Positions 1 through 64,000 of a stretch of DNA of 64,000 nucleotides are shown in pieces. Every line of letters starts with the position of its first letter. Positions within the stretch are counted from its first letter, which is position 1. Source of the DNA: an uncultured Gemmatimonadales bacterium (GTDB lineage Bacteria > Gemmatimonadota > Gemmatimonadetes > Gemmatimonadales > Gemmatimonadaceae); NCBI GenBank assembly GCA_963793305.1, contig CAWBZV010000002.1:859193-923192 (forward strand), written 5' to 3'. The notes under the pieces were generated by a model. The model worked only from the letters and a program-made list of their open reading frames with translations, made no database searches and was not told where the DNA came from. The position numbers and the translations under genes were made by a program.

Positions 1-37
1 GCGTTGACCCGCCTGGTGGCTACGATCACTTTTCAAG

Positions 38-820
38 TTGATGGCCTGGATCCGAACGCTGTGCGTCGCCGCCGTTATAGTCGTTCTGACGCCGCCCTAC
101 GCGGCGTTAGCCGTCATTGCCGCGGCCTTGGGCGTCAAGGACCGCCCTGGCGGGGTCTACGACTGGATCGCGCATACGTGGACACTCGCGATCGTCTCCG
201 CCGCCGGGATCCGCGTTCGCGTGCATGGCGCCGAGCGCCTCGCCGAGTCGAGGACGGCCCCGCGGATTTTCGCGTCGAACCATGTGAGCTGGTTCGACGT
301 GTTTGTGTTGGGGTCGATCCTCCCGCGTTTCGCGTTCGTGGCGAAGGCGGAGATCCTCAAAATTCCGATCTTCGGCCCCGGCGCGCGCGCGATCGGCACG
401 GTGCCGATCGACCGCAACAATCGGAAGTCCGCGTTTGCATCGTACGAAGAAGCGGCCACCCGGATCGCCCGGGGGCGCTCGGTGATCGTGTTTCCCGAGG
501 GGACGCGCGGCACCGCGTATCCGCTTCGTCCGTTCAAAAAGGGGCCGTTCGTACTGGCCATCGCGGCGCAGGCGTCGGTCGTGCCGACGGTTGTGTACGG
601 GACCCTGCCGATCTTTCCGCGTGACGCGTACCGCATGCAGACGGGTGGCGGGGTCGTCGACGTCGAATTTCTCGAGCCGGTGCCGACTGAGGGGCTGGAT
701 TACGAGGCGCGTGACGCGTTGAGCCAAACGGTCTACGACCGTATGGCGGAAGCGCTCGCCAGGCATGGTGTCGAGCCCCTGTCGGTCACCGCGCCTCGGG
801 TCATGACGCCCGACGATTGA
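38..820 (+). CDS. plsC: 1-acyl-sn-glycerol-3-phosphate acyltransferase
   Basis: NHVSWFD (NHxxxxD), FVAKAE and FPEGTR acyltransferase motifs. Confidence 0.9.
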   Translation: MMAWIRTLCVAAVIVVLTPPYAALAVIAAALGVKDRPGGVYDWIAHTWTLAIVSAAGIRVRVHGAERLAESRTAPRIFASNHVSWFDVFVLGSILPRFAFVAKAEILKIPIFGPGARAIGTVPIDRNNRKSAFASYEEAATRIARGRSVIVFPEGTRGTAYPLRPFKKGPFVLAIAAQASVVPTVVYGTLPIFPRDAYRMQTGGGVVDVEFLEPVPTEGLDYEARDALSQTVYDRMAEALARHGVEPLSVTAPRVMTPDD

Positions 821-828
821 CCGGCTAG

Positions 829-2127
<1,299 letters not shown>

Positions 2128-2130
2128 CTG

Positions 2131-2442
2131 ATGCTCGCGCGCGTGGGCTGGGGATTCGCGGCGCTGGTCGTGCTGCTCTACGCGATCGAGGGTGGCGAGT
2201 ACGGCACCTCGGACCTCATTCACCTGCATTCGCGCCACCGCGCCCTCGTGGCGCGGATCGACTCGCTGCAGCATCGCATCGACTCCTTGTCCACGCTCGC
2301 GCACGCCATCGAGACCGATCCCGCGGTGCAGGAGCGTATCGCGCGAGAAGAGTTCGGCATGGTACGCGGTGCAAAGGAGTTGCTCTACCGGTTCGCGCCG
2401 CCCTCAGTGCACGAGATGCCGCACGACCACGAACTCCGGTAG
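2131..2442 (+). CDS. ftsB: septum formation initiator FtsB/DivIC family
   Basis: N-terminal TM, coiled coil, ERIAREEFGMV motif; conserved position downstream of eno. Confidence 0.85.
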   Translation: MLARVGWGFAALVVLLYAIEGGEYGTSDLIHLHSRHRALVARIDSLQHRIDSLSTLAHAIETDPAVQERIAREEFGMVRGAKELLYRFAPPSVHEMPHDHELR

Positions 2443-2877
2443 ATAGAAGGGCGGCAACTCGTCATCGGGCAGATCCTTGATGCGCCGGATGAATTCCCGG
2501 AAGCCGCGCGCGTACATGTTCCCGTCGGTCGTGATGATATCGTATTCGTTCATCGCGGCGTGCTCGAACACGGCGCGGTCGGCGCGTGGGACGAGGTGTG
2601 GTTGCCACGCCAACTTGCGCGGGCCGGCGGCGAACGAGTTGAGATATTTGTCGAACCCGATGACGCGCTTGGTGACGTCTTTCCGGATATGGAATCGCCC
2701 GAGCACGGCGTCCGGTGCGGGATTGCACTCGTCGAGGACTTCCTGGATCGTGAACAGCGATCCGGGGTGGGCGCGAAGCGCCATATGCATGGAGCCGTCG
2801 CGTGCCGCGAGCTCCTTGCCGAGTCCCTGCAGGACTCCGGCGTCGATCATGTATTGCGTGCCCATGTGCCCTCGCAC
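2404..2877 (-). CDS. hypothetical protein, possibly PIN-like fold
   Basis: YMIDAGVL...QEVLDE...ADRAVF...IITTD spacing of acidic residues resembles PIN domains. Confidence 0.4.
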   Translation of the reverse strand: MRGHMGTQYMIDAGVLQGLGKELAARDGSMHMALRAHPGSLFTIQEVLDECNPAPDAVLGRFHIRKDVTKRVIGFDKYLNSFAAGPRKLAWQPHLVPRADRAVFEHAAMNEYDIITTDGNMYARGFREFIRRIKDLPDDELPPFYLPEFVVVRHLVH

Positions 2878-2940
2878 TCGGTGACTGGGCCAATGTATAT
2901 GGCAGGGCTCAACTTGAACGCTCTGGCACGTTGAGTTCCC

Positions 2941-2968
2941 TTGACTTCATGTAACACCCCAGTACCTT
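2941..2968 (+). promoter_or_regulatory. sigma70-like promoter of tRNA-fMet
   Basis: TTGACT-16 bp-TACCTT ending 12 bp upstream of the tRNA. Confidence 0.5.
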
Positions 2969-2980
2969 TGACCACACTGA

Positions 2981-3054
<74 letters not shown>

Positions 3055-3069
3055 TGGTCCTTGAATACG

Positions 3070-3110
3070 AATCCGCGCGGCTAACTCACTTGAGTTGGTC
3101 GCGCGGATTT
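3070..3110 (+). terminator. hairpin after tRNA-fMet
   Basis: AATCCGCGCGGCTAACTC-ACTT-GAGTTGGTCGCGCGGATTT inverted repeat. Confidence 0.6.
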
Positions 3111-3477
3111 GCATTGGGTGTCAGCAGGTACGGTCGGGGTTGCGCTTTGTACCGCAAAGGAAGGCGAATGCCGCGCGATCCCTCGTCGTCCGGGGCACGT
3201 AACGCGACGATTGCCGCCTGGGTGTCGGAGACGCGGATAGGTGGATCGTCATTGGTACCGTTCCGCATATCAGCCGCTGCGTTCTTGGACGTTGCGGCTT
3301 TGTTCACCGCAAGCCGCCGCCGCCACGGCATTGGCGGTGCTCGCGGACGGGCGGCCATTCGTGCCTTCGCCGCGAGTGCATTAGCATTGGCAGTGTCATG
3401 GTATGTGGAGGTGACTAGCCGTCCAACTGACTGCGTCAGGTGGCACGTGCTCCGGTACCAAGAGCGCGCCCCGCCCT

Positions 3478-3738
3478 CTACGTGCGCTTACGACGTTGTT
3501 TCGTCGAAGGGGTTGGCTTCTTCTTCTCTGGTCCTGACGCGACCGGGGTCACATCAAATGGTCCGAGCCGCCCGCGCTCTGCCAGCCATGCATACTCGAC
3601 CGGATGCCGATTGCGACGCATGCCCCCGAGGTCGATCCGACTGGCGGCTTTCTGGACCGCATCACGGACGCTCGCCCAACGAGCCTCGAGCTCCCGAAGG
3701 TCCCACGTCTTATAGTCGGTTGGATTGATCTTGGTCAT
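3478..3738 (-). CDS. small hypothetical protein coupled to the nucleotidyltransferase gene
   Basis: start overlaps the stop of 3735..4466; no recognisable motif. Confidence 0.5.
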   Translation of the reverse strand: MTKINPTDYKTWDLRELEARWASVRDAVQKAASRIDLGGMRRNRHPVEYAWLAERGRLGPFDVTPVASGPEKKKPTPSTKQRRKRT

Positions 3739-4466
3739 TGGGGCGGCCCACGCCGGCGAGTTGGTTTCTTCTGTAGGGTCGCATCGGTGCCCTGATGTCG
3801 CAACTCCGGCGGTCGTCTACGCAACTGCTCACGGGCCTCGATGAGCGCCTCGTCGGTGACAGTCGCCTCGGGCCTGTCAGCGAATGCGCGGAGCACTTCG
3901 TACGCCGCCGCCGCCCGCTCGCGGCGCAGCAGATCTGCCAGTAGGGCCTGATCGATCCGATCTCCAAGGGCCTGGAGCAGGAGAATCGCCTGCTTGGCAT
4001 GAGGCAGGTTGCCTGTCTGATCGTACTCGACGATGCGTCCGACGATGACGGCTTCCTTCACCACGACCCGCAGTCGATACGGTCCGACCTGAGTCTCTTC
4101 CACTGGATCTTCCAGCAGACTACCAGGCACCTCGACGAATATATCCTCGCGAGCCCAGTGTCGCGCGGGCAGTTTCTTGAACCCCAACGCCCCAAACACA
4201 GGATCGAGCACGAGGCGCGGGGACGACTTCACCAGGGGCTCGACGACGAGGTCGATGTCCTCCGTCTCGTAGGCGCCGGGCGCGTAGAACTCGATCGCAC
4301 CGCCACCCACCAACGTGGCACGACACTCATATCGGCGGAACGCCTCCGACAGCAAGGCTGTGATCAGCACGAGACGCCTGGCGTGCTGAGTGTCGTCCTG
4401 GAGCTTCGGATCCGCGGCAATGGCGTCCAGGGTCTGCCGCAGGTCTGACAGGTCGATATCGGTCAT
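3735..4466 (-). CDS. pol-beta superfamily nucleotidyltransferase-like protein (DUF6036/AbiEii-like)
   Basis: VGGGAIEFY...YETEDIDLV (GG..A / T.D.D) motif. Confidence 0.7.
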   Translation of the reverse strand: MTDIDLSDLRQTLDAIAADPKLQDDTQHARRLVLITALLSEAFRRYECRATLVGGGAIEFYAPGAYETEDIDLVVEPLVKSSPRLVLDPVFGALGFKKLPARHWAREDIFVEVPGSLLEDPVEETQVGPYRLRVVVKEAVIVGRIVEYDQTGNLPHAKQAILLLQALGDRIDQALLADLLRRERAAAAYEVLRAFADRPEATVTDEALIEAREQLRRRPPELRHQGTDATLQKKPTRRRGPPQ

Positions 4467-4711
4467 CGCGCAGCGCAGCAACGTCCGGGCATAGGCAAAC
4501 AGTACCAGCCCGCGTCAGTCGAGTCTAGTCGCGCTGCGGGTTTCTCGGGATGCGCTGGCGAAATCCCGATCGGCAACCCGAGCGAGAAGATCCGTCGGCC
4601 TTATGCCCAATTCTATATCTGGTCCTTTGTTCTTCGAGCGCCCTCAATACAGCGCCACACCGCTCTCGGGCGTGTCGACCCGAGAGCACCCCAACGTCAT
4701 TCGGACGGTCC

Positions 4712-5848
4712 CTACGGAGCAGGTCGCCACCATTGCAGCACGCGCAGGGCATTCCCAAAGCATATCTGATCGGCCGGACCCTGATGATAGTGCGCGATGA
4801 GTCGCTTGCGCACCTCCTTGAATACCGCGGGGCTCTTGAGCCCCTTCAAGGTTGGTTGGATAAAACCATCCATGTCGGACCCGATGGCGATGTGGTCGTA
4901 CGACCCGCCCGTCGTATCGTGAATGAGATCGATGTGACGAAAGATCAATGCCATTGTTTCGTCAAACGTCGTGGGCCTTTTGAGCTTGCCCTCTGTCATC
5001 CAATGCTCGCACGCTATCAGCCCGACCACGCCCCCGCGGGCAGCCACCGCTTGAATGTGCTCTGGTCGAATATTGTATTCCGGCGCGTCATGGGTCAGTG
5101 CGCACGCGGCGTGCGTCGCCATGAGTGGGACACCGGGATCCAGATAGTCCAACGTCCGTTGGATCGAAGTGTAGCTCATGTGCGTGATGTCGATCAGGAT
5201 CCGCTGCTTCACCATTTCGTCGATCAACGCAAAGCCAAGCTCTTGTAGGCCATCAGGTGGTTGAGGGCAGAGAAAGCGATAGACGTTGTCAGAGACCACT
5301 GGAATCGCCGGCGCGTTCGTGGCCACCTGGCGATAGAACAGATGCGCCACAGTGATGTAAGCCACCCCCAACCCGGCCAGGGTTCGCACGCTGTCGCGTA
5401 TCTCGTCGGGGTTGCTTCCCATGTAGATGCCGCCTTCGATCGCGTGGATGAGCGCGACCTGGTTGGCGGCCATCGCGTTATCGAGCTCGGCGTGGTCGTG
5501 GACGACGATCCCACCGTTGGCTTTCACGTCCTTCTCGACCGCAGTTATGAGCTTGCGGAGATGATCGACGTAGCGTTCGTCTGGTGGCGCTCCGTAGTGT
5601 TTCGACAAATCGATTTCGTCGAATGGTTTCAGCAGAACTGAGAGTGACACCATCACTCTCCCCTTGCGCAGGCTGTCGATGGTGACGACCGTCGAGTTGA
5701 AGAGCTTCTGGGCCAAATAAAAGACGAACTGGCGAAGCCAGTCTCGCGGTCCGGCATTCGGGTTATGAAGTTCTCGCGTGTTGAAGGATTTCGCCCGCGG
5801 TGTCTCCGCGAGGTGCATCGGGTAATGGCAGTGGAGGTCGACTACCAT
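4712..5848 (-). CDS. membrane dipeptidase (peptidase M19, amidohydrolase fold)
   Basis: DLHCH, AIEGG, IDITHMS, ATHA and IAIGSDMDG motifs. Confidence 0.85.
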   Translation of the reverse strand: MVVDLHCHYPMHLAETPRAKSFNTRELHNPNAGPRDWLRQFVFYLAQKLFNSTVVTIDSLRKGRVMVSLSVLLKPFDEIDLSKHYGAPPDERYVDHLRKLITAVEKDVKANGGIVVHDHAELDNAMAANQVALIHAIEGGIYMGSNPDEIRDSVRTLAGLGVAYITVAHLFYRQVATNAPAIPVVSDNVYRFLCPQPPDGLQELGFALIDEMVKQRILIDITHMSYTSIQRTLDYLDPGVPLMATHAACALTHDAPEYNIRPEHIQAVAARGGVVGLIACEHWMTEGKLKRPTTFDETMALIFRHIDLIHDTTGGSYDHIAIGSDMDGFIQPTLKGLKSPAVFKEVRKRLIAHYHQGPADQICFGNALRVLQWWRPAP

Positions 5849-6317
5849 ATCGGGCGATTGCCCCGCACCCTTACGTCGCCCGCTCGTCGCGAGCCGTGAC
5901 CTAATCCGGTGAGGCAACACGGGTTCCTCGAGGTGGAGGTGACGCAACTATTCAGCTGGCCATGCGCCCGGGAGCGTCGCCTACAATCGTAACGCGTATC
6001 GCCGCCGCCGTTCCACGCAAAGGGTGTGTGATTCCGATTGCGTGTGCCTTCTGCCGAACGCCGTGGCATTGGCAGGTGTCGTGACTTGAAGTCGCTTGCC
6101 AGAGTATTGGCGAACGCGGCTGCGCGGAAGGGCGGATTTGCGACGCGAACATGCACTATTCTGACATTGTCTGCACGTGCTTCGCTCTGGCGGTTACGGT
6201 TTCAGTGACGGTTTTGCACGCGAATTGAATGCATTCGCTAGTTGTTCCGTCTCTTTTTTCACCTGTAAATCCATATTTTGGCGCGAGATGCGATCAGGCA
6301 TATCGGATCTGCCCGGC

Positions 6318-6350
6318 AAGGTCGCGGGTTCAAGTCCCGCCCCCGCTATG
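6318..6350 (+). repeat. attR-like copy of the tRNA-fMet 3' end
   Basis: AAGGTCGCGGGTTCAAGTCCCGCCCCCGCTATG versus 3024-3056, one mismatch in the T-loop. Confidence 0.9.
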
Positions 6351-6366
6351 CGAGTTGAACAGAGAT

Positions 6367-6406
6367 CCGCCGAGTTAACTCCTTGGAGTTGGCTCGGCGG
6401 TTTTTT
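6367..6406 (+). terminator. rho-independent terminator after the att copy
   Basis: CCGCCGAGTTAACTCC-TT-GGAGTTGGCTCGGCGG followed by TTTTTT. Confidence 0.75.
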
Positions 6407-6914
6407 GCGCACTGTGGGCCAGGATGCGACCTGCGATAACGACGGAAGCCATGAGAACCCCCACGGCAAATGTGCGGACCAACCCCGCCAGGCGCGTGTC
6501 GTAAGGAAGCATGTGCATGCTGTCCAGCAGGTAGTGCCAGTCGTGCAACGGGTCGTCGGAGAAGCCGACCAACTGCAGGGCCATGGTCCGCGCGTCGCCG
6601 ATGTAGTTCGCGAGATTCGTCAGGCTGTAGGCGAGCCATGTGCCGACGACGGCAACGCCATAGCGATCATCCTGGCGCAGCAGCATCAGGGCCGCGGCGA
6701 TGGGAGCCGCCACCTGAGTGACACTGCCGCCGGCGATGGTGAGCCACTGTCCGAACGGGCTGAAGAGCAGGTGACCGCCCTCGTGGATGGCGAGCGTCAG
6801 GCCGCCAAATACGTTCCACGTCTCGCTATCCACCATCGTGCGCACATCGCCCCATACGAGGGCTACGAGCAGCGTGACGCGTGGAAGGAGCCAACTCCAA
6901 CGGATCGTGGGCAT
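6375..6914 (-). CDS. membrane protein, M50-like metallopeptidase family
   Basis: HEGGH motif in a hydrophobic context and HDWHYLL motif; start taken at MPTIRW. Confidence 0.6.
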   Translation of the reverse strand: MPTIRWSWLLPRVTLLVALVWGDVRTMVDSETWNVFGGLTLAIHEGGHLLFSPFGQWLTIAGGSVTQVAAPIAAALMLLRQDDRYGVAVVGTWLAYSLTNLANYIGDARTMALQLVGFSDDPLHDWHYLLDSMHMLPYDTRLAGLVRTFAVGVLMASVVIAGRILAHSAQKTAEPTPRS

Positions 6915-6952
6915 CCTGATGGGACGACTACGACGGCGCCGAGGTCGCGCAT

Positions 6953-7684
6953 CTAACGAAGAAGCCGCGTCGCGAGGAAGACACCCCATAAGATGAGGAC
7001 CACTCCGGCGCCGCGATCTAGGCGCCAGCTCGCCGGCGCGATTTTCTCGCCGAGCATGAACAAAGAGAGCGCTCCCATCCACGCCAGGTTCATGGCGCCG
7101 AAGACGAACATCAGTCCCATCAAGGCCCAGCAGCAGGCGACACAATAGCTCCCGTGCCGCACGCCGAGCACGAATGCAGCCCGATCGCCGTCGCGCCAGT
7201 TGGCGAGAAAGAAGGGGAAGGGTGACCGGCACTGCGTCAGGCACGCATCCTTGGCCGACGTGAACTGGAAAGTGCCGGCCAACAACAGCAGCGCTGCGCT
7301 GAGCACGACGCTGGTACTGTGCAGCGTGGGAGCGAGGAGGGACGCGCGCGAGAGCGCCACTTGGCCCGCTGCCGCAAAGGCGGAATATGCGGTCCATACG
7401 GCGACATAGCCCGAAACGAACAAAGCCGTCGCCGGTGCTGAACCAACCGCGGACATGCGCTTTCGCGCAAAACCGCCAAAGACGTTGATCGCCCGAGCCG
7501 CCGTGGGTAGCATCATCGCCACCATCATGACGGTCCATAGCAGGAAGGCGGCCGCAAATTGTTCCACGGGCGCGCCGCTCCCGTGGCGCGGCATGTTCAT
7601 GCGGGCGAGATACAACCAACTCAGCGCGATCACCGCAATGAGACCGCCCATTGCGAGGATGCGGTCACGCCACCATGCCACCAC
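6953..7684 (-). CDS. DUF2182 predicted metal-binding membrane protein
   Basis: WTVMMVAMMLP, KDACLTQCRSP and YCVACCWALM motifs. Confidence 0.85.
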   Translation of the reverse strand: MVAWWRDRILAMGGLIAVIALSWLYLARMNMPRHGSGAPVEQFAAAFLLWTVMMVAMMLPTAARAINVFGGFARKRMSAVGSAPATALFVSGYVAVWTAYSAFAAAGQVALSRASLLAPTLHSTSVVLSAALLLLAGTFQFTSAKDACLTQCRSPFPFFLANWRDGDRAAFVLGVRHGSYCVACCWALMGLMFVFGAMNLAWMGALSLFMLGEKIAPASWRLDRGAGVVLILWGVFLATRLLR

Positions 7685-7686
7685 GG

Positions 7687-8290
7687 TCAGGCGCCGCTAT
7701 AAGAAAAATCGGAGAGATATCCGTTGCGGCCAGAAAGCTTCCAATCGTACCCATAGTCCGATAACCGGAAATGCTTGGAGCGCGCGACCATCGCGGGCAC
7801 ACCTGGTGCGATGCAAACCGGATGGTTCTCGATAGTGATCGGTTTGCCGTCTTGGCCTTCGAGCACCTCGAGCTCGGCGTCGACGATCCCGGGAATCTCC
7901 AGGCTTCGATTCTTGCCGTTGCCCTGATAGCGCATCGGGACGCTCTTCGTGCCCAATAGCTCGCCGACAAAAGAATGCCAGCACCGCCGGGTGACCGCCG
8001 GCGTGTCCAGAAAAAATCGTCAGCAATGCGTTCTTTTGAGCCTCGCTGGCCTTCTCATCTATATAGGCTGCCGCCTTCCATTTGCTCTCGACCATGTTGC
8101 CCGTCGCATCCACCAGGAGGGCGACATTCAAACCGTCGAGCGCGAGGTCACCGAACGTGCCATGCTTGATGTTCCACGCCACGATGGCGGTGCAAAAGCC
8201 CTCGGTCGGCGGGCTGGCGAACGCGCATGGACAACCGACGTTGCAGTTGCACGTCTCGAAGTAGGTGCCGGTGAGCTTCCATTGCGTCAT
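7687..8290 (-). CDS. DUF1326 family protein (frameshift near 7970)
   Basis: ETCNCNVGCPC N-terminus; C-terminal part in ORF 7687..7956; usual partner of DUF2182. Confidence 0.8.
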
Positions 8291-8356
8291 GACGCCGACG
8301 GTAACGACCGGCAACGGGCTGGTATTGTAAAAATGCGGCGCGCTGGCGAGCCGCCA

Positions 8357-9181
8357 TCACACCACGGGCTGCAGCTCCAGCAAGCCCGAGAACCGAATGG
8401 TCGGGGAGGCTCGCATCTGCGGATAGAGCGCGTCAGGGCTCATTCCGTACAGCTCGAGACAATCATGGATCATGTGGCTCTGATCGTAGTAGCCCACCGC
8501 ATGGGCCACTTCCGCCCAGCTCAGCAGGCGTTGCTTCTGGGTGATGGCGTGACGCAATCGGATGACACGGGCGAATTTCTTCGGGGTGGCGCCGATATGA
8601 TTGACGAAACGACGCTCGAGGGCGCTCTTGCTGAGGCCGAGATGTCGGGCGAGGTGGGCAATCCGGTAGTTGCCCCGAGCGACCGTGAGCTCTTCGCAAG
8701 CTCGCCTGACTAGCCCGTCCTCGTTTCGAGGGCTGAACGTCGACAACAGAAAGCGCTGGATGTACACCACGCGATCTTCCGCGGTCGCGATGCGAGCCAG
8801 CGCATCCTCGATCCGTTCTATCGTGTCCTTAGGAAAGAGATCCCGACAGTCGACCCGCTTCTCGGCGCACTCCTTCGCAACGCCTCGACGGAAGACGTTG
8901 ACTCCCCAGGGGGTCAGGCGCGCCGACACGCCGGAGATGGTGCCGCTCCCCCGCAGGTCGCTACGGAAACTCTGAAATCCCGCGAGACCGCTCCGCGTGC
9001 GATAGGTCGCGGTCCGGTGCGCCGTGAGGAGCGGGTCCTGGTAGAGAAAGCAGAGATAGCTCGCGGTGTCGGGCAGGATCGAGAGGGACGAGGTCTCCTT
9101 GCCCGTCAGGTCCTCATAGTCCCAGAACGCGTCGATGTACGGCGCAAGCGGCGGGCAGGGACGGAACGTTCGGAGACTCAT
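8357..9181 (-). CDS. AraC family transcriptional regulator
   Basis: C-terminal LERRF...GATPKKFARVIRL...GYYDQSH double HTH. Confidence 0.9.
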   Translation of the reverse strand: MSLRTFRPCPPLAPYIDAFWDYEDLTGKETSSLSILPDTASYLCFLYQDPLLTAHRTATYRTRSGLAGFQSFRSDLRGSGTISGVSARLTPWGVNVFRRGVAKECAEKRVDCRDLFPKDTIERIEDALARIATAEDRVVYIQRFLLSTFSPRNEDGLVRRACEELTVARGNYRIAHLARHLGLSKSALERRFVNHIGATPKKFARVIRLRHAITQKQRLLSWAEVAHAVGYYDQSHMIHDCLELYGMSPDALYPQMRASPTIRFSGLLELQPVV

Positions 9182-9317
9182 CGGGCGTGTCCTCGACGGA
9201 GACGTGCGCGGAATATCCGCAGGCGTCGCGCGGAGCGGAAGGGCACTGACCCGACGCGCACCCTCCAGTTGACCGCGGGGCGTTGACCATTGGGGTTTTA
9301 CCGTTTTTCATCCGCAC

Positions 9318-10256
9318 ATGCAAGTCGCTGAGCCTCAGATGGTGGCGGCGCCGCTGACGCGCGCGGCGCTCTTCGTGGTCGTTACGCTGAACCGCACGCC
9401 CGCGGCCCGTTCCGCGGTTCGGGGTCTCTCCGGCGACCTGTCGGCACTCCTCCGAACGGTCGGCACGCGCGATCTCGACGGCCGTCTCTCGTGCGTGATG
9501 GGGGTCGGCTCTGACGCATGGGACTTCCTCTTCGGCCCGCCGCGCCCCGCCGGCTTACACCCGTTCCGCGAGATTCGCGCGGGGAACCGTATCGCCGTCG
9601 CCACGCCGGGCGACCTGCACTTTCACATCCGCGCGCAGCGCCAGGACCTCTGCTTCGAGCTCGCGACGCTGATCATGTCGCGCCTCGCAGGTACGGTGAC
9701 GGCGCAGGACGAGGTGGTGGGGTTTCGGTACTTCGACGACCGCGATCTGATCGGGTTCGTCGACGGGACAGAAAATCCGCGCGATCAGGCGGCCGTCGAC
9801 GCGACGGTGATCGGCGACGAGGATCCCGCGTTTCGCGGCGGCAGCTATCTCGTGGTGCAGAAATATTTCCACGACCTCACTGGCTGGAACGCGCTGTCGG
9901 TCGCCGAGCAGGAGAAGATCATCGGTCGGGAGAAGCTCTCCAACGTGGAGTTGGATGACAGCGTCAAACCCGCCTCAGCCCACAACGCGTTGACGACGAT
10001 CGAGGTCGACGGCCGCGAGATCAAGATCTTGCGCGACAACATGCCGTTCGGCTCTCCGTCCCGGAGCGAATTCGGAACGTATTTTATCGGCTACGCGCGA
10101 TCACTCGGCACGATCGAGCAGATGCTCACGAACATGTTCGTCGGCCGCCCCCCGGGGAACTACGATCGCCTGTTGGATTTCAGCCGCGCGGTCACCGGCT
10201 CCCAATACTTCGTGCCGCCGGCGACGTTCTTGGAGAACGTCTCGCCCGAGTCGTAG
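9318..10256 (+). CDS. Dyp-type peroxidase
   Basis: GFVDGTEN, GGSY, IIGR, AH and ILRDNMPFG motifs. Confidence 0.93.
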   Translation: MQVAEPQMVAAPLTRAALFVVVTLNRTPAARSAVRGLSGDLSALLRTVGTRDLDGRLSCVMGVGSDAWDFLFGPPRPAGLHPFREIRAGNRIAVATPGDLHFHIRAQRQDLCFELATLIMSRLAGTVTAQDEVVGFRYFDDRDLIGFVDGTENPRDQAAVDATVIGDEDPAFRGGSYLVVQKYFHDLTGWNALSVAEQEKIIGREKLSNVELDDSVKPASAHNALTTIEVDGREIKILRDNMPFGSPSRSEFGTYFIGYARSLGTIEQMLTNMFVGRPPGNYDRLLDFSRAVTGSQYFVPPATFLENVSPES

Positions 10257-10334
10257 CGCGTGACGCCCCCGCCCGCGCGCCCTGAGCCGCCGTTGGCCCG
10301 TGCTGGCGGGGCCGCTAGATTACGTCGCTCGCAC

Positions 10335-10408
10335 GGCAGGGTAGCTCAGCTGGTTAGAGCACGGCACTCATAATGCCGGGGTCGCGGGTTCGAGTCCCGC
10401 CCCTGCTA
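10335..10408 (+). tRNA. tRNA-Met (CAT), elongator type
   Basis: cloverleaf with anticodon arm CGGCA-CTCATAA-TGCCG and TTCGAG T-loop; resembles elongator tRNA-Met; integration target. Confidence 0.93.
10366..10408 (+). repeat. attL core, 43 bp
   Basis: identical to 32014-32056; begins at the anticodon loop. Confidence 0.95.
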
Positions 10409-10416
10409 CTTCCGAA

Positions 10417-10449
10417 GTCGCGCAATCCGAGAGGGTTGCGCGATTTTTT
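10417..10449 (+). terminator. element-supplied terminator after the tRNA
   Basis: GTCGCGCAATCC-GAGA-GGGTTGCGCGAT followed by a T-run. Confidence 0.75.
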
Positions 10450-10476
10450 CTTGGTGATTACACCGTTCACCCGCGG

Positions 10477-10501
10477 CTTGGTACAAGAAATGGTACAAGA
10501 C
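10477..10501 (+). repeat. putative integrase arm-type site (tandem TGGTACAAGA), left end
   Basis: CTTGGTACAAGAAATGGTACAAGAC; 24/25 identical to 31905-31929. Confidence 0.75.
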
Positions 10502-10502
10502 G

Positions 10503-12342
10503 TTAAGGACGCGCCGACGCGGCGCTCAGCTGGTACAGCAACGACAATGCGAGACCCGCCATCTCGGCCGAACACTGGCCGAGGCGTGCTAGGCCATGCG
10601 CGAAATCGTTGCGGAGGTTCAAGCCAGTCTGTGAGTCGAGGACCGAATCAATGTGGTCCCAGAGATCGGAACCTAGATATGCTTTTACGGTCCTTCCGTC
10701 CGGAAGCGTGCGCCGCATGAGGGTCGCCAGTGTGGCATCATCGGTTCTGGAGGTACCATCGCCGACGTTACGCCGAAAGTCGGTCGTGTCCACGCCAAGC
10801 GATCGAAGATGCTGCCGTAGGCTGTCCTCGAATGTGGGGCACCAAGATATGTGTCGCTGATACAAAATCTTCCGCGATCAGACGTTCACATCCGCGGTGA
10901 AGCATCGTGATCGTGTCTTGGTCAAGTGCGAGTGGCATGATCGGGACGATCAGGTCATCGGGCGTGAGCCCAACTGTCGCAGCCGCGCCGATGACGGTCG
11001 TAGCCACGGCGGCGCCGAGCAATCGCGCGTCCAGCATCGCTCGTTGCTCTACATCCAATGCGACGTTGCCAGCTGTTGTGCCGCTTTCGCCAACGACCTT
11101 GCTGGTGGTGATGACTGTGCGTCCAACAAGCGCTTGCAACGGCGCTTCGGCGTTTGCTTCGAGCACACGTGTCGTGAGGCTGGCCCGGTCCGGCACGGAC
11201 GCCGTCACGCGCTCAAGTAGAGCGGTCATGGTCGCGCCGGCTGTGTCGCGGGTGTAGTCCATTAATTCCTTCGGGATCTCGATTGGCATAGTTATCACGT
11301 TGAATTCGCCGCCAGTGATCGCCTTCTTCAGAGCCGACTGCTCGCTGACACGCAGCTTAGATACCTGGTCGGCCGTGTAGTATTGCCGCTCGGTTTCTGC
11401 GAGGCGCAGCGCCTCACGATAGAAGTGGGCGGCCAAAACACCCTCGCCGCGCGAGGCGTGCAGATCGGCTCGCAATACCAGCGCGTCAAAGTGGGTGCGG
11501 ACTCTGCGCTCGTGTGTGCCTTGCTCGCCCCAATGCTTTCGCAATATCGCGTCGATCTCGGCGGTCTTCCGCACGAAGTCATCGGCAATGTGTCGAGCTT
11601 GATAGAAGGCGAGCGCATCCGCGACCAAGGTCAGTGTCCGCAACCGAAGCGCCTCTGAAACGGCGTCTGCTGGTATCACTGCCAAATGGGCCAGGTAAGG
11701 TGCAACCCACCGGTGCCGCATGAACTCCCGCTCGCTCGGATCACGTACCGGAAAGGTGCGCGAGCTGTCGGCGAGGTTGACGAGCCACTCAGTCCACTCC
11801 TTCTGTTCGTTCGGCTGTAGGACACCTTGCCGCGAAAGAAGCGTGGAGACGCGAGTCAATGCTCGGTCGATAAAGACACCGGCGAAAGCGTCGGGGTCGT
11901 TGGCGGCATCTGTCCTGCAACTATCAATGTAGCGTCGGTAGATGGTCAGTAGTTGTTGCTGTCGTCGGATCCATTCCTTTCCACGCTGCTCGGACCGCAG
12001 GAAAACGAACTCGAGATAGTGCAGCTCGAGTACGATGTCGCGGGTCTCCTTGGCGCGCTCCTCAGCGTACGCTACGGTATCCGCCGTCAACCGATAATGT
12101 GTCGCATATGGCTCATATGGTGCCCCGCCGTAAGGGGAGTTTCCATCGGCCGGTGTGATAATGAGATCATGGAGCCCGAGCTCCCAATAAGCCAACCGTA
12201 CGGATACCGGGTCCGCTGCGGCCTCGAAGCGTTGTAGAGCACTGAGTACAATGCTTCGCTTCGCCTCATAGTAGTGTAAACTCGCTGGGAGCTTGGCAGG
12301 AGCATCGTACTGGGGGCCCAGCAGCCCAGGCGTCAGCGCCAT
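10503..12342 (-). CDS. DUF4209-like protein with a C-terminal HEPN-type motif (frameshift near 10840)
   Basis: ORFs 10768..12342 and 10503..10865 join; C-terminal GLNLRNDFAHG (RxxxxH). Confidence 0.7.
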
Positions 12343-12444
12343 GGCCTAAACTTAGTGCGTCGACAAGTCGTCCACGGGACCAAAGCTTAGACACGCCGAA
12401 AATCGCGGATGCGAGATCTCCTCATTCCTTTGTCGCCGGCTCCA

Positions 12445-13590
12445 TCAGCTGCCAGTGTGCGACACGTCGTGCGCCGCGGCGATTCGCTCCCACTTATCAC
12501 GCTCCTGCTGTGACGGCATGAATCGCCCATAGATCTTGAGCACGAGGATGGCGTTCGCGTGCCCGAGCTGGCGGGCGATGAGCTCTGCCGGCGTGCCGGC
12601 GCGGGCGGCGCGTACTGCGTACGAGTGCCGCTGGTCGTGGATACGGTAGTCCTCGATCCCGAGCGCCGTGCAGGCGGACTTGTGGTGATCCTGTGCGCGC
12701 CAGCGGTCGCAATGCGGGAATAGTGGCGCGTTCGGCGTCAGCAGCGCGCACTGTTTCTCGACGTAGGGCCACGCCCATTCGGCAACGCGCACGATTCGGT
12801 CGCGGGCGTGGGTCTTCGTGCCGGCCGCGCGAATCTCGCGGCGCGGGGCGTCAATGTCGCGGGCGCGCAGCGCGAGGGCGACCGAGACCTCGATCCCCGT
12901 GCCGCCGAGCAGCGCGGAGAGTGTCCGGTAAGGTGCCGGCTGGGCGTCGGCGAGGCGGATCAAATCCACGACTTCGAGCCAGCGACACCGCGGCGCAGCT
13001 GGTCGCGGAGCGCTAATGTCGCGCAACGGGTTTGCCGACAGCACGTGCCGGCGAACGAGATACCGGGCGAACTGTGACATCGCGGCGTGCGCCTTTCGCC
13101 GGGTGCCGGATTTCCCCTTGTAGTGGGCTAGCCAGTCTTCGAGTCTGGCTGCCGTGAACTCCGAGCGAGGAAAGGGCTTTCCCTCGGGCAGCAGGGTGCG
13201 GACGGCGAAGCGGTAGTGCGCCAGTGTGTCGGGCGCGACGTTCGGCGCATGTACTTCGAGCCAGGCGGCAATGTGGGGCTCGAGATCAACGTCGTTCAGG
13301 CGATCGCGTAGCGCGTCGACGCTCTGCGATCGGACCGCGTCGTAGAGATCGCCAACCGTCAGGCGATCGTCAGCCATGGCATTCAAGAGATCCCACTCGC
13401 GGCGGTCGACGAGCTGTCGCAGCGCGCGCTCGATCGCGCACGCCGTCGAGCGGTTGGGCGTACCGCTCGACTTCCGAACCGAGCCACCAGGTGTCGGTAG
13501 CTCAATGTACCAATGAGGGCGGTTCGGGCGACGAAAGGGCACGCGGTGAGAGAGAGTAGGAGGGGCGCAATTTAGCAACGCATCGCTCAT
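12445..13590 (-). CDS. tyrosine recombinase/integrase
   Basis: IHDQRHSYA (HxxR), QLGH and the IY catalytic Tyr; box I reads TGIEVSV, lacking the usual Arg. Confidence 0.9.
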   Translation of the reverse strand: MSDALLNCAPPTLSHRVPFRRPNRPHWYIELPTPGGSVRKSSGTPNRSTACAIERALRQLVDRREWDLLNAMADDRLTVGDLYDAVRSQSVDALRDRLNDVDLEPHIAAWLEVHAPNVAPDTLAHYRFAVRTLLPEGKPFPRSEFTAARLEDWLAHYKGKSGTRRKAHAAMSQFARYLVRRHVLSANPLRDISAPRPAAPRCRWLEVVDLIRLADAQPAPYRTLSALLGGTGIEVSVALALRARDIDAPRREIRAAGTKTHARDRIVRVAEWAWPYVEKQCALLTPNAPLFPHCDRWRAQDHHKSACTALGIEDYRIHDQRHSYAVRAARAGTPAELIARQLGHANAILVLKIYGRFMPSQQERDKWERIAAAHDVSHTGS

Positions 13591-13607
13591 GGAGCGTCAT
13601 CGATATC

Positions 13608-13913
13608 TCACGGTCCAAATCTCTTCGTTGCGCGACGTTGTTCCGCCCATCCGCGAACGTCCGCGGGACTGTAGCGGACGAGCGGCTTGCCGCGCGTCCC
13701 CGTGCCTGGCAACAGGATCTTGGGGCAGCTGGACGCGCGCAGATATCTCTGGCTGACGCACAGGTATTCGGCGGCCTCAGCCTGCGTCCATAGCCTTTCG
13801 CTGTGGCGAGTTGTCGGCTGCGCATGTGCGGCATGGCTGGGGTCAGATGCGCTCGCTGGCGGCGACGGAGTCCATATTCGGGCCTTCTGACGTGTCATCT
13901 CTGTGCGAGGCAT
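13608..13913 (-). CDS. excisionase-like HTH protein
   Basis: LWTQAEAAEYLCVSQRYL...VRYSPADVRGW; directly upstream of the integrase. Confidence 0.75.
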   Translation of the reverse strand: MPRTEMTRQKARIWTPSPPASASDPSHAAHAQPTTRHSERLWTQAEAAEYLCVSQRYLRASSCPKILLPGTGTRGKPLVRYSPADVRGWAEQRRATKRFGP

Positions 13914-14123
13914 TGAGAGCTCTCCTGGTGAGGGTCGGTTCCTCTCTGTTGATCATCTCAAGGCCATTGGCGGTCTATATAAGTAGGGGAGCGATATCTC
14001 CCGGACGTGCACAGAACTGTGAGAGATGCCTATGAGAAACATTGACCGTTGTGATGTGTACCGTGAGCCCCACATTCTGCCACATGCGGCAATGCGAGGC
14101 GACGAGGAACCGCACAGACGAAC

Positions 14124-14900
14124 ATGGGAGGCGACATGACTGATGGGGTGTCGGAGCAGGGAAGTGGATCAGGTGCGGATGGAGAGAGTCGATCGATGGT
14201 GGGCCACTACGCAATGAGAGTGGCGCGTGACGCGGCGCTAGCCCTGCGCATTCGTGCGGGCAATGACGAAGCGTACACGGAGCTTTACAACCTCTATTGG
14301 GCGAGCCTGTGCCGAGCTGCGGCCTCGGTCGTGGGCGATGAGGCGCCCGATGTCGTGCAGCGGGTGTTCCTGAAGATTTGGCTCAAACGCGAGCGCTGGA
14401 CGGTGAGAGCAACGGTGGTGGCCTACTTGTTCACTGCCGTTCGGAATCGTGCGCTTGAGCTCATCGGTGAGGACAAGCATCGGCGGTGCAATGAGCGACA
14501 CTTCGCGGACGGATCGCGTCGGTTAGATCGCGCTGACCGGCAGCGGGAAGACGAAAGTCCCGATTGGATCGCTGAGATCGATGAGCAAATCGCCGCCATC
14601 TTCGCGAGCGGCGAGGCTCGCGCGATGCGCGGTGACGTGGAGCATGCCCTCAACGCCGCGGTTGTGGCAATGTCTCCGCGCTGCCGGGAAGTGTTCACGA
14701 TGTACTGGGAGATGCAGCCTGAGCACGCGTTCTCTTACCGCGAAATCGGTAAGGCCTTGGGAATGAGTTCGTCCACAGTGCGGCAGCACTTGATCAAAGC
14801 ACGTGGAATCCTCGAGGAGAGCCTTGAGCGTGCGGGCTGGGTCAACGTCCTCAAGCGCCAGTCGACGTGTGCCCGCGAAGGTGGTCAGGATGCCGCGTAA
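14124..14900 (+). CDS. ECF-type sigma-70 factor
   Basis: region 2 DVVQRVFLKIW...YLFTAVRNRALE; region 4 SYREIGKALGMSSSTVRQHLIKAR. Confidence 0.85.
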   Translation: MGGDMTDGVSEQGSGSGADGESRSMVGHYAMRVARDAALALRIRAGNDEAYTELYNLYWASLCRAAASVVGDEAPDVVQRVFLKIWLKRERWTVRATVVAYLFTAVRNRALELIGEDKHRRCNERHFADGSRRLDRADRQREDESPDWIAEIDEQIAAIFASGEARAMRGDVEHALNAAVVAMSPRCREVFTMYWEMQPEHAFSYREIGKALGMSSSTVRQHLIKARGILEESLERAGWVNVLKRQSTCAREGGQDAA

Positions 14901-15209
14901 GGCTCGGTTGAGAGCCTCGGCTCCGGGCTCGCGCGACCTATGGAGCCGCCGACGGGACTGGCATCAGCCGAACGAGATGTGCTTGGCGGAGCTCCGGCGG
15001 GGCATGGCCGTGATTGAGCGCAAGCGGTTTGCGCGTGAGCTGCGAGCGATCCAACGACGCCGGCGATGGATGGCGGGCCTGATCTTCGGGCTTCTGAACG
15101 GTGCGGAGTACAATGCCGCACTTGCTGCGGCACCTCTGGCTCGACGCGCGGCGCTGTCAGTCGTAGCCGCGCTGGCTGCCCGAACGCCTCAGTGTCAGAA
15201 TTGATATAT

Positions 15210-15416
15210 CTACCCGTCGTGGCGGACGCCACGCTCAAGCTCCTCCCACGGACAGTGTTCGTCCTCGTACGCCTGGACGAGCGTCGATAGGAACTCCAGG
15301 CGCTCGTACTCCTCGCTGCCGCGTCTGGGGCCGGCATCGAGCAGCGCGTCGATCTCATGGACCGCAGACCAAAATTCCTGAGGTGTGCTCAGGACGTGCG
15401 GTTTCTTTGAGTCCAT
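15210..15416 (-). CDS. HigA-like antitoxin N-terminal domain, no HTH
   Basis: EIDALLDAGPRRGSEEYERLEFLSTLVQAYEDEH resembles the HigA N-terminus. Confidence 0.55.
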   Translation of the reverse strand: MDSKKPHVLSTPQEFWSAVHEIDALLDAGPRRGSEEYERLEFLSTLVQAYEDEHCPWEELERGVRHDG

Positions 15417-15847
15417 CAGCCGCGCAATAGCGCTCGGAAGCCCGCTTGCTCGAAATTGCGATCGGCAGTCAAAGCGTCGCCGAGGCCGAGCTCAGTCATC
15501 GTCACGAATGAGAGGCAGTCGACAAGGCCCCACGCCTTGTCAGTCCGGTTCTGATACAAGGCGAGCGCTCTATCGTAGCTCAGTCCCGTCACTTCGACGA
15601 TCTGCGCCTGCGGGTCGTTGGGGATGAGGGCCAAGAAGCGAGCGGCCTGCTGTCGCGAGGTCGGTCCGGCCAGCCCGTTCCCGATTTCCAGCATGACGGC
15701 CCGTGTAATGACGTAGCCAGTCCGAGTCTCCTGTAAGACTCGTGCGAGCTCGACGGCCTGGGCGTGATGGACATCGGCAGGAGACAGCAATGCAATCGCG
15801 TACGACGTGTCGACGAGTACTCGACCCGCCAGGCGTGGAATTGTCAT
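15416..15847 (-). CDS. PIN domain (VapC) toxin
   Basis: VDTSYAIAL...DVHH...EIGN...WGLVDCLSF...ALTADRNF. Confidence 0.9.
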   Translation of the reverse strand: MTIPRLAGRVLVDTSYAIALLSPADVHHAQAVELARVLQETRTGYVITRAVMLEIGNGLAGPTSRQQAARFLALIPNDPQAQIVEVTGLSYDRALALYQNRTDKAWGLVDCLSFVTMTELGLGDALTADRNFEQAGFRALLRG

Positions 15848-15867
15848 TGTCGATCTGGGCGACGTGG

Positions 15868-16122
15868 TCAGTTGCTGCGCCGCCGCTCGTCTTCGGCCAG
15901 GTACTCTTCCCAGCGTTCCGACCAATCGGGCGGGCCGCTCACCTGGGCGGACTCAAGGTACGCGAGAGCCGACCCCCACTCGCCGGGTGCGGTGCGTGCT
16001 CCCGATGCGCCGTTCTCACCGGCGCTGGCGACTGCGGTGCGGACCTGGGCGAGCACGTCGTCTGGCGTGGCCCCGTCAGGAAGGGCCTGTACGGCGCGGA
16101 GCACCCGTTCTTTGACTGTCAT
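15868..16122 (-). CDS. putative antitoxin
   Basis: MTVKERVLRAVQALPDGAT start, GPPDWSERWEEYL tail; upstream of VapC. Confidence 0.55.
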   Translation of the reverse strand: MTVKERVLRAVQALPDGATPDDVLAQVRTAVASAGENGASGARTAPGEWGSALAYLESAQVSGPPDWSERWEEYLAEDERRRSN

Positions 16123-16260
16123 CTAGACCTCCGGAGCCACTTCATGTTCGCAGCAACGCAATGGGTCAACATAGTAGTATCGAGGGTTTGCGGTCGCCCG
16201 TCCACGGTTGATCGAGAACGGTCCGGTCTCCAAGTACTGACGCTCGCCAACAGGTGGGAG

Positions 16261-16942
16261 TCAGAGCCAGCCCTCTTCCTTGAAGCTGATATAGCGGTCG
16301 CGCCCGATGATCACGTGATCGTCGACGGGTATGCCTATCATGTTCCCGGCAGCCGCGCACTGTTCTGTTAAGCCGCGATCCTCGCGTGACGGCGTGGGGT
16401 CGCCACTTGGGTGGTTGTGGACCAGGATGATCGATGAGGCTGGCGCGCCAACGACCTGACGGAATAGTTCGCGGGGGTGGATTGCGACGTAACCGAGTAT
16501 TCCCGTCGCGACCCGAATCGTGCGCTCGAGGCGGCGCTGGCGGTCGAGCACGCCGACGTGAAACTCCTCGACCGGTAGATCCTGCAGCTGCGGTGCGAAC
16601 ACGACCGCGATATCGCCTGAGTGATGCATGGGGGGCCGATAGGGCAAAGACTCCGCGGCCCAACGCCGGGCGAGCTCGAACGAGGCGACGATCTGGCCGG
16701 CGCGCACCGGGCCAATGCCGCATACCCTCGTGAGCGCGCTCGGCGGCGAGCACCCCATGCGCCGCAGCGAGCCGCTGCAGCTGGCGAGTAGCTCACAGCC
16801 GATCCCGATCGCGGCATCCTGCCCAGTGGCCGCGCCCACGAGGATCGACCAAGAGCTCGGGAACCGTGAGGACTCCGGCCCCCAGGCGGAGTAGCCGCTC
16901 ACGCGGCCACTCCGTTCGGTGTAGATCGCCGATAGTGAGCAT
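16261..16942 (-). CDS. radC: RadC/JAB domain protein (frameshift near 16850)
   Basis: N-terminal WPRERLLRLGAGVL in the adjacent frame; IHPRELF, HNHPSGDPTPSRED and DHVIIG motifs. Confidence 0.88.
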
Positions 16943-17289
16943 CACACTTCCGCGTGAGTGGCGCGGTGCTCGGCGATGTAGTCTGCCATATCGTCGTCGA
17001 ACTCCTGGGCGCACCGGAGCTCGTCGGTGTCGTGGAGGAGGCGGCCGTCGATCTCGCGCGACTCCTGGTTCGGCTTGATCGCGCAGCCGCACCAGGCGCA
17101 TGGCGGCTCGACGCGGATGTAGCGGCGAAGGAGCGAGGCCTCGGCGACGGCACGCTGCGCGAGGTTGTGGCGTGCGAGCTCTGCCTCGATGTAAGAGGTG
17201 AACGGGGTGTCGTCGACCGACCATAGCCCTTCAGTGGCGATGATACCGACTTCGACGGCGCGGATGGCGCGTGCTTCCGATGGTGACAT
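16942..17289 (-). CDS. hypothetical protein with a CxxC...H...C putative Zn site
   Basis: CAWCG...LLHD...RC; stop overlaps the radC start (TGATG). Confidence 0.55.
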   Translation of the reverse strand: MSPSEARAIRAVEVGIIATEGLWSVDDTPFTSYIEAELARHNLAQRAVAEASLLRRYIRVEPPCAWCGCAIKPNQESREIDGRLLHDTDELRCAQEFDDDMADYIAEHRATHAEV

Positions 17290-17360
17290 GCGACCTCCCG
17301 ATGATGGCCCGGGAGGAGCACGCGGTTACCATGCGCGTGCCCCTTCGGGGGTGATTGGAG

Positions 17361-17408
17361 GAGCCAGTCCCGCGACTCGGCGATGGGGAGCGGGCTGGCT
17401 CTGTTTTT
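17361..17408 (+). terminator. terminator-like hairpin
   Basis: GAGCCAGTCCCGC...GCGGGCTGGCTC followed by TGTTTTT. Confidence 0.5.
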
Positions 17409-17874
17409 GGTGGGAGGAATTTTAGCGACAGAGAGTGAGCTAAACCGTTACCACTGGCTGGCTTATCTAATCGTTAGCCATCGAGAGCCGAGGCGCGTCG
17501 TGGGAGCCGACTGCCAGCCCGGGCTGTCCACGCAAAGGGCCGTTGCTCTCAGAGGGTGGGGCATGCTGAGCAGCATCGAGAGGCGCGATCAAGGCTCTAG
17601 CTGGCAACATGAGACAGAGCGCGTAGCGCAGTCCGATGCAGTACATCGGCGGAGCGAAGCGGAGCTGATGTGGCGGAGCCTGCGCACGCGCAGCGTGCGC
17701 ACGGGTGGCGCACGCTGGAGGATCGGGTGATGCGCGCACGACCGAATCGTTGCGGAGAATCGCTGTATCGCCGCTTGACGGACCGATTTGCGGTTGGGTC
17801 GGTCTAGCCGTGTGAGACTAGTGCGAGGCGAAGCCCAATGCGCCACATCGCCGAATGGCAACGCCAGCGATCGG

Positions 17875-18492
17875 TCATCGCGTGCAGGTAAGCTGCACGC
17901 CTTGGAGCTGGACTTGCTTCTCCGTGAGCAAAGAGAAAGCGTTGGAGATTACGAGCGCATACTTGCCACCACCAGTCATGTTGACGTTGAGTGGAATCGC
18001 GGTTTCGCGACCAGTGGAGAAATAGACCTTCGACTGGTGGTTGTTCTTCCAGTTGAGGTATTGGTCCCACGTTGTCACAAGGACCATGATATCCTTGGCG
18101 CCACCTGAGAGTGCTTCAATGTGTCCGATCATGTGGCAATTCGGGCGGTCCGGTGGTACGACGAAACTCCACACCCAGTATGTGCCCGCTTTTACTTCTT
18201 GCGTCCCGTCCTGGGCCGTGATGGTAAGTGGGCCGCCCATCTGGGTTGGCACGGCGGCACTCGATCCACTGCGAGCCCAGAACACCACTGCGCCGATCAT
18301 TGCCAGTACGACAAGGAACGCTGGACTGCCAATGCTGCGCTTCTTAGCCGGCGCCGGTGCAGGCTTCGAGCGACTCGATTGCGCTCCGGATGCCGTGTTC
18401 GTGGCGCTGAGGTCTCGGCCGCAATGTTTGCAAAGGACTGCGGCGTTCTGAATCTGCTCTGCACAGAAAGGGCAGTTCTTCATCGTCGGCAC
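17875..18492 (-). CDS. zinc-ribbon plus TM plus extracytoplasmic beta-domain protein
   Basis: CPFC...CKHC ribbon, one TM, beta-rich C-terminus. Confidence 0.7.
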   Translation of the reverse strand: MPTMKNCPFCAEQIQNAAVLCKHCGRDLSATNTASGAQSSRSKPAPAPAKKRSIGSPAFLVVLAMIGAVVFWARSGSSAAVPTQMGGPLTITAQDGTQEVKAGTYWVWSFVVPPDRPNCHMIGHIEALSGGAKDIMVLVTTWDQYLNWKNNHQSKVYFSTGRETAIPLNVNMTGGGKYALVISNAFSLLTEKQVQLQGVQLTCTR

Positions 18493-18634
18493 TCGTGTCG
18501 AAGTGTTCTCTTGAGCATTCGTTTACACATTGACGACGAGTCCGACAGATCGTCAGTCCGCCACTGGGCAGCGCTTGCAGTCTCGCAAGTTGCCGCAGTG
18601 TTCTCGCACCAGGGCTGAAGCTCGACGGGAGCAG

Positions 18635-18781
18635 GGGGCACGGAGCGGCTGCAAGGAGCGAAGCGACTTGCAGTCGCGGAGTGCCCCACCTCGCCGCCGC
18701 TAACAACTGCGAGGCCCGCGTCCGAAGGATGGGGGCCGGCTGCGGCTGACTGAACACGCAAAACGGGAGGTGGCTGCTCCA
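18635..18781 (+). repeat. 147-bp structured direct repeat, copy 1
   Basis: 136/147 identical to 21328-21474 by manual alignment; several stem-loops. Confidence 0.95.
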
Positions 18782-18915
18782 GCCGCGTCGCGCCAATCCT
18801 TTGCCGTTCGTTAGTTCGAGCCGGGGGGCGCGGGAGTCCCGAGATTGCGAAGCGCCCCCTTGTGCTGGCGCTTCAGAAGAGACCGTGGGAGCCGACGTTG
18901 GCTGAGTGCACCTTC

Positions 18916-20457
18916 TTAGTGCGGTAGACTCACAAGCCGCTCTTGGATATTCAGAAGAAATTGATGCAGATCAGTACCAGCGATATCGTCGAGAGTCATA
19001 GCTGATACGATATCGCGATTCCTACGTTTCGGATTGCAGCCGATTTGGCGCTCCACCAATGTGTCGGGATCCAGCCTGTCGATCTGAGATTGTATCCGGG
19101 ATCCCAGTACTCGGCGCAATGCCGACATGGAGAAGTAATTCTCTAAGGCCCTTCGCTGGAGACGATGTGCGTAAATCCCTGCCTTGTTGCATTGTTCCAT
19201 GAATTCAAGTCGCACTTTGTCGCTTTCCGGATCGCCATCGATGAGTGCGATGACATTGCGATTCTCGACGACAACGGTGAGGTCAAGTTGCAACATGGCG
19301 TCACCGCAGAGCGGCCACATCTTGATCAAGCACCGCTCCGGTAGTTGCATTTTGGCTAGAAAGGCCTCGAGCGCGGCCTTGTCACTTGGCCCTTCGACGA
19401 GCAGTAGGAGGTCTGCCACCAGATTGTCGGCGACCGAATACCCGAGATCGGTCAAAACTTTCGCCCTGCTCGTCTCATCGTTGACGACGATCTCGGCGTC
19501 AGAAGTGCAAAGGAAGACACGATCCACGTGCGCAATATCCAGGCACACGCTTGAGTGCGTTGTGAGAACGTATTGTTTATCAGTGCGCGAGCGGAGAAAA
19601 CCGAGCAAGCGCCGCTGAAGGTCGGGATGCAAATGACTCTCTGGTTCCTCGATGCACAGCACATCGATCGAGGGGTCCAGCGCGAAATACACTATCAAGA
19701 GGAGGTCCTGCAGGCCCAAACCGCAATCGTCAGCGTTGAGCGTCACGCCACGCGGACGCGATAGGCTGTCCGGCAGCGTAAACCGCAAATGCAGGAAATT
19801 TTGCCGATCGGGTGTAATCTCGACTGCGTGACCATCCGATAGTGCGCTAAATGCACCAACGACGTTGTTATAAAACTGCCGCTCATCGGAGTACTTATCT
19901 TGATTCAGTGAAAACGAAAGGGTATTGACGATACCGGAGCCAGCAGGATCGGGGGCAAGGCTGAAATTCAAGCTGTCGGTCGTCTTAAGTCGGCGCTTCG
20001 CTGGAAGCAGCTTAACTCTAGGCGGAGGCCCTACTAAAGACGGCCACGCGGTTCCCGCGACTGCAATCTGAAAGGGGTATTGAGTGAACAATGGGTGCCG
20101 GTTGTAACGCTCGGCAAAACCGCTAAACAGAATCCCATCGTCAGTCGCATACCAAATGCCTTCTCGATCCGCAACGGTGGCCTCAACCATTCGATCGAAT
20201 GGCTCCGTGTAGTTCGTGCTCATGCCCTGTGGCAGAGCGACTGCTTTACGTAGAGCGTCTCGCAATGCATTGAACTTAGAACCGCTAAAGGTCACGCCCC
20301 GCACGTTCTTAGTCTGGTCAGCTATGCATTCAACGATCGTGGATTTCCCACTGTTGTTGCGACCAGAAAGCACATTGATGCGGTCTAAGCTGCGGAGGAC
20401 TCCTTGATTGAGGCCCTTGTGAGGCCCAATGCGAATGTGCTCAAAATGGTTCGTCAT
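18916..20457 (-). CDS. OLD-family ABC-ATPase plus TOPRIM nuclease
   Basis: Walker A GRNNSGKST, Walker B IEEPESHLHP, TTHS H-loop, TOPRIM VEGPSD and DGD. Confidence 0.88.
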   Translation of the reverse strand: MTNHFEHIRIGPHKGLNQGVLRSLDRINVLSGRNNSGKSTIVECIADQTKNVRGVTFSGSKFNALRDALRKAVALPQGMSTNYTEPFDRMVEATVADREGIWYATDDGILFSGFAERYNRHPLFTQYPFQIAVAGTAWPSLVGPPPRVKLLPAKRRLKTTDSLNFSLAPDPAGSGIVNTLSFSLNQDKYSDERQFYNNVVGAFSALSDGHAVEITPDRQNFLHLRFTLPDSLSRPRGVTLNADDCGLGLQDLLLIVYFALDPSIDVLCIEEPESHLHPDLQRRLLGFLRSRTDKQYVLTTHSSVCLDIAHVDRVFLCTSDAEIVVNDETSRAKVLTDLGYSVADNLVADLLLLVEGPSDKAALEAFLAKMQLPERCLIKMWPLCGDAMLQLDLTVVVENRNVIALIDGDPESDKVRLEFMEQCNKAGIYAHRLQRRALENYFSMSALRRVLGSRIQSQIDRLDPDTLVERQIGCNPKRRNRDIVSAMTLDDIAGTDLHQFLLNIQERLVSLPH

Positions 20458-20742
20458 TGGCGGGTGAGGGTTACCGCGGATGCGGTTCGGGTACTCGCTA
20501 GGTAAGTGGCGTGAATTCGACCGAATTCGCCAGCGTGTTTTGGTCGCCGGTAATTACCTCTCGAACTAGACACGGATCAGGCAAATTCCTGACGTTGAAA
20601 GGGCAAGATTCTGACGTTGGTTGGCGCAGTACCAACGGGTTACCTGAGTCGCCCTATATTCGCGTCATCACACTCATGGCTCGTATTCCTGGGTAGCGCA
20701 TGCTTCAGCCAGGAGTCACGCGACTGTCAAAGGGATGGGCTA

Positions 20743-21324
20743 ATGGTACCTCGCAAGGGCAAAGTGGAAGAGGCTCCCATCACAGGAAGAACGATCTGGG
20801 ATGTGGTGTGGGCGCTCCTGGGTCAGCCGATCGTTGGCGGGGTCGCGCTCACGACTGTACTAGTCCTTCTTGTGTTAGTAGTGGCTGGCAAGATCAGTGT
20901 TTCATTGAGCGAGACGGGCCTCCGGCTGTCGCCAGTCGTACCAGCCGACGTGAACGTAGCAGGCTCTTGGGCCGCCGACGCGAAAGACGAGGAGGATGCG
21001 AATCATACAATCGTAGCCCGCTACTCGTATGCGATCCAAGCGACACTCTCACAGAGTGGATCGGAGGTGACGTTTACAGGGCGGTATCGGATCAAGGAGG
21101 ACCCCGGTGCGGCAGAGCGAACGGTTTCGGGGCACGGCACGTTGAACGGAGGCTATCTGTCGTTGCCATATGACATATCGACGCAATCGCAACCAGTAGA
21201 GACGACGCACGGGGTCCTTTTCATTCATTTTCAGCCGTCGGGTACAAGCGCCACGGGCTACTATCTTGCGCGAAGTATGAAGGACGACGGCTTCGTGTTT
21301 GGCTCGATGTCGCTACGACGGTGA
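20743..21324 (+). CDS. membrane-anchored beta-barrel protein, Cap15/SMODS-associated beta-rich effector-like
   Basis: hydrophobic N-terminus, then NVAGSW...LSQSG...LPYD...THGV...TGYYLAR...GSMSLRR pattern. Confidence 0.5.
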   Translation: MVPRKGKVEEAPITGRTIWDVVWALLGQPIVGGVALTTVLVLLVLVVAGKISVSLSETGLRLSPVVPADVNVAGSWAADAKDEEDANHTIVARYSYAIQATLSQSGSEVTFTGRYRIKEDPGAAERTVSGHGTLNGGYLSLPYDISTQSQPVETTHGVLFIHFQPSGTSATGYYLARSMKDDGFVFGSMSLRR

Positions 21325-21327
21325 TTT

Positions 21328-21474
21328 GGGGCACGGAGCGGCTGCAAGGAGCGAAGCGACTTGCAGGCGCGGAGTGCCCCGCCTCGCTGCCGCTCGCGAC
21401 TGCGAGGCCCGCGTCCGAAGGACGGGGGCCGGCCGCCGCTGACTGAACGCGCAAAATGGGAGGTGGCTGCTCCA
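21328..21474 (+). repeat. 147-bp structured direct repeat, copy 2
   Basis: starts 3 bp after the stop codon of 20743..21324. Confidence 0.95.
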
Positions 21475-21602
21475 CCTGCGCGTCAGGTCCCATGCGAGTC
21501 GTCGGACCGCGATTCGGCGCACTCCATTTCAGGTCCTATAGACCGATCGGCGCATAGCTCCGTCAGAACCCAGTATGCACACCTCTCTGGGTTCTCACTG
21601 AT

Positions 21603-23444
21603 ATGGCGCCTCCAGCTGTCGATACGCTCGAGGAGCGCCAGCTCTGGCTGCTGTTTGCGGCCGACGTAGTCTTTGCGGCGGGATGCGCGACGCAGTATTT
21701 CGCGTGGCGCTTGGAGTTTCACAGGAACCTTGGACATTGGCTGTTCGAGGCAACGCCGGATCAACGACATGCGCTGATCGCGTTGGCGGTCGCACTCGGG
21801 TTAGGCGCAGCCGCTACCCTGGCATCTGGCCGATGGTGGCGCGCTGCCCCCGCCTGCGCGTTGCTCGCAGTCGGTTGTGCTCTCGCCGGCCTCACCCCGA
21901 TCTATCCGCCGTACAACGTGGTCCTGTGGACTGTCGCGTATCACCGACACGCCCGACTGATCCCGATTGTGCGCCAGTCGCTAAGTGTGCTCGCGGCGTG
22001 CGCTGTCGCGGCGATCGGAGCAACCTTCGGCGTACGTCGAGGGCGGCGACCGAAATCGGTGTCGGACTCTTACGGCACGGCGCGGTGGGGTGACAGCGGC
22101 GACCTCGTACGCGAAGAGGGCCTGTGCATTGGGCGCGATGCGCGAGGCCGAGTGCTACGGTACTCCGGTGACGGACACCTAGTAACGATTGCTCCGACGC
22201 GGTCAGGCAAGGGCGTAGGCATCGTCATCCCGAACTTGCTCACGTACCCAGGACCGATCGTCGTCACCGATCCAAAAGGCGAGAACTACGCGGTCACAGG
22301 AGCTCGTCGCCGCACGATGGGCGTGCCGGTACACGCGTTCGACCCTTTCGACGTTGCCGGCGGTCGCGCGGGCTTCAACCCGCTTGATCTCATCAAGGCG
22401 GATGCGGACGAGGCCAACGACGAGTCCTGGGGCATCGCCGATATGTTAGTGGTTTCTGACGATCGAGGGCAGGAGCAAGCATTCTGGGACCGAGAGGCGA
22501 AGGCCATGCTCGCGGGGTTGGTCCTGTACGTGGTCGCGCACGAGGAGGGACCACAGCGTACGCTGGCCAGGGTTCGCGCCCTGCTGTCAACCACGCCTGA
22601 GCAGTTCGAAGGCTTGCTCAAAGACATGACGTCGAGCTCCGCGGCGCACGGCCTTGTCGCTCGGCACGCGAACCAGATGCTGAGCATGGAGACGAGACTC
22701 CTGTCCAACGTGATAACGGCGGCGCGCAGTCATGTGCACTTTCTTGATAGCCCGGCGATCGCCAAGATCACTGGAACGTCGACTGTCGATCTGCGCTCCA
22801 TTGTGAATGAGCGGGCGAGCGTCTATTTGATCGTGCCGCCGGAGCGCATACAGACACATTGCGCCTGGCTGCGCCTGATGATCGCCTCGGCCCTGCGGTG
22901 CGCGATGAGCTCAAGGCGGCGGCCCGAGGTTCGCCCACTCTTCTTGCTCGACGAATTCGCGAACCTTGGACGCATGACGCCCGTTGAAGATGCGATCTCG
23001 CTCGCTGCCGGATACGGCATCACGTTCTGGCTGCTGGTTCAGGATCTTGGGCAGCTGCGCCACGCGTACGGTGACGGTGCGTCGTCATTTCTGTCGAACT
23101 CCGATGTCCTTCAGGCGTTCGGCGTGACCGACTTCGCGACGGCTGAGCATCTCTCGCGGCTCGCCGGCGAGCAGACGGTTATTGCAACCAGCGAGAGCCG
23201 CAGCTCAGGCGTGACGCGAGGCCGGAGCGGAAGCTCGCAGGAAGGGGCAGGGGAGACGGTGTCCGAGCATGCGCGGCGGTTGATCACGGCCGACGAGGTG
23301 CGGCGAATGCCGGCTTGGGAGCAGCTGCTGTTCCTGCGTTCACGCGCGCCGATCAAGGTCGCGCGATTGGACTACAGGCTAGACCGGGAGTTCGCGGGGT
23401 TGGCGGCACCGAATCCGCTCTTTCGACCAAGTCCACAGAGCTAA
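21603..23444 (+). CDS. virD4: type IV coupling protein VirD4/TraG family
   Basis: N-terminal TMs, YGTARW, APTRSGKG, TDPKGE, LLDEFANLG and QDLGQL motifs. Confidence 0.92.
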   Translation: MAPPAVDTLEERQLWLLFAADVVFAAGCATQYFAWRLEFHRNLGHWLFEATPDQRHALIALAVALGLGAAATLASGRWWRAAPACALLAVGCALAGLTPIYPPYNVVLWTVAYHRHARLIPIVRQSLSVLAACAVAAIGATFGVRRGRRPKSVSDSYGTARWGDSGDLVREEGLCIGRDARGRVLRYSGDGHLVTIAPTRSGKGVGIVIPNLLTYPGPIVVTDPKGENYAVTGARRRTMGVPVHAFDPFDVAGGRAGFNPLDLIKADADEANDESWGIADMLVVSDDRGQEQAFWDREAKAMLAGLVLYVVAHEEGPQRTLARVRALLSTTPEQFEGLLKDMTSSSAAHGLVARHANQMLSMETRLLSNVITAARSHVHFLDSPAIAKITGTSTVDLRSIVNERASVYLIVPPERIQTHCAWLRLMIASALRCAMSSRRRPEVRPLFLLDEFANLGRMTPVEDAISLAAGYGITFWLLVQDLGQLRHAYGDGASSFLSNSDVLQAFGVTDFATAEHLSRLAGEQTVIATSESRSSGVTRGRSGSSQEGAGETVSEHARRLITADEVRRMPAWEQLLFLRSRAPIKVARLDYRLDREFAGLAAPNPLFRPSPQS

Positions 23445-23491
23445 CCTGACAGCGGCGCTTAAGCTCGGTGCCGAAACATGGTTTTTGTCTG

Positions 23492-24382
23492 CTACTGCTT
23501 TATACCCAGCCGGAATAAGAGAATTGCCACCAGTACGGCAGCTGCAAAGCCGAGCAGCGTCTTCACCCATTCTTCTCGAAGTGACGATTTGGTTTGCTCC
23601 CAGATCGTTGGTGCCGCGCCTTTAGTGCAGAACAGGTCGTACCCGAGCTTGTGCACAATGCCTGCGGGCGAATGAGGATCGCTGGATGAGCCAAGCCAAT
23701 CCTTCTTAAGCACGGCGACGAGATCCAGAGCTTCGTGCTCGACACCATTCCGACGGGCGATATCTCGGCAGTACGAGCAGAGAAACGCCTGTAAGGCTTT
23801 GTAGCGCACATTGACCAGCCTGTCATTAAAGTCTCCGACGCACCCTTTGGTGCCGATGTGTGACTGTCCTCCCTCATTCCGTGGAGAGATGACAAATAGG
23901 GCATCGCGGATCAGGAGGGTCAGGATGAATTCCAAGAGCGATGGTGGCGCCATATAACGCTGCCAATCACCGAGAAATATTCCCGTGACCGCTCCGATGT
24001 TCGCGAGGTAATACTGATTCGAGAGTTTCGCTAAGGACACGATGACGATATGCGGAGGCCAAGTTTCTGAAAGGTCGTACTGAGCGTTGATTTCATCGCG
24101 GGCTTTTCTCAGACGCAGCACGAGGCCGACCATGTCTTGTTCACATGATGACCACTCAATGCGGGCGTTGGGCTTGAGTCGAGCGACGAGGGGATCGTTC
24201 GTGGCATCAAGAAGTTCGAACTCCACATGAGGCTGGAGCGTATTGAGATGCAGAATCAGATATTCAAGCGCAGCCACGCGCAGGCGTCCCAAATCAGCGA
24301 GCACCACTCCGATGCGGGCAGGTGTGCGCATGCCGGAGGAGGCGTGAGGATCCCGAGGAATATCGTACTGCACCGTGGTCAT
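23492..24382 (-). CDS. hypothetical protein with Cys/His cluster and C-terminal TM
   Basis: SHIGTKGCVGDF...FLCSYC resembles the zincin/archaemetzincin Cys cluster but there is no HExxH. Confidence 0.55.
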   Translation of the reverse strand: MTTVQYDIPRDPHASSGMRTPARIGVVLADLGRLRVAALEYLILHLNTLQPHVEFELLDATNDPLVARLKPNARIEWSSCEQDMVGLVLRLRKARDEINAQYDLSETWPPHIVIVSLAKLSNQYYLANIGAVTGIFLGDWQRYMAPPSLLEFILTLLIRDALFVISPRNEGGQSHIGTKGCVGDFNDRLVNVRYKALQAFLCSYCRDIARRNGVEHEALDLVAVLKKDWLGSSSDPHSPAGIVHKLGYDLFCTKGAAPTIWEQTKSSLREEWVKTLLGFAAAVLVAILLFRLGIKQ

Positions 24383-24572
24383 ATCAGCTCTCTCTTAAGT
24401 TGCGAATGAGCGGTGGGCGCTTTAGGGCCCGGAATCTTGCGGGCAATAGAAAACGCGCACTCGTGGTCCCTGGTCGAGACCCCATAGTGCACGGGGAGAT
24501 GCGCTAAGGCAACGACGATCACATCGACAGCCGAAAAGGTCTGGTGGCTATCGGCCGTATGTGGTGAGATGG

Positions 24573-25931
24573 CTATCGTTCGCGATCGCCGAGCGTGTCG
24601 CCCATAGCGCGACCGATCTCCTTAATTGGCAGAGGAATCGTCTGCGTCAGACTCCGGGCCGGAGACTCGGGAGAGAGACGGGTTACGAGCTCGCTGGTTC
24701 TTTCGCGTAACGTCGCGATCCCATTGCGCACGGCGTCTACGGAGGCATCTGGTTGAAGATCCAGTAGGTCCCGGACTTGACGCCTGTGGCCGAGCCACTC
24801 GCGCGCCAGGCTCGCAGCCTCAGTGGCGGCGGTGCGCGCGGGCGTGTCGTCTCTCGTGCTCCACAGGCCAAAGAGGTGCTTACGCTCGGCCTGCACCAAT
24901 GTCCCGAACTGCTCGGGGTGACCGCGCAACGTATCAACGGCCCGCTCATCGCCATGCTCGGCGGCGTGGCCTGAGAATGCGAGGGCGGCCGATTGTGAGT
25001 CAACGTACGTGTCGCCCAACGCCCGGCCGACGTTTGCGGCGCTGCGCTCAGCGCGCTGAAGGGCCCATTCCGCGTGACGTAGGCGTTGCTTGGCCCCGTC
25101 GATCTCTCGCTCGACTTCAAAGGGTGACCGGCTGGGCTCCTTGTCCTTCGACAACTCCGGTGAGACTTCCGCGGTGTAGGGGCCAAGTCGGGATTCGAGT
25201 CGAGAGAGGGAGACATTGGCCGCCAGGCTCGAGGCTTTCGTTCGAGATGTCCCGTCGCTGAGCACCAGACCGTGAGCCCGGCGCTCCAACTCGAGCCCGT
25301 GTGCGCGAAGGTGGTCGCGCAGCTCGCCCCACGACTGGGCGGAACGAATTTCCGGCAGTAGTGAGCGAAGGCGCGTTGCGAGGTCGCGATCTGTGGCTGT
25401 TCGATCGTGAGATTGCTCCCTCGCCTGTGCGAGCGGGACGGCGCGATCAGCCAGGCGTTGGTCGCGCTCGACGACCCGGCGGAGGCCGAATTCGACTTCG
25501 ACCTCCGCCAAGACCCGATCCAGGACCGCGCGATCCTGCCAACGATCCCAAGCCGCGAAGGTCTCGGGGTGGATCCGGTTCACGAGAGCATGGACGTGCT
25601 GATGCTCGCGATCGTGATGCGCGACTAGTACCGTTTGGTGTTCGGCCAATCCGAGCTCCGACAGGACCCGGTCGGCAACCTGCTCCATCAGCTCCCGCGT
25701 CGGGTTGTCCTCCGGAGCGAAGCTGAGACTGAGTTGGTAGGCGGGAGCGTCGACGCGACGATTCTGGCCCGCCGTAGCTTGCATCAGATCCGCGGAGAGG
25801 TGCGGGTCATCCGTGACGAGGTTCCGCGATGAGGTCCAGGCAACGCGGGCCGGGTCGACTCCACGCTCTCTTCCCGCCAGGTACCTCGCGATGCGTGCGA
25901 ATGATCGCCCGGTCCTTGTCCTGGCGATCAC
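24573..25931 (-). CDS. relaxase, MOB_P/VirD2-like
   Basis: N-terminal Tyr (IARYL), YQLSLSF and HHDREHQHVH HUH motif. Confidence 0.92.
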   Translation of the reverse strand: MIARTRTGRSFARIARYLAGRERGVDPARVAWTSSRNLVTDDPHLSADLMQATAGQNRRVDAPAYQLSLSFAPEDNPTRELMEQVADRVLSELGLAEHQTVLVAHHDREHQHVHALVNRIHPETFAAWDRWQDRAVLDRVLAEVEVEFGLRRVVERDQRLADRAVPLAQAREQSHDRTATDRDLATRLRSLLPEIRSAQSWGELRDHLRAHGLELERRAHGLVLSDGTSRTKASSLAANVSLSRLESRLGPYTAEVSPELSKDKEPSRSPFEVEREIDGAKQRLRHAEWALQRAERSAANVGRALGDTYVDSQSAALAFSGHAAEHGDERAVDTLRGHPEQFGTLVQAERKHLFGLWSTRDDTPARTAATEAASLAREWLGHRRQVRDLLDLQPDASVDAVRNGIATLRERTSELVTRLSPESPARSLTQTIPLPIKEIGRAMGDTLGDRER

Positions 25932-26245
25932 GAACTACGGTGCTCAGTCGTGAGCTGCTGAAGAACGGATACCAGTTCGCCGAGGACGCGCTCGGCGCGC
26001 AGCCGGGTTGCGGAATCAGCCCCGGAGCGGGCAATTGCCTTGAGGTCAGCGCCAATCGCTCCGAGCGAGTGCAGCAGCTCCGGGCTTGCAAGGTTGCAAG
26101 GGGCCGGTGGCGCCGCGCCCGTTAGGCCGGCATTCCGTAAGTAGCGCGCCGGCAGCTGCCCGGCGGCTTTGGCGCGCTGCTCAATCTCCGTGAATTCCTC
26201 GGGCGTGAGGCGAACCAGCTTGGAACGCGTACGGCGGGCGGGCAA
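25928..26245 (-). CDS. mobC: mobilization accessory protein MobC (RHH)
   Basis: VRLTPEEF...RYLR and LGAIGADLKAIAR (variant of IGNNLNQIAR); overlaps the relaxase start. Confidence 0.8.
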   Translation of the reverse strand: MPARRTRSKLVRLTPEEFTEIEQRAKAAGQLPARYLRNAGLTGAAPPAPCNLASPELLHSLGAIGADLKAIARSGADSATRLRAERVLGELVSVLQQLTTEHRSS

Positions 26246-26290
26246 TCGACTCTCCTGGCGACGTTGACAGTACGGCGGCGGGAGTACAGA

Positions 26291-26298
26291 TATCCCGT
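26291..26298 (+). promoter_or_regulatory. candidate oriT nic site
   Basis: TATCCCGT resembles the IncP-type nic YATCCTG/Y (one mismatch), about 45 bp upstream of mobC; short match only. Confidence 0.3.
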
Positions 26299-26530
26299 CG
26301 GGTTACTTCCCCGATCGCGACCGATATCCGATCACTACCTTGGTTGCTGGTTGCGAGGGGAAGCGTGGCAGGAGAGAGACGGCGCGGATATACGGGCGGT
26401 CTACGAAGGCCATCACGGGTGACTCAGACGTTAGAGATGTGACGCATTCTGTCAGAACCATGCCCTTTGCGAGTGCGGCCAATGGGCATATCGTTGCGCG
26501 CAACTATACGCGCCGCCTGCGATTGGAAGG

Positions 26531-27563
26531 GTGATTTTGTTGACTATCACAATCCCGTACGAGCGCGTTGTCGCTGAGTTCTACGCGGCCAAGCCGCCGC
26601 ACATTTTACTCGGCAACGGTTTTAGCCGTGCTTGTCGCGATGATATTTTCGACTACGGTGCGCTGTTTGATCGGGCGGACTTCTCGAGCCTCTCACCAAG
26701 CGCGAGAAGTTCCTTCGATGCACTTACGACGACTGATTTTGAAGTAGTGATGCGAGCACTGCGAAATGCTTCGGCACTAGTACGTCTGTACTCACGAGAG
26801 TCCACAACTCTGATCTCGCAGCTCGAGGAGGACGCGAACGGACTTCGGGAGGTCTTGGTCAAGGCCATTGCCGAGAGTCATCCGGAGCAGCCAGCTGAGG
26901 TTGCTGACGAGGCGTACTCAGCTTGTCGCCGGTTTCTAGTGCCCTTTAAGCACATTCTATACTCTGAATTATGACTTGTTGCTTTACTGGGCGTTGATGC
27001 ACAACGACGTTGACCCTGCAATCAAGTTTGACGATGGATTCCGGACTCCAACTGGCGGGCCGCAGGAGTACGTCACTTGGGACATTGAGAACACAAATCG
27101 GCAGACGCTCTTCTACCTCCATGGCGCGCTGCATCTCTTCGACGGCGGGGATGAGTTGCAGAAGTACACCTGGATCAACACCGGAGTGCGGTTGATAGAA
27201 CAGGTCCGTCGTGCGCTAGCAGCGAACCTATACCCTTTGTTCGTGGCGGAAGGAGAGAGCGCCCAAAAAATGGATCGTATCAGACACAGCGATTTCTTGT
27301 CTCGCAGTCTACGAAGTTTCGCTAACATCTCAGGCACGCTCGTAGTATACGGCCACTCGTTCGCGCCCAACGACGAGCACGTCATAAGGCTGATCGAAAG
27401 GGGTAAGGTGGCGACGATACTCGTCAGTCTGTACGGCGACCCCGACTCATCGGACAATAGGGCCATTGTCGCGCGAGTGAATCGCATGCAAGCTGCCAGA
27501 CATCGAAGTCGGCCGCTTGAAACCGTCTTTTTTGATGCCGCCACGGCCAAAGTGTGGGGATAG
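26531..27563 (+). CDS. DUF4917 family protein (SIR2-like fold; frameshift near 26960)
   Basis: LLGNGFS, TLNYDLLLYW across the frameshift, YLHGALH and YGHSF..ND.H motifs. Confidence 0.85.
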
Positions 27564-27666
27564 ATGGCGGGTTGGGCAGGCGAAGTAGCCGCACAAATGA
27601 GCACAAGGGTGCCCGTGTGAATCAATCCAACCAGCTTCATTAAGCTCTGCAAATTGACGAAGGATC

Positions 27667-28317
27667 ATGACTCTCATTGTAGCCAAGTTGGTCGGAGACG
27701 ATTATCTCATCGCCGGCGCGGACTCCCGCCTGACGAGCGGGGATGGCAATTCCAACCGTGACGGGGTTGTCAAGCTTTTCCTCGTAGGAGCGCAGCCGGA
27801 TCAGTTTGCGATTACGGCTCGTGGTGACTTCGTGAGCTTCTTGCCGAGCTGGACGTCAACATCACTCAATATTGGTGGGTGGCTGGCCGAATGGACGGGG
27901 CGAATGAGAGACGACCATCGTTCAATGGATATGCAGCTCGCAGTGCTTCAATCGGAGTTGGCGGTACCGCTTGCCAATGCAGAGTCCAAACGTTGTGGCG
28001 AGTTGATCGCGCTGGGATGGGTGTCTGGCGGACTGCAGGCAAGAGTCGTGCAGGTCAGACAGCATAGCGACGGGCCACCAGAATTCGTAGTGCAACCAAG
28101 TCCAGGCTTGACCAGAGGGTGTGTGTGCAAGTGGCCTCCGACTCAAGCGATCTTATGCGAGGCGGAAGGCACGATTATCGACGTGACCACCATGCGAGGG
28201 TATATCGCGAAGCAAGCGCGATCAGATCGCACAGGCCTCATAAGCCAGGATCCACAACAAACGACGGTTGTGGAGTTGTGGCCTGGCCGTAGTGTCTTTC
28301 ACGATCTGAGCCTCTGA
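27667..28317 (+). CDS. Ntn-hydrolase / proteasome-beta-like protein
   Basis: M-T-LIVA start (putative Thr1 nucleophile), AGADSRLT, and Lys in VVKLF. Confidence 0.55.
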   Translation: MTLIVAKLVGDDYLIAGADSRLTSGDGNSNRDGVVKLFLVGAQPDQFAITARGDFVSFLPSWTSTSLNIGGWLAEWTGRMRDDHRSMDMQLAVLQSELAVPLANAESKRCGELIALGWVSGGLQARVVQVRQHSDGPPEFVVQPSPGLTRGCVCKWPPTQAILCEAEGTIIDVTTMRGYIAKQARSDRTGLISQDPQQTTVVELWPGRSVFHDLSL

Positions 28318-28376
28318 TGTTAAGCCAACTGGGGGACAGTCCATTGCAGAGTCCCAGGTAGTCTGAGTGCCTCACC

Positions 28377-29648
28377 GTGCGGTACAAGAGATGGTGCAAG
28401 GCTTTTGCTTCAGGACGGCTCTTCTCGACGCCTCGCCGGAAGTCGCGACACGAGGATGGTGCAGTAGGGATTTTGCAGATATGGCCGAAGCCTAGTCCTG
28501 GCCACTGGTTCGGACCCTGGCAGACGACGTTACACTTCCACACGGGGCTTACTCTTAGGGAACTCAATTTGGAGCGGCTTGCCACGGTGCCAGGTGAAGT
28601 TCTATCGCAATCGAGAATGGAAGACGCTGAATGGGATCGGGCCGTTCTTGGTGAGAGCTTTGAACTATATGAGCGGCTCATGCGTGGCGAGGTGCCCAAA
28701 CGGCTCGAGGTGCCGGAGCTCTCGCCGCTTCCGCAGATCCTGCTCGCTAACGCAATCGGCAACGTTGACATGCCGATCACGAGCAATCTTCACACGATCG
28801 GTAGGGCGTCGAGCGGCGCAAACTCCATTCTGTCAACTGCCATTGGCCGGTATCGGGGCGAGGAACAACTACCCATCCCTTGGCTCACGCACGCTCCCGA
28901 GTCTTCATGGGCGATTGTGAATGCCCTTTATTTGGCTCAACTGACAGCGCGTTTTGATGATAGTGTTTCCGTACTGCTGCACTTCGCGAATGCCACAGGT
29001 ACTCTGTCGTCTCTGCAACGTCAGCAGTTGAATGGCCTTCTGTTTCATCCCCTCCAGAATGCAGATCAACATGGTCGGCATGCGGATCCGAAGCGTACAT
29101 TCGCCGGCGTATCCGCGCGGATAGTTAGCGGTCCTGAGCCTGAGACGCCGAGTATCACGGAATACCTAGCAGCGTTGGACGCGACGTGGCCGGCTCGACC
29201 TCATAGTCGGCGCGAGATGCTTGAGCTAATCGTACATGACAATGGACTGGGCATCGCGGCGCATTTCTACAACGCCACGCGTAAGCCCGGAGACCCTGAT
29301 TTCAACGATCTGTCTCTTTTCGGTGAATGGCAACGGCTGAATAACGCCTTCGAAAGACATCAGACGAGTAAGCGGGTGACCTTCCGCAGAGCGACTGGAA
29401 CGCTGGCGATGCCTGGGGTAGGCCTGGCCGGATTGCTCAACGCCACGAAGCAGCTGCGGGCATTTCTTGAACTTCGAACTGGCCGGCTGCGCGCATTTCA
29501 GTGGTACCGAGCCGATGATGTGATCGCTGACCGGAACCTGCTCCGCCCGGACGGACTTCCGGCGGCAGCGCCCCGGCTTGTCGGAACCATTTTCCGCTTC
29601 TTTGTGCCGCTTTATGGTCCCAGCGATGCGGTTAGGTCCGTGGAGTGA
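28377..29648 (+). CDS. GHKL / histidine-kinase-like ATPase (start uncertain)
   Basis: N-box LQNADQHG, G1 VHDNGLGI, F-box AFERHQTSK, G2 PGVGL; no HisKA or sensor domain evident. Confidence 0.75.
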   Translation: MRYKRWCKAFASGRLFSTPRRKSRHEDGAVGILQIWPKPSPGHWFGPWQTTLHFHTGLTLRELNLERLATVPGEVLSQSRMEDAEWDRAVLGESFELYERLMRGEVPKRLEVPELSPLPQILLANAIGNVDMPITSNLHTIGRASSGANSILSTAIGRYRGEEQLPIPWLTHAPESSWAIVNALYLAQLTARFDDSVSVLLHFANATGTLSSLQRQQLNGLLFHPLQNADQHGRHADPKRTFAGVSARIVSGPEPETPSITEYLAALDATWPARPHSRREMLELIVHDNGLGIAAHFYNATRKPGDPDFNDLSLFGEWQRLNNAFERHQTSKRVTFRRATGTLAMPGVGLAGLLNATKQLRAFLELRTGRLRAFQWYRADDVIADRNLLRPDGLPAAAPRLVGTIFRFFVPLYGPSDAVRSVE

Positions 29649-31854
29649 GCGCCGAGCTTCTCTACGCTCGGTTTGGGCTGCGCGAGACTCGGATCTATGC
29701 AAGTTCATGGTCCGATCCGGCCAGGCGCGTGCTTGTATTCGACGTAAACGGAGATATTCGCACGCCCACTCTACGCGATCGACTTCTTTCCCTTGAACTC
29801 AGTAGACAGCTAGACCACGTAGTACTTCGCGGAGTTTCAGAATACCTGGAAGCGGACATACTTACTGGAGACGGTCGCCGCGAGCTGGCCGATCGTTTTG
29901 GCAGTGCGGCTGTGTCGGTCGTCGATAGAACTGATTCCCGAAAGCTTCAAGCCGTTGTACTACAGGGACCGATAGACGAGGAAACTGCGCGTTCGTTGTT
30001 GACGCTGAGTGCGCAGGCTGAGGTGGAAGCCGCACTCGCTTGGAGCAACGCGATTTGGTCCGACTCATCCCACCATTTTATTGTGCCATCCGGCCACCAC
30101 GCCGACAAGTTCGTTCGGGTCGCGGCCGTGTTCGCAGAGGCAACAAATGTCCTTCGGATAGCGGACTGGGTTGAGCACAGAGCGGCGCCGCCCTGCGTAT
30201 TAGTAGCCGACACATATACTTTGCTGCCGCTGTTGCAAGAGATTCAACTGCAATGGATGCGACGGGCGAGAGTAGAGCTTCCACGATTCATACTGCCGCT
30301 CTACGGAGAACCCAGCGACAGTGTACGAGATCGGCTAGCTGAGATTGTGCCGATCGCCCGCGACTCGGGCGCCCAGATCTTGGCTTTAGTCAGTGTTACG
30401 GCGACGGGTGGGTACGTTGCCGCGCTGCAAGAGGGCCTCAAATCATTTGCGGAGCAGCCAGCGCTTGATGTGTGCGCCGTGTGCGCAACCCTGGGCGAAG
30501 GGCCTTTGTCTCTCGATTCTGCCTTGTGTCGGATACCGAGCAAGAGCTTCCCTGATCGTGCCTCCTGTGAGATGTGTCAGGTCAAGCATTCCACTCCGAT
30601 TCCCATCGACCAACATCACTTCACTACTCGTCTCGGCACCCATGTTCTGACGCTTCCTAAAGCGCCAGCGTTAGAGAACGTGGCGTTAGTTATTCGCGAC
30701 GCCGATCAGTACGGCGCCCTTCGAGTGCATGTGGGTCGCAGCGATCGACACGGACACCTGGCAATATTCATCGATACCGCCCAGCTCCTGAAAAGCAAAG
30801 TATTTCAAGCGATCGCCACGGTTGGCTTCTATAAGGCGTGTACGGGCTTCACGCCGGACCTTGTGCTAATGCCATCGCATGACGGCACTGAAGCCGTCCG
30901 AGATTGGATTACCGAACATACGCGTGCACCCATTGAGGTCGTCTCTGAAGGTCGGAGTATGGGGGACCTTGACGACCGAATCCGACGTGCGCGCCGAATC
31001 TTAATTGTCGATGATGCTGTTATCTCAGGAAGGACGCTAATAGGGCTTCTTGAGCGCGTACAGCGAGCGAAGGCGGCCGCGATGGACACCGATTACCAGA
31101 TTCGCGGCCTGATACTGATAGCCCGTCCCGCGTATTCGACCGTTTGGCAAGGGCTTGTCGATCGCTTTTATATCAACAAACAGTATTGCCTAACTGGTGC
31201 TTGGGAGTTGAGACTGCCAGATATTGTCTCAGGCGGTCGCAATGCCTGCCCTTGGTGCGTCGAGTTGCGGTGGTTGCGCAGTGCTCTACCCGGCTGTCCT
31301 GACAGCGCCCGTCCGTACATCGAAAGTCGGATCAGGCGCCTTGAAGACTCGAACGGACTCAATGAGCGACTCTACCTTGGCACAGAGAATGCGCCCGAAT
31401 ATGCCGAGGCCAACGGATGGGATCCCAGCGTGCATACGACGCCCGGATCATATCTCGGCGATCTTTCGATGTGGGTGCATTCGTCGGCGCCTCAGCGTCT
31501 CTTCAAGCCATGCGAGATGAATGGAATTCCGACGCAAGGCGTTGGTCGATGAAGAGCGCCCTTCCGTTAGCTAAAGCGCTGCAGCGTTTTACGGATCCGG
31601 TAATAGTCGCTGCACTCCTGCGGGGAGTAGCCGCAGCGGAGCTCGCGTGTGAAGAAAATGAAGCCGAGTTGCCTCACGTCCTTGAGCGAATGGCGAACAA
31701 CTCACTCGAGCCCATGCTAGCCGCAGAGGTCTTGTCAGCAGAGCAGCAACGCAAGCTGCCGCGTGGAGTATCCACAGCGGCCTTTCGTGGGGCTTTGACG
31801 AAGTTTTCACCTGAAACGTGCGCCGGCCTGGAGTATTTGCTGGGAGATAAGTGA
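29645..31854 (+). CDS. tandem phosphoribosyltransferase-fold protein (frameshift near 31465)
   Basis: HFIVPSGHHADKF plus degenerate LVSVTATGG; second domain has intact ILIVDDAVISGRT; CEMC and CPWC motifs; C-terminus in ORF 31417..31854. Confidence 0.75.
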
Positions 31855-31904
31855 AAGTGTACGGCGCGAGAAAGGACTGGATTACACGTAATCCATGCCC
31901 AGAC

Positions 31905-31929
31905 CTTGGTACAAGAGATGGTACAAGAC
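31905..31929 (+). repeat. putative integrase arm-type site, right end
   Basis: CTTGGTACAAGAGATGGTACAAGAC. Confidence 0.75.
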
Positions 31930-32013
31930 AGTGCCTCAAATCTGCTCCTTTCGCTGCTTCTGTACGCCTCTTGTTCGCTCTAGAGATGGCCGGACTACAG
32001 GCGTCTGAATCGA

Positions 32014-32056
32014 ACTCATAATGCCGGGGTCGCGGGTTCGAGTCCCGCCCCTGCTA
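32014..32056 (+). repeat. attR core, 43 bp
   Basis: ACTCATAATGCCGGGGTCGCGGGTTCGAGTCCCGCCCCTGCTA, identical to the tRNA-Met 3' half. Confidence 0.95.
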
Positions 32057-32061
32057 TTTGA

Positions 32062-32094
32062 CAAGGCACGCGACCTACGGTCCTGCGTGCCTTG
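32062..32094 (+). terminator. hairpin after attR (probably the original tRNA terminator)
   Basis: CAAGGCACGC...GCGTGCCTTG. Confidence 0.55.
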
Positions 32095-32228
32095 TTCGTT
32101 CCCGCGCGGTACGTGGCTAGGGAGCCCCGGAGTCAGCTTGGAGGGAAGCAGGCATGGGCGTTCGCTCCGAGTAGCGCCGTAATTGCTGCCCCTGATTCTT
32201 CGCCACCTATTGTGATCTAGGAGCGCTC

Positions 32229-32666
32229 TCACCGCTCGACCAGATGCACGTCTACCGTCAGCCCCAAAGCGTGGGCTACGCGTTCGAGTGTGCCCACTTG
32301 GAGATCCTTGCCTGGGCGCTCGAGCTTCGAGACTGATTGACGGCTGACGCCGATACGCTTGGCGAGGGCGGCCTGCGACAATCCCATCGCCTCGCGCGCC
32401 CATCGCAACTCGATGCGCGCGGCAAGGACGGCGGGGACCCGCACGGCGAGCAGCTCGCCTGATGCGGGGGCACGAACGGATCGACGTGGCCGCGGAGGGC
32501 CTTCGTCTTCATCGACGAGCCATGCTTCGAGCCATCCGATCAAGGCGTCAGCTGCCACCGCGGCGACATCTTCGTTCGGCTCAGCGAACGTCTGACACCC
32601 GGGCGCGTCGATGAAGTCAACGAGTCGGCGCTTGCCGTCGCGCGTAACGATGGCGTGATACTGCAT
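32229..32666 (-). CDS. HicB-like antitoxin with C-terminal XRE HTH
   Basis: YHAIV...DFIDAPGCQTF...PPRP, then GLSQAALAKRIGVSRQSVSKLE. Confidence 0.85.
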   Translation of the reverse strand: MQYHAIVTRDGKRRLVDFIDAPGCQTFAEPNEDVAAVAADALIGWLEAWLVDEDEGPPRPRRSVRAPASGELLAVRVPAVLAARIELRWAREAMGLSQAALAKRIGVSRQSVSKLERPGKDLQVGTLERVAHALGLTVDVHLVER

Positions 32667-32769
32667 GTCCTGCTCCTGGTCCTTGGTATTCTGGAGCGCC
32701 GAGCTGGATTGCGTTCTGCTACCACGGCACGCCCACGCCACCATCGGCCACGACCGCATTCAACCCTTC

Positions 32770-33234
32770 TCAGCACCAGCGGCTCTCGCATAGCGCAGCG
32801 CTTGCGGGAATGTCCTCTGGTTCGAGCTCCGGGTACTCCCGCCGGATCTCGTCGACCGTCAACCCATTGGCGACGAGATTGACGATCAGCGACACCGTGA
32901 CCCGAAAGCCGCGAATGCACGGGCGTCCTCCCATGACTCTGGGGTCGCACGTGATGCGCTCGAATGGCGGCGCTTGCGCGCCTGGCGCCACGATTTGAGC
33001 GGCATCACGCTCGTCGTCATCGTCTGGATCCGATATCTGATCGGCCGGAATCCAAACGACACGATTCTCGAGCCATGACCACACGACGATCGGGCGTCCT
33101 CTTCGCTTATGATCGCGGATCGCATCGGCAACACCTTCACGCAAGGCGCGATCGATCTCAGTACCTTCCGCGAACATTCTCGATAGGTCAACGGGTCGTC
33201 TGCCGCGAGTCGGCTGAGTCATATGCGGTCCCAT
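32770..33234 (-). CDS. DUF433 domain protein with an extra N-terminal domain
   Basis: RITCDPRVMGGRPCIRGFRVTV...EYPELEPEDI; end probably frameshifted. Confidence 0.75.
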   Translation of the reverse strand: MGPHMTQPTRGRRPVDLSRMFAEGTEIDRALREGVADAIRDHKRRGRPIVVWSWLENRVVWIPADQISDPDDDDERDAAQIVAPGAQAPPFERITCDPRVMGGRPCIRGFRVTVSLIVNLVANGLTVDEIRREYPELEPEDIPASAALCESRWC

Positions 33235-33455
33235 CCAGTGCTGAAGCGCGTGGTGGCGTCGAGCGGTTACTGCTTCGAGAAAGTATCAAGCATCGCGTGG
33301 CGTCACGTCCACGTTGAGTTGTGAACGTGGCACGCTGCACCGTGAGCATCTGTGCGTAGAGCGGCGCGCTCGAGCGGCGTAAATTCTCGCCACTATCCAA
33401 CCACAATCATTCGCCAGGAGGCTGTCATGACGTAGTTCACTTATCCGGAGAACTG

Positions 33456-33842
33456 ATGGCCCATGGATCAAAACGGTGGATCATCGCCGTCGATGCCCGG
33501 CTCGCCCGCCGTCTCAAACGCTCCCGGCACCGCACGAGTAACGACCTCCTCGGCCCGCTCGTGCCATTCTCATGGCGACTAGGGCGCGACTGTCCCGAAT
33601 GCGCCGGACTATGGACCCTGTGGGACGCGTGCCGTCGCTGCCGAGAAGTGCGACGCACCGAGGCACGTCTGCGCGGTCGCACGTGGCCTGGTAGGGGAGT
33701 GCCTCACTGGTTCCGACGGCAGCTCGAGCGCCAGTACCGGGCCCGCGTGCGGCACATCCTCGCGATGGCCCGATACGACGGTGCGCGCTACGAGTTGCTA
33801 CCTGGGACACGGCGCAAGGACGCTGCCTGGTTGTTCTGGTGA
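33456..33842 (+). CDS. hypothetical basic protein with two CxxC motifs
   Basis: RBS GGAG; CPEC and CRRC; DAAWLFW end. Confidence 0.5.
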   Translation: MAHGSKRWIIAVDARLARRLKRSRHRTSNDLLGPLVPFSWRLGRDCPECAGLWTLWDACRRCREVRRTEARLRGRTWPGRGVPHWFRRQLERQYRARVRHILAMARYDGARYELLPGTRRKDAAWLFW

Positions 33843-33964
33843 CCCTAGCGGTGGTGCCGCACTTGGCACCGCGCCTCTGGCTCGACGCGTGGCGCTATGA
33901 GTCCTAGTGCGCGCGCTCGCTTATGTCAGAATTGACATATTCCCATTCACAACGTAAATTCTCT

Positions 33965-34306
33965 ATGTTCGATCGCGATAAGCGTGTCATTTGGCTGCGT
34001 GGCGAGGTGAAGACTCCGCCGTTCTCGTCGTCGGCGCGGATCGAAGCCGGCCTCCTGTTGCGTCGGCTGCAACGCGGCGAGTCAATGTCCCTGCCGCATT
34101 CGCGGCCGATGACGAGTATCGGTCAGCGTTGTCATGAGTTGCGTATCGTCGACGAGCAAGTAGAGTGGCGGATCGTGTACCGGATCGATTTGGACGCCAT
34201 CCTTGTTCTCGAGGTGTTCGAGAAGAAGACGAGGCAGACGCCGCAGCACGTCGTCAATTCGTGCAAGCGCCGATTGCGAGTTTATGATGGGGCGGGGCGT
34301 AAGTGA
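33965..34306 (+). CDS. RelE/HigB (Gp49-like) toxin
   Basis: PHSRPM..IG.RCHELRI...WRIVYR...VFEKKTRQTP. Confidence 0.88.
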   Translation: MFDRDKRVIWLRGEVKTPPFSSSARIEAGLLLRRLQRGESMSLPHSRPMTSIGQRCHELRIVDEQVEWRIVYRIDLDAILVLEVFEKKTRQTPQHVVNSCKRRLRVYDGAGRK

Positions 34307-34632
34307 CGCGGGAGGAATGTATGGATAGGGCAAAGCAGAAGCGGCTCGAAGCGGCGGGATGGGCGGTTGGCTCCGCCGCCGAGTTCCTTGGACTGTCCGA
34401 GGAGGAGGAGGCTATTGTTGAGATGCGCCTGCGTCTCAGCGACAGCGTTCGGCTACGGCGCACGCGATTGGGACTGAGTCAGTCCACGGTTGCTAGGCGC
34501 CTCGGATCGAGTCAGTCGCGCGTAGCGAAGATGGAAGCGGCGGATCCGAGCGTATCGTTGGACTTGCTATTGCGAGCGCTCCTAGCGCTTGGAGCGACGC
34601 GTCGCGAGATCGCGCGAGCCATCGCTGCGTAG
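34303..34632 (+). CDS. XRE-HTH antitoxin
   Basis: GWAVGSAAEFLGL...SQSTVARRLGSSQSRVAKME; overlaps the toxin stop. Confidence 0.88.
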   Translation: MTREECMDRAKQKRLEAAGWAVGSAAEFLGLSEEEEAIVEMRLRLSDSVRLRRTRLGLSQSTVARRLGSSQSRVAKMEAADPSVSLDLLLRALLALGATRREIARAIAA

Positions 34633-34749
34633 CGACGCGCGTCTCTGTGGGTTCGAGCCACTGCGATTTGACTAGGCGAAATAGGAGAGCATCGCGGCGG
34701 CGCCGTATTCCGACCGCATTGGGGCGCCGAGTGATGCCCTCGGGTCGCG

Positions 34750-35602
34750 CTATAACGAGCCGACGAAGGTGTGGATCAACTCGGCGATCTCGTCCGCGCT
34801 GGTATCCAACGCGAAATGCCCGCCGTCGAGGATGTGCACCTCAGCGCTCGGCACATCCCTCCGATACGCCTCCGGCTCCGAGAATGTCGAAGGAGAGCTC
34901 GTACTTGCCCCACAACACCAAGAGTCGGGGCTGCCGCTCGCGCATCCACGCCTGCCACTTCGGATAAGCGTCGACGTTGGTGCGGTAGTCGTAGAACAAG
35001 TCGCTCTGAATGTCCGCCTGCCCGGGCTGGCTCAGAAATCGAAACTCATCGGTCCAAAGATCCGGGTCGTACCGTTCCACGTTGGGATCGCTCCCAACAT
35101 GGCGCGTCCGCGTTGCCGCCAGCGACAGGAGATTGGTGCGAAGCGTAGATTCGTTCGCCGCGCGGTCCGCCCAAAAAGCCCGCCGCGCCTTCCAGTTGGC
35201 GCCCAACCCTTCGTTGTGCGACACAGCGTCTTGAACGATGAGCGCCTGGATCCGCTCCGGGTGCGCGAGCGCCATCCGAAATCCTACCGGGCCCCCGTAG
35301 TCCTGCAAGTACAGGATATAACGTGACAAGCCGAGCGCTTCGGTGAAGTGATTCATGATCTCGGCGTAGTGATCGAACGTGTACGCGAACTGCTTCGGAT
35401 CCGGCCAATCACTGTGCCCGAACCCCGGGTAGTCCGGCGCCACGAGGTGGTAGCGATCGGAGATTCGCGCGAAGAGCGGCTCGAACATCCGCGACGACGA
35501 CGGGAGACCGTGCAGCAACAGGATCGTCGGCGCGCCTTTGGGTCCGGCCTCCCGGTAAAAGATCGACACGCCGTCGATCTGCTTCGTATGATAGGCTGTC
35601 AC
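34750..35602 (-). CDS. alpha/beta hydrolase (frameshift near 34880)
   Basis: LLLHGLPSS, APDYPGFG, QDYGG; GHFALD in the shifted frame. Confidence 0.85.
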
Positions 35603-36064
35603 GAGCTCACCTCGAGAGTGATTTCCAGCTCGACGGGAACGCCAAGCGGCAGACTGGCGACACCGTACACCGAACGGCACGGCTGCTTGTCGTCGCCAAA
35701 CACGTCTCGCAGCAACTCCGAGGCCGCGTCGGCAATGCGCGGCTGATCGCGCACATCGCCGGAATGTCGCGACCGACACGACGAGGCGCACCAGCCGTGT
35801 CACTCGGTCGAGTGATCCCAAATGCTTTCGCGTCACGGCGAGGACATTGAGGGCCGCGAGATGAGCGGCCTTGCGTCCCCCCTCGACATCCAACTCAGCC
35901 CCGACGCGCCCAACGACTTTCGCCGCGCGCCCTTCGGTGGGAAGCATGCCCGTCAGGAACAGCAGGTTGCCGGTTTGTACTGCCTCGGCATACGCGCCGA
36001 AAGGCTCAGGCGGCGCCGGCAGCGTGATCCCAAGCTCCTTCAACCGCTGCTCGGCGCTCGTCAT
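35599..36064 (-). CDS. RidA/YjgF family protein (frameshift near 35765)
   Basis: AEQRLKELGITLP...Y...VQTGNLLFLTG; SLPLGVPVELE in the shifted frame. Confidence 0.85.
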
Positions 36065-36075
36065 AATCTCGCAAG

Positions 36076-37023
36076 CTATCTCGGCGCATACAGGAACGTG
36101 AGGGCCGCCGGCAGCCGCGCGGCCCAGGCTGCGTGCGTATGCGTGGCGCACGGTGCCACGACGACGCGAAGGCGCGAGGAGTCGAGTCCCGCGCCGCGGA
36201 GCATCGTCTCGAACTGCCGCACGTGATGAACCATGAACCGTCCGCTATTGTCGGGTGGATCGAGGATGGTCGCATCGCACGTCCGATCACCGCCCTCGTT
36301 CGTACCCACTCCGAGGTAGATGCGCTGCGGCCAGGATCGGAATGTCGCCGCGTCGGCAAAGAACTGGTCACCATAGACGTCGAGCGTCGGGCTCTCGATG
36401 AGCGCGCGGCCGAACACGCCCGGCCGCACCAGTATGACGTACGCGCTGATGAGCCCTCCGTACGACGAGCCGCCAATGCCGCTGTTGGCCGCGTCGGTGA
36501 GCGTGCGGTAGCGTGCGTTGATAAATGGCATCACCTCGCGAACCATGAAGTCAGGATAGCGCTTGCCTTGCGGATTCGTCTCCGATGAGTGCGCGAGCGT
36601 ATCCGGCCACGGCAGATACTCGTGCGCCCGCGCCTCGGCGCCGGCATCGTCGACGCCGACAACGATGAGCGGCGCGATGCGACCTGCCGACACGAGTTGG
36701 TGCACGGTCTCGTCTACGCGCCACTCCGAAGGACCGAAGACGGACGTGGCTGGATCAAAGAGGTTCTGGCCGTCGGCCAGGTACAGCACGGGATAGCGGC
36801 GGTCGCGGTTGGCCGCGTCGTCGTAGCCATCCGGCAGCAGGACACGGAGGTAGCGGGTGTTGCTGTAGATGGTGCTCGTGAACCGGTGCAGACGCAGGTC
36901 GCCAACGACGCCCGCCGAGCGGACGCGAACCGGGATGGTATCGGCGCCGCCGTGTCGCTGAGCCTGCGCCGAAGCTGCTAGGAGGCCGAGCGCCGCGCCG
37001 GTTCGAAGGGTCGTGAGTATCAT
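36076..37023 (-). CDS. secreted alpha/beta esterase
   Basis: signal peptide, YPVLYLADGQNLFD, GSSYGG nucleophile elbow. Confidence 0.85.
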   Translation of the reverse strand: MILTTLRTGAALGLLAASAQAQRHGGADTIPVRVRSAGVVGDLRLHRFTSTIYSNTRYLRVLLPDGYDDAANRDRRYPVLYLADGQNLFDPATSVFGPSEWRVDETVHQLVSAGRIAPLIVVGVDDAGAEARAHEYLPWPDTLAHSSETNPQGKRYPDFMVREVMPFINARYRTLTDAANSGIGGSSYGGLISAYVILVRPGVFGRALIESPTLDVYGDQFFADAATFRSWPQRIYLGVGTNEGGDRTCDATILDPPDNSGRFMVHHVRQFETMLRGAGLDSSRLRVVVAPCATHTHAAWAARLPAALTFLYAPR

Positions 37024-37091
37024 ACCGGACGTTAACGCAACGGTAGCACCTGTATTGGATAAACCGGACGGGAGTCGCTACTCTGCTGTGC

Positions 37092-37586
37092 ATGCTGATC
37101 AAGACGCTTGCCGCAGTTGCTGCGCTCCTCGCACTCAGTCAAGATGCCGGACCAGCCGCCCCGATCTACGGGATCACACTGCCTCCCGGATACCGCGACT
37201 GGCGGTTGATCTCCGTCGCCCACGAAGAAGGCACTCTCAACGACCTTCGGGCAGTGCTGGGCAACAATGTCGCGATCAAAGCGTACCGGGAAGGGAAGCT
37301 CCCGTTCCCGGACGGGACCATCATCGCGCGGCTCGCGTGGAATTACGTCACGTCAGAAGAGAATGACAAAATCTTTGGCCGTGCCCAGTCTTTCGTCGCC
37401 GGGCCACCCAAGAACGGCGTGCAGTTCATGGTGAAGGATTCAAAGAAGTACGCCGCGAGCGGAGGCTGGGGGTTCGCGCAGTTCAATGACGGCAAGCCCG
37501 CCGACGAGGCTTTGCACAAGACTTGCTTCCCCTGCCACGCACCTTTCAAAGCGAACGACCTCGTCTTCACGCATTACGCCCCATGA
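37092..37586 (+). CDS. cytochrome P460 family protein
   Basis: signal peptide, GYRDW, FPDGT, GGWGFAQF, C-terminal CFPCH heme motif. Confidence 0.9.
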   Translation: MLIKTLAAVAALLALSQDAGPAAPIYGITLPPGYRDWRLISVAHEEGTLNDLRAVLGNNVAIKAYREGKLPFPDGTIIARLAWNYVTSEENDKIFGRAQSFVAGPPKNGVQFMVKDSKKYAASGGWGFAQFNDGKPADEALHKTCFPCHAPFKANDLVFTHYAP

Positions 37587-37589
37587 AGG

Positions 37590-38471
37590 TCAACGTCTGC
37601 CAGCCGTCGACAGCAGGGTCGGCCAAATGTGCTTCATGTGCACCGTCCAATCCTTCGCCGCCACGCCCGTGAACTCCTCGGCCGCCTGCTGCCAAGGAAG
37701 GGCGTGCCACGAGTGGCGCAGCGAGCCACGGCCCATCACGTCCGTCATCTCCTGCATCGTGACCCCGTAAGCCTGCGCGCTGTTGTCGCCATGCACGTTC
37801 CGGCTGCCGCCGTGGCCGACGTGACCGAGGCCCAAGAGGTGGCCGACTTCGTGGAAGTGCGTCCAGAACTTGGCGGCCGAGTGCGGGATCATGTTCTCGC
37901 TCTCAATGTCGCGCTGGCTATAGAGCCGGCTGTTGGAGCGAAACGTCTCGTCGTTGGCGACACGGACGGCCGCGATCGTGTAGTGCGAGTCTTTCACATC
38001 GTACGCGCGGGAGAGCGCGAACTTGCAGTAGAGATGGCAGCGATGGGTGGGGGACGCGTCCGGCCAGTCGAGATCCTGGTACGTGTTCGGGGTCTTGAGC
38101 CAGAACACGCCGTTCCAGAAGCGCTGGGCGCCGGCCACTAGGTTGTTGGCGAAGCGATCGAACTCGCCCTTTCCCCAGGCTTGAATGCGGCGCTTCGAAG
38201 GATTCGCCGCCGTGTCGTCCGTGTCACCATAGAGACCCTTCTTGCCACTCGCCGGGTCGATCTTCGAGAAGAACACACGAATGAAAATGGTCAGGTCGGC
38301 ATTCGTCCGGCCATTCCGCACTTCGTCTTCCAGCGTTGCGTCCCACTTGCCGCCATTCACGAGCTGTGGGCCGCTGCGAAAGAGCGTGCCGTATTTGAAA
38401 ACGAGGTCTGTCATACCGGTCTCCAGGCCAGTGATTGTATTCCTGGAGAACAGTTTACGGGCGGCGCTCAC
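37590..38471 (-). CDS. zinc metallopeptidase-like protein
   Basis: HEVGHLLGLGH (HExxHxxGxxH) with Met-turn DVMG. Confidence 0.7.
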   Translation of the reverse strand: MSAARKLFSRNTITGLETGMTDLVFKYGTLFRSGPQLVNGGKWDATLEDEVRNGRTNADLTIFIRVFFSKIDPASGKKGLYGDTDDTAANPSKRRIQAWGKGEFDRFANNLVAGAQRFWNGVFWLKTPNTYQDLDWPDASPTHRCHLYCKFALSRAYDVKDSHYTIAAVRVANDETFRSNSRLYSQRDIESENMIPHSAAKFWTHFHEVGHLLGLGHVGHGGSRNVHGDNSAQAYGVTMQEMTDVMGRGSLRHSWHALPWQQAAEEFTGVAAKDWTVHMKHIWPTLLSTAGRR

Positions 38472-38492
38472 CTCTCATCTTTGTGCTCCAGA

Positions 38493-39243
38493 TCACCCCG
38501 TCGGGCCGAAGCGCTCGGTCTTCACGCGCAGGGGATCGTGGCCGAGGTCTACGAGCAGCGTGGCAACCGACTCGACGAGTGGCGTCGGGCCGCAGACGTA
38601 AATGCGCGGCGCATCCGCGGCCGACCAGCCGACCGCTTCCAGCATCGCGCGATCGATCCGACGGCGATAGCCGGTCCACGACGCAGGTGCGTCGCGAGTA
38701 ATGGTGTACGTCACGCCGACGTCCGGCGACACGAGACCGGCGAGCTCGTCGCGATAGATGACCCCATCGAGCGTGCGCGCCGAGTACAGCAGGCGCGCAG
38801 GCACCTGGGACGCGGCACGCGCGCGATGACGGAGCATCGCCATGAGCGGCACGATGCCCGATCCGCCAGCCACGAGGAAGAGCGGGCCGCCCTCGGCTAC
38901 GTCCCAGACGAAGTAGCCGCCGATCGGGCCGCGCACTTCGACGCCATCGCCAGGGTGAAGCACATCGATCAAGTACGGCGACACCTCGCCGTCGCCGATG
39001 CGCTCGATGGTCAGCGCGACCGTCGCCTCCTCCGGTGGAGACGCGATCGAGTATGAGCGCTCGGCTTGGTACCCGTCCTCGGCCACGAGTCGCACGTCGA
39101 CGTGCTGACCGGCGCGATGGCCAGGCCAGTCGGGGACACTCAGGACGAGCGTATGAGCGGTCGGCGTCTCGCGTCGAACCTCCACGACCTTCGCGACGTG
39201 CCACTCCAGCCGCTCAGGGGTCGCCTTGATACCGCTGCTCACG
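38493..39243 (-). CDS. ferredoxin-NADP reductase family oxidoreductase
   Basis: [19 protein letters not shown] and YVCGP motifs; start uncertain. Confidence 0.9.
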
Positions 39244-39844
39244 CCACGGATCGCCGCGATTGTGATAGCCGAGCTGTTCCCAGAATCCGGGCTCATCGTG
39301 CGTCATGAGCGTGAGGCCTCGCACCCATTTCGCGCTCTTCCAGAAATAGAGAATGCGGCACCAGCAGTCGCGCCGGCCCGCCGTGCTCGGGCGCGAGCGG
39401 CGCGCCCCCGAATCCAAACGCGACCCACGCCTGGCCATTGATCACGTCAGCGAGCGGCAAATTGGTGGTGTAGCCGCCATCGCTGAATGCGAGGACGTAC
39501 GTCCCGTCCTTGAGACCACGGGCGCGAGCCGCATCCAGCAGCGTGTCGACGGAGACCCCATCCCACTTCGTGTCGAACTTGGACCACTTCGTCACGCAAT
39601 GGATATCGACCGTCGGCATATCGTGCGGGAGCGCTTGCAACTCGTCCCACGACCAGCGGACCGACTGGCCGTCCGCGTCACGGATCGTGAAGTCCCACTT
39701 CGCCAGCGGCGTCCGCGGTGTGGGGCCGGCGGAGAGCACCGGGAAGTCTCGGGTCTCGTACTGGCCGGGTGGCAGGCGACCCGCCGCCCCGGTATCTCGG
39801 CGGCTGTGGAAGCCGCGTGCGATGAACGGTTTGTCTGCCATCAT
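39214..39844 (-). CDS. sulfite oxidase-like molybdopterin oxidoreductase (frameshift near 39350)
   Basis: [33 protein letters not shown] and GFWE motifs. Confidence 0.9.
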
Positions 39845-39848
39845 ACCC

Positions 39849-40544
39849 TCACGTGGCTCTAATATACGCACAGCCACCCTGCTCAGCGCGAATCACGCCG
39901 AAGATCCCCGACGGTACGAGCGTGACCCCGGGAACGAGCGCCGCCTGGAGCTCGGCATGCACCGCGTCCTTCGGCTGCTTCGTCCGCTCGGCGATCCGAC
40001 CGGCGAATCCGCCGAACGCGAGATTGCACGCGAGCACGATCGCGCCACGCGCGATAAGGGTGTCGAGTCCTCCGTCTGACCAGATCAGGGCGTACTTGTC
40101 GCTTTCCTTCGCGTTCAAGAACGGATTGCGCAGAGTCCATTCGCCGGTCGTGGGGTCCTTGAGCTTCGTCAGCTTCTTGCCAATGAACGGATAGTGTGCC
40201 CACGCCGCGTCGCCGAGGACCATCGGGATCGCTTCGTGGCGGAACACGAGTACTGCACGGAGGTCCGTCTCCGGCGTGCTGTACACTTCTTTATAGTTGA
40301 CGTAGAACATCCGCGCCTGGTGTAGCGCGGTCCCCTCGGCAATCTCCGGCGCATCGAAGACCTGCTTGTGCATGCCGCTCGACAAACGGTCGGTCCACGC
40401 GAGGTCCCATTTCGGGTCAGCGGGCTTCGGGGCAGGGGCGGGTGCGGCTGACTGTGCAGGGACTACGGTGGCGCACGCCGTCGCGACGAGCGAGGCGGCG
40501 CCACCCACTAATTGACCGAGAAATTGCCGACGTTGGGTAGCCAT
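39849..40544 (-). CDS. Tat-exported protein, DsrE-like
   Basis: QRRQFLG twin-arginine signal, ACNLA, VPSG...AEQGGCAY. Confidence 0.7.
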   Translation of the reverse strand: MATQRRQFLGQLVGGAASLVATACATVVPAQSAAPAPAPKPADPKWDLAWTDRLSSGMHKQVFDAPEIAEGTALHQARMFYVNYKEVYSTPETDLRAVLVFRHEAIPMVLGDAAWAHYPFIGKKLTKLKDPTTGEWTLRNPFLNAKESDKYALIWSDGGLDTLIARGAIVLACNLAFGGFAGRIAERTKQPKDAVHAELQAALVPGVTLVPSGIFGVIRAEQGGCAYIRAT

Positions 40545-40553
40545 GCCCCCAAA

Positions 40554-42236
40554 CTACTGCCGGTGCCCCGAGAAGCAATGGGCCACGCGGGAGCCGACCA
40601 ACGGAAGACCCGTTGGCGCCGGATCGAACGCGATGTTCAACCCGAAGTTGCCCGGAACGCTGGCCACGACCGCTATGTCAGAGGCACCGCTGCCGCCGCT
40701 CTGGATATTCGCCGCGGGGAAACGCAAGACTTCGGCAATGTCCGACGGACCACCCTCGGTCAGCATCCACATGTTGCCGCTGTTGTCGAACGCGAACGAG
40801 AGCCAGTCGAACGCCTGGCCATTGAACCCGGTTTGCGGCATGCTCATTCCACCGATCGGAGCCGGGCTCGAGTTCGAGCTCAGGCTGGCGAGAGCGCTTT
40901 TCGAGAACTCGCTCAGGACTGAACCGGAGCCGGTGTTCGAGTTGAGCGCCCAGAGGTTGCCGCTCGCGTCAAACCCGATGTACGTCGCCGCTTGCGTGAC
41001 CATGTTGGTGAGCGCCAGCATCTGCGGGGTCGGCGAGCCGGAGCTGGCGAGCTGTGACGGTGTGTACTCGAGGATCTGCGAGTCATCGTCAACCCAGAGA
41101 TCGCCCAATGCATCGAACGCGATCCACAATGGATAGCTCAGCACGCCCGGCAGGTTCTGCAGGCCGTTCGGCGTGATCATGTAGGCCGGCGTGGGACTGC
41201 CGCTGGATTTGAGCTGGGCAGCGGTGTAGCCGAAGATATACGGGATCGTACTGGAGTTGTCCGACGGGCCCAGCGACGAGATCCACAGCGTGCCGTGCGA
41301 ATCGAACGCCATGCCCGACACGGTCGAGACACCCGGCTCGCCAGAGATCAGGACGGTGGGATTCGCGTTGCACTCGTTGGCCAACTGCGTGGTGTCGAAC
41401 TCCACCAGCGTCTCGACGGGATTGTTGCCGACGCCGTTGAATGTCCAGAGGTTCCCCTTGGCGTCATACGCGAACGGCTGTTGACCGTTCACGCCATTGC
41501 AGCTGTCGTTTGGCGTGATCGTTCCCGAGGCGCTGAGCTGGGCGACGGTCGCGCCGTAGTTGCCGTCGAACCAGAGCGCGCCCGTGCCGTCTGACGCATA
41601 CGTGACGTACACCGTGTCGACACCTGACGACGACACGTTCGCGGGACTGCCGAGCACCGACGCGGAGTACGTGGTGGTGACGATCGGGCTCGGCACCGTC
41701 GTCCCGCCCGGAGGCGTCGTGACCGTGTACGTGCCCGACGCGAGGCCCGTGAGCGTCGTCGTCGCCGACACCATCTTGGAGTAGCTACCAGGGCCAGTCA
41801 CCGTGGCGCTGGGCGTCACGCCCGCCGCGCCGGTGATCACGACGACGAGCGAGTTCGTCGCGGTGCAGGCGACCGTAATGTTCATCGTGATCGTCTCGCC
41901 GCCCGAGATGGCGGGATAGGTGCTCGGCGCCGGCGCAGTACAGGTGGACGGTACGTTCGACACGGCGACGACGCCGGTGCCAGCGGGGACGTTCGAGATG
42001 GTGTATGAGCCGTTCGCGCTGGTCGTCACGCTCGGCAACGCGCCGCCGGTCGAGGGCGTCGCCTGAACGCTCACGCCCGCGAGGCCGGTTCCGGCGTTGT
42101 TGGTGACGACACCGCTGATGGTGCCAGTGCTCGAAGGCGGCGGTGGTGCACTGGTGGTGCTACAAGCAGCAAGAACGACGAGAAAAATCAGTGAGGCGGT
42201 ACGCACAGCGGTCTCTCCATATCGGGTCGACCGCAT
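40554..42236 (-). CDS. lipoprotein with carboxypeptidase-regulatory-like domain and NHL-like repeats
   Basis: LAAC lipobox; repeated AFD..GNLW units. Confidence 0.8.
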   Translation of the reverse strand: MRSTRYGETAVRTASLIFLVVLAACSTTSAPPPPSSTGTISGVVTNNAGTGLAGVSVQATPSTGGALPSVTTSANGSYTISNVPAGTGVVAVSNVPSTCTAPAPSTYPAISGGETITMNITVACTATNSLVVVITGAAGVTPSATVTGPGSYSKMVSATTTLTGLASGTYTVTTPPGGTTVPSPIVTTTYSASVLGSPANVSSSGVDTVYVTYASDGTGALWFDGNYGATVAQLSASGTITPNDSCNGVNGQQPFAYDAKGNLWTFNGVGNNPVETLVEFDTTQLANECNANPTVLISGEPGVSTVSGMAFDSHGTLWISSLGPSDNSSTIPYIFGYTAAQLKSSGSPTPAYMITPNGLQNLPGVLSYPLWIAFDALGDLWVDDDSQILEYTPSQLASSGSPTPQMLALTNMVTQAATYIGFDASGNLWALNSNTGSGSVLSEFSKSALASLSSNSSPAPIGGMSMPQTGFNGQAFDWLSFAFDNSGNMWMLTEGGPSDIAEVLRFPAANIQSGGSGASDIAVVASVPGNFGLNIAFDPAPTGLPLVGSRVAHCFSGHRQ

Positions 42237-42320
42237 ACTGTTCGTACCGCCTCACCTGCATCACGCACATACACCGACACGCGTGATGCAGGTCACATGG
42301 TGAGACGCCCGGCGTCTAAC

Positions 42321-44322
42321 TCAATTCGTCGCTGCCGTCGCCGTCGTCGCCAAGCCGCGAACGGTGTTGGCTAACAGGCGAACCTTGGCGCCGTCGGACG
42401 AGCCCTGAGCATCGCCATCCAACTGCGTGGCCAACTGCGAGAGCGCATCGCGGCGCTGGTCGGAACTGGCGTGTTCGGCGTTGGACAAAGCCGATCGCGC
42501 GGAGGAGATGCGCGAGCCGCTCAGACCCTTCGAGCGTTCCAGCTGGTCGAGATAGGCGCGGGCGAGCGCGAATGTCGTCGGCCACACGAACGCCGGCTGG
42601 CCTTGCGTATTGAACTCGTCGAACCGCACCGTTTTGGCGGCCGCGATCTCGTTCGCCGATACCAACACGCTCGGCTTGAGCTCGAGAATGTCCAATCCGC
42701 GCGCGATCTCCGAGCTGACAATGTAGCCGTTGTACCAGTACGCGGACCACGAGCCACCGGGACCCATCCGCGTCGAATCAGAATGGTCCGCGGTCGAAGA
42801 ACGCGATCTCCGTCGGATGCTTCGCGTCCGTCCAATCGAAGACCGAGATGCCACCCTGATACCAGGCCTGGACCATGACATCCCGCCCCGGAATCGGGAT
42901 CAGCGAGCCGTTGTGCGCGACGCAGTTCTCGAACGAGGTCTGCACGGCGGGCAGCTTGTAATAGCTCTGGAAGACCATCTTATGGTCGACGATCGTGAAG
43001 ATCGCGTCCGCGCCCCAGTTGCGCGGATCGGTCGCGCGGCACTTGGGCGCGCCGCCGCCGCCCCACTCGTCGGAGAACAGGATCTTGGTCCCGTCGTTGT
43101 TGAACGTGGCCGAATGCCAGTACGAGAAGTTGGAGTCGGCGACGGCATCGAGACGCTGCGGATGAGCCGGGTCGGAGATGTCGAGCAGCAGTCCATGGCC
43201 CTCGCAGGCGCCACCCGCCAGCCCGAGCTGGGGATACACCGTGATATCGTGGCAGCTGGTACCGAGCACTCGCGCGCCGCCGGCGGAGAATCGCTTGGTG
43301 ATAATGTCCTGCAGGTTTGCATGGAGCGCCGCGCTGTCGGCCCCCGTCGGCGTGCCTGTGCCGCCACGGACCTTCACCAGGCTGTCGAGCAGCGGCCCGA
43401 TGAACCGCGCGCCTATGACCTGCGGCTGACCGCCGGGGAAGCTGGCGACGTACCCGCCGTTCGCCCGGGCCTTCGCGACATCGGCGATATCCTCGGGTGC
43501 CTGGCCGTGCGCCGGGGCCTGATCCAAGCCCTGGAAGATCCGCGGGCTGGAGACGATCGCCGCCTGCTCCGGGTGCGCCAGTGGCACCTTGATGACCTCG
43601 ATCCGGAATTTGACGCCGTTCGGGTCCTGGTCTGGGGAGGCATCCACGCAGCCGGCCATCTCGGCGGCCGGACGCACGAAGGACGAGCCCGAGATGTAGA
43701 TGTAGATGTTGTCGTGATCCTTGGGATCGACCAGCAGCGTGTGCGTATGCGAGCCGCGGCAGGTCTGGACGTTCGTCACGAGCTTCGGTTTGGTAATGTC
43801 CGAGACGTCCCAGATACGGACGCCGCGCATGCGCTCCTGGCTGACGGGGTCTTTCACTCCACTCGTCCCGCAGTCAAGGCGCGTGGCCGGTGACTCGGCC
43901 GACTCGATCAACAAATTTTTGTAGATCGACACGTCGCTCTGCGAGCCAGGGCAGACAAACTGGGTCTTCAAGGTCGGCTGCGCCGGATTCGTGATGTCCC
44001 AGACCTCGAACCCGTTGTAATTGCCCTGGATGACCAGGTTGCCGAGGAAGGCCAGGTCGGAATTCGTCTTCCCGACGAAGTCCGTCGGCGGGCGCATGTT
44101 CGCGATCAAATGCATGTTCCACTCGGCCTGTGCTGCGTCATAGAGGCCCGCTTTGAGGCCGACGCGCGGGTCCGGCATTGGAGCCACGGACGACCGGTCG
44201 CAGTTGTCGACCTTGCACAGGTCTCCGCCGGCCGGTGAGACTCGGCTCGTCGATGCGCCAGGGTGGGCGCAGGCCGTCAGGGCCAGCAAACCAAAGGCAA
44301 CCGAACGCGCTATTGAGGGCAT
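42321..44322 (-). CDS. LVIVD-repeat lipoprotein (frameshift near 42780)
   Basis: LTAC lipobox, NSDLAF, GSHTHT, CHDITV, CVAHN; tail in ORF 42321..42881. Confidence 0.85.
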
Positions 44323-44370
44323 AGCTCATCCTTATTTGAGAGGGCTATGTAAAAGGGCCAACAACTAAAA

Positions 44371-44407
44371 ACGCGGACCCCCGCCCGAACGCTGCGGGAG
44401 TCCGCGT
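44371..44407 (-). terminator. rho-independent terminator
   Basis: ACGCGGAC...GTCCGCGT stem with a preceding A-run (T-run on the minus strand). Confidence 0.6.
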
Positions 44408-44426
44408 CCCTCAGAAGCCTAAGCCC

Positions 44427-45485
44427 CTAAAACGCCCCGTCGGTACAGGCATGAACCGTGTTCGAGTACTCCTCTTGGATCACGTACGAACGTGGGCCCA
44501 GCTGCTCCGGGTTCCGGAACGTGAAGCAGAGGTCGGAGATCTCGTTCCCGGTCAAGTCGTTGAACCAAGCATCGAGGTCGGGGTCTGTGGTCAGCTCCGT
44601 GAACTCGTGCGACAGGGTCGACGCCGTGGCGTCGATGACGCGCGGCTGATTGGGCGCGTCGCAGCCGCCGACGAATTGATAGGGCTGCATCGTGTACAAC
44701 ACATGGTAGTTCCCGGTCGTATCGAAGTCCGCAAAACCGTGGAAGGCGCAGAAGACGAACGTGTTGCCGTTGTCCGGCGAATAGCAGTTGCCGGGGCCGG
44801 TGCACATATCCGTGCCCTGCGGGATGAACACATGATAGATCTGGTTGTAGCCGCTCTTCGTCGTGGCCAGCGAGGCGGCGTGGAGGATAGCGAACAGATC
44901 TTGGCCCGTCATCGTCGGTGTTCCGGTCGTCGGGTCGGGCGCGAACGTGACCTTGGTCGAGAGCTCGTTGATGTTGGCGAACCGACCGGTGGGATCCTCA
45001 TGCAGGTACTGACCGGAGATCTCGATCATGCTGCTTGCCTGGAAGTCGTGCAGAAACGTCTTCGGCGTTATCGCGCCCGTCCCCCAGCATTGCGCGGGGG
45101 TCGTCGGGCAGTTGACGTAGACATTCCACTGGGTTGCCTGCGTGACGACCGGACCGCCGTTCCACGTGAGATCCCATGGCGACTGGACGATGTTCTTGCT
45201 GTAGGCGGTGCGGTTGCCGAGATACTTCTTCTCAGCGATGGCGTTTTGGTAGAAGGGCTTGTTGTTGCCACTAGCGATCCGAGCGCCTGCGTAGTCCATC
45301 GAGGTCACTTGGAACGTCTGTGGTGGCGTCGCGTTCGCGGGAACGCCGGTGGAGTTATCGCTCTGGCAGGCAGCCAACACTAATCCGGCCGCCCCCAGGA
45401 GTGTTGCGGAAGACCAACGACTCGCGCTCATACTCGCCTCGGAAAGAAGGGGAGCGTCGTTATACGCTCTGGTACGCGTCGACAC
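44427..45485 (-). CDS. lipoprotein, phosphate-induced-1/EXORDIUM-like
   Basis: LAAC lipobox, FCAFHG, SHEFTELTTDP and GNEISDLC motifs. Confidence 0.65.
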   Translation of the reverse strand: MSTRTRAYNDAPLLSEASMSASRWSSATLLGAAGLVLAACQSDNSTGVPANATPPQTFQVTSMDYAGARIASGNNKPFYQNAIAEKKYLGNRTAYSKNIVQSPWDLTWNGGPVVTQATQWNVYVNCPTTPAQCWGTGAITPKTFLHDFQASSMIEISGQYLHEDPTGRFANINELSTKVTFAPDPTTGTPTMTGQDLFAILHAASLATTKSGYNQIYHVFIPQGTDMCTGPGNCYSPDNGNTFVFCAFHGFADFDTTGNYHVLYTMQPYQFVGGCDAPNQPRVIDATASTLSHEFTELTTDPDLDAWFNDLTGNEISDLCFTFRNPEQLGPRSYVIQEEYSNTVHACTDGAF

Positions 45486-45796
45486 AGGATGCCGTCACCA
45501 AACTGTGTTGGTGGCGTCGGCCGAGTGTGGTTCGGAGTGAGGGAAAGGGCCACAAGGTGTTCATGTTGGGGCCGGTAATACGAAAACAGTGACGGTATGT
45601 GAGCCGATAGCAGACACGGTGGTCGAGCGATGCGCCATCTTCACGAAGGAAGTCTCGCACGATGAGCGGGTTGCGTGACCTGAATGTAGTAGGCGAAATA
45701 GTCGGATCTGGCGCGTTCGTCATAGAAGTCAGGAAACCGTCACCACCCAATTGAGTGTCGGATTGACGGAAGTCACACCCTTACCTCGAGGTCGCT

Positions 45797-47230
45797 ATGC
45801 GGCTGTCGCGTTTCGCAACACTCATGATCATGGCCGCACCAGCCGTGCACGCCCAATCGCCTGCGACGCGGCGCGCCCATGAGTTGGTCGCGCTCATCGA
45901 CTCCGGGTCGCTGAGCGCGATTCGCGCCTACGCGGACACGGCCATGACGACCAGGGCCCCGGCCGAGGCCCATCGCAACTTCATTCTGGGCCAACGCGAC
46001 GAGTCACGGGGACTGCGTTGGGTCAATGTGCACGAGGAATCGCCGCAGCGTGTGACGGTGGTGTTACAGCGAGCACTGACCGGCGACCTGACGGCCCTTT
46101 TGGTCGTCGTCGATTCTGCCCCGCCGTATCGGATCGTGGGTATCGGTCTCAGGCCACCGCCGAGCAAGGCTGGAGCCACCACGGCCCCGCGGATCACGAG
46201 CGACGCCGAGATGGTCGCGGCGCTCAAACACTACGTCGAGACACTCGCCAAAGCCGACGTGTTCTCAGGGGCGGTCATGCTCGCGAAGGATGGGCAGCCG
46301 CTGTACGCCGCCGCGTTCGGCGAGGCAGACAAGGATTTTCATGCGCCGAATACGCTCGATACCAAGTTCAACCTCGGCTCCATGAACAAGATGTTCACGG
46401 CGACCGCGGCGTCGCAGCTCGTCGAGCAGGGCAAGCTCTCCTACGACGACACGTTGGCGAAGTTCATTCCCGACTTTCCCAACGCGGCGGACGCCAAGAA
46501 AATTCGCATCGAGAACCTTCTCACCCATACGTCGGGACTCGGCAGCTACTTCAACGACGACTGGGACAAGTCCTCACGTGCTCTCTACCGAACGGTCGAC
46601 GACTGGATGCCCGTCGCCAAGCACGACTCGCTGGCGTTCGCGCCCGGTACGCAGTGGTCGTACAGCAACACCGGGATGCTCGTCGTCGGTAAGGTCGTCG
46701 AAGTGGTCTCCAAGCAGGACTACTTCGACTATGTGCGCGAGCACCTCTACAAGCCCGCGGGCATGACGCGCACCGATGCCTACGAGCTCGATCACGTCAA
46801 TCCGAATCTCGCCGTGGGATATGACAAGCACTTTCGCGATGATGGCACGATCGAGTTTCGCAACAACATCTTCGAGCACGTCATCCGCGGCGGGCCGGCG
46901 GGCGGCGGATACTCCACGGTGGGGGATCTCGTCCGGTTTGCCGAGGCGCTGAAAGCGGGGAAACTCGTCTCCGAGAAATATTATGAGATCATGACCACGC
47001 CGAAGCCGGCGGTGCAATCACCCCGGTACGGCTACGGGTTCGGCGTCGACCCCGAGACCGGCGTCGTCGGACACAGCGGCGGGTTCGTGGGGATCAGCTC
47101 GAACCTCGACATCTTCAAAGGCTCAGGGTATGTCGCGGTCGTCATGTCGAACTACAGCGATGCGAGCCAGGCGGTCGCCCAGAAGATGCGGGCGCTCGTT
47201 CTCAGCCGACTGGGTAAGGCCCATCAGTAA
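45797..47230 (+). CDS. serine hydrolase (beta-lactamase class C-like)
   Basis: SMNK (SxxK), YSN, HSG, LLTHTSG; signal peptide. Confidence 0.92.
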   Translation: MRLSRFATLMIMAAPAVHAQSPATRRAHELVALIDSGSLSAIRAYADTAMTTRAPAEAHRNFILGQRDESRGLRWVNVHEESPQRVTVVLQRALTGDLTALLVVVDSAPPYRIVGIGLRPPPSKAGATTAPRITSDAEMVAALKHYVETLAKADVFSGAVMLAKDGQPLYAAAFGEADKDFHAPNTLDTKFNLGSMNKMFTATAASQLVEQGKLSYDDTLAKFIPDFPNAADAKKIRIENLLTHTSGLGSYFNDDWDKSSRALYRTVDDWMPVAKHDSLAFAPGTQWSYSNTGMLVVGKVVEVVSKQDYFDYVREHLYKPAGMTRTDAYELDHVNPNLAVGYDKHFRDDGTIEFRNNIFEHVIRGGPAGGGYSTVGDLVRFAEALKAGKLVSEKYYEIMTTPKPAVQSPRYGYGFGVDPETGVVGHSGGFVGISSNLDIFKGSGYVAVVMSNYSDASQAVAQKMRALVLSRLGKAHQ

Positions 47231-47620
47231 AGACCTCGGTGTGATAGCCCTTTGAGCCGACGAGACGAGCGAGTGGGCTCCGCGGATCTCCGCCAGCCTT
47301 CAGTCGCTCGATAATAGACCGAAAATCATGGCGTGGCTGCCAACCGAGCTCCGTGCGGGCCTTGGCGTTGACATAGACCCGATCGATGCCGGGCATCACC
47401 CTCCAGCCCCGACTTGCGTACACGGCCTCATACTCGGGCACGCGCCGGCGGACGACAGCCGGCGCGTTCGTGCCTAGCTCCGGAACATCGTCGAGCGAGA
47501 GTGGAGTTGTGGCACTGATGATATACCGACCGAACCCAATGGCCGGCGCACGCTCAATGGCCTGCAGGTGCGCGCTGACGGCGTCCTCGATATCGACGCG
47601 CCGATAGAGATACTCGTTCT
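47202..47620 (-). pseudogene. 3' fragment of an NAD-dependent epimerase/dehydratase
   Basis: NEYLYRRVDIED...IDRVYVNAKARTELGW; 5' part absent, unrelated sequence follows. Confidence 0.7.
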
Positions 47621-48214
47621 CAGCTTTTGCGGGCGCGCATTCCGTGAACCGAGTGTTTGATCGTTCCCCGAACTATAACGCAACGCGAAACTCATCCCCC
47701 CGTCCACACTGAAGCTCGTTTCTCCGCAAAAGAGCGTGACGCCGTCGCAAAACGGAGAAGCGAGTGAGGCGCGCCCCCAAAGCGATTCGTAGATCGCGCG
47801 CCGCATGCCGCAGAGCTGCACGATGATTGCGACAATTCGCGTTAAATGCCGGTTAAGTGGGCCGGGGCGCGCGTCGCGCGCTCGATCCAATTTTCGCCAC
47901 AGGCCTTACCCGGCGCCGGTGGCCAGGCGCCATCGCCAACGCGCCGATAGCGGCAGCGAGCGATAGTCCGATCAGCTTGTGCATGTGCTGATTCTCCCCG
48001 TGATTTCCCCAAAGACCGCGCGGATTAGAGACCGGCGCAAAGGCGAAATTAGAGCATTGCAGCGGCGAATTTTGGCAATTGCGGAACCGGTGCCGTGCAT
48101 CGCCTCATTTACCAAACCGCTCGCTCGGCGGTGCGATTTCGGTAACCAGATCGCGAATGAGCGTCTTGTTCGGCAGCGGCGTGAGCGTCATGGCGCGCGG
48201 CTCGAGGCGGGCGA

Positions 48215-48920
48215 GGAAGCCAAAGCATCGTTGGAAAAACACTCGCTTCAGATGCCGATGCTGTGCTGTTCTCCTGATTTCACCGAGCCTGATGCCGATT
48301 TGCTCGAGAAGGAAATTTCTCGCGAAAAGCGTATGATCGAGATTACCGCTTTCTTTGGTGGACGCTTCTGCCGTGTCCTCTCCGGCCAACGGCGGCCAGA
48401 AGTGTCAATCGAGGCCGGTATTGCTCAAGTCGTCCGAGTCATTAAGAGCCTGCTACCACATGCGCAGGAGCATGGTGTAGTTCTCTCGATGGAAAACCAC
48501 TATAAAGATAGTTATTGGCGCTATCCGGAATTTGCCCAAAAGATGGATATCTTCACTGCCATCATCGGACAGATCGATTCTCCATGGTTTGGCATTAACT
48601 ATGATCCCTCGAATACCATTCTTGCCGGGGAGGACCCGTTAGAAATGCTCGATCGTGTGAAGCATCGAGTGGTCTCAATGCATGCCAGTGACCGGTATCT
48701 GAACAGTGGTACGCTGGAAGATCTCCGAAGGGAGGAAGATGCTGTCGGTTATGCCAGCCGCCTCTGACATGGGATAATCGGGCATGGACTCAATGATTAT
48801 GACAAAATATTTGCGACGTTAAATTCGGTCGGGTTTTCCTCTTGGATCTCAATCGAGGACGGGATGAATGGCATTGAGGATATGTGCGAATCTGTCCGCT
48901 TTCTGAAGGAAAAAATTTGA
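48215..48920 (+). pseudogene. 5'-truncated sugar phosphate isomerase/epimerase (TIM barrel)
   Basis: MENH, NYDPSN, SMHASD and SIED motifs; in-frame TGA at 48765; N-terminus missing. Confidence 0.75.
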
Positions 48921-49005
48921 CCGGCATTTCACGGATTAGAATCTTTGGCCTCTCAGGACATCGGCAGACGCACGGCATCCAGCATTCTCTCGCAAGGTTT
49001 TGCGG

Positions 49006-50491
49006 TCAATCTTTCCAGTGGGTCCGTACGATTAGATTCTCGGTGAATATAATCCGGTCAGGCACTTTATATTCGGGCAGATGCAGGTCCGCAAATTCGA
49101 TCAGTTGTCGTTCCGTTACCGGGGTGCCGCCCTGCTTGAGAACCACGTATGCCTGCGTTAACTCGTGACCAAATTTGTCCGGCACTCCTACGACGGCGGC
49201 CTCCCGAACTGACGGATGCTGATACAACACCCCTTCGACTTCAATGGGCGACACCAAGCCAGCCTCGTGTTTGATGATCTCCGATTTGCGGCTCACGAAC
49301 CAGTAAGAACCCTCTTCGTCCTTATAAGCTAGGTCGCCGGTGTGAAACCATCCTTCCCTTATATTCCGAGTAGTTAATTGCAGATCCCTCCAGTAACCGG
49401 AGGTCATACTTCCTCCGCGGACAATCATCTCACCGATTTCGCCGGCTTTCGAAATCGGGCGCCCGAAATCATCAATCAGAGAAAGCTCCATGCCAGCGAT
49501 AGGTCTGCCAATAGAGCCGATCTTTTTTTTGCCATACGGGGGGTTCATGCAGTAGATCTGAAGCTCAGTCATCCCGCAGCCCTCTGTGATTTCGACGCCA
49601 AATATTCGATTGAATCGTTCCTGGACGGCGACGGGAATCGCTTCACCGGCGGAGAAACAAAAATCGAGCGACCGAACGCTGTACCGGCCGGCTTCCGGGC
49701 AGTTAACTAGTTCGTTGTACAGCTTCGGGAAGCCATACGTTTTGGTCGGTTTATGAGTTTGTATCGTTTCAAGAGCCAGACGCGGCTCAAAATAAGGCAG
49801 CAGGACACATGTGGCGGCGCAGCTGTGAAATGGCAAAATCTGCGAACCAAAACCGATCAAATAGCATATCGGGAACATGATCAGCGTCGTGTCATCAGGT
49901 GAAATTGCAATCTGGGCGAATCTGGATTTGGGTAGCTCGCGCCAAGCTCGCGTGGGAATGGACTACCGCCTTCGGCAGGCCGGTTGTGCCCGATGTATAA
50001 TAAATCGCCGCCGCACTGTTCTCTTCGACCACCGGCAGAAGAGCCGTTTCACATGACGCCTTGAGTAATTCATCAAATGGCCGGACTCCACCGACTTCCG
50101 AGGCACGACAAGTCAGGTAATATTGTTCGACTCCCGCCAGCGATGGTCTGATCTCTTCAATCTTTGCGAACAGTTCCGGTTCACTAATGAGAACACGCGC
50201 CCCGCTGTGTGTGAGTCCATACTTCAGGAGTGCGGCCTGAAAGCGAATGTTAAGCGGTACAGCGATTGCGCCAATTTTGAAGCAGGCATAGTAGCACAAC
50301 ACTATTTCCAGGCAGTTTGGCAACAGAAATGCGACTCGATCCCCTGGACTGATTCCTCGCTGCAACAGTGAGGCTGCCAATGATTTTGTGAGCCGGCAGA
50401 GCTCCGCGTAGGTGTAAGTATTGTGCTCAAAAATCAAACCGACGTTGTGCGGTGACTTGGCGGCAACTTTGTCCAAAAGGAGATTCAGCAT
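49006..50491 (-). CDS. AMP-dependent acyl-CoA synthetase (frameshifted)
   Basis: YTSGTTGLPK, GMTE and FHTGD motifs split over two ORFs. Confidence 0.88.
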
Positions 50492-50517
50492 CGGAGGAGG
50501 TTGTCAGTTGCCAGTTG

Positions 50518-51111
50518 TCAGTGCAAGTGCACCAGAGTTCCGGCGAGCGTCACGTCGACGTCCACGATTTTATCCACGCGCAGGACAAGGTTGCTCGGGT
50601 CTTTCATTCCCCAGGCGACGTATGGAACGCTAAACTTGGCTGTCGCCGTCACGAGGTCGTTTTGCACTTGACCCTGACGGGGATCGTCATGTCGTGTTCG
50701 CCGCCATGGATGCGCAGAGAACCGTGGACTTCGACTTGCGATTCACCAAGCGAAGCAAGTCGACCCTTTAGATGGTCGGGAGAGAAAGACCGCTTCAGGA
50801 AAGCGATTGGACTCCAGAACATTTTCATGCATTTGCCGGTCACGCGCTTTTTCTCCGGTTTCTCCACTTCTCACATCGACGGTGATTTGACCGCTAGCCT
50901 GGCCGGTGGCCGGGTCGAAACGGACGGTCCCGTCCTTGACTTGGAAAGTCCCGCGCACAGTGTGAAGAAGAGCGCCCAACGTAAATCGGACTGTACACTT
51001 CGCAGCATTAAACTCGATTTCAACCAAGCCGGTGGAAGAAGCCGGATTTTCAGCCGCAATCGAAGGGCGACAGAGGCACATCAGCAGGAACGCCAATAAA
51101 CGAACGGTCAT
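50518..51111 (-). CDS. YceI family protein (frameshifted)
   Basis: signal peptide, HTVRGTF, RDRQMHENVLE. Confidence 0.8.
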
Positions 51112-51121
51112 GGAAGAAGTG

Positions 51122-51313
51122 GCCAGTGTCAGTTGTCAATGTCAGTTGCCAGTGGAAGAGACCTACGGCTCAAGCTTTGAGTTTCAAATATTGATGCACA
51201 ATCCAGCTAGTCTTTGGCTGGCGGTACTTTCGATCTCATTCCTGCTCACTACAATAGGTCTCAAACCTTCCACTCTTACCAACACTGACAATTGACACTG
51301 ACAACTGACAACT
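51122..51313. repeat. inverted-repeat element with heptamer (CTGACAA) arms, MITE-like
   Basis: TGTCAGTTGTCAATGTCAGTTG...TGGAAGAGACCTA / TAGGTCTC...CTTCCA...CTGACAATTGACACTGACAACTGACA. Confidence 0.55.
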
Positions 51314-51317
51314 CCTC

Positions 51318-52266
51318 CTATGCGAGAAACTCCACGCTGCGCGACTCATACCACGGCCGGATGTTGCGTGCCGAATCGATGAATCCAACGTGACCGCCCC
51401 ACTCAGGAGCTTCGAAGAATAAGTGGGGGTTCTTTTCCGCTTCTGCATATGGGAACGATTCCGGGGTGAGAAAAGGATCGTCTCGCGCGTTCAGGAGAAG
51501 CACAGGGACTCTGATGCGATCCAGATATTGTCTCGCACTCGATTTCTGCCAATAGTCCATCGCATCGCGAAAACCGTGGATGGGTGCCGTGTATAGATCG
51601 TCGAATTCTCGCAACGTTCGGATCAGATGGCTCCGGCTGGCATCCAACTGCTCCGGGAAGAGTAACGCTTTCGCCTCTACTTTCGGCACGAGTCTGCCGA
51701 GAAACCGCCGAAGATAAAGGCGGTTGCTCCAACGACGGTCAATGGCGTCGGCACTAGCCGCGAGATCGATCGGTACCGAAACCGCAATTCCAGCGATTAC
51801 TGCGGGATGGCAGGCCCCTTCCCCGAGATATTTCAGCGTCACGTTTCCGCCGAGGCTGAATCCTATGAGCGCGATCCGCTGGGTACTTCGCCGCTGCGAG
51901 TGCGATTACGGCGCCTAAATCGCCCGTTTCACCGCTGTGGTAAGATCGCGCGAGACGATTTGATTCCGCCCGCATCCGCGGAAATTCCATGCCAGTACAT
52001 CCCATCCTGTCGCCTGGAGGTGAGTTGCCATCCCGCGGATACAGCGATCCTCAGAGGATCCTTCCAACCCGTGGGAAAGAATTGCTAGTCTGTCTCCGCC
52101 CGATATTGCCCAATCGAGGTCGAGAAAATCGCCGTCTGCAAGTTCCAATCGCTCCTGCGGAATACGACCGGGAGTCGCCGGCGCAAGAGCGCCGGCAGAA
52201 TGGTTTGCAAATGGCCGTTCCGTAGGAAGAAGAAGGGGGGTGAAAAAGAGAAGCAACGACGGGCAT
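51318..52266 (-). CDS. YheT-like alpha/beta hydrolase (multiple frameshifts)
   Basis: DGDFLDLDW, HGLEGSS, NFRGC, YHSGETGDL, GFSLGGN, NARDDPF and GGHVGF motifs. Confidence 0.85.
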
Positions 52267-52479
52267 TGTCTTAAGACGAATTTGCGGTGGCGCAAATCGA
52301 ATGTAAATACCACCCCGTACGTCGGAGAAAAGCGTTGCACCAAAAGCGCAGATTCTCGGCCAATTCTGGATCTGGGGGTGTCGGCGCTTCGCCCCATGAG
52401 TGATGCAGCATAGGCCCCCCGTGCCGAGCAGACTTACCCTTCTCTGGACTTAGGTGGGGCGTCGTTGGCCGCACTGACC

Positions 52480-54331
52480 CTAGCCCCTGCCAGTGGCAGC
52501 TTTTTATTGGCTTCCGCCGCGGCGTGCGATTCTTTGTCGACTGCAGAAATGAGGGAAGTCACGCCGCGCACCGCTTCGTTCAGATTTGTATAGACCACGC
52601 TTCCGGAAGACTCCTTGATTCTTTTTACCGATCGCGCGCCGCCTTCAGCTGGCAGGCTCCAAAGGCCGACAAGAATGAGAGCATCGGGAACTTCAGAGCT
52701 TAATGGACACCGCCATTTTTGCGACGGTGGTTGCTGATCGTGACTGGATTGCGGAGAGTAAAATTAACGAGGCTTTAGTTCCTTCAAACGTTCCACTTTC
52801 TCTGCGCGAAGAGTTCGCCAGGATAGTAAGTCCGCGCGGATCCCTTCAGGCTCCAACAATCGCGCAAGAACTCTCCCACCATTTCGTCGCCTTCTCCCAG
52901 GAAAGGTATGATAGCAACTTCTGGATTTCCAGGTGCCGGTGTTTCTGGTGCGTTGCTCCGGCACATCCGGGGGCGCTCGATAGTCATCTCCTCGATCAGT
53001 TCGCGCAAGTTGCGCAAAAATCCGAGACTTTGTCGGACTGAGCGTCGCGCCGGGATAGAGATCGTTTTCGATCGCTCGGAGGGTGGGCAAAATTAGTTCT
53101 TCCGTGATCTCGACTGAAAGTCGCATCTCTCCCAATTCCAGGAGCAGCGCCTTGGCCTCCGGAAGGCGGTTTTCGGTAAGGAGGCGAATGAATTTTGTTT
53201 CCGAGGAGGTGGGTGGCTCAGCTGCAAGCAAAACACTGCAAATATGGAATGAGCGGAAAATATTGGCCCAACACTACCAGGCACGCGGTTAGCGGCGTCG
53301 CGATCAATAGACCGATCGGACCCCAAAGCCAGGTCCAAAAGAGCGCAGAAACGATGACGGCAAGCGGTGACATCCCTGCGCTACCGCCCAAAACGATAGG
53401 TTCAACCACGTTGTTGGTGAATACTTCGAGAAAGCAGTAGAGGCCCAGGGTCAGAATTGGCTCCTTCCAGCTCGTGGAAATGGCAATAGATAATATCAAC
53501 GGGAAAAAGGCCGATATCCAGAGGCCCACGTAAGGCAAAAACCGCAACACGAGGGTCAGAGCCGCCCAGAGCATGACGTTGGGTATACCGATCAGGGAAA
53601 GCCCAAGCCCAAGGACTAGTGCATACCCGCTGTTCACCAGCAACTGCCCCAAGAGAAATCTGCTTAAACGGGATCCGGCCTCATCGACAGCGAGGGTTGT
53701 CGTCGCTACGCGCGAGTGTCCAATCAGCCGAAGGAACCGAACGCGGAGTCGCTTTCGCTCTAGAAGGATAAAGACTCACGAGCACGACGATTACGGCAAA
53801 TTCCGCTATCGGACCGATGACCGGGTGCTACGCTATTCTTGACGATTGCCAACGCGCTGTCCGCACCGCTAACGATTTGGACCTTCGTGGGCTCCGGCTG
53901 TTGGGCGCCACCCGCAGGTGCGGTGAGCTTTGCTTAGATCCTGGGTCAGTACGCCAATGTTGCGGAAGGCCAGGTTTAGGGGGCCGGGTGGTCCTTTTTG
54001 GATTGCAGCCCACTTGGCATCAATGTTATCGCGGTATTTTGGGAGCGAATTTACCAGATCGAGGCTCTCAATGGACATCGTCGTGCAGAGCACTCCAAGA
54101 AGCGCAAAGGCAATCGTCGCGACGCTGAGAACCGCTAAGACCGGATGAAATCCCCACTCGTTCCAGGCGGGATACGACCGGCGCCAGCAGGAAGCTGATC
54201 AGGATCGCTAGTACGATCGGCAGCAAAAATTCCTTCGCCCATGTGAAGGCGCAAAGAATCAGGACGACGTACGCTAACCCGATAAGCTTCCCGTATTCAA
54301 ACGATTTCCTCGATTCTAAGGTTTCCGGCAT
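52480..54331 (-). CDS. AI-2E family transporter (multiple frameshifts, end approximate)
   Basis: LLPIVLAILISFLLAPVV, LRFLPYVG, NNVVEP, WTWLWGPIGLLIATPLT. Confidence 0.85.
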
Positions 54332-54512
54332 GCGAGTTGTTGCGTGGAGTCTGGAACCCATCCCAGCCTGGCGCAATTCAATTCGCGACCGGCCAGAACA
54401 CCGGATCCAGGAAAAAAACAATTCTTTCGCGTGATGACGCGGCTCCACTGCGCAACCCGTTTGATCCGGCAACGGTCGAGGAGCGAGAGGACGGAGAAAC
54501 AACGCCGTCGTT

Positions 54513-55582
54513 TCAAACAAATACCGACGCCGCCCGTTCCATGCCTGACTTCGCAACGATCTCGTTCACATGATCGTTACGAACGATATAACGGTCTTTT
54601 CCGTAAATGAGATAGTTTTCGCGCTCATTGGCAGGCGTGAAATTCACTGTCAGGACGTTAGCGCCGGCCGCAAGCCCCGCAGATCTGACCGCCACTTTGG
54701 CGGGTCTCCAGCGCGCTGACGCTCGGAATAAGCCAGCGAGGATTCATCAGACGAGCGAGGGCGATGAAATTTAGAGTAACATTCATGTCACCTGGCGGAT
54801 GGTGTGCCAAGCGGAGTATCGGGCGCCGGAATAAAGGGCGAAGCGCTCACCATGTGCGCTCCAATTTCGCGAGCGAGTAATAGATCGTCGGCAAGACTCT
54901 CAATGGTCTGCCCGGGTAACCCCACGATCGTCCCTGTGCCGACCTTGTATCCCGTGCGTACCAGCGTCCGCAAACCGTCGATTCGGTTGGCAAAGGAGGA
55001 ATGACGCAGCTTCTCGTTGAGCTCGGGATCGCTGGTCTCGTGTTTCAGGATATAGCTCGTGGCGCCCTGGTTTTTGAGAAAAATGTATTCTTCTTCACTC
55101 TTGTTTCCCAGGCAGAGCAAAAGCTCCACCGCTCCCCCGAACATGGCGCGAATTTTTGGGAGGACATTTCCTACAATCTGCGTCGTCTTTTTGACTTCGC
55201 CGGCCTGCAAAAACACGATATTGATTCCGGACTCTTTGATTTGTGCAGCCGTTTCGAGGATTTGTTCCTCGCTCAATTCGAAGATCGTGTTCCGGCGCGT
55301 GTTGTCGCGACGCATCGGGCAGAATTCGCAGTTGACCCGGCAAAGGTTCGTGACCTCCATCAACCCTCGGATGATGACGCGATTTCCGAATGCGATGTGC
55401 CGCGCTTGGCGGGCAGCGGCAAAGAGTCTTTGCTGCTGATCACCTTTTGCCTGAAGCCATGCCGATAGCGTGGCCCGATTCCAGAAGCTGCGGGAGATCC
55501 GTACGAAGCAAATTCTTTCGCGCTGTTTCTATCGGCTTCTGTGCAGGACTGTACTGCCGCCCACGGCAGATTCTTTCCTCAT
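54513..55582 (-). CDS. radical SAM enzyme, HydE/PylB/BioB-like (frameshifted)
   Basis: CRVNCEFC, LQAGE, KHETSD, VGLPGQT, PFIPAPDTPL, AGANV. Confidence 0.85.
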
Positions 55583-57101
55583 GGACTGGTGGCCTGAGTC
55601 TCGCCCCGCCTCATTGCTCAAGCCACCGCAGCCACCGGTTCCGACCGCAAACGGATCTGTGTCATGATACGGATTGAGCGGCCCGCTGGCATACGCTTCC
55701 GGCGGATGCGGTATGTAGTCTGCGTGATGAAACTGATGTGCGACTTCATCGGCAAAGAACGTTCCCAGCTCGGTCAGACCAAGGTTTCGCTCGCTCTCCT
55801 GCAATAATCCATAGGCCTTCAATCGTTCAATTTTCGGCCTGAACAGCTGACTCAATGATTCTCCACCGGTAAGCCGCTGAAAGGTCTTTTTGTAAACGTC
55901 ACGATTCTTAAGCGGCAGGACGATCGCCCAGCGAATCTGCTGGTCCAAATCGCGTACCAGGCCGCGATTGAGCGGCAAGCGTCCCTCTTCAATCGCTTGA
56001 TAATACTCGCCAAAGTTTTGCGTATTCAGAATGAATCGATCTCGCAGACTGCTGAATGCGGTCAGTCCAAAACCAACTTCGTCATACAGCATGCAACATT
56101 GGTTGTGCGCGTAGCAGGAATAGTGTTTGCGTTCCTTCGTATAAACCCGTCGCAAATTTTCCCGATAACCATTTTCGGCCAGGATATCGATCGCAAACTG
56201 TTTCATCATGATCGCCTCGTCGTGCGTCGGCACGTTGTCCGGTCGCTTTTCGATGAGTTTCTTTACGGGCGCCTGGTAATCTCCGTAGGCTTCGACTTTC
56301 AGCCGATAGAGTTGAATCTCTTCGGTGCCGAGGGTGACCGCCTCACGCATGCTGGCAACCCAGCTCGCGAGCGTTTCACCGGGATGCCCAAAGATGAACT
56401 CGATGTTCGTCTGGTAGCCGGCGTTCTGACTGTTCTCGATGGCCTCCAGCGCTACCGATTTGTCGTGCGGTCGATTCATGATATCGAGAACAGTTCGGAT
56501 CCAGAGACTGAATCCCAGCGTGAGTCGATCCGAACCATAATCGCGGAGTATTCGCAGCCGCTCAAGTCCTTCCTGTCCGACGAGCGTGGATGGATCGACG
56601 TCCCAGTTGAATTGTTCGCACTCCGAAAGATCCAGGCGGCGCGTAAAGAAGTTCAGAAAATGGGTCAACTGTTGCGGACTGAGATACGATGGAGTTCCTC
56701 CTCCGATGAGGATTGAATCGGACCTTGATTCGATCGATTCCCAGGCGTCGCATGTAGATGTCCATCTCCTTCTCCATGGCCGCCAGATATTGATCCATCT
56801 CAGCCTGCTTTTTGCCGAGCATGACCGGGTAATGGCAAAAGACACATCGCTGTTTGCAGAAGGGGATGTGTGCATACACATCGAGTTTCCGATCCTGAGG
56901 TAATGTATAGGTCTCGAACAGGGCTTCTTCGTCCACCTCCCTGTACATCGTGATCGGGGGATAATGCACAGAGGGGAAAAAATCACCGTCGCGGCATATC
57001 AAACCCTCTTCGCGCAGCCGCTTGAAGTCAGCGACTCGATTGAGGGCGTTTTGCATCAGCGTATCTGAGACGCTGACGTCGTACCCGACGGTGGTATTCA
57101 T
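55529..57101 (-). CDS. HemN-like (class C) radical SAM enzyme (frameshifted)
   Basis: YAHIPFCKQRCVFC, GGGTPS, IFGHPGET; 3' end approximate. Confidence 0.88.
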
Positions 57102-57217
57102 AAGGAAGGCAAGCAGAGGGCGTGATTTGGCAAATTGAAAGCTGAACTCAGGGGATTAAATGCCTTTCTCAATTTGAGGTCAAGCTAACAAAGCGATGAG
57201 TTGGACCCTGGCCGAGT

Positions 57218-58130
57218 TCAGGCATTCAACGCGAGCAAGAGAGCACCAGGAAATGCGACGGCAGCTCCGCCCCAAGCCAAAGGAACGGGATGCTCCCGCA
57301 ACCAAAAGAAAGACAAGGGCAACGCGAATAGCGGCTCAGTTGCCAGCAAGGTATTCGCTACGGAGACATCAAGCCGCTTAACCGAAAACAACGCCAGCCA
57401 AAACCCTCCAAAAGTCACGACTGCGACCGCTGTCGCGAAGCGCCATTTCAAGCCGCCGAACCGGAGTGGTTCTAACCAGCCTTTGATCTGCCGTTTTGCC
57501 AAAGCAACGACAAAGCATGCCCGACAAACCCTGCCGTCATTCGCAGAAATGTCGCTTCCAAAGCGGGTACCGTACTGAGTCCGATCTTGGCGATGATTAC
57601 TGACACACCCATACAGAGAATCGACAGAAGGCCAAAGATAAGACCGGCCGATGCTCCTTCTGGACTGCCACTCTTACGCAGCCCGGCTGCGAGAGTGAGC
57701 GTGACGCCGGACAAGACCATGGCGATTCCCAGCCAAGCAATCGGGCTTGGCATCTCGCCAAGAAACAGAATTGCCATGATCAGAGTGATCCCAGGAGCAA
57801 GCATCATCAAAACAATCAACTGGTGTACCGGCAGCCGCCGCAATGCGGCAAAGAAGCAGGTGTCGCCCGCAGCGATGCCGATCAGGCCGCTCAAGATTAA
57901 CCAACCGAGCGAGGAGAAGGGGACGTTTGTCCATCCAACAAAGAGTAATCCGATTGCCAAGAGGAGTACGCTTAACAGACTCTTGACCAGCGTCATTGCT
58001 GAGGCAGGAAAATTCTCTCCTTCCCTTTAAAGAGTATTGTTCCTACCGCCCAGGAAGCGGCAGAAGCCAATGCGGCACAAACACCAACTGCATGCCCGTT
58101 GGCTTTGGTCGCGTCCAGGATCTGGCTCAA
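57218..58130 (-). CDS. EamA/DMT family transporter (frameshifted)
   Basis: multiple TMs, LSGLIGIAAGDTCFFAAL, TEPLFALPLS. Confidence 0.85.
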
Positions 58131-58132
58131 GA

Positions 58133-59208
58133 TCACGATCGCTGCTTGAATACCAAAACGTAACGCTGGGGTATAAACTGGTACTGCTCAGTCAGGTCAA
58201 AACCATAATAGTACAGCTGACCAATGACGAGTTCCTTCGCTATGCGGGCCGTGATACGGGAGTTGGCCATCTTGCACAACGGCGTCGTCGACGATGACCA
58301 GACGGCCATCCGGCTTCAAGGAGTCTTTGATGCTGGCAATAAAGCGATCCTTCACCTCTTCGGTCGACGTCGTGTAGATGATGTGGTAGAGCGAACACAT
58401 AAAGACCAGGTCGGCTGTGGCGGGATTCAGACCTGCTCCATCCGCTCGATCCTTGATGGTCTCAACATTCGCAATGCCCAACTTCTGGCAGAGGTTCCGC
58501 ACGTAATCGAGGTGGTTTTGGACGGTGTCGACAGCATACACTTTGCCGGATGGCCCTGTGAGCGCAGAGAACTTGAAAGTGTAATACCCCGGTCCACTTC
58601 CGACGTCTGCGATTGCATTCCCGGCTGGATCCTGAGACATTCAATGATTTTGCTGGTCCTCTCCCATTCTTCGCGCCGAGGATTGTTGAACAGGATAAAA
58701 TCCTCCAGGAAAGTGAGCCGATCTTTGCCGTCGTCGGTTCCGGAGTCGGCAAATTTTTTAAGTTTATACTTTCGCCCGAGATATTCCTTGAGGTTTGCGT
58801 AGTCGTTTTCTGCAAAGAAGTCGAAAAAGCCGTGATGAAATCGATCGGCGAGTTGCGTCCGCCGATCGTCTTCCGTACCTAAAAGGTAGTCACAAAACCA
58901 CTCAAGAGCGGTGTACTCACCTCCGTAGTGTTCTTTTGGGACGATCGCGTGGTAGACGACCTTTGCCTTTTCCGCTTCTGCTGGATCCTTGCTTTCCAAA
59001 GCATTGAGCAGGTAATGACCGGCCAAGGTCCCCTGTTCAGTAATCGTAAATGAATCGATGCTCCCGAGGTGGACCAGAGAGATTTTGGAGGATATTGGGA
59101 CTGCATCTCCAGGCTTGAACGCCGGATCGCAGTCGCCGTCGCGGCCGAGATGGTGCTCCAAGCAGAAGCGAGCAACAGAAAAATGTTTAAAATTCGCGGA
59201 TGGACCAT
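58133..59208 (-). CDS. class I SAM methyltransferase with N-terminal extension (frameshifted)
   Basis: IADVGSGPGYYT, VYAVD, LKPDGRLVIVD; possible signal peptide MVHPRILNIFLLLASAWS. Confidence 0.75.
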
Positions 59209-59345
59209 GGCGCAAATCGTGGCTGGGAAGAACCGCGTAGTATCCGAACCTCTTGGGCTTGGCAACAAAAAAAACAAAAAGCCCGCAAGCAGTTGCCTGC
59301 GGGAGAAAACATTCTTCGAAAACAGCGAAGTCGAATCCCAGAAAC

Positions 59346-60083
59346 TCAATGTCCGACGACGTCGCTTCTCTCAAGCGTAAAGGGCGCCCCGCGCAGCTTA
59401 TCCAGCTTCTGCTTTTGCTCCGTGGTCAAGGCACCTAGATATTGTTCTTGAGCCTGATTGTTGATTTTATCGGCGGTGCGAATATTGGCGCCTAACATTT
59501 GAGTTTGGGTCGGGCCGCCGTTGCTCGGAATCCCCCCGAGACTGCTGCGAAGCATCGCGTTGGTTTCTCCCTGGAGCTTTTGCATCTTCGCCGATTCTTC
59601 AGGAGTTACTCCGACTTGCTTTGCAACTTCTTTATCCTGGAGCGCTTCTGCGCCATTGACCTGCAGCAGGATTTGTTTGAGGCGATTCAATTGATCTGCA
59701 TTCAGAATCGCGGAGACTTCCTGCCGGGATGACTCGATCAGTTTGTCTTGGGCGTCGCGAATCTCCTGTTGTTTCCCGACCTTCTGCTGGGCGCTTAACC
59801 CTTCCAACTGCACACTGCCAAGTTTGGAGGCGGCTTCCCGATCGTATTTCTCGGCCACCTTCGCGATTTTGGCACTTTGTTCGTCAGTAATATTCAGTTC
59901 CTTTCGAACCTTTGCCGTTTGCAACAAGTGCAACGGATCGGTCCCGTAGCGGCTAGCTCCCGGCAAACCGACCATCGATGGTGGTGGCGGGGCTCCTTCG
60001 TTCCCTGTTTTAATCTGAGCGTTAGCCAATGGTGTTAAACTCAGGGCGCCAGCGAGTACAAAAAACGAGTTGCGAATATTCAT
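59346..60083 (-). CDS. secreted Spy/CpxP-like protein
   Basis: signal peptide; LNITDEQ, ILNADQ and LTTEQK (LTxxQ) repeats. Confidence 0.7.
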   Translation of the reverse strand: MNIRNSFFVLAGALSLTPLANAQIKTGNEGAPPPPSMVGLPGASRYGTDPLHLLQTAKVRKELNITDEQSAKIAKVAEKYDREAASKLGSVQLEGLSAQQKVGKQQEIRDAQDKLIESSRQEVSAILNADQLNRLKQILLQVNGAEALQDKEVAKQVGVTPEESAKMQKLQGETNAMLRSSLGGIPSNGGPTQTQMLGANIRTADKINNQAQEQYLGALTTEQKQKLDKLRGAPFTLERSDVVGH

Positions 60084-60317
60084 CTAATCATGACGCGGAA
60101 TCTTCTGCGTTCCGCGCCGGAGTTTGGGAAAATTGGATAATAGATAGACAACCTGATTTTCTAGCGATGAGGTGTCCAAATGTCAATCTTCACCGATCCT
60201 GCAAATAGATTCTTCAATATCGCCAGAAGGGAAGGGGAACGGAAGGTCGGCCGAGAGTATCCCATTAGTTTGGCGCTCACTCTGAACTCGGTGCAGTCGA
60301 ACTCGATTGTCAAATCA

Positions 60318-60750
60318 AGCTTCTGGACGTTGGGCGGCGGCGCGCAGGTCGGCTGGAAATTGGGCCAGAGCCTGAGCCTGGTTGCGGATGTCCAGGGCTC
60401 GCACGCTGCAAATATCAACTCCACAGGTGTGGGGTTGGACCTGGTGACATTTACCTTCGGGCCGCGGTTCTCGCTAACGCCCAGGGCAAGTCGCTGCTCC
60501 CTCTATGGCCAGGCGCTGGCGGGCGTGGCCAAGGGCTACAACGGAGTGTTCCCTTCACCGTCCGGCGAGCAATCGAACGCCGGCAGCGTGGCCCTGCTCA
60601 TGGGCGGTGGCATGGACGTTAGGCTCCGCTCGCGCGTGGCCCTGCGCGTTTTCGAGGCAGACTGGCTGTACACCCAGGCTGCCCAACTCAACCACCGATG
60701 TGCAGAACAACCTCCGCCTCGGCGCGGGCATCGTGGTGCGGTTTCGGTAA
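60318..60750 (+). pseudogene. 3' fragment of an outer-membrane beta-barrel protein
   Basis: FTFGPRF, GGGMDV, QNNLRLGAGIVVRF terminal Phe; 5' end missing. Confidence 0.65.
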
Positions 60751-60861
60751 GCTGGCGCGGACTTTGCATAAGGCTAAGAATGGGTCGGCGCACTGCCGGC
60801 GGGACGCCTCTGCTTGGTTCTTTTTGGAATCATTGGCAAGCCAAACGCAAGTCCAATGCTA

Positions 60862-61472
60862 GGGCGTGTTAACACTAATTGAGCTTTCCGTGATATTGTG
60901 AGTAGGTGGAGATCAGCGAAGCGCAATTACAGCGGATTGATGCAGTGTTGCCGCGTCAGCGCGGCAATGTGAAGGTGACCAACCTGCAGTTCCTCAATGC
61001 GTTGCTCTACGTCGCCGAACAGGGCTGCAAATGGCGCGGATTGCCCAAGCGCTTCGGCCCTTGGCACACCATCTACACCCGCATGAATCGCTGGTCCAAG
61101 AACGGCGTGCTGGACCAGGTCTTCGAGCAGTTGCAGCGCGAGCAGATCGTGCGCATCAAGATCGAGGCCGTCAAGACTGGACTCGACCATCGTGAAGGTG
61201 CATCCGGACGGCACCGGCGCGTTAAAAAAAACGGCCCCCAGGCCATCGGAAAATCCCGCGGCGGATGGACCACCAAGATTCATATGGTTGCCGCGAATGC
61301 TCGAACGGCCATAACCTTCGCGCTCTCGCCGGGCCAGGCCTCCGACGCGGTCGAAGGCCGCACCCTGCTGGGCGGCATCGGACCGCTGCCGGCGCCTCTG
61401 CACCTGATCATGGACCGAGCCTACGAGGACAACGAAACCCGCCAACTGGCGCTGGATTTTGGCTTCATTCCC
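60862..61472 (+). mobile_element. IS5-family (IS427-like) element truncated by IS66
   Basis: starts GGGCGTGTTAACAC after CTA; GCKWRGLPKRFGPW, DST in shifted frame, A-run slippery site near 61224, GKSRGGWTTKIH, DRAY. Confidence 0.85.
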
Positions 61473-61582
61473 GTAAGCGTATGGTCTGCCCCTGTTGACG
61501 ATCTGCGGGGTCGTGTATTTGGGATAAGGACTGATTTATAAAGTGTCCACTTATTTTAAGTGGACACTTCGGGAAGTACCGA

Positions 61583-63190
61583 TCAGGCAGCTTTGGCGGC
61601 TGGCTGGAGGTCCTCGGCGAGATTCCAGGGCAGCAGTTCTTCGATTCGGCTGATCGGATGCTCGGCGATGCGGATCAATACCAGGCGCAGATAGGCTTCC
61701 GGGTCAAGACCGTTCAGTTTGGCTGAGCCGACCAACGAGTAGATAGCTGCGGCGCGCTCGCCTCCGGAGTTCGAGCCGCAGAAAAGGTAATTCTTGCGTC
61801 CAAGCGCGACGGCTCGCAGCGCCCGCTCGGCCGCCGAGTTGTCGATCTCCAACAGTCCATCGTCAACATAGCGTGTGAGCGCCCGCCAGTGCGCAAGTGC
61901 ATAGCGGATCGCGCCCGCGGTCTCACTTTTTGCGGATAGTTGCCGCAGGCATTTTTCCATCCATGCTCGCAGATCGTCGAGCAGCGGCTTTGCGCGGGCC
62001 TGGCGAATCTCGCGGCGTAGTTCGGCCGGCTTGCCGCGGACCTCTTCTTCGATTCCGTACAAAACGCCGATGCGATGAATGGCTTCGGTGGTAATCGGCG
62101 AGGCGTGGACCACATGAATGTCGTGAAACTTGCGCCGCGCATGAGCCCAACACGCGACTTCATAAATGGCGCCGCCTTCATAGAGATGATGAAAGCCGGA
62201 GTAGGCGTCGGCCTGCAACGCGCCCTTGTAGTTTTTCAGATGTTGCCTGGGATGCTCACCCTTGCGATCCGGGGAGTAGGCGAACCACACGGCCGGGGCG
62301 GTGCTTTCACCGGCAGATCGTTCATCACGCACATAAGTCCAGAGGCGGCCTGTCTTGGTCTTGCCGTTGCCTGGAGCGAGTACCGGAACCGGCGTGTCGT
62401 CGGCGTGAATCTTCGTCGCCGACAACACATGCTTGCGGATCTCATCGACCAACGGAGTTAGTAACTCGCTGGCGGCTCCCACCCAACCGGCCAGCGTCGA
62501 GCGATCAAGATCGACGCCTTCGCGAGCGTAGATCTCCGACTGGCGAAACAGCGGGCAGTGATCGGCATACTTGGCCACCAGCACATGCGCCAGCAGTCCC
62601 GGTCCCGCAAGACCGCGCTCGATGGTGCGCGATGGCGCGGGAGCTTCGACAACGCGCTCGCACTTCTTGCAGGCAAACTTCGGCCGCACGTGGCGAATGA
62701 CCTTGAAGTTGGCTGGTATGTACTCCAGGATCTCGGCCACATCCTCGCCGAAGTTGCGCAACTGGCCGCCGCAATCGGGGCAACAATCGTGCCCTGGATA
62801 GTGGGTTACGACTTCGCGGGGAAGATGCGCGGGCAACGGCTTGCGCGATGGGCGGGACTTAAGAGCCGGCTCAGCCTCTGGCGCAGGCGCCTCTATGTCT
62901 TCTTCAGCTGCAGCCTGTTCCGTCTCCGTCTCTTCCAGTTGCAGCTCAAACTGCTCAACCTGGATAACGGCCTTTTCGCTCTTGGCGCCGAAGATCATGC
63001 GGCGCAGCTTCTCGACGACCAGCTTCAGATGTTCGACCTGCTGTGTCTTGGAAGAGAGCGCCTTCAGATGTTGTTCCCGCTGCTCGACGACCAGCGCCTT
63101 CAATGCTTCAATATCAAGTCGATTGAGGTCTGGAAGCGTGCCAACATCCATGGCATAAGTATGCCAAGAAGTTATGGATAAGTCATCCAC
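61583..63190 (-). CDS. tnpC: IS66 transposase TnpC
   Basis: CPDCGG Zn finger, HADDTPV, LQADAY, CWAHARRKF, IDNSAAERALR, LLPWN. Confidence 0.95.
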   Translation of the reverse strand: MDDLSITSWHTYAMDVGTLPDLNRLDIEALKALVVEQREQHLKALSSKTQQVEHLKLVVEKLRRMIFGAKSEKAVIQVEQFELQLEETETEQAAAEEDIEAPAPEAEPALKSRPSRKPLPAHLPREVVTHYPGHDCCPDCGGQLRNFGEDVAEILEYIPANFKVIRHVRPKFACKKCERVVEAPAPSRTIERGLAGPGLLAHVLVAKYADHCPLFRQSEIYAREGVDLDRSTLAGWVGAASELLTPLVDEIRKHVLSATKIHADDTPVPVLAPGNGKTKTGRLWTYVRDERSAGESTAPAVWFAYSPDRKGEHPRQHLKNYKGALQADAYSGFHHLYEGGAIYEVACWAHARRKFHDIHVVHASPITTEAIHRIGVLYGIEEEVRGKPAELRREIRQARAKPLLDDLRAWMEKCLRQLSAKSETAGAIRYALAHWRALTRYVDDGLLEIDNSAAERALRAVALGRKNYLFCGSNSGGERAAAIYSLVGSAKLNGLDPEAYLRLVLIRIAEHPISRIEELLPWNLAEDLQPAAKAA

Positions 63191-63227
63191 AAAATGCGCA
63201 CGAATACAGGAGAATCATGCTGGTAAC

Positions 63228-63575
63228 TTATACTGCGATCTGCGGCGTCCAGGTTCTCTCCGGTCTGCGCCAGTCGATGCCTTCCATGAGCATCGACAGT
63301 TGCGCCCGCGTCAGAGAAACCGTTCCTTCCTTCGCCTGTGGCCAGATGAAGCGCCCGCGTTCCAATCGCTTCGCAAACAGGCATAGACCGTCTTCATCGG
63401 CCCACAAAATCTTGATCGTGTCGCCCCTGCGTCCGCGAAAAACAAAAACGTGCCCTGAGAATGGCTGCTGCTTGAGAATCATCTGCACCTGCGCGCTCAG
63501 CCCCGGAAAGCCTCGCCGCATATCGGTCACGCCCGCGGCGATCCAGATGCGTGTGCCTGTGCGCAGCTCGATCAC
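63228..63575 (-). CDS. tnpB: IS66 accessory protein TnpB
   Basis: TDMRRGF, VFVFRGRRGD, KRLERGRFIWP. Confidence 0.95.
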   Translation of the reverse strand: MIELRTGTRIWIAAGVTDMRRGFPGLSAQVQMILKQQPFSGHVFVFRGRRGDTIKILWADEDGLCLFAKRLERGRFIWPQAKEGTVSLTRAQLSMLMEGIDWRRPERTWTPQIAV

Positions 63576-63949
63576 TTGCGCAAGCTCTCCAGAATCGCCT
63601 GCAACACAGCTCGGTCCGCGCCATGCTCTACGGTGATCGCAACGCCGCCCGGAAGCTCGATGTGAATCGCGCCCGAAGGAACTGATTGCTCACGGCTGGT
63701 GGTCTGCTGCTCTACAAAGCCGGCTGAACCCGTAGCTGCAACAATCACCGGCAACAGAGTTGATGCCCGCTCTCCGGCCTCTACCAGTTCCCCGGCGCGA
63801 TAGGCCCGCCGCCACTGGAACACCTGGTTCGCATTTACGCCCTCGGCCTGCGCCGCCCGCGCCACGCTCTGTCCTGGCTCAAGCGTCAGCTCAACAATCC
63901 GCCGCTTCTCCCCGACAGAACGCCGTACGCGTATCTTGCTCGCTTCCAT
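63572..63949 (-). CDS. tnpA: IS66 TnpA (HTH)
   Basis: EKRRIVE...SVARAA...GVNANQVFQWRR. Confidence 0.9.
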   Translation of the reverse strand: MEASKIRVRRSVGEKRRIVELTLEPGQSVARAAQAEGVNANQVFQWRRAYRAGELVEAGERASTLLPVIVAATGSAGFVEQQTTSREQSVPSGAIHIELPGGVAITVEHGADRAVLQAILESLRK

Positions 63950-64000
63950 GCTTCCATCGTTGCAATGCTGCCAAGCCATGTCGAGGGTGGGAACAGAAGA

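Follow-up and report, generated by a model that had tools for sequence, protein, structure and literature searches.

A coupled GHKL ATPase and tandem phosphoribosyltransferase-fold gene pair on an integrated element of a Gemmatimonadales bacterium, a distant branch of the candidate PDC-M65 lineage

The window, the whole stretch of DNA that was analysed, comprises 64,000 nucleotides of contig CAWBZV010000002.1 (positions 859,193 to 923,192) from an uncultured Gemmatimonadales bacterium, and all coordinates below refer to it. Two genes, gene 1 (A) and gene 2 (B), are carried by an integrated element of 21.7 kb, with a tRNA-Met gene as its insertion site. In agreement with the original prediction, the pair lies at the right end of the element, where gene 2 stops 160 nt before the 43-nt tRNA repeat. 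A promoter scan returned 0 sites against 1.9 expected. The element has the following features.

10335..10409, + strand: tRNA-Met(CAT), left end of the element
12445..13590, - strand: tyrosine recombinase (E 6e-17, below the curated cut-off)
18916..20457, - strand: ABC-ATPase-TOPRIM (OLD/GajA-like) gene, co-resident cargo
21603..26245: mobilisation genes, namely type IV coupling protein (21603-23444), relaxase (24573-25931) and NikA/MobC (25928-26245)
26531..27563, + strand: DUF4917 / PDC-S21 gene, co-resident cargo, split over two frames
28587..29648, + strand: gene 1 (A), GHKL ATPase, ~353 aa; alternative start TTG 28569
29645..31854, + strand: gene 2 (B), ~736 aa read across a frameshift, from its span and homologues
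32014..32056, + strand: right end of the element, a 43-nt exact copy of tRNA positions 10366-10408 (3' end)

The alignment to homologues showed that these proteins start near TTG 28569 or GTG 28587, which gives 353-359 aa, and one of the two codons is probably the start of gene 1 (~355 aa). The start at 28377, which corresponds to the longest open reading frame and to the span first proposed, is unsupported by homologues and is almost certainly incorrect. The three ATPase boxes that had been read from the sequence are all present.

29046..29075, + strand: N-box HPLQNADQHG, its Asn invariant in 26/26 aligned family kinases
29238..29252, + strand: G1 box DNGLG, DxGxG invariant in 26/26 family kinases
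29415..29426, + strand: G2 box GVGL, a GHKL ATP-site motif

The N-box carries His where 22 of the 26 relatives have Glu; in CheA, the N-box likewise has His instead of the usual Glu. The protein consists of a helical N-terminal part followed by a SpoIIAB/CheA-like ATP-binding domain. The best structural match of its AlphaFold2 model was SpoIIAB (Z 8.8, rmsd 4.1, 136 aligned residues), in a tie with histidine-kinase ATP-binding domains (Z 8.1-8.5), and further matches included RsbW (Z 7.8) and CheA. Gene 1 thus combines the N box, DxGxG, GxG and the Bergerat fold of the GHKL ATPase superfamily, and the fold matches support the proposed likeness to SpoIIAB and RsbW. No Pfam or NCBIfam match to a HisKA/DHp or Hpt domain was obtained, and no response-regulator receiver gene recurs beside the pair among the neighbourhoods of homologous loci, in line with the earlier description of a kinase lacking HisKA, sensor and response regulator. 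Gene 1 is a GHKL ATPase without a sensor or phospho-acceptor domain. As in SpoIIAB and RsbW, its GHKL ATP-binding fold stands alone and no His-acceptor domain accompanies it; however, gene 1 is 2.5 times larger, with inserts, and, unlike the SpoIIAB/RsbW systems, the pair has no sigma factor or demonstrable STAS partner.

Gene 2 follows through an overlapping stop/start (GTGA, 29645-29648), present as predicted. Its product is composed, in order, of an N-terminal alpha/beta domain (~1-110), a first phosphoribosyltransferase (PRTase) fold, a CxxC, a second PRTase fold, a second CxxC and a helical C-terminal domain.

30074..30118, + strand: domain-1 hood motif HFIVPSGHHADKFVR (H144, H152, R158), a family signature
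30386..30412, + strand: domain-1 non-canonical PRPP loop LVSVTATGG, without carboxylates, predicted phosphate-binding S/T-G retained
30566..30577, + strand: CxxC 1, CEMC (C308/C311), kept in 37/37 locus proteins
31004..31036, + strand: domain-2 canonical PRPP loop IVDDAVISGRT, DD kept in this branch
31247..31258, + strand: CxxC 2, CPWC, kept in ~14/37 locus proteins
31466..31471, + strand: single-base frameshift in the assembly, where the reading shifts between GDLS and DVGAF

For the fold search, an intact homologue with 55% identity was modelled (pLDDT 93.8). The search gave type I PRTase matches at residues 125-319 (Z 10.2) and again at residues ~350-533 (Z 11-12), and both domains have the type I core fold with hood. 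The two halves are homologous to each other (HHalign 84%, E 7e-6). The two PRTase folds, each followed by a CxxC, are confirmed. The two acidic residues of the PRPP loop occur in domain 2 only (D456, D457), and domain 1 has V-S instead.

For the N-terminal domain of gene 2, a STAS identity gained no support: HHalign gave 0.1%, in a comparison with four STAS sequences only, and no STAS entry was found among the fold matches listed for the homologue model. The only Atlas matches of this domain were at 0.75, and a candidate phospho-acceptor Ser is kept in 27 of 128 sequences. Neither a conserved phospho-acceptor serine nor STAS likeness was found in this domain, which counts against the explanation preferred below. 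The Atlas cluster label 'putative DNA helicase' (1962 members, score 0.92) is automatic, and Pfam and PDB sequence searches gave no helicase support. A viral fold search returned only OPRTase/UMP synthase-type matches and noise. The complex prediction of A with residues 1-600 of B scored 0.00, which speaks neither way.

The comparison of profiles showed that the pair is a distant branch of the PADLOC candidate PDC-M65 lineage. The gene 2 family profile aligned with true PDC-M65B members at HHalign 99.85% (E 1e-30, 652 columns), and gene 1 aligned with PDC-M65A members at 95.4% (E 2e-8, 178 columns, ATPase domain only). Direct scores with the PDC-M65 HMMs were weak (A, E 0.077; B, E 2.9e-7 over 37/763 positions); true members score E 1e-43 to 1e-143. 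The original prediction had matched the pair to no named, characterised system; a named one, PDC-M65, is in fact homologous to both proteins, while the second part of the statement stands, PDC-M65 being an uncharacterised candidate. As in PDC-M65, A precedes B on one strand and the sizes are similar (models of 398 and 763 positions), and the same order was found in loci L074, L080 and L082. The domain-1 motifs and CxxC 1 are also shared. In contrast, DD is replaced by AS in PDC-M65B, which also has no CxxC 2, whereas the window branch retains both; the domain-2 loop reads VDDA in the window and VASC, VSSC or VASS in three PDC-M65B members. The main text of Payne et al. (bioRxiv 10.1101/2024.01.29.577857) describes PDC systems as defined by embedding in BREX, DISARM or RM loci and does not mention M65. 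The window copy is located at the end of an integrative element and not inside BREX, DISARM or type I RM, and relatives of the pair adjoin RM or BREX genes. Literature searches found neither the term 'PDC-M65' nor a paper on this GHKL and double-PRTase pair. Moreover, they found no phenotype for any family member, which weighs against the preferred explanation.

The distribution of conserved residues bears on which PRTase domain matters. D195, G261, C314 and C317 of domain 1 (homologue numbering) are present in all 37 locus proteins and lie outside the search pattern, although the locus set was found via the domain-1 hood motif and may favour domain-1 conservation. The domain-2 DD is kept in 14 of the 37, and 23 have no acid at either position; it is absent from PDC-M65 proper and other branches and is kept in 122 of 132 representatives of the window branch, in which domain 2 may be catalytic. 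To our knowledge, an acidic PRPP loop is required in the defence PRTases described so far, and its absence from domain 1 counts against an essential role of that domain. The roles first assigned, a toxin in the intact domain and a sensor in the degenerate one, fit the family as a whole poorly, with DD missing in 23/37 and domain 1 kept in 37/37, but could hold in the DD-keeping branch. Such a division of labour is the basis of one alternative: a catalytic PRTase toxin in domain 2 would drain PRPP or produce aberrant nucleotides, domain 1 would sense nucleotides, the kinase would gate the toxin, and DD-less branches would use another output. The DD of most window-branch representatives and of the window itself agrees with this, as does the fact that domain 2 gave the best PRTase fold matches. 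Precedents, which serve the preferred explanation as well, exist in ShosT, whose toxicity needs PRPP binding (PMC12961424), and in Retron-Eco11, whose PRTase depletes PRPP (PMC12746101). Nevertheless, the 23 acid-free proteins, including three true PDC-M65B, keep both the partner and the architecture, and we consider this alternative unlikely.

At 2210 nt, the span of gene 2 (29645-31854) falls one base short of a complete reading frame. The break suspected near 31465, with ~735 aa after repair, was confirmed, and the repaired product has ~736 aa. The seven nearest homologues (685-774 aa) are uninterrupted across this site. Whatever the family does, the window copy could be a real pseudogene without its last 128 residues, given that the frameshift is present in the assembly and that the element carries a second split gene, that for DUF4917. 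However, 6 of 51 conserved orthologues elsewhere in the same assembly are frameshifted as well (~1 per 10 kb), the parts before and after the break are 56% and 57% identical to the nearest homologue, and the tail frame is free of stop codons. A genuine pseudogene is therefore quite improbable, and the frameshift is probably an assembly error because so many conserved genes of the assembly share this kind of defect.

The GHKL gene is located directly upstream on the same strand in 37 of 38 gene-2-homologue loci with at least 600 bp upstream, a count that includes three duplicate pairs and partly rests on a GHKL profile built from 26 of the counted upstream genes, themselves chosen by position. 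In addition, for five close homologues the A and B copies come from contigs of equal length. Conservation as a pair, as had been anticipated, was thus observed. The family comprises 333 representatives at E up to 1e-30, and no Pfam or NCBIfam name was found for it. Its spread takes in actinobacterial, proteobacterial, myxobacterial, Gemmatimonadota, Gemmatales, Bacteroidota and chlamydial genomes. A search of 400 other genomes of the host phylum recovered no copy of the pair; B-profile matches in 82 other phylum genomes were short ordinary PRTase loops (E 6e-6 or weaker) and not homologues. Locus scans of genome and metagenome contigs with the close kinase alignment gave no matches, nor did three scans of viral contigs or a tblastn search in which a PDC-M65B member was the query against phage records.

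Defence genes occur within ~6 kb in 12 of 31 loci compared with one clear case in 20 control stretches, all drawn from one genome. At the raw PADLOC threshold, some match was obtained in 5/20 control stretches and in 11/31 test loci, the scan of the latter taking in only 44 hand-picked proteins. The neighbours include AVAST with AbiJ, Wadjet, type I, type III and ISP RM, BrxC, ShosTA with SEFIR, CapP, Schlafen, HNH with a methylase, and PDC-S15. The occurrence of the pair on mobile elements, often beside defence genes, supports the original prediction; the 19 loci without a defence neighbour count against a defence role. A housekeeping purine/pyrimidine operon setting was rejected from the neighbourhood analysis, the pair lying outside such biosynthesis operons, as predicted.

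Two further copies were seen on plasmids. An intact pair, H16_RS32265 and H16_RS35355, is present on pHG1 of the laboratory strain Cupriavidus necator H16, adjoining an AVAST system. A Pantoea plasmid copy, outside the 31 loci, sits among metabolic genes and shows no defence neighbour.

The neighbourhoods also bear on a non-toxic signalling pair, in which B would be a nucleotide-sensing PRT-fold regulator similar to PurR or PyrR that acts with A in a partner switch to govern the expression of element or island genes. PRT folds act as sensors in PurR and PyrR, both of which are among the matches, A resembles anti-sigma kinases, and the catalytic carboxylates are often lost. On the other hand, the neighbourhoods show no recurrent DNA-binding domain, sigma factor or response regulator, the comparison of the B N-terminal domain gave no STAS signal, and defence neighbours are enriched, so this reading is distinctly unlikely. 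An accessory enzyme for thymidine/deoxynucleotide pools or base modification, working with neighbouring nucleotide enzymes, would agree with 4 of 31 loci (ThyX adjoins the pair in L040 and L041, ThyA in L052 and a deoxynucleoside kinase in L082), but 27/31 loci and the window have no such neighbour and the enzymes vary by locus, which makes it very improbable.

What is observed comprises both folds, the close coupling of the genes, their place on a mobile element, the homology to PDC-M65 and the conservation pattern. Taken alone, an anti-phage defence role of the pair is likely. The whole mechanism that we prefer, an A-gated double-PRTase defence module of the PDC-M65 lineage with an essential domain 1, is put forward more tentatively. 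In this mechanism A, an ATP-binding GHKL protein, would hold its double-PRTase partner B switched off. A is predicted to bind ATP and to act in the manner of SpoIIAB/RsbW, as a serine kinase or an ATP/ADP-dependent captor, because it has no His-acceptor or sensor domain. Infection would release B, nucleotide or PRPP metabolism would be disturbed and the cell halted. The non-canonical domain 1 is the predicted essential site of B and may bind a phosphorylated ligand via its S/T-G loop, two His, Arg, Asp and Zn-type CxxC. In domain 2, the PRPP or nucleotide pocket would be variable, canonical in the window and dispensable in other branches. Abortive infection or dormancy would follow, as with the PRTases of ShosT and retron III-A. 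A bolder proposal, rather doubtful at present, is that domain 1 is a new PRTase-fold active site, its phosphate loop free of carboxylates and surrounded by two His, Arg, Asp and a Zn-type CxxC, and that this site makes or destroys a nucleotide under the control of a sensorless GHKL kinase.

PRTase-CE systems (Pfam PF24390) were reportedly described by Nicastro et al. 2023; the window gave no PF24390 match, and two relatives reached 15-16 bits, below the cut-off of 27. In the portions of the reports cited here, ShosTA (PMC11961720, PMC12961424) and PsyrTA are, like the pair, two-gene anti-phage modules, with a PRTase toxin that disturbs nucleotide metabolism. Their partner, however, is DprA-like and not GHKL, and ShosT consists of a hydrolase and one PRTase domain, whereas gene 2 has two PRT folds with CxxC. 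No ShosT match to the window proteins was found, and relatives reach only E ~1e-3 at the PRPP loop. A PRTase-fold protein is likewise needed for phage defence in Retron-Eco11 (type III-A, PMC12746101), Ophion (10.1101/2025.09.30.679545) and DS-32 (10.1101/2025.01.08.631726). Unlike these systems, the window pair has no reverse transcriptase, radical-SAM/PHP or NADAR partner, and the same portions of the reports describe no GHKL gate or tandem PRT fold for them. No reverse transcriptase was found among the scanned flanking ORFs of the pair.

The lineage is already catalogued as a candidate and the window copy is frameshifted as assembled, which limits the value of the finding. The family is mostly missed by the PDC-M65 models. 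PRTase-fold toxins (ShosT, retron III-A, Ophion, DS-32) are an emerging class of anti-phage effectors, among which the literature search found none that is gated by a GHKL ATPase or has two PRT folds. If the proposed domain-1 site is real, kinase-gated nucleotide immune effectors would form a widespread class, far exceeding what the PDC-M65 models recover; the canonical PRTase domain would be an optional module of this class and would have been lost more than once.

The gene encoding the GHKL ATPase (gene 1, protein A) and the following gene with two PRTase folds (gene 2, protein B) are a real, conserved module and, on sequence comparison, a variant of the already catalogued PADLOC phage-defence candidate PDC-M65 that keeps the acidic pair (DD) of the second fold. 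Both window proteins gave weak matches to the PDC-M65A and PDC-M65B models, and three of the collected loci (L074, L080 and L082) carry true members (E 1e-43 to 1e-143). In profile comparisons, the gene 2 family aligned with the true members over 652 columns (99.85%) and gene 1 through its ATPase domain (95.4%). In the FastTree phylogeny, which has a midpoint root and long branches, the three true members formed one clade nested within the relatives of the window gene 2. The window pair thus shares descent and architecture with PDC-M65 but fails the direct PADLOC match. PDC systems are predictions based on embedding in BREX, DISARM or RM loci, according to the main text of 10.1101/2024.01.29.577857, in which M65 does not appear. 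The literature search found 'PDC-M65' in no paper and no paper on this pair. The original prediction could not match the pair to a named, characterised system; a name does exist, but it is that of a catalogued candidate that is not characterised.

The gene 2 profile retrieved 1111 representatives at E ≤ 0.001, whose weak tail may include ordinary PRTases, and 333 at E ≤ 1e-30. Forty-five loci were examined (two plasmid regions, 21 metagenome and 22 genome loci), 44 with a gene 2 homologue and 38 with at least 600 bp upstream. A GHKL gene lies immediately upstream in 37 of these 38, a count that takes in three duplicate locus pairs and relies on a kinase profile made from 26 of the same genes, chosen by position; this supports the expected conservation of the pairing. 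In the sole exception, L075, gene 2 is broken. An intact pair (379 and 756 aa, both annotated as hypothetical) is present on pHG1 of a Cupriavidus necator laboratory strain (L003, 1-11821). L068 and L076 are different records with identical pair proteins.

The gene pair, its GTGA overlap and every motif quoted in the original prediction are present in the window sequence. The 423 aa read for gene 1 from its first proposed left edge were not upheld: the gene encodes about 353-359 aa, because 10 homologues (274-394 aa) start near TTG 28569 or GTG 28587. The frame change reported for gene 2 was located between GDLS and DVGAF, at about 31466-31471. A whole frame would need one base more than the span 29645-31854 has, and seven homologues (685-774 aa) are uninterrupted at this place. 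The break probably arose in the assembly. Among 204 ORFs of one complete genome of the same family, 51 had clear orthologues in the window's assembly; six of these 51 conserved genes were frameshifted (~12%, ~1 per 10 kb), so caution is due for split genes anywhere in this assembly. Identity to the nearest homologue is 57% past the break versus 56% ahead of it; for the other six homologues the tail is 0-10 points below the pre-break part, in a mixed pattern. That the window copy is truly broken, a question separate from function, is unlikely.

The pair is the final cargo of a mobile element, whose genes include a tyrosine recombinase, a coupling protein, a relaxase, an OLD/GajA-like gene and a split DUF4917/PDC-S21 gene:

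10335-10409 to 32014-32056, 21.7-kb element, from tRNA-Met to a 43-nt copy of the tRNA 3' end
26531-27563, + strand, DUF4917/PDC-S21 gene with a weak SIR2 match, split by a frameshift
27667-28317, + strand, 216-aa ORF (beginning MTLIVA...GADSR) immediately before the pair

A search of 400 other genomes from the host's phylum did not recover the pair. The 216-aa ORF, which by its motif we take to be like the Ntn/proteasome-beta proteases, had no match in Pfam, PADLOC or NCBIfam, and its type is no regular neighbour of the pair in related loci. A 25-nt motif that contains a GGTACAAGA repeat occurs just within both element ends (10477-10501 and 31905-31929), and these copies are likely integrase arm sites; a third, weaker copy (28378-28402), ~190 nt upstream of gene 1, may mark an earlier end of the element or be a regulatory site. 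A 153-nt direct repeat (92%; 18635-18787 and 21328-21480) encloses the gene of the OLD-like ATPase together with one for a membrane protein and is possibly a cassette boundary. Elsewhere, the 3' end of a second tRNA-Met (2981-3054) is duplicated ~3.3 kb downstream (3012-3110 and 6306-6404), which suggests a small separate integrated islet, and a second low-GC stretch, 48001-61000 (52-56% vs about 63%), is probably another island.

For the structure model of gene 1 (pLDDT 77, built on 11 sequences), Foldseek gave nothing at E ≤ 0.001, although its list was headed by CheA and histidine-kinase domains. With a wider structural aligner, SpoIIAB ranked top for the model (Z 8.8, rmsd 4.1, 136 residues), level with the ATP-binding domains of kinases, and RsbW reached Z 7.8; these values are middling, but GHKL proteins fill almost all of the top rows. 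The family profile matched CheA (E 8e-5) and SpoIIAB (E 0.003) in sequence, and the Pfam and NCBIfam scans found no HisKA, sensor or receiver family, in agreement with the proposed histidine-kinase-like ATPase devoid of these parts. The ATP-site N and DxGxG were kept in 26/26 aligned family kinases, and A would accordingly be predicted to bind ATP.

The fold of gene 2 was read from the model of an intact homologue (55% identical; pLDDT 93.8, 132 sequences), which is predicted to have two PRT folds between an alpha/beta domain at the N terminus and a helical tail. Both PRTase folds originally proposed were recovered in this model, the first (homologue residues 125-319) with Z 10.2 to OPRTase and the second (about 350-533) with Z 11-12. 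The similarity of the two halves (E 7e-6) indicates that they are the product of a duplication. A STAS substrate identity for the N-terminal domain found no support in the comparison with four STAS sequences. Conservation was counted in 132 representatives and in 37 distinct long locus proteins, left from 44 after removal of three short rows, two duplicates and two that were broken or truncated. The acidic pair of domain 2 (IVDDAVISGRT) is kept in 122/132 representatives, a set biased to the window's branch, and in 14/37 locus proteins; the remaining 23 have no acid at either position. PDC-M65 proper is among these 23, as are several records from actinobacteria and myxobacteria, and the second CxxC disappears together with the acidic pair. 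In domain 1 (LVSVTATGG), D195, G261, C314 and C317 (homologue numbering), which lie outside the locus search pattern, are kept at 37/37 loci and in 127-132 of 132 representatives, and the two His, which lie inside it, in 131/132, with the caveat that the loci were collected via the hood motif of this domain. Domain 1, first labelled degenerate, is therefore the constrained one. Across the family, this argues against the proposed division into a toxic domain 2 and a sensory domain 1, for which we see about one chance in five.

Neighbours were called at 30 loci and the annotated pHG1 region (31 in total), with Pfam scans of 135 of the 165 predicted neighbours and PADLOC scans of 44 hand-picked proteins. 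Defence genes lie within ~6 kb at 12 of the 31 loci, toxin-antitoxin genes at three more, and integrases, transposases or relaxases near the pair at several. Among 20 evenly spaced 13.5-kb control stretches of one genome (130/134 ORFs scanned), five had a PADLOC match at E 1e-30 or better (one clear defence locus and four generic families); against this one-genome control, the enrichment of defence neighbours is suggestive, not rigorous. The pHG1 pair adjoins AVAST type 1 and an AbiJ-domain gene, and in L068 ShosTA and a SEFIR/TIR gene stand directly upstream of the pair (5494-7085, 2232-3755), so that, with ShosTA, two PRTase-type modules lie side by side. A non-toxic regulator is a slightly weaker candidate than the toxin-sensor division. 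A housekeeping purine/pyrimidine operon, the setting that had been named as speaking against defence, does not recur among the 31 loci. At four loci in all, the pair directly adjoins a thymidylate synthase or deoxynucleoside kinase, namely ThyX (L040, 2994-3929; L041, 435-1322), ThyA (L052, 4081-4977) or the kinase (L082, 4019-4648). As a reading of the pair, a thymidylate-linked accessory enzyme is quite improbable.

The analysis establishes the two folds, the coupling of the genes, their mobility, the shared ancestry with PDC-M65 and the conservation pattern. A defence role of the pair is reasonably probable, and the complete mechanism is put forward more tentatively, at somewhat below even chances. 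A would act as a SpoIIAB-like kinase or as an ATP/ADP-dependent captor of B, whose domain 1 would bind a phosphorylated metabolite and whose domain 2, in this branch, would bind PRPP. The outcome of its release is modelled by analogy on ShosT (PMC12961424; PMC11961720) and on the Retron-Eco11 PRTase (PMC12746101). On infection, B would be released from its ATPase gate, upset the nucleotide supply and thereby stop the cell.
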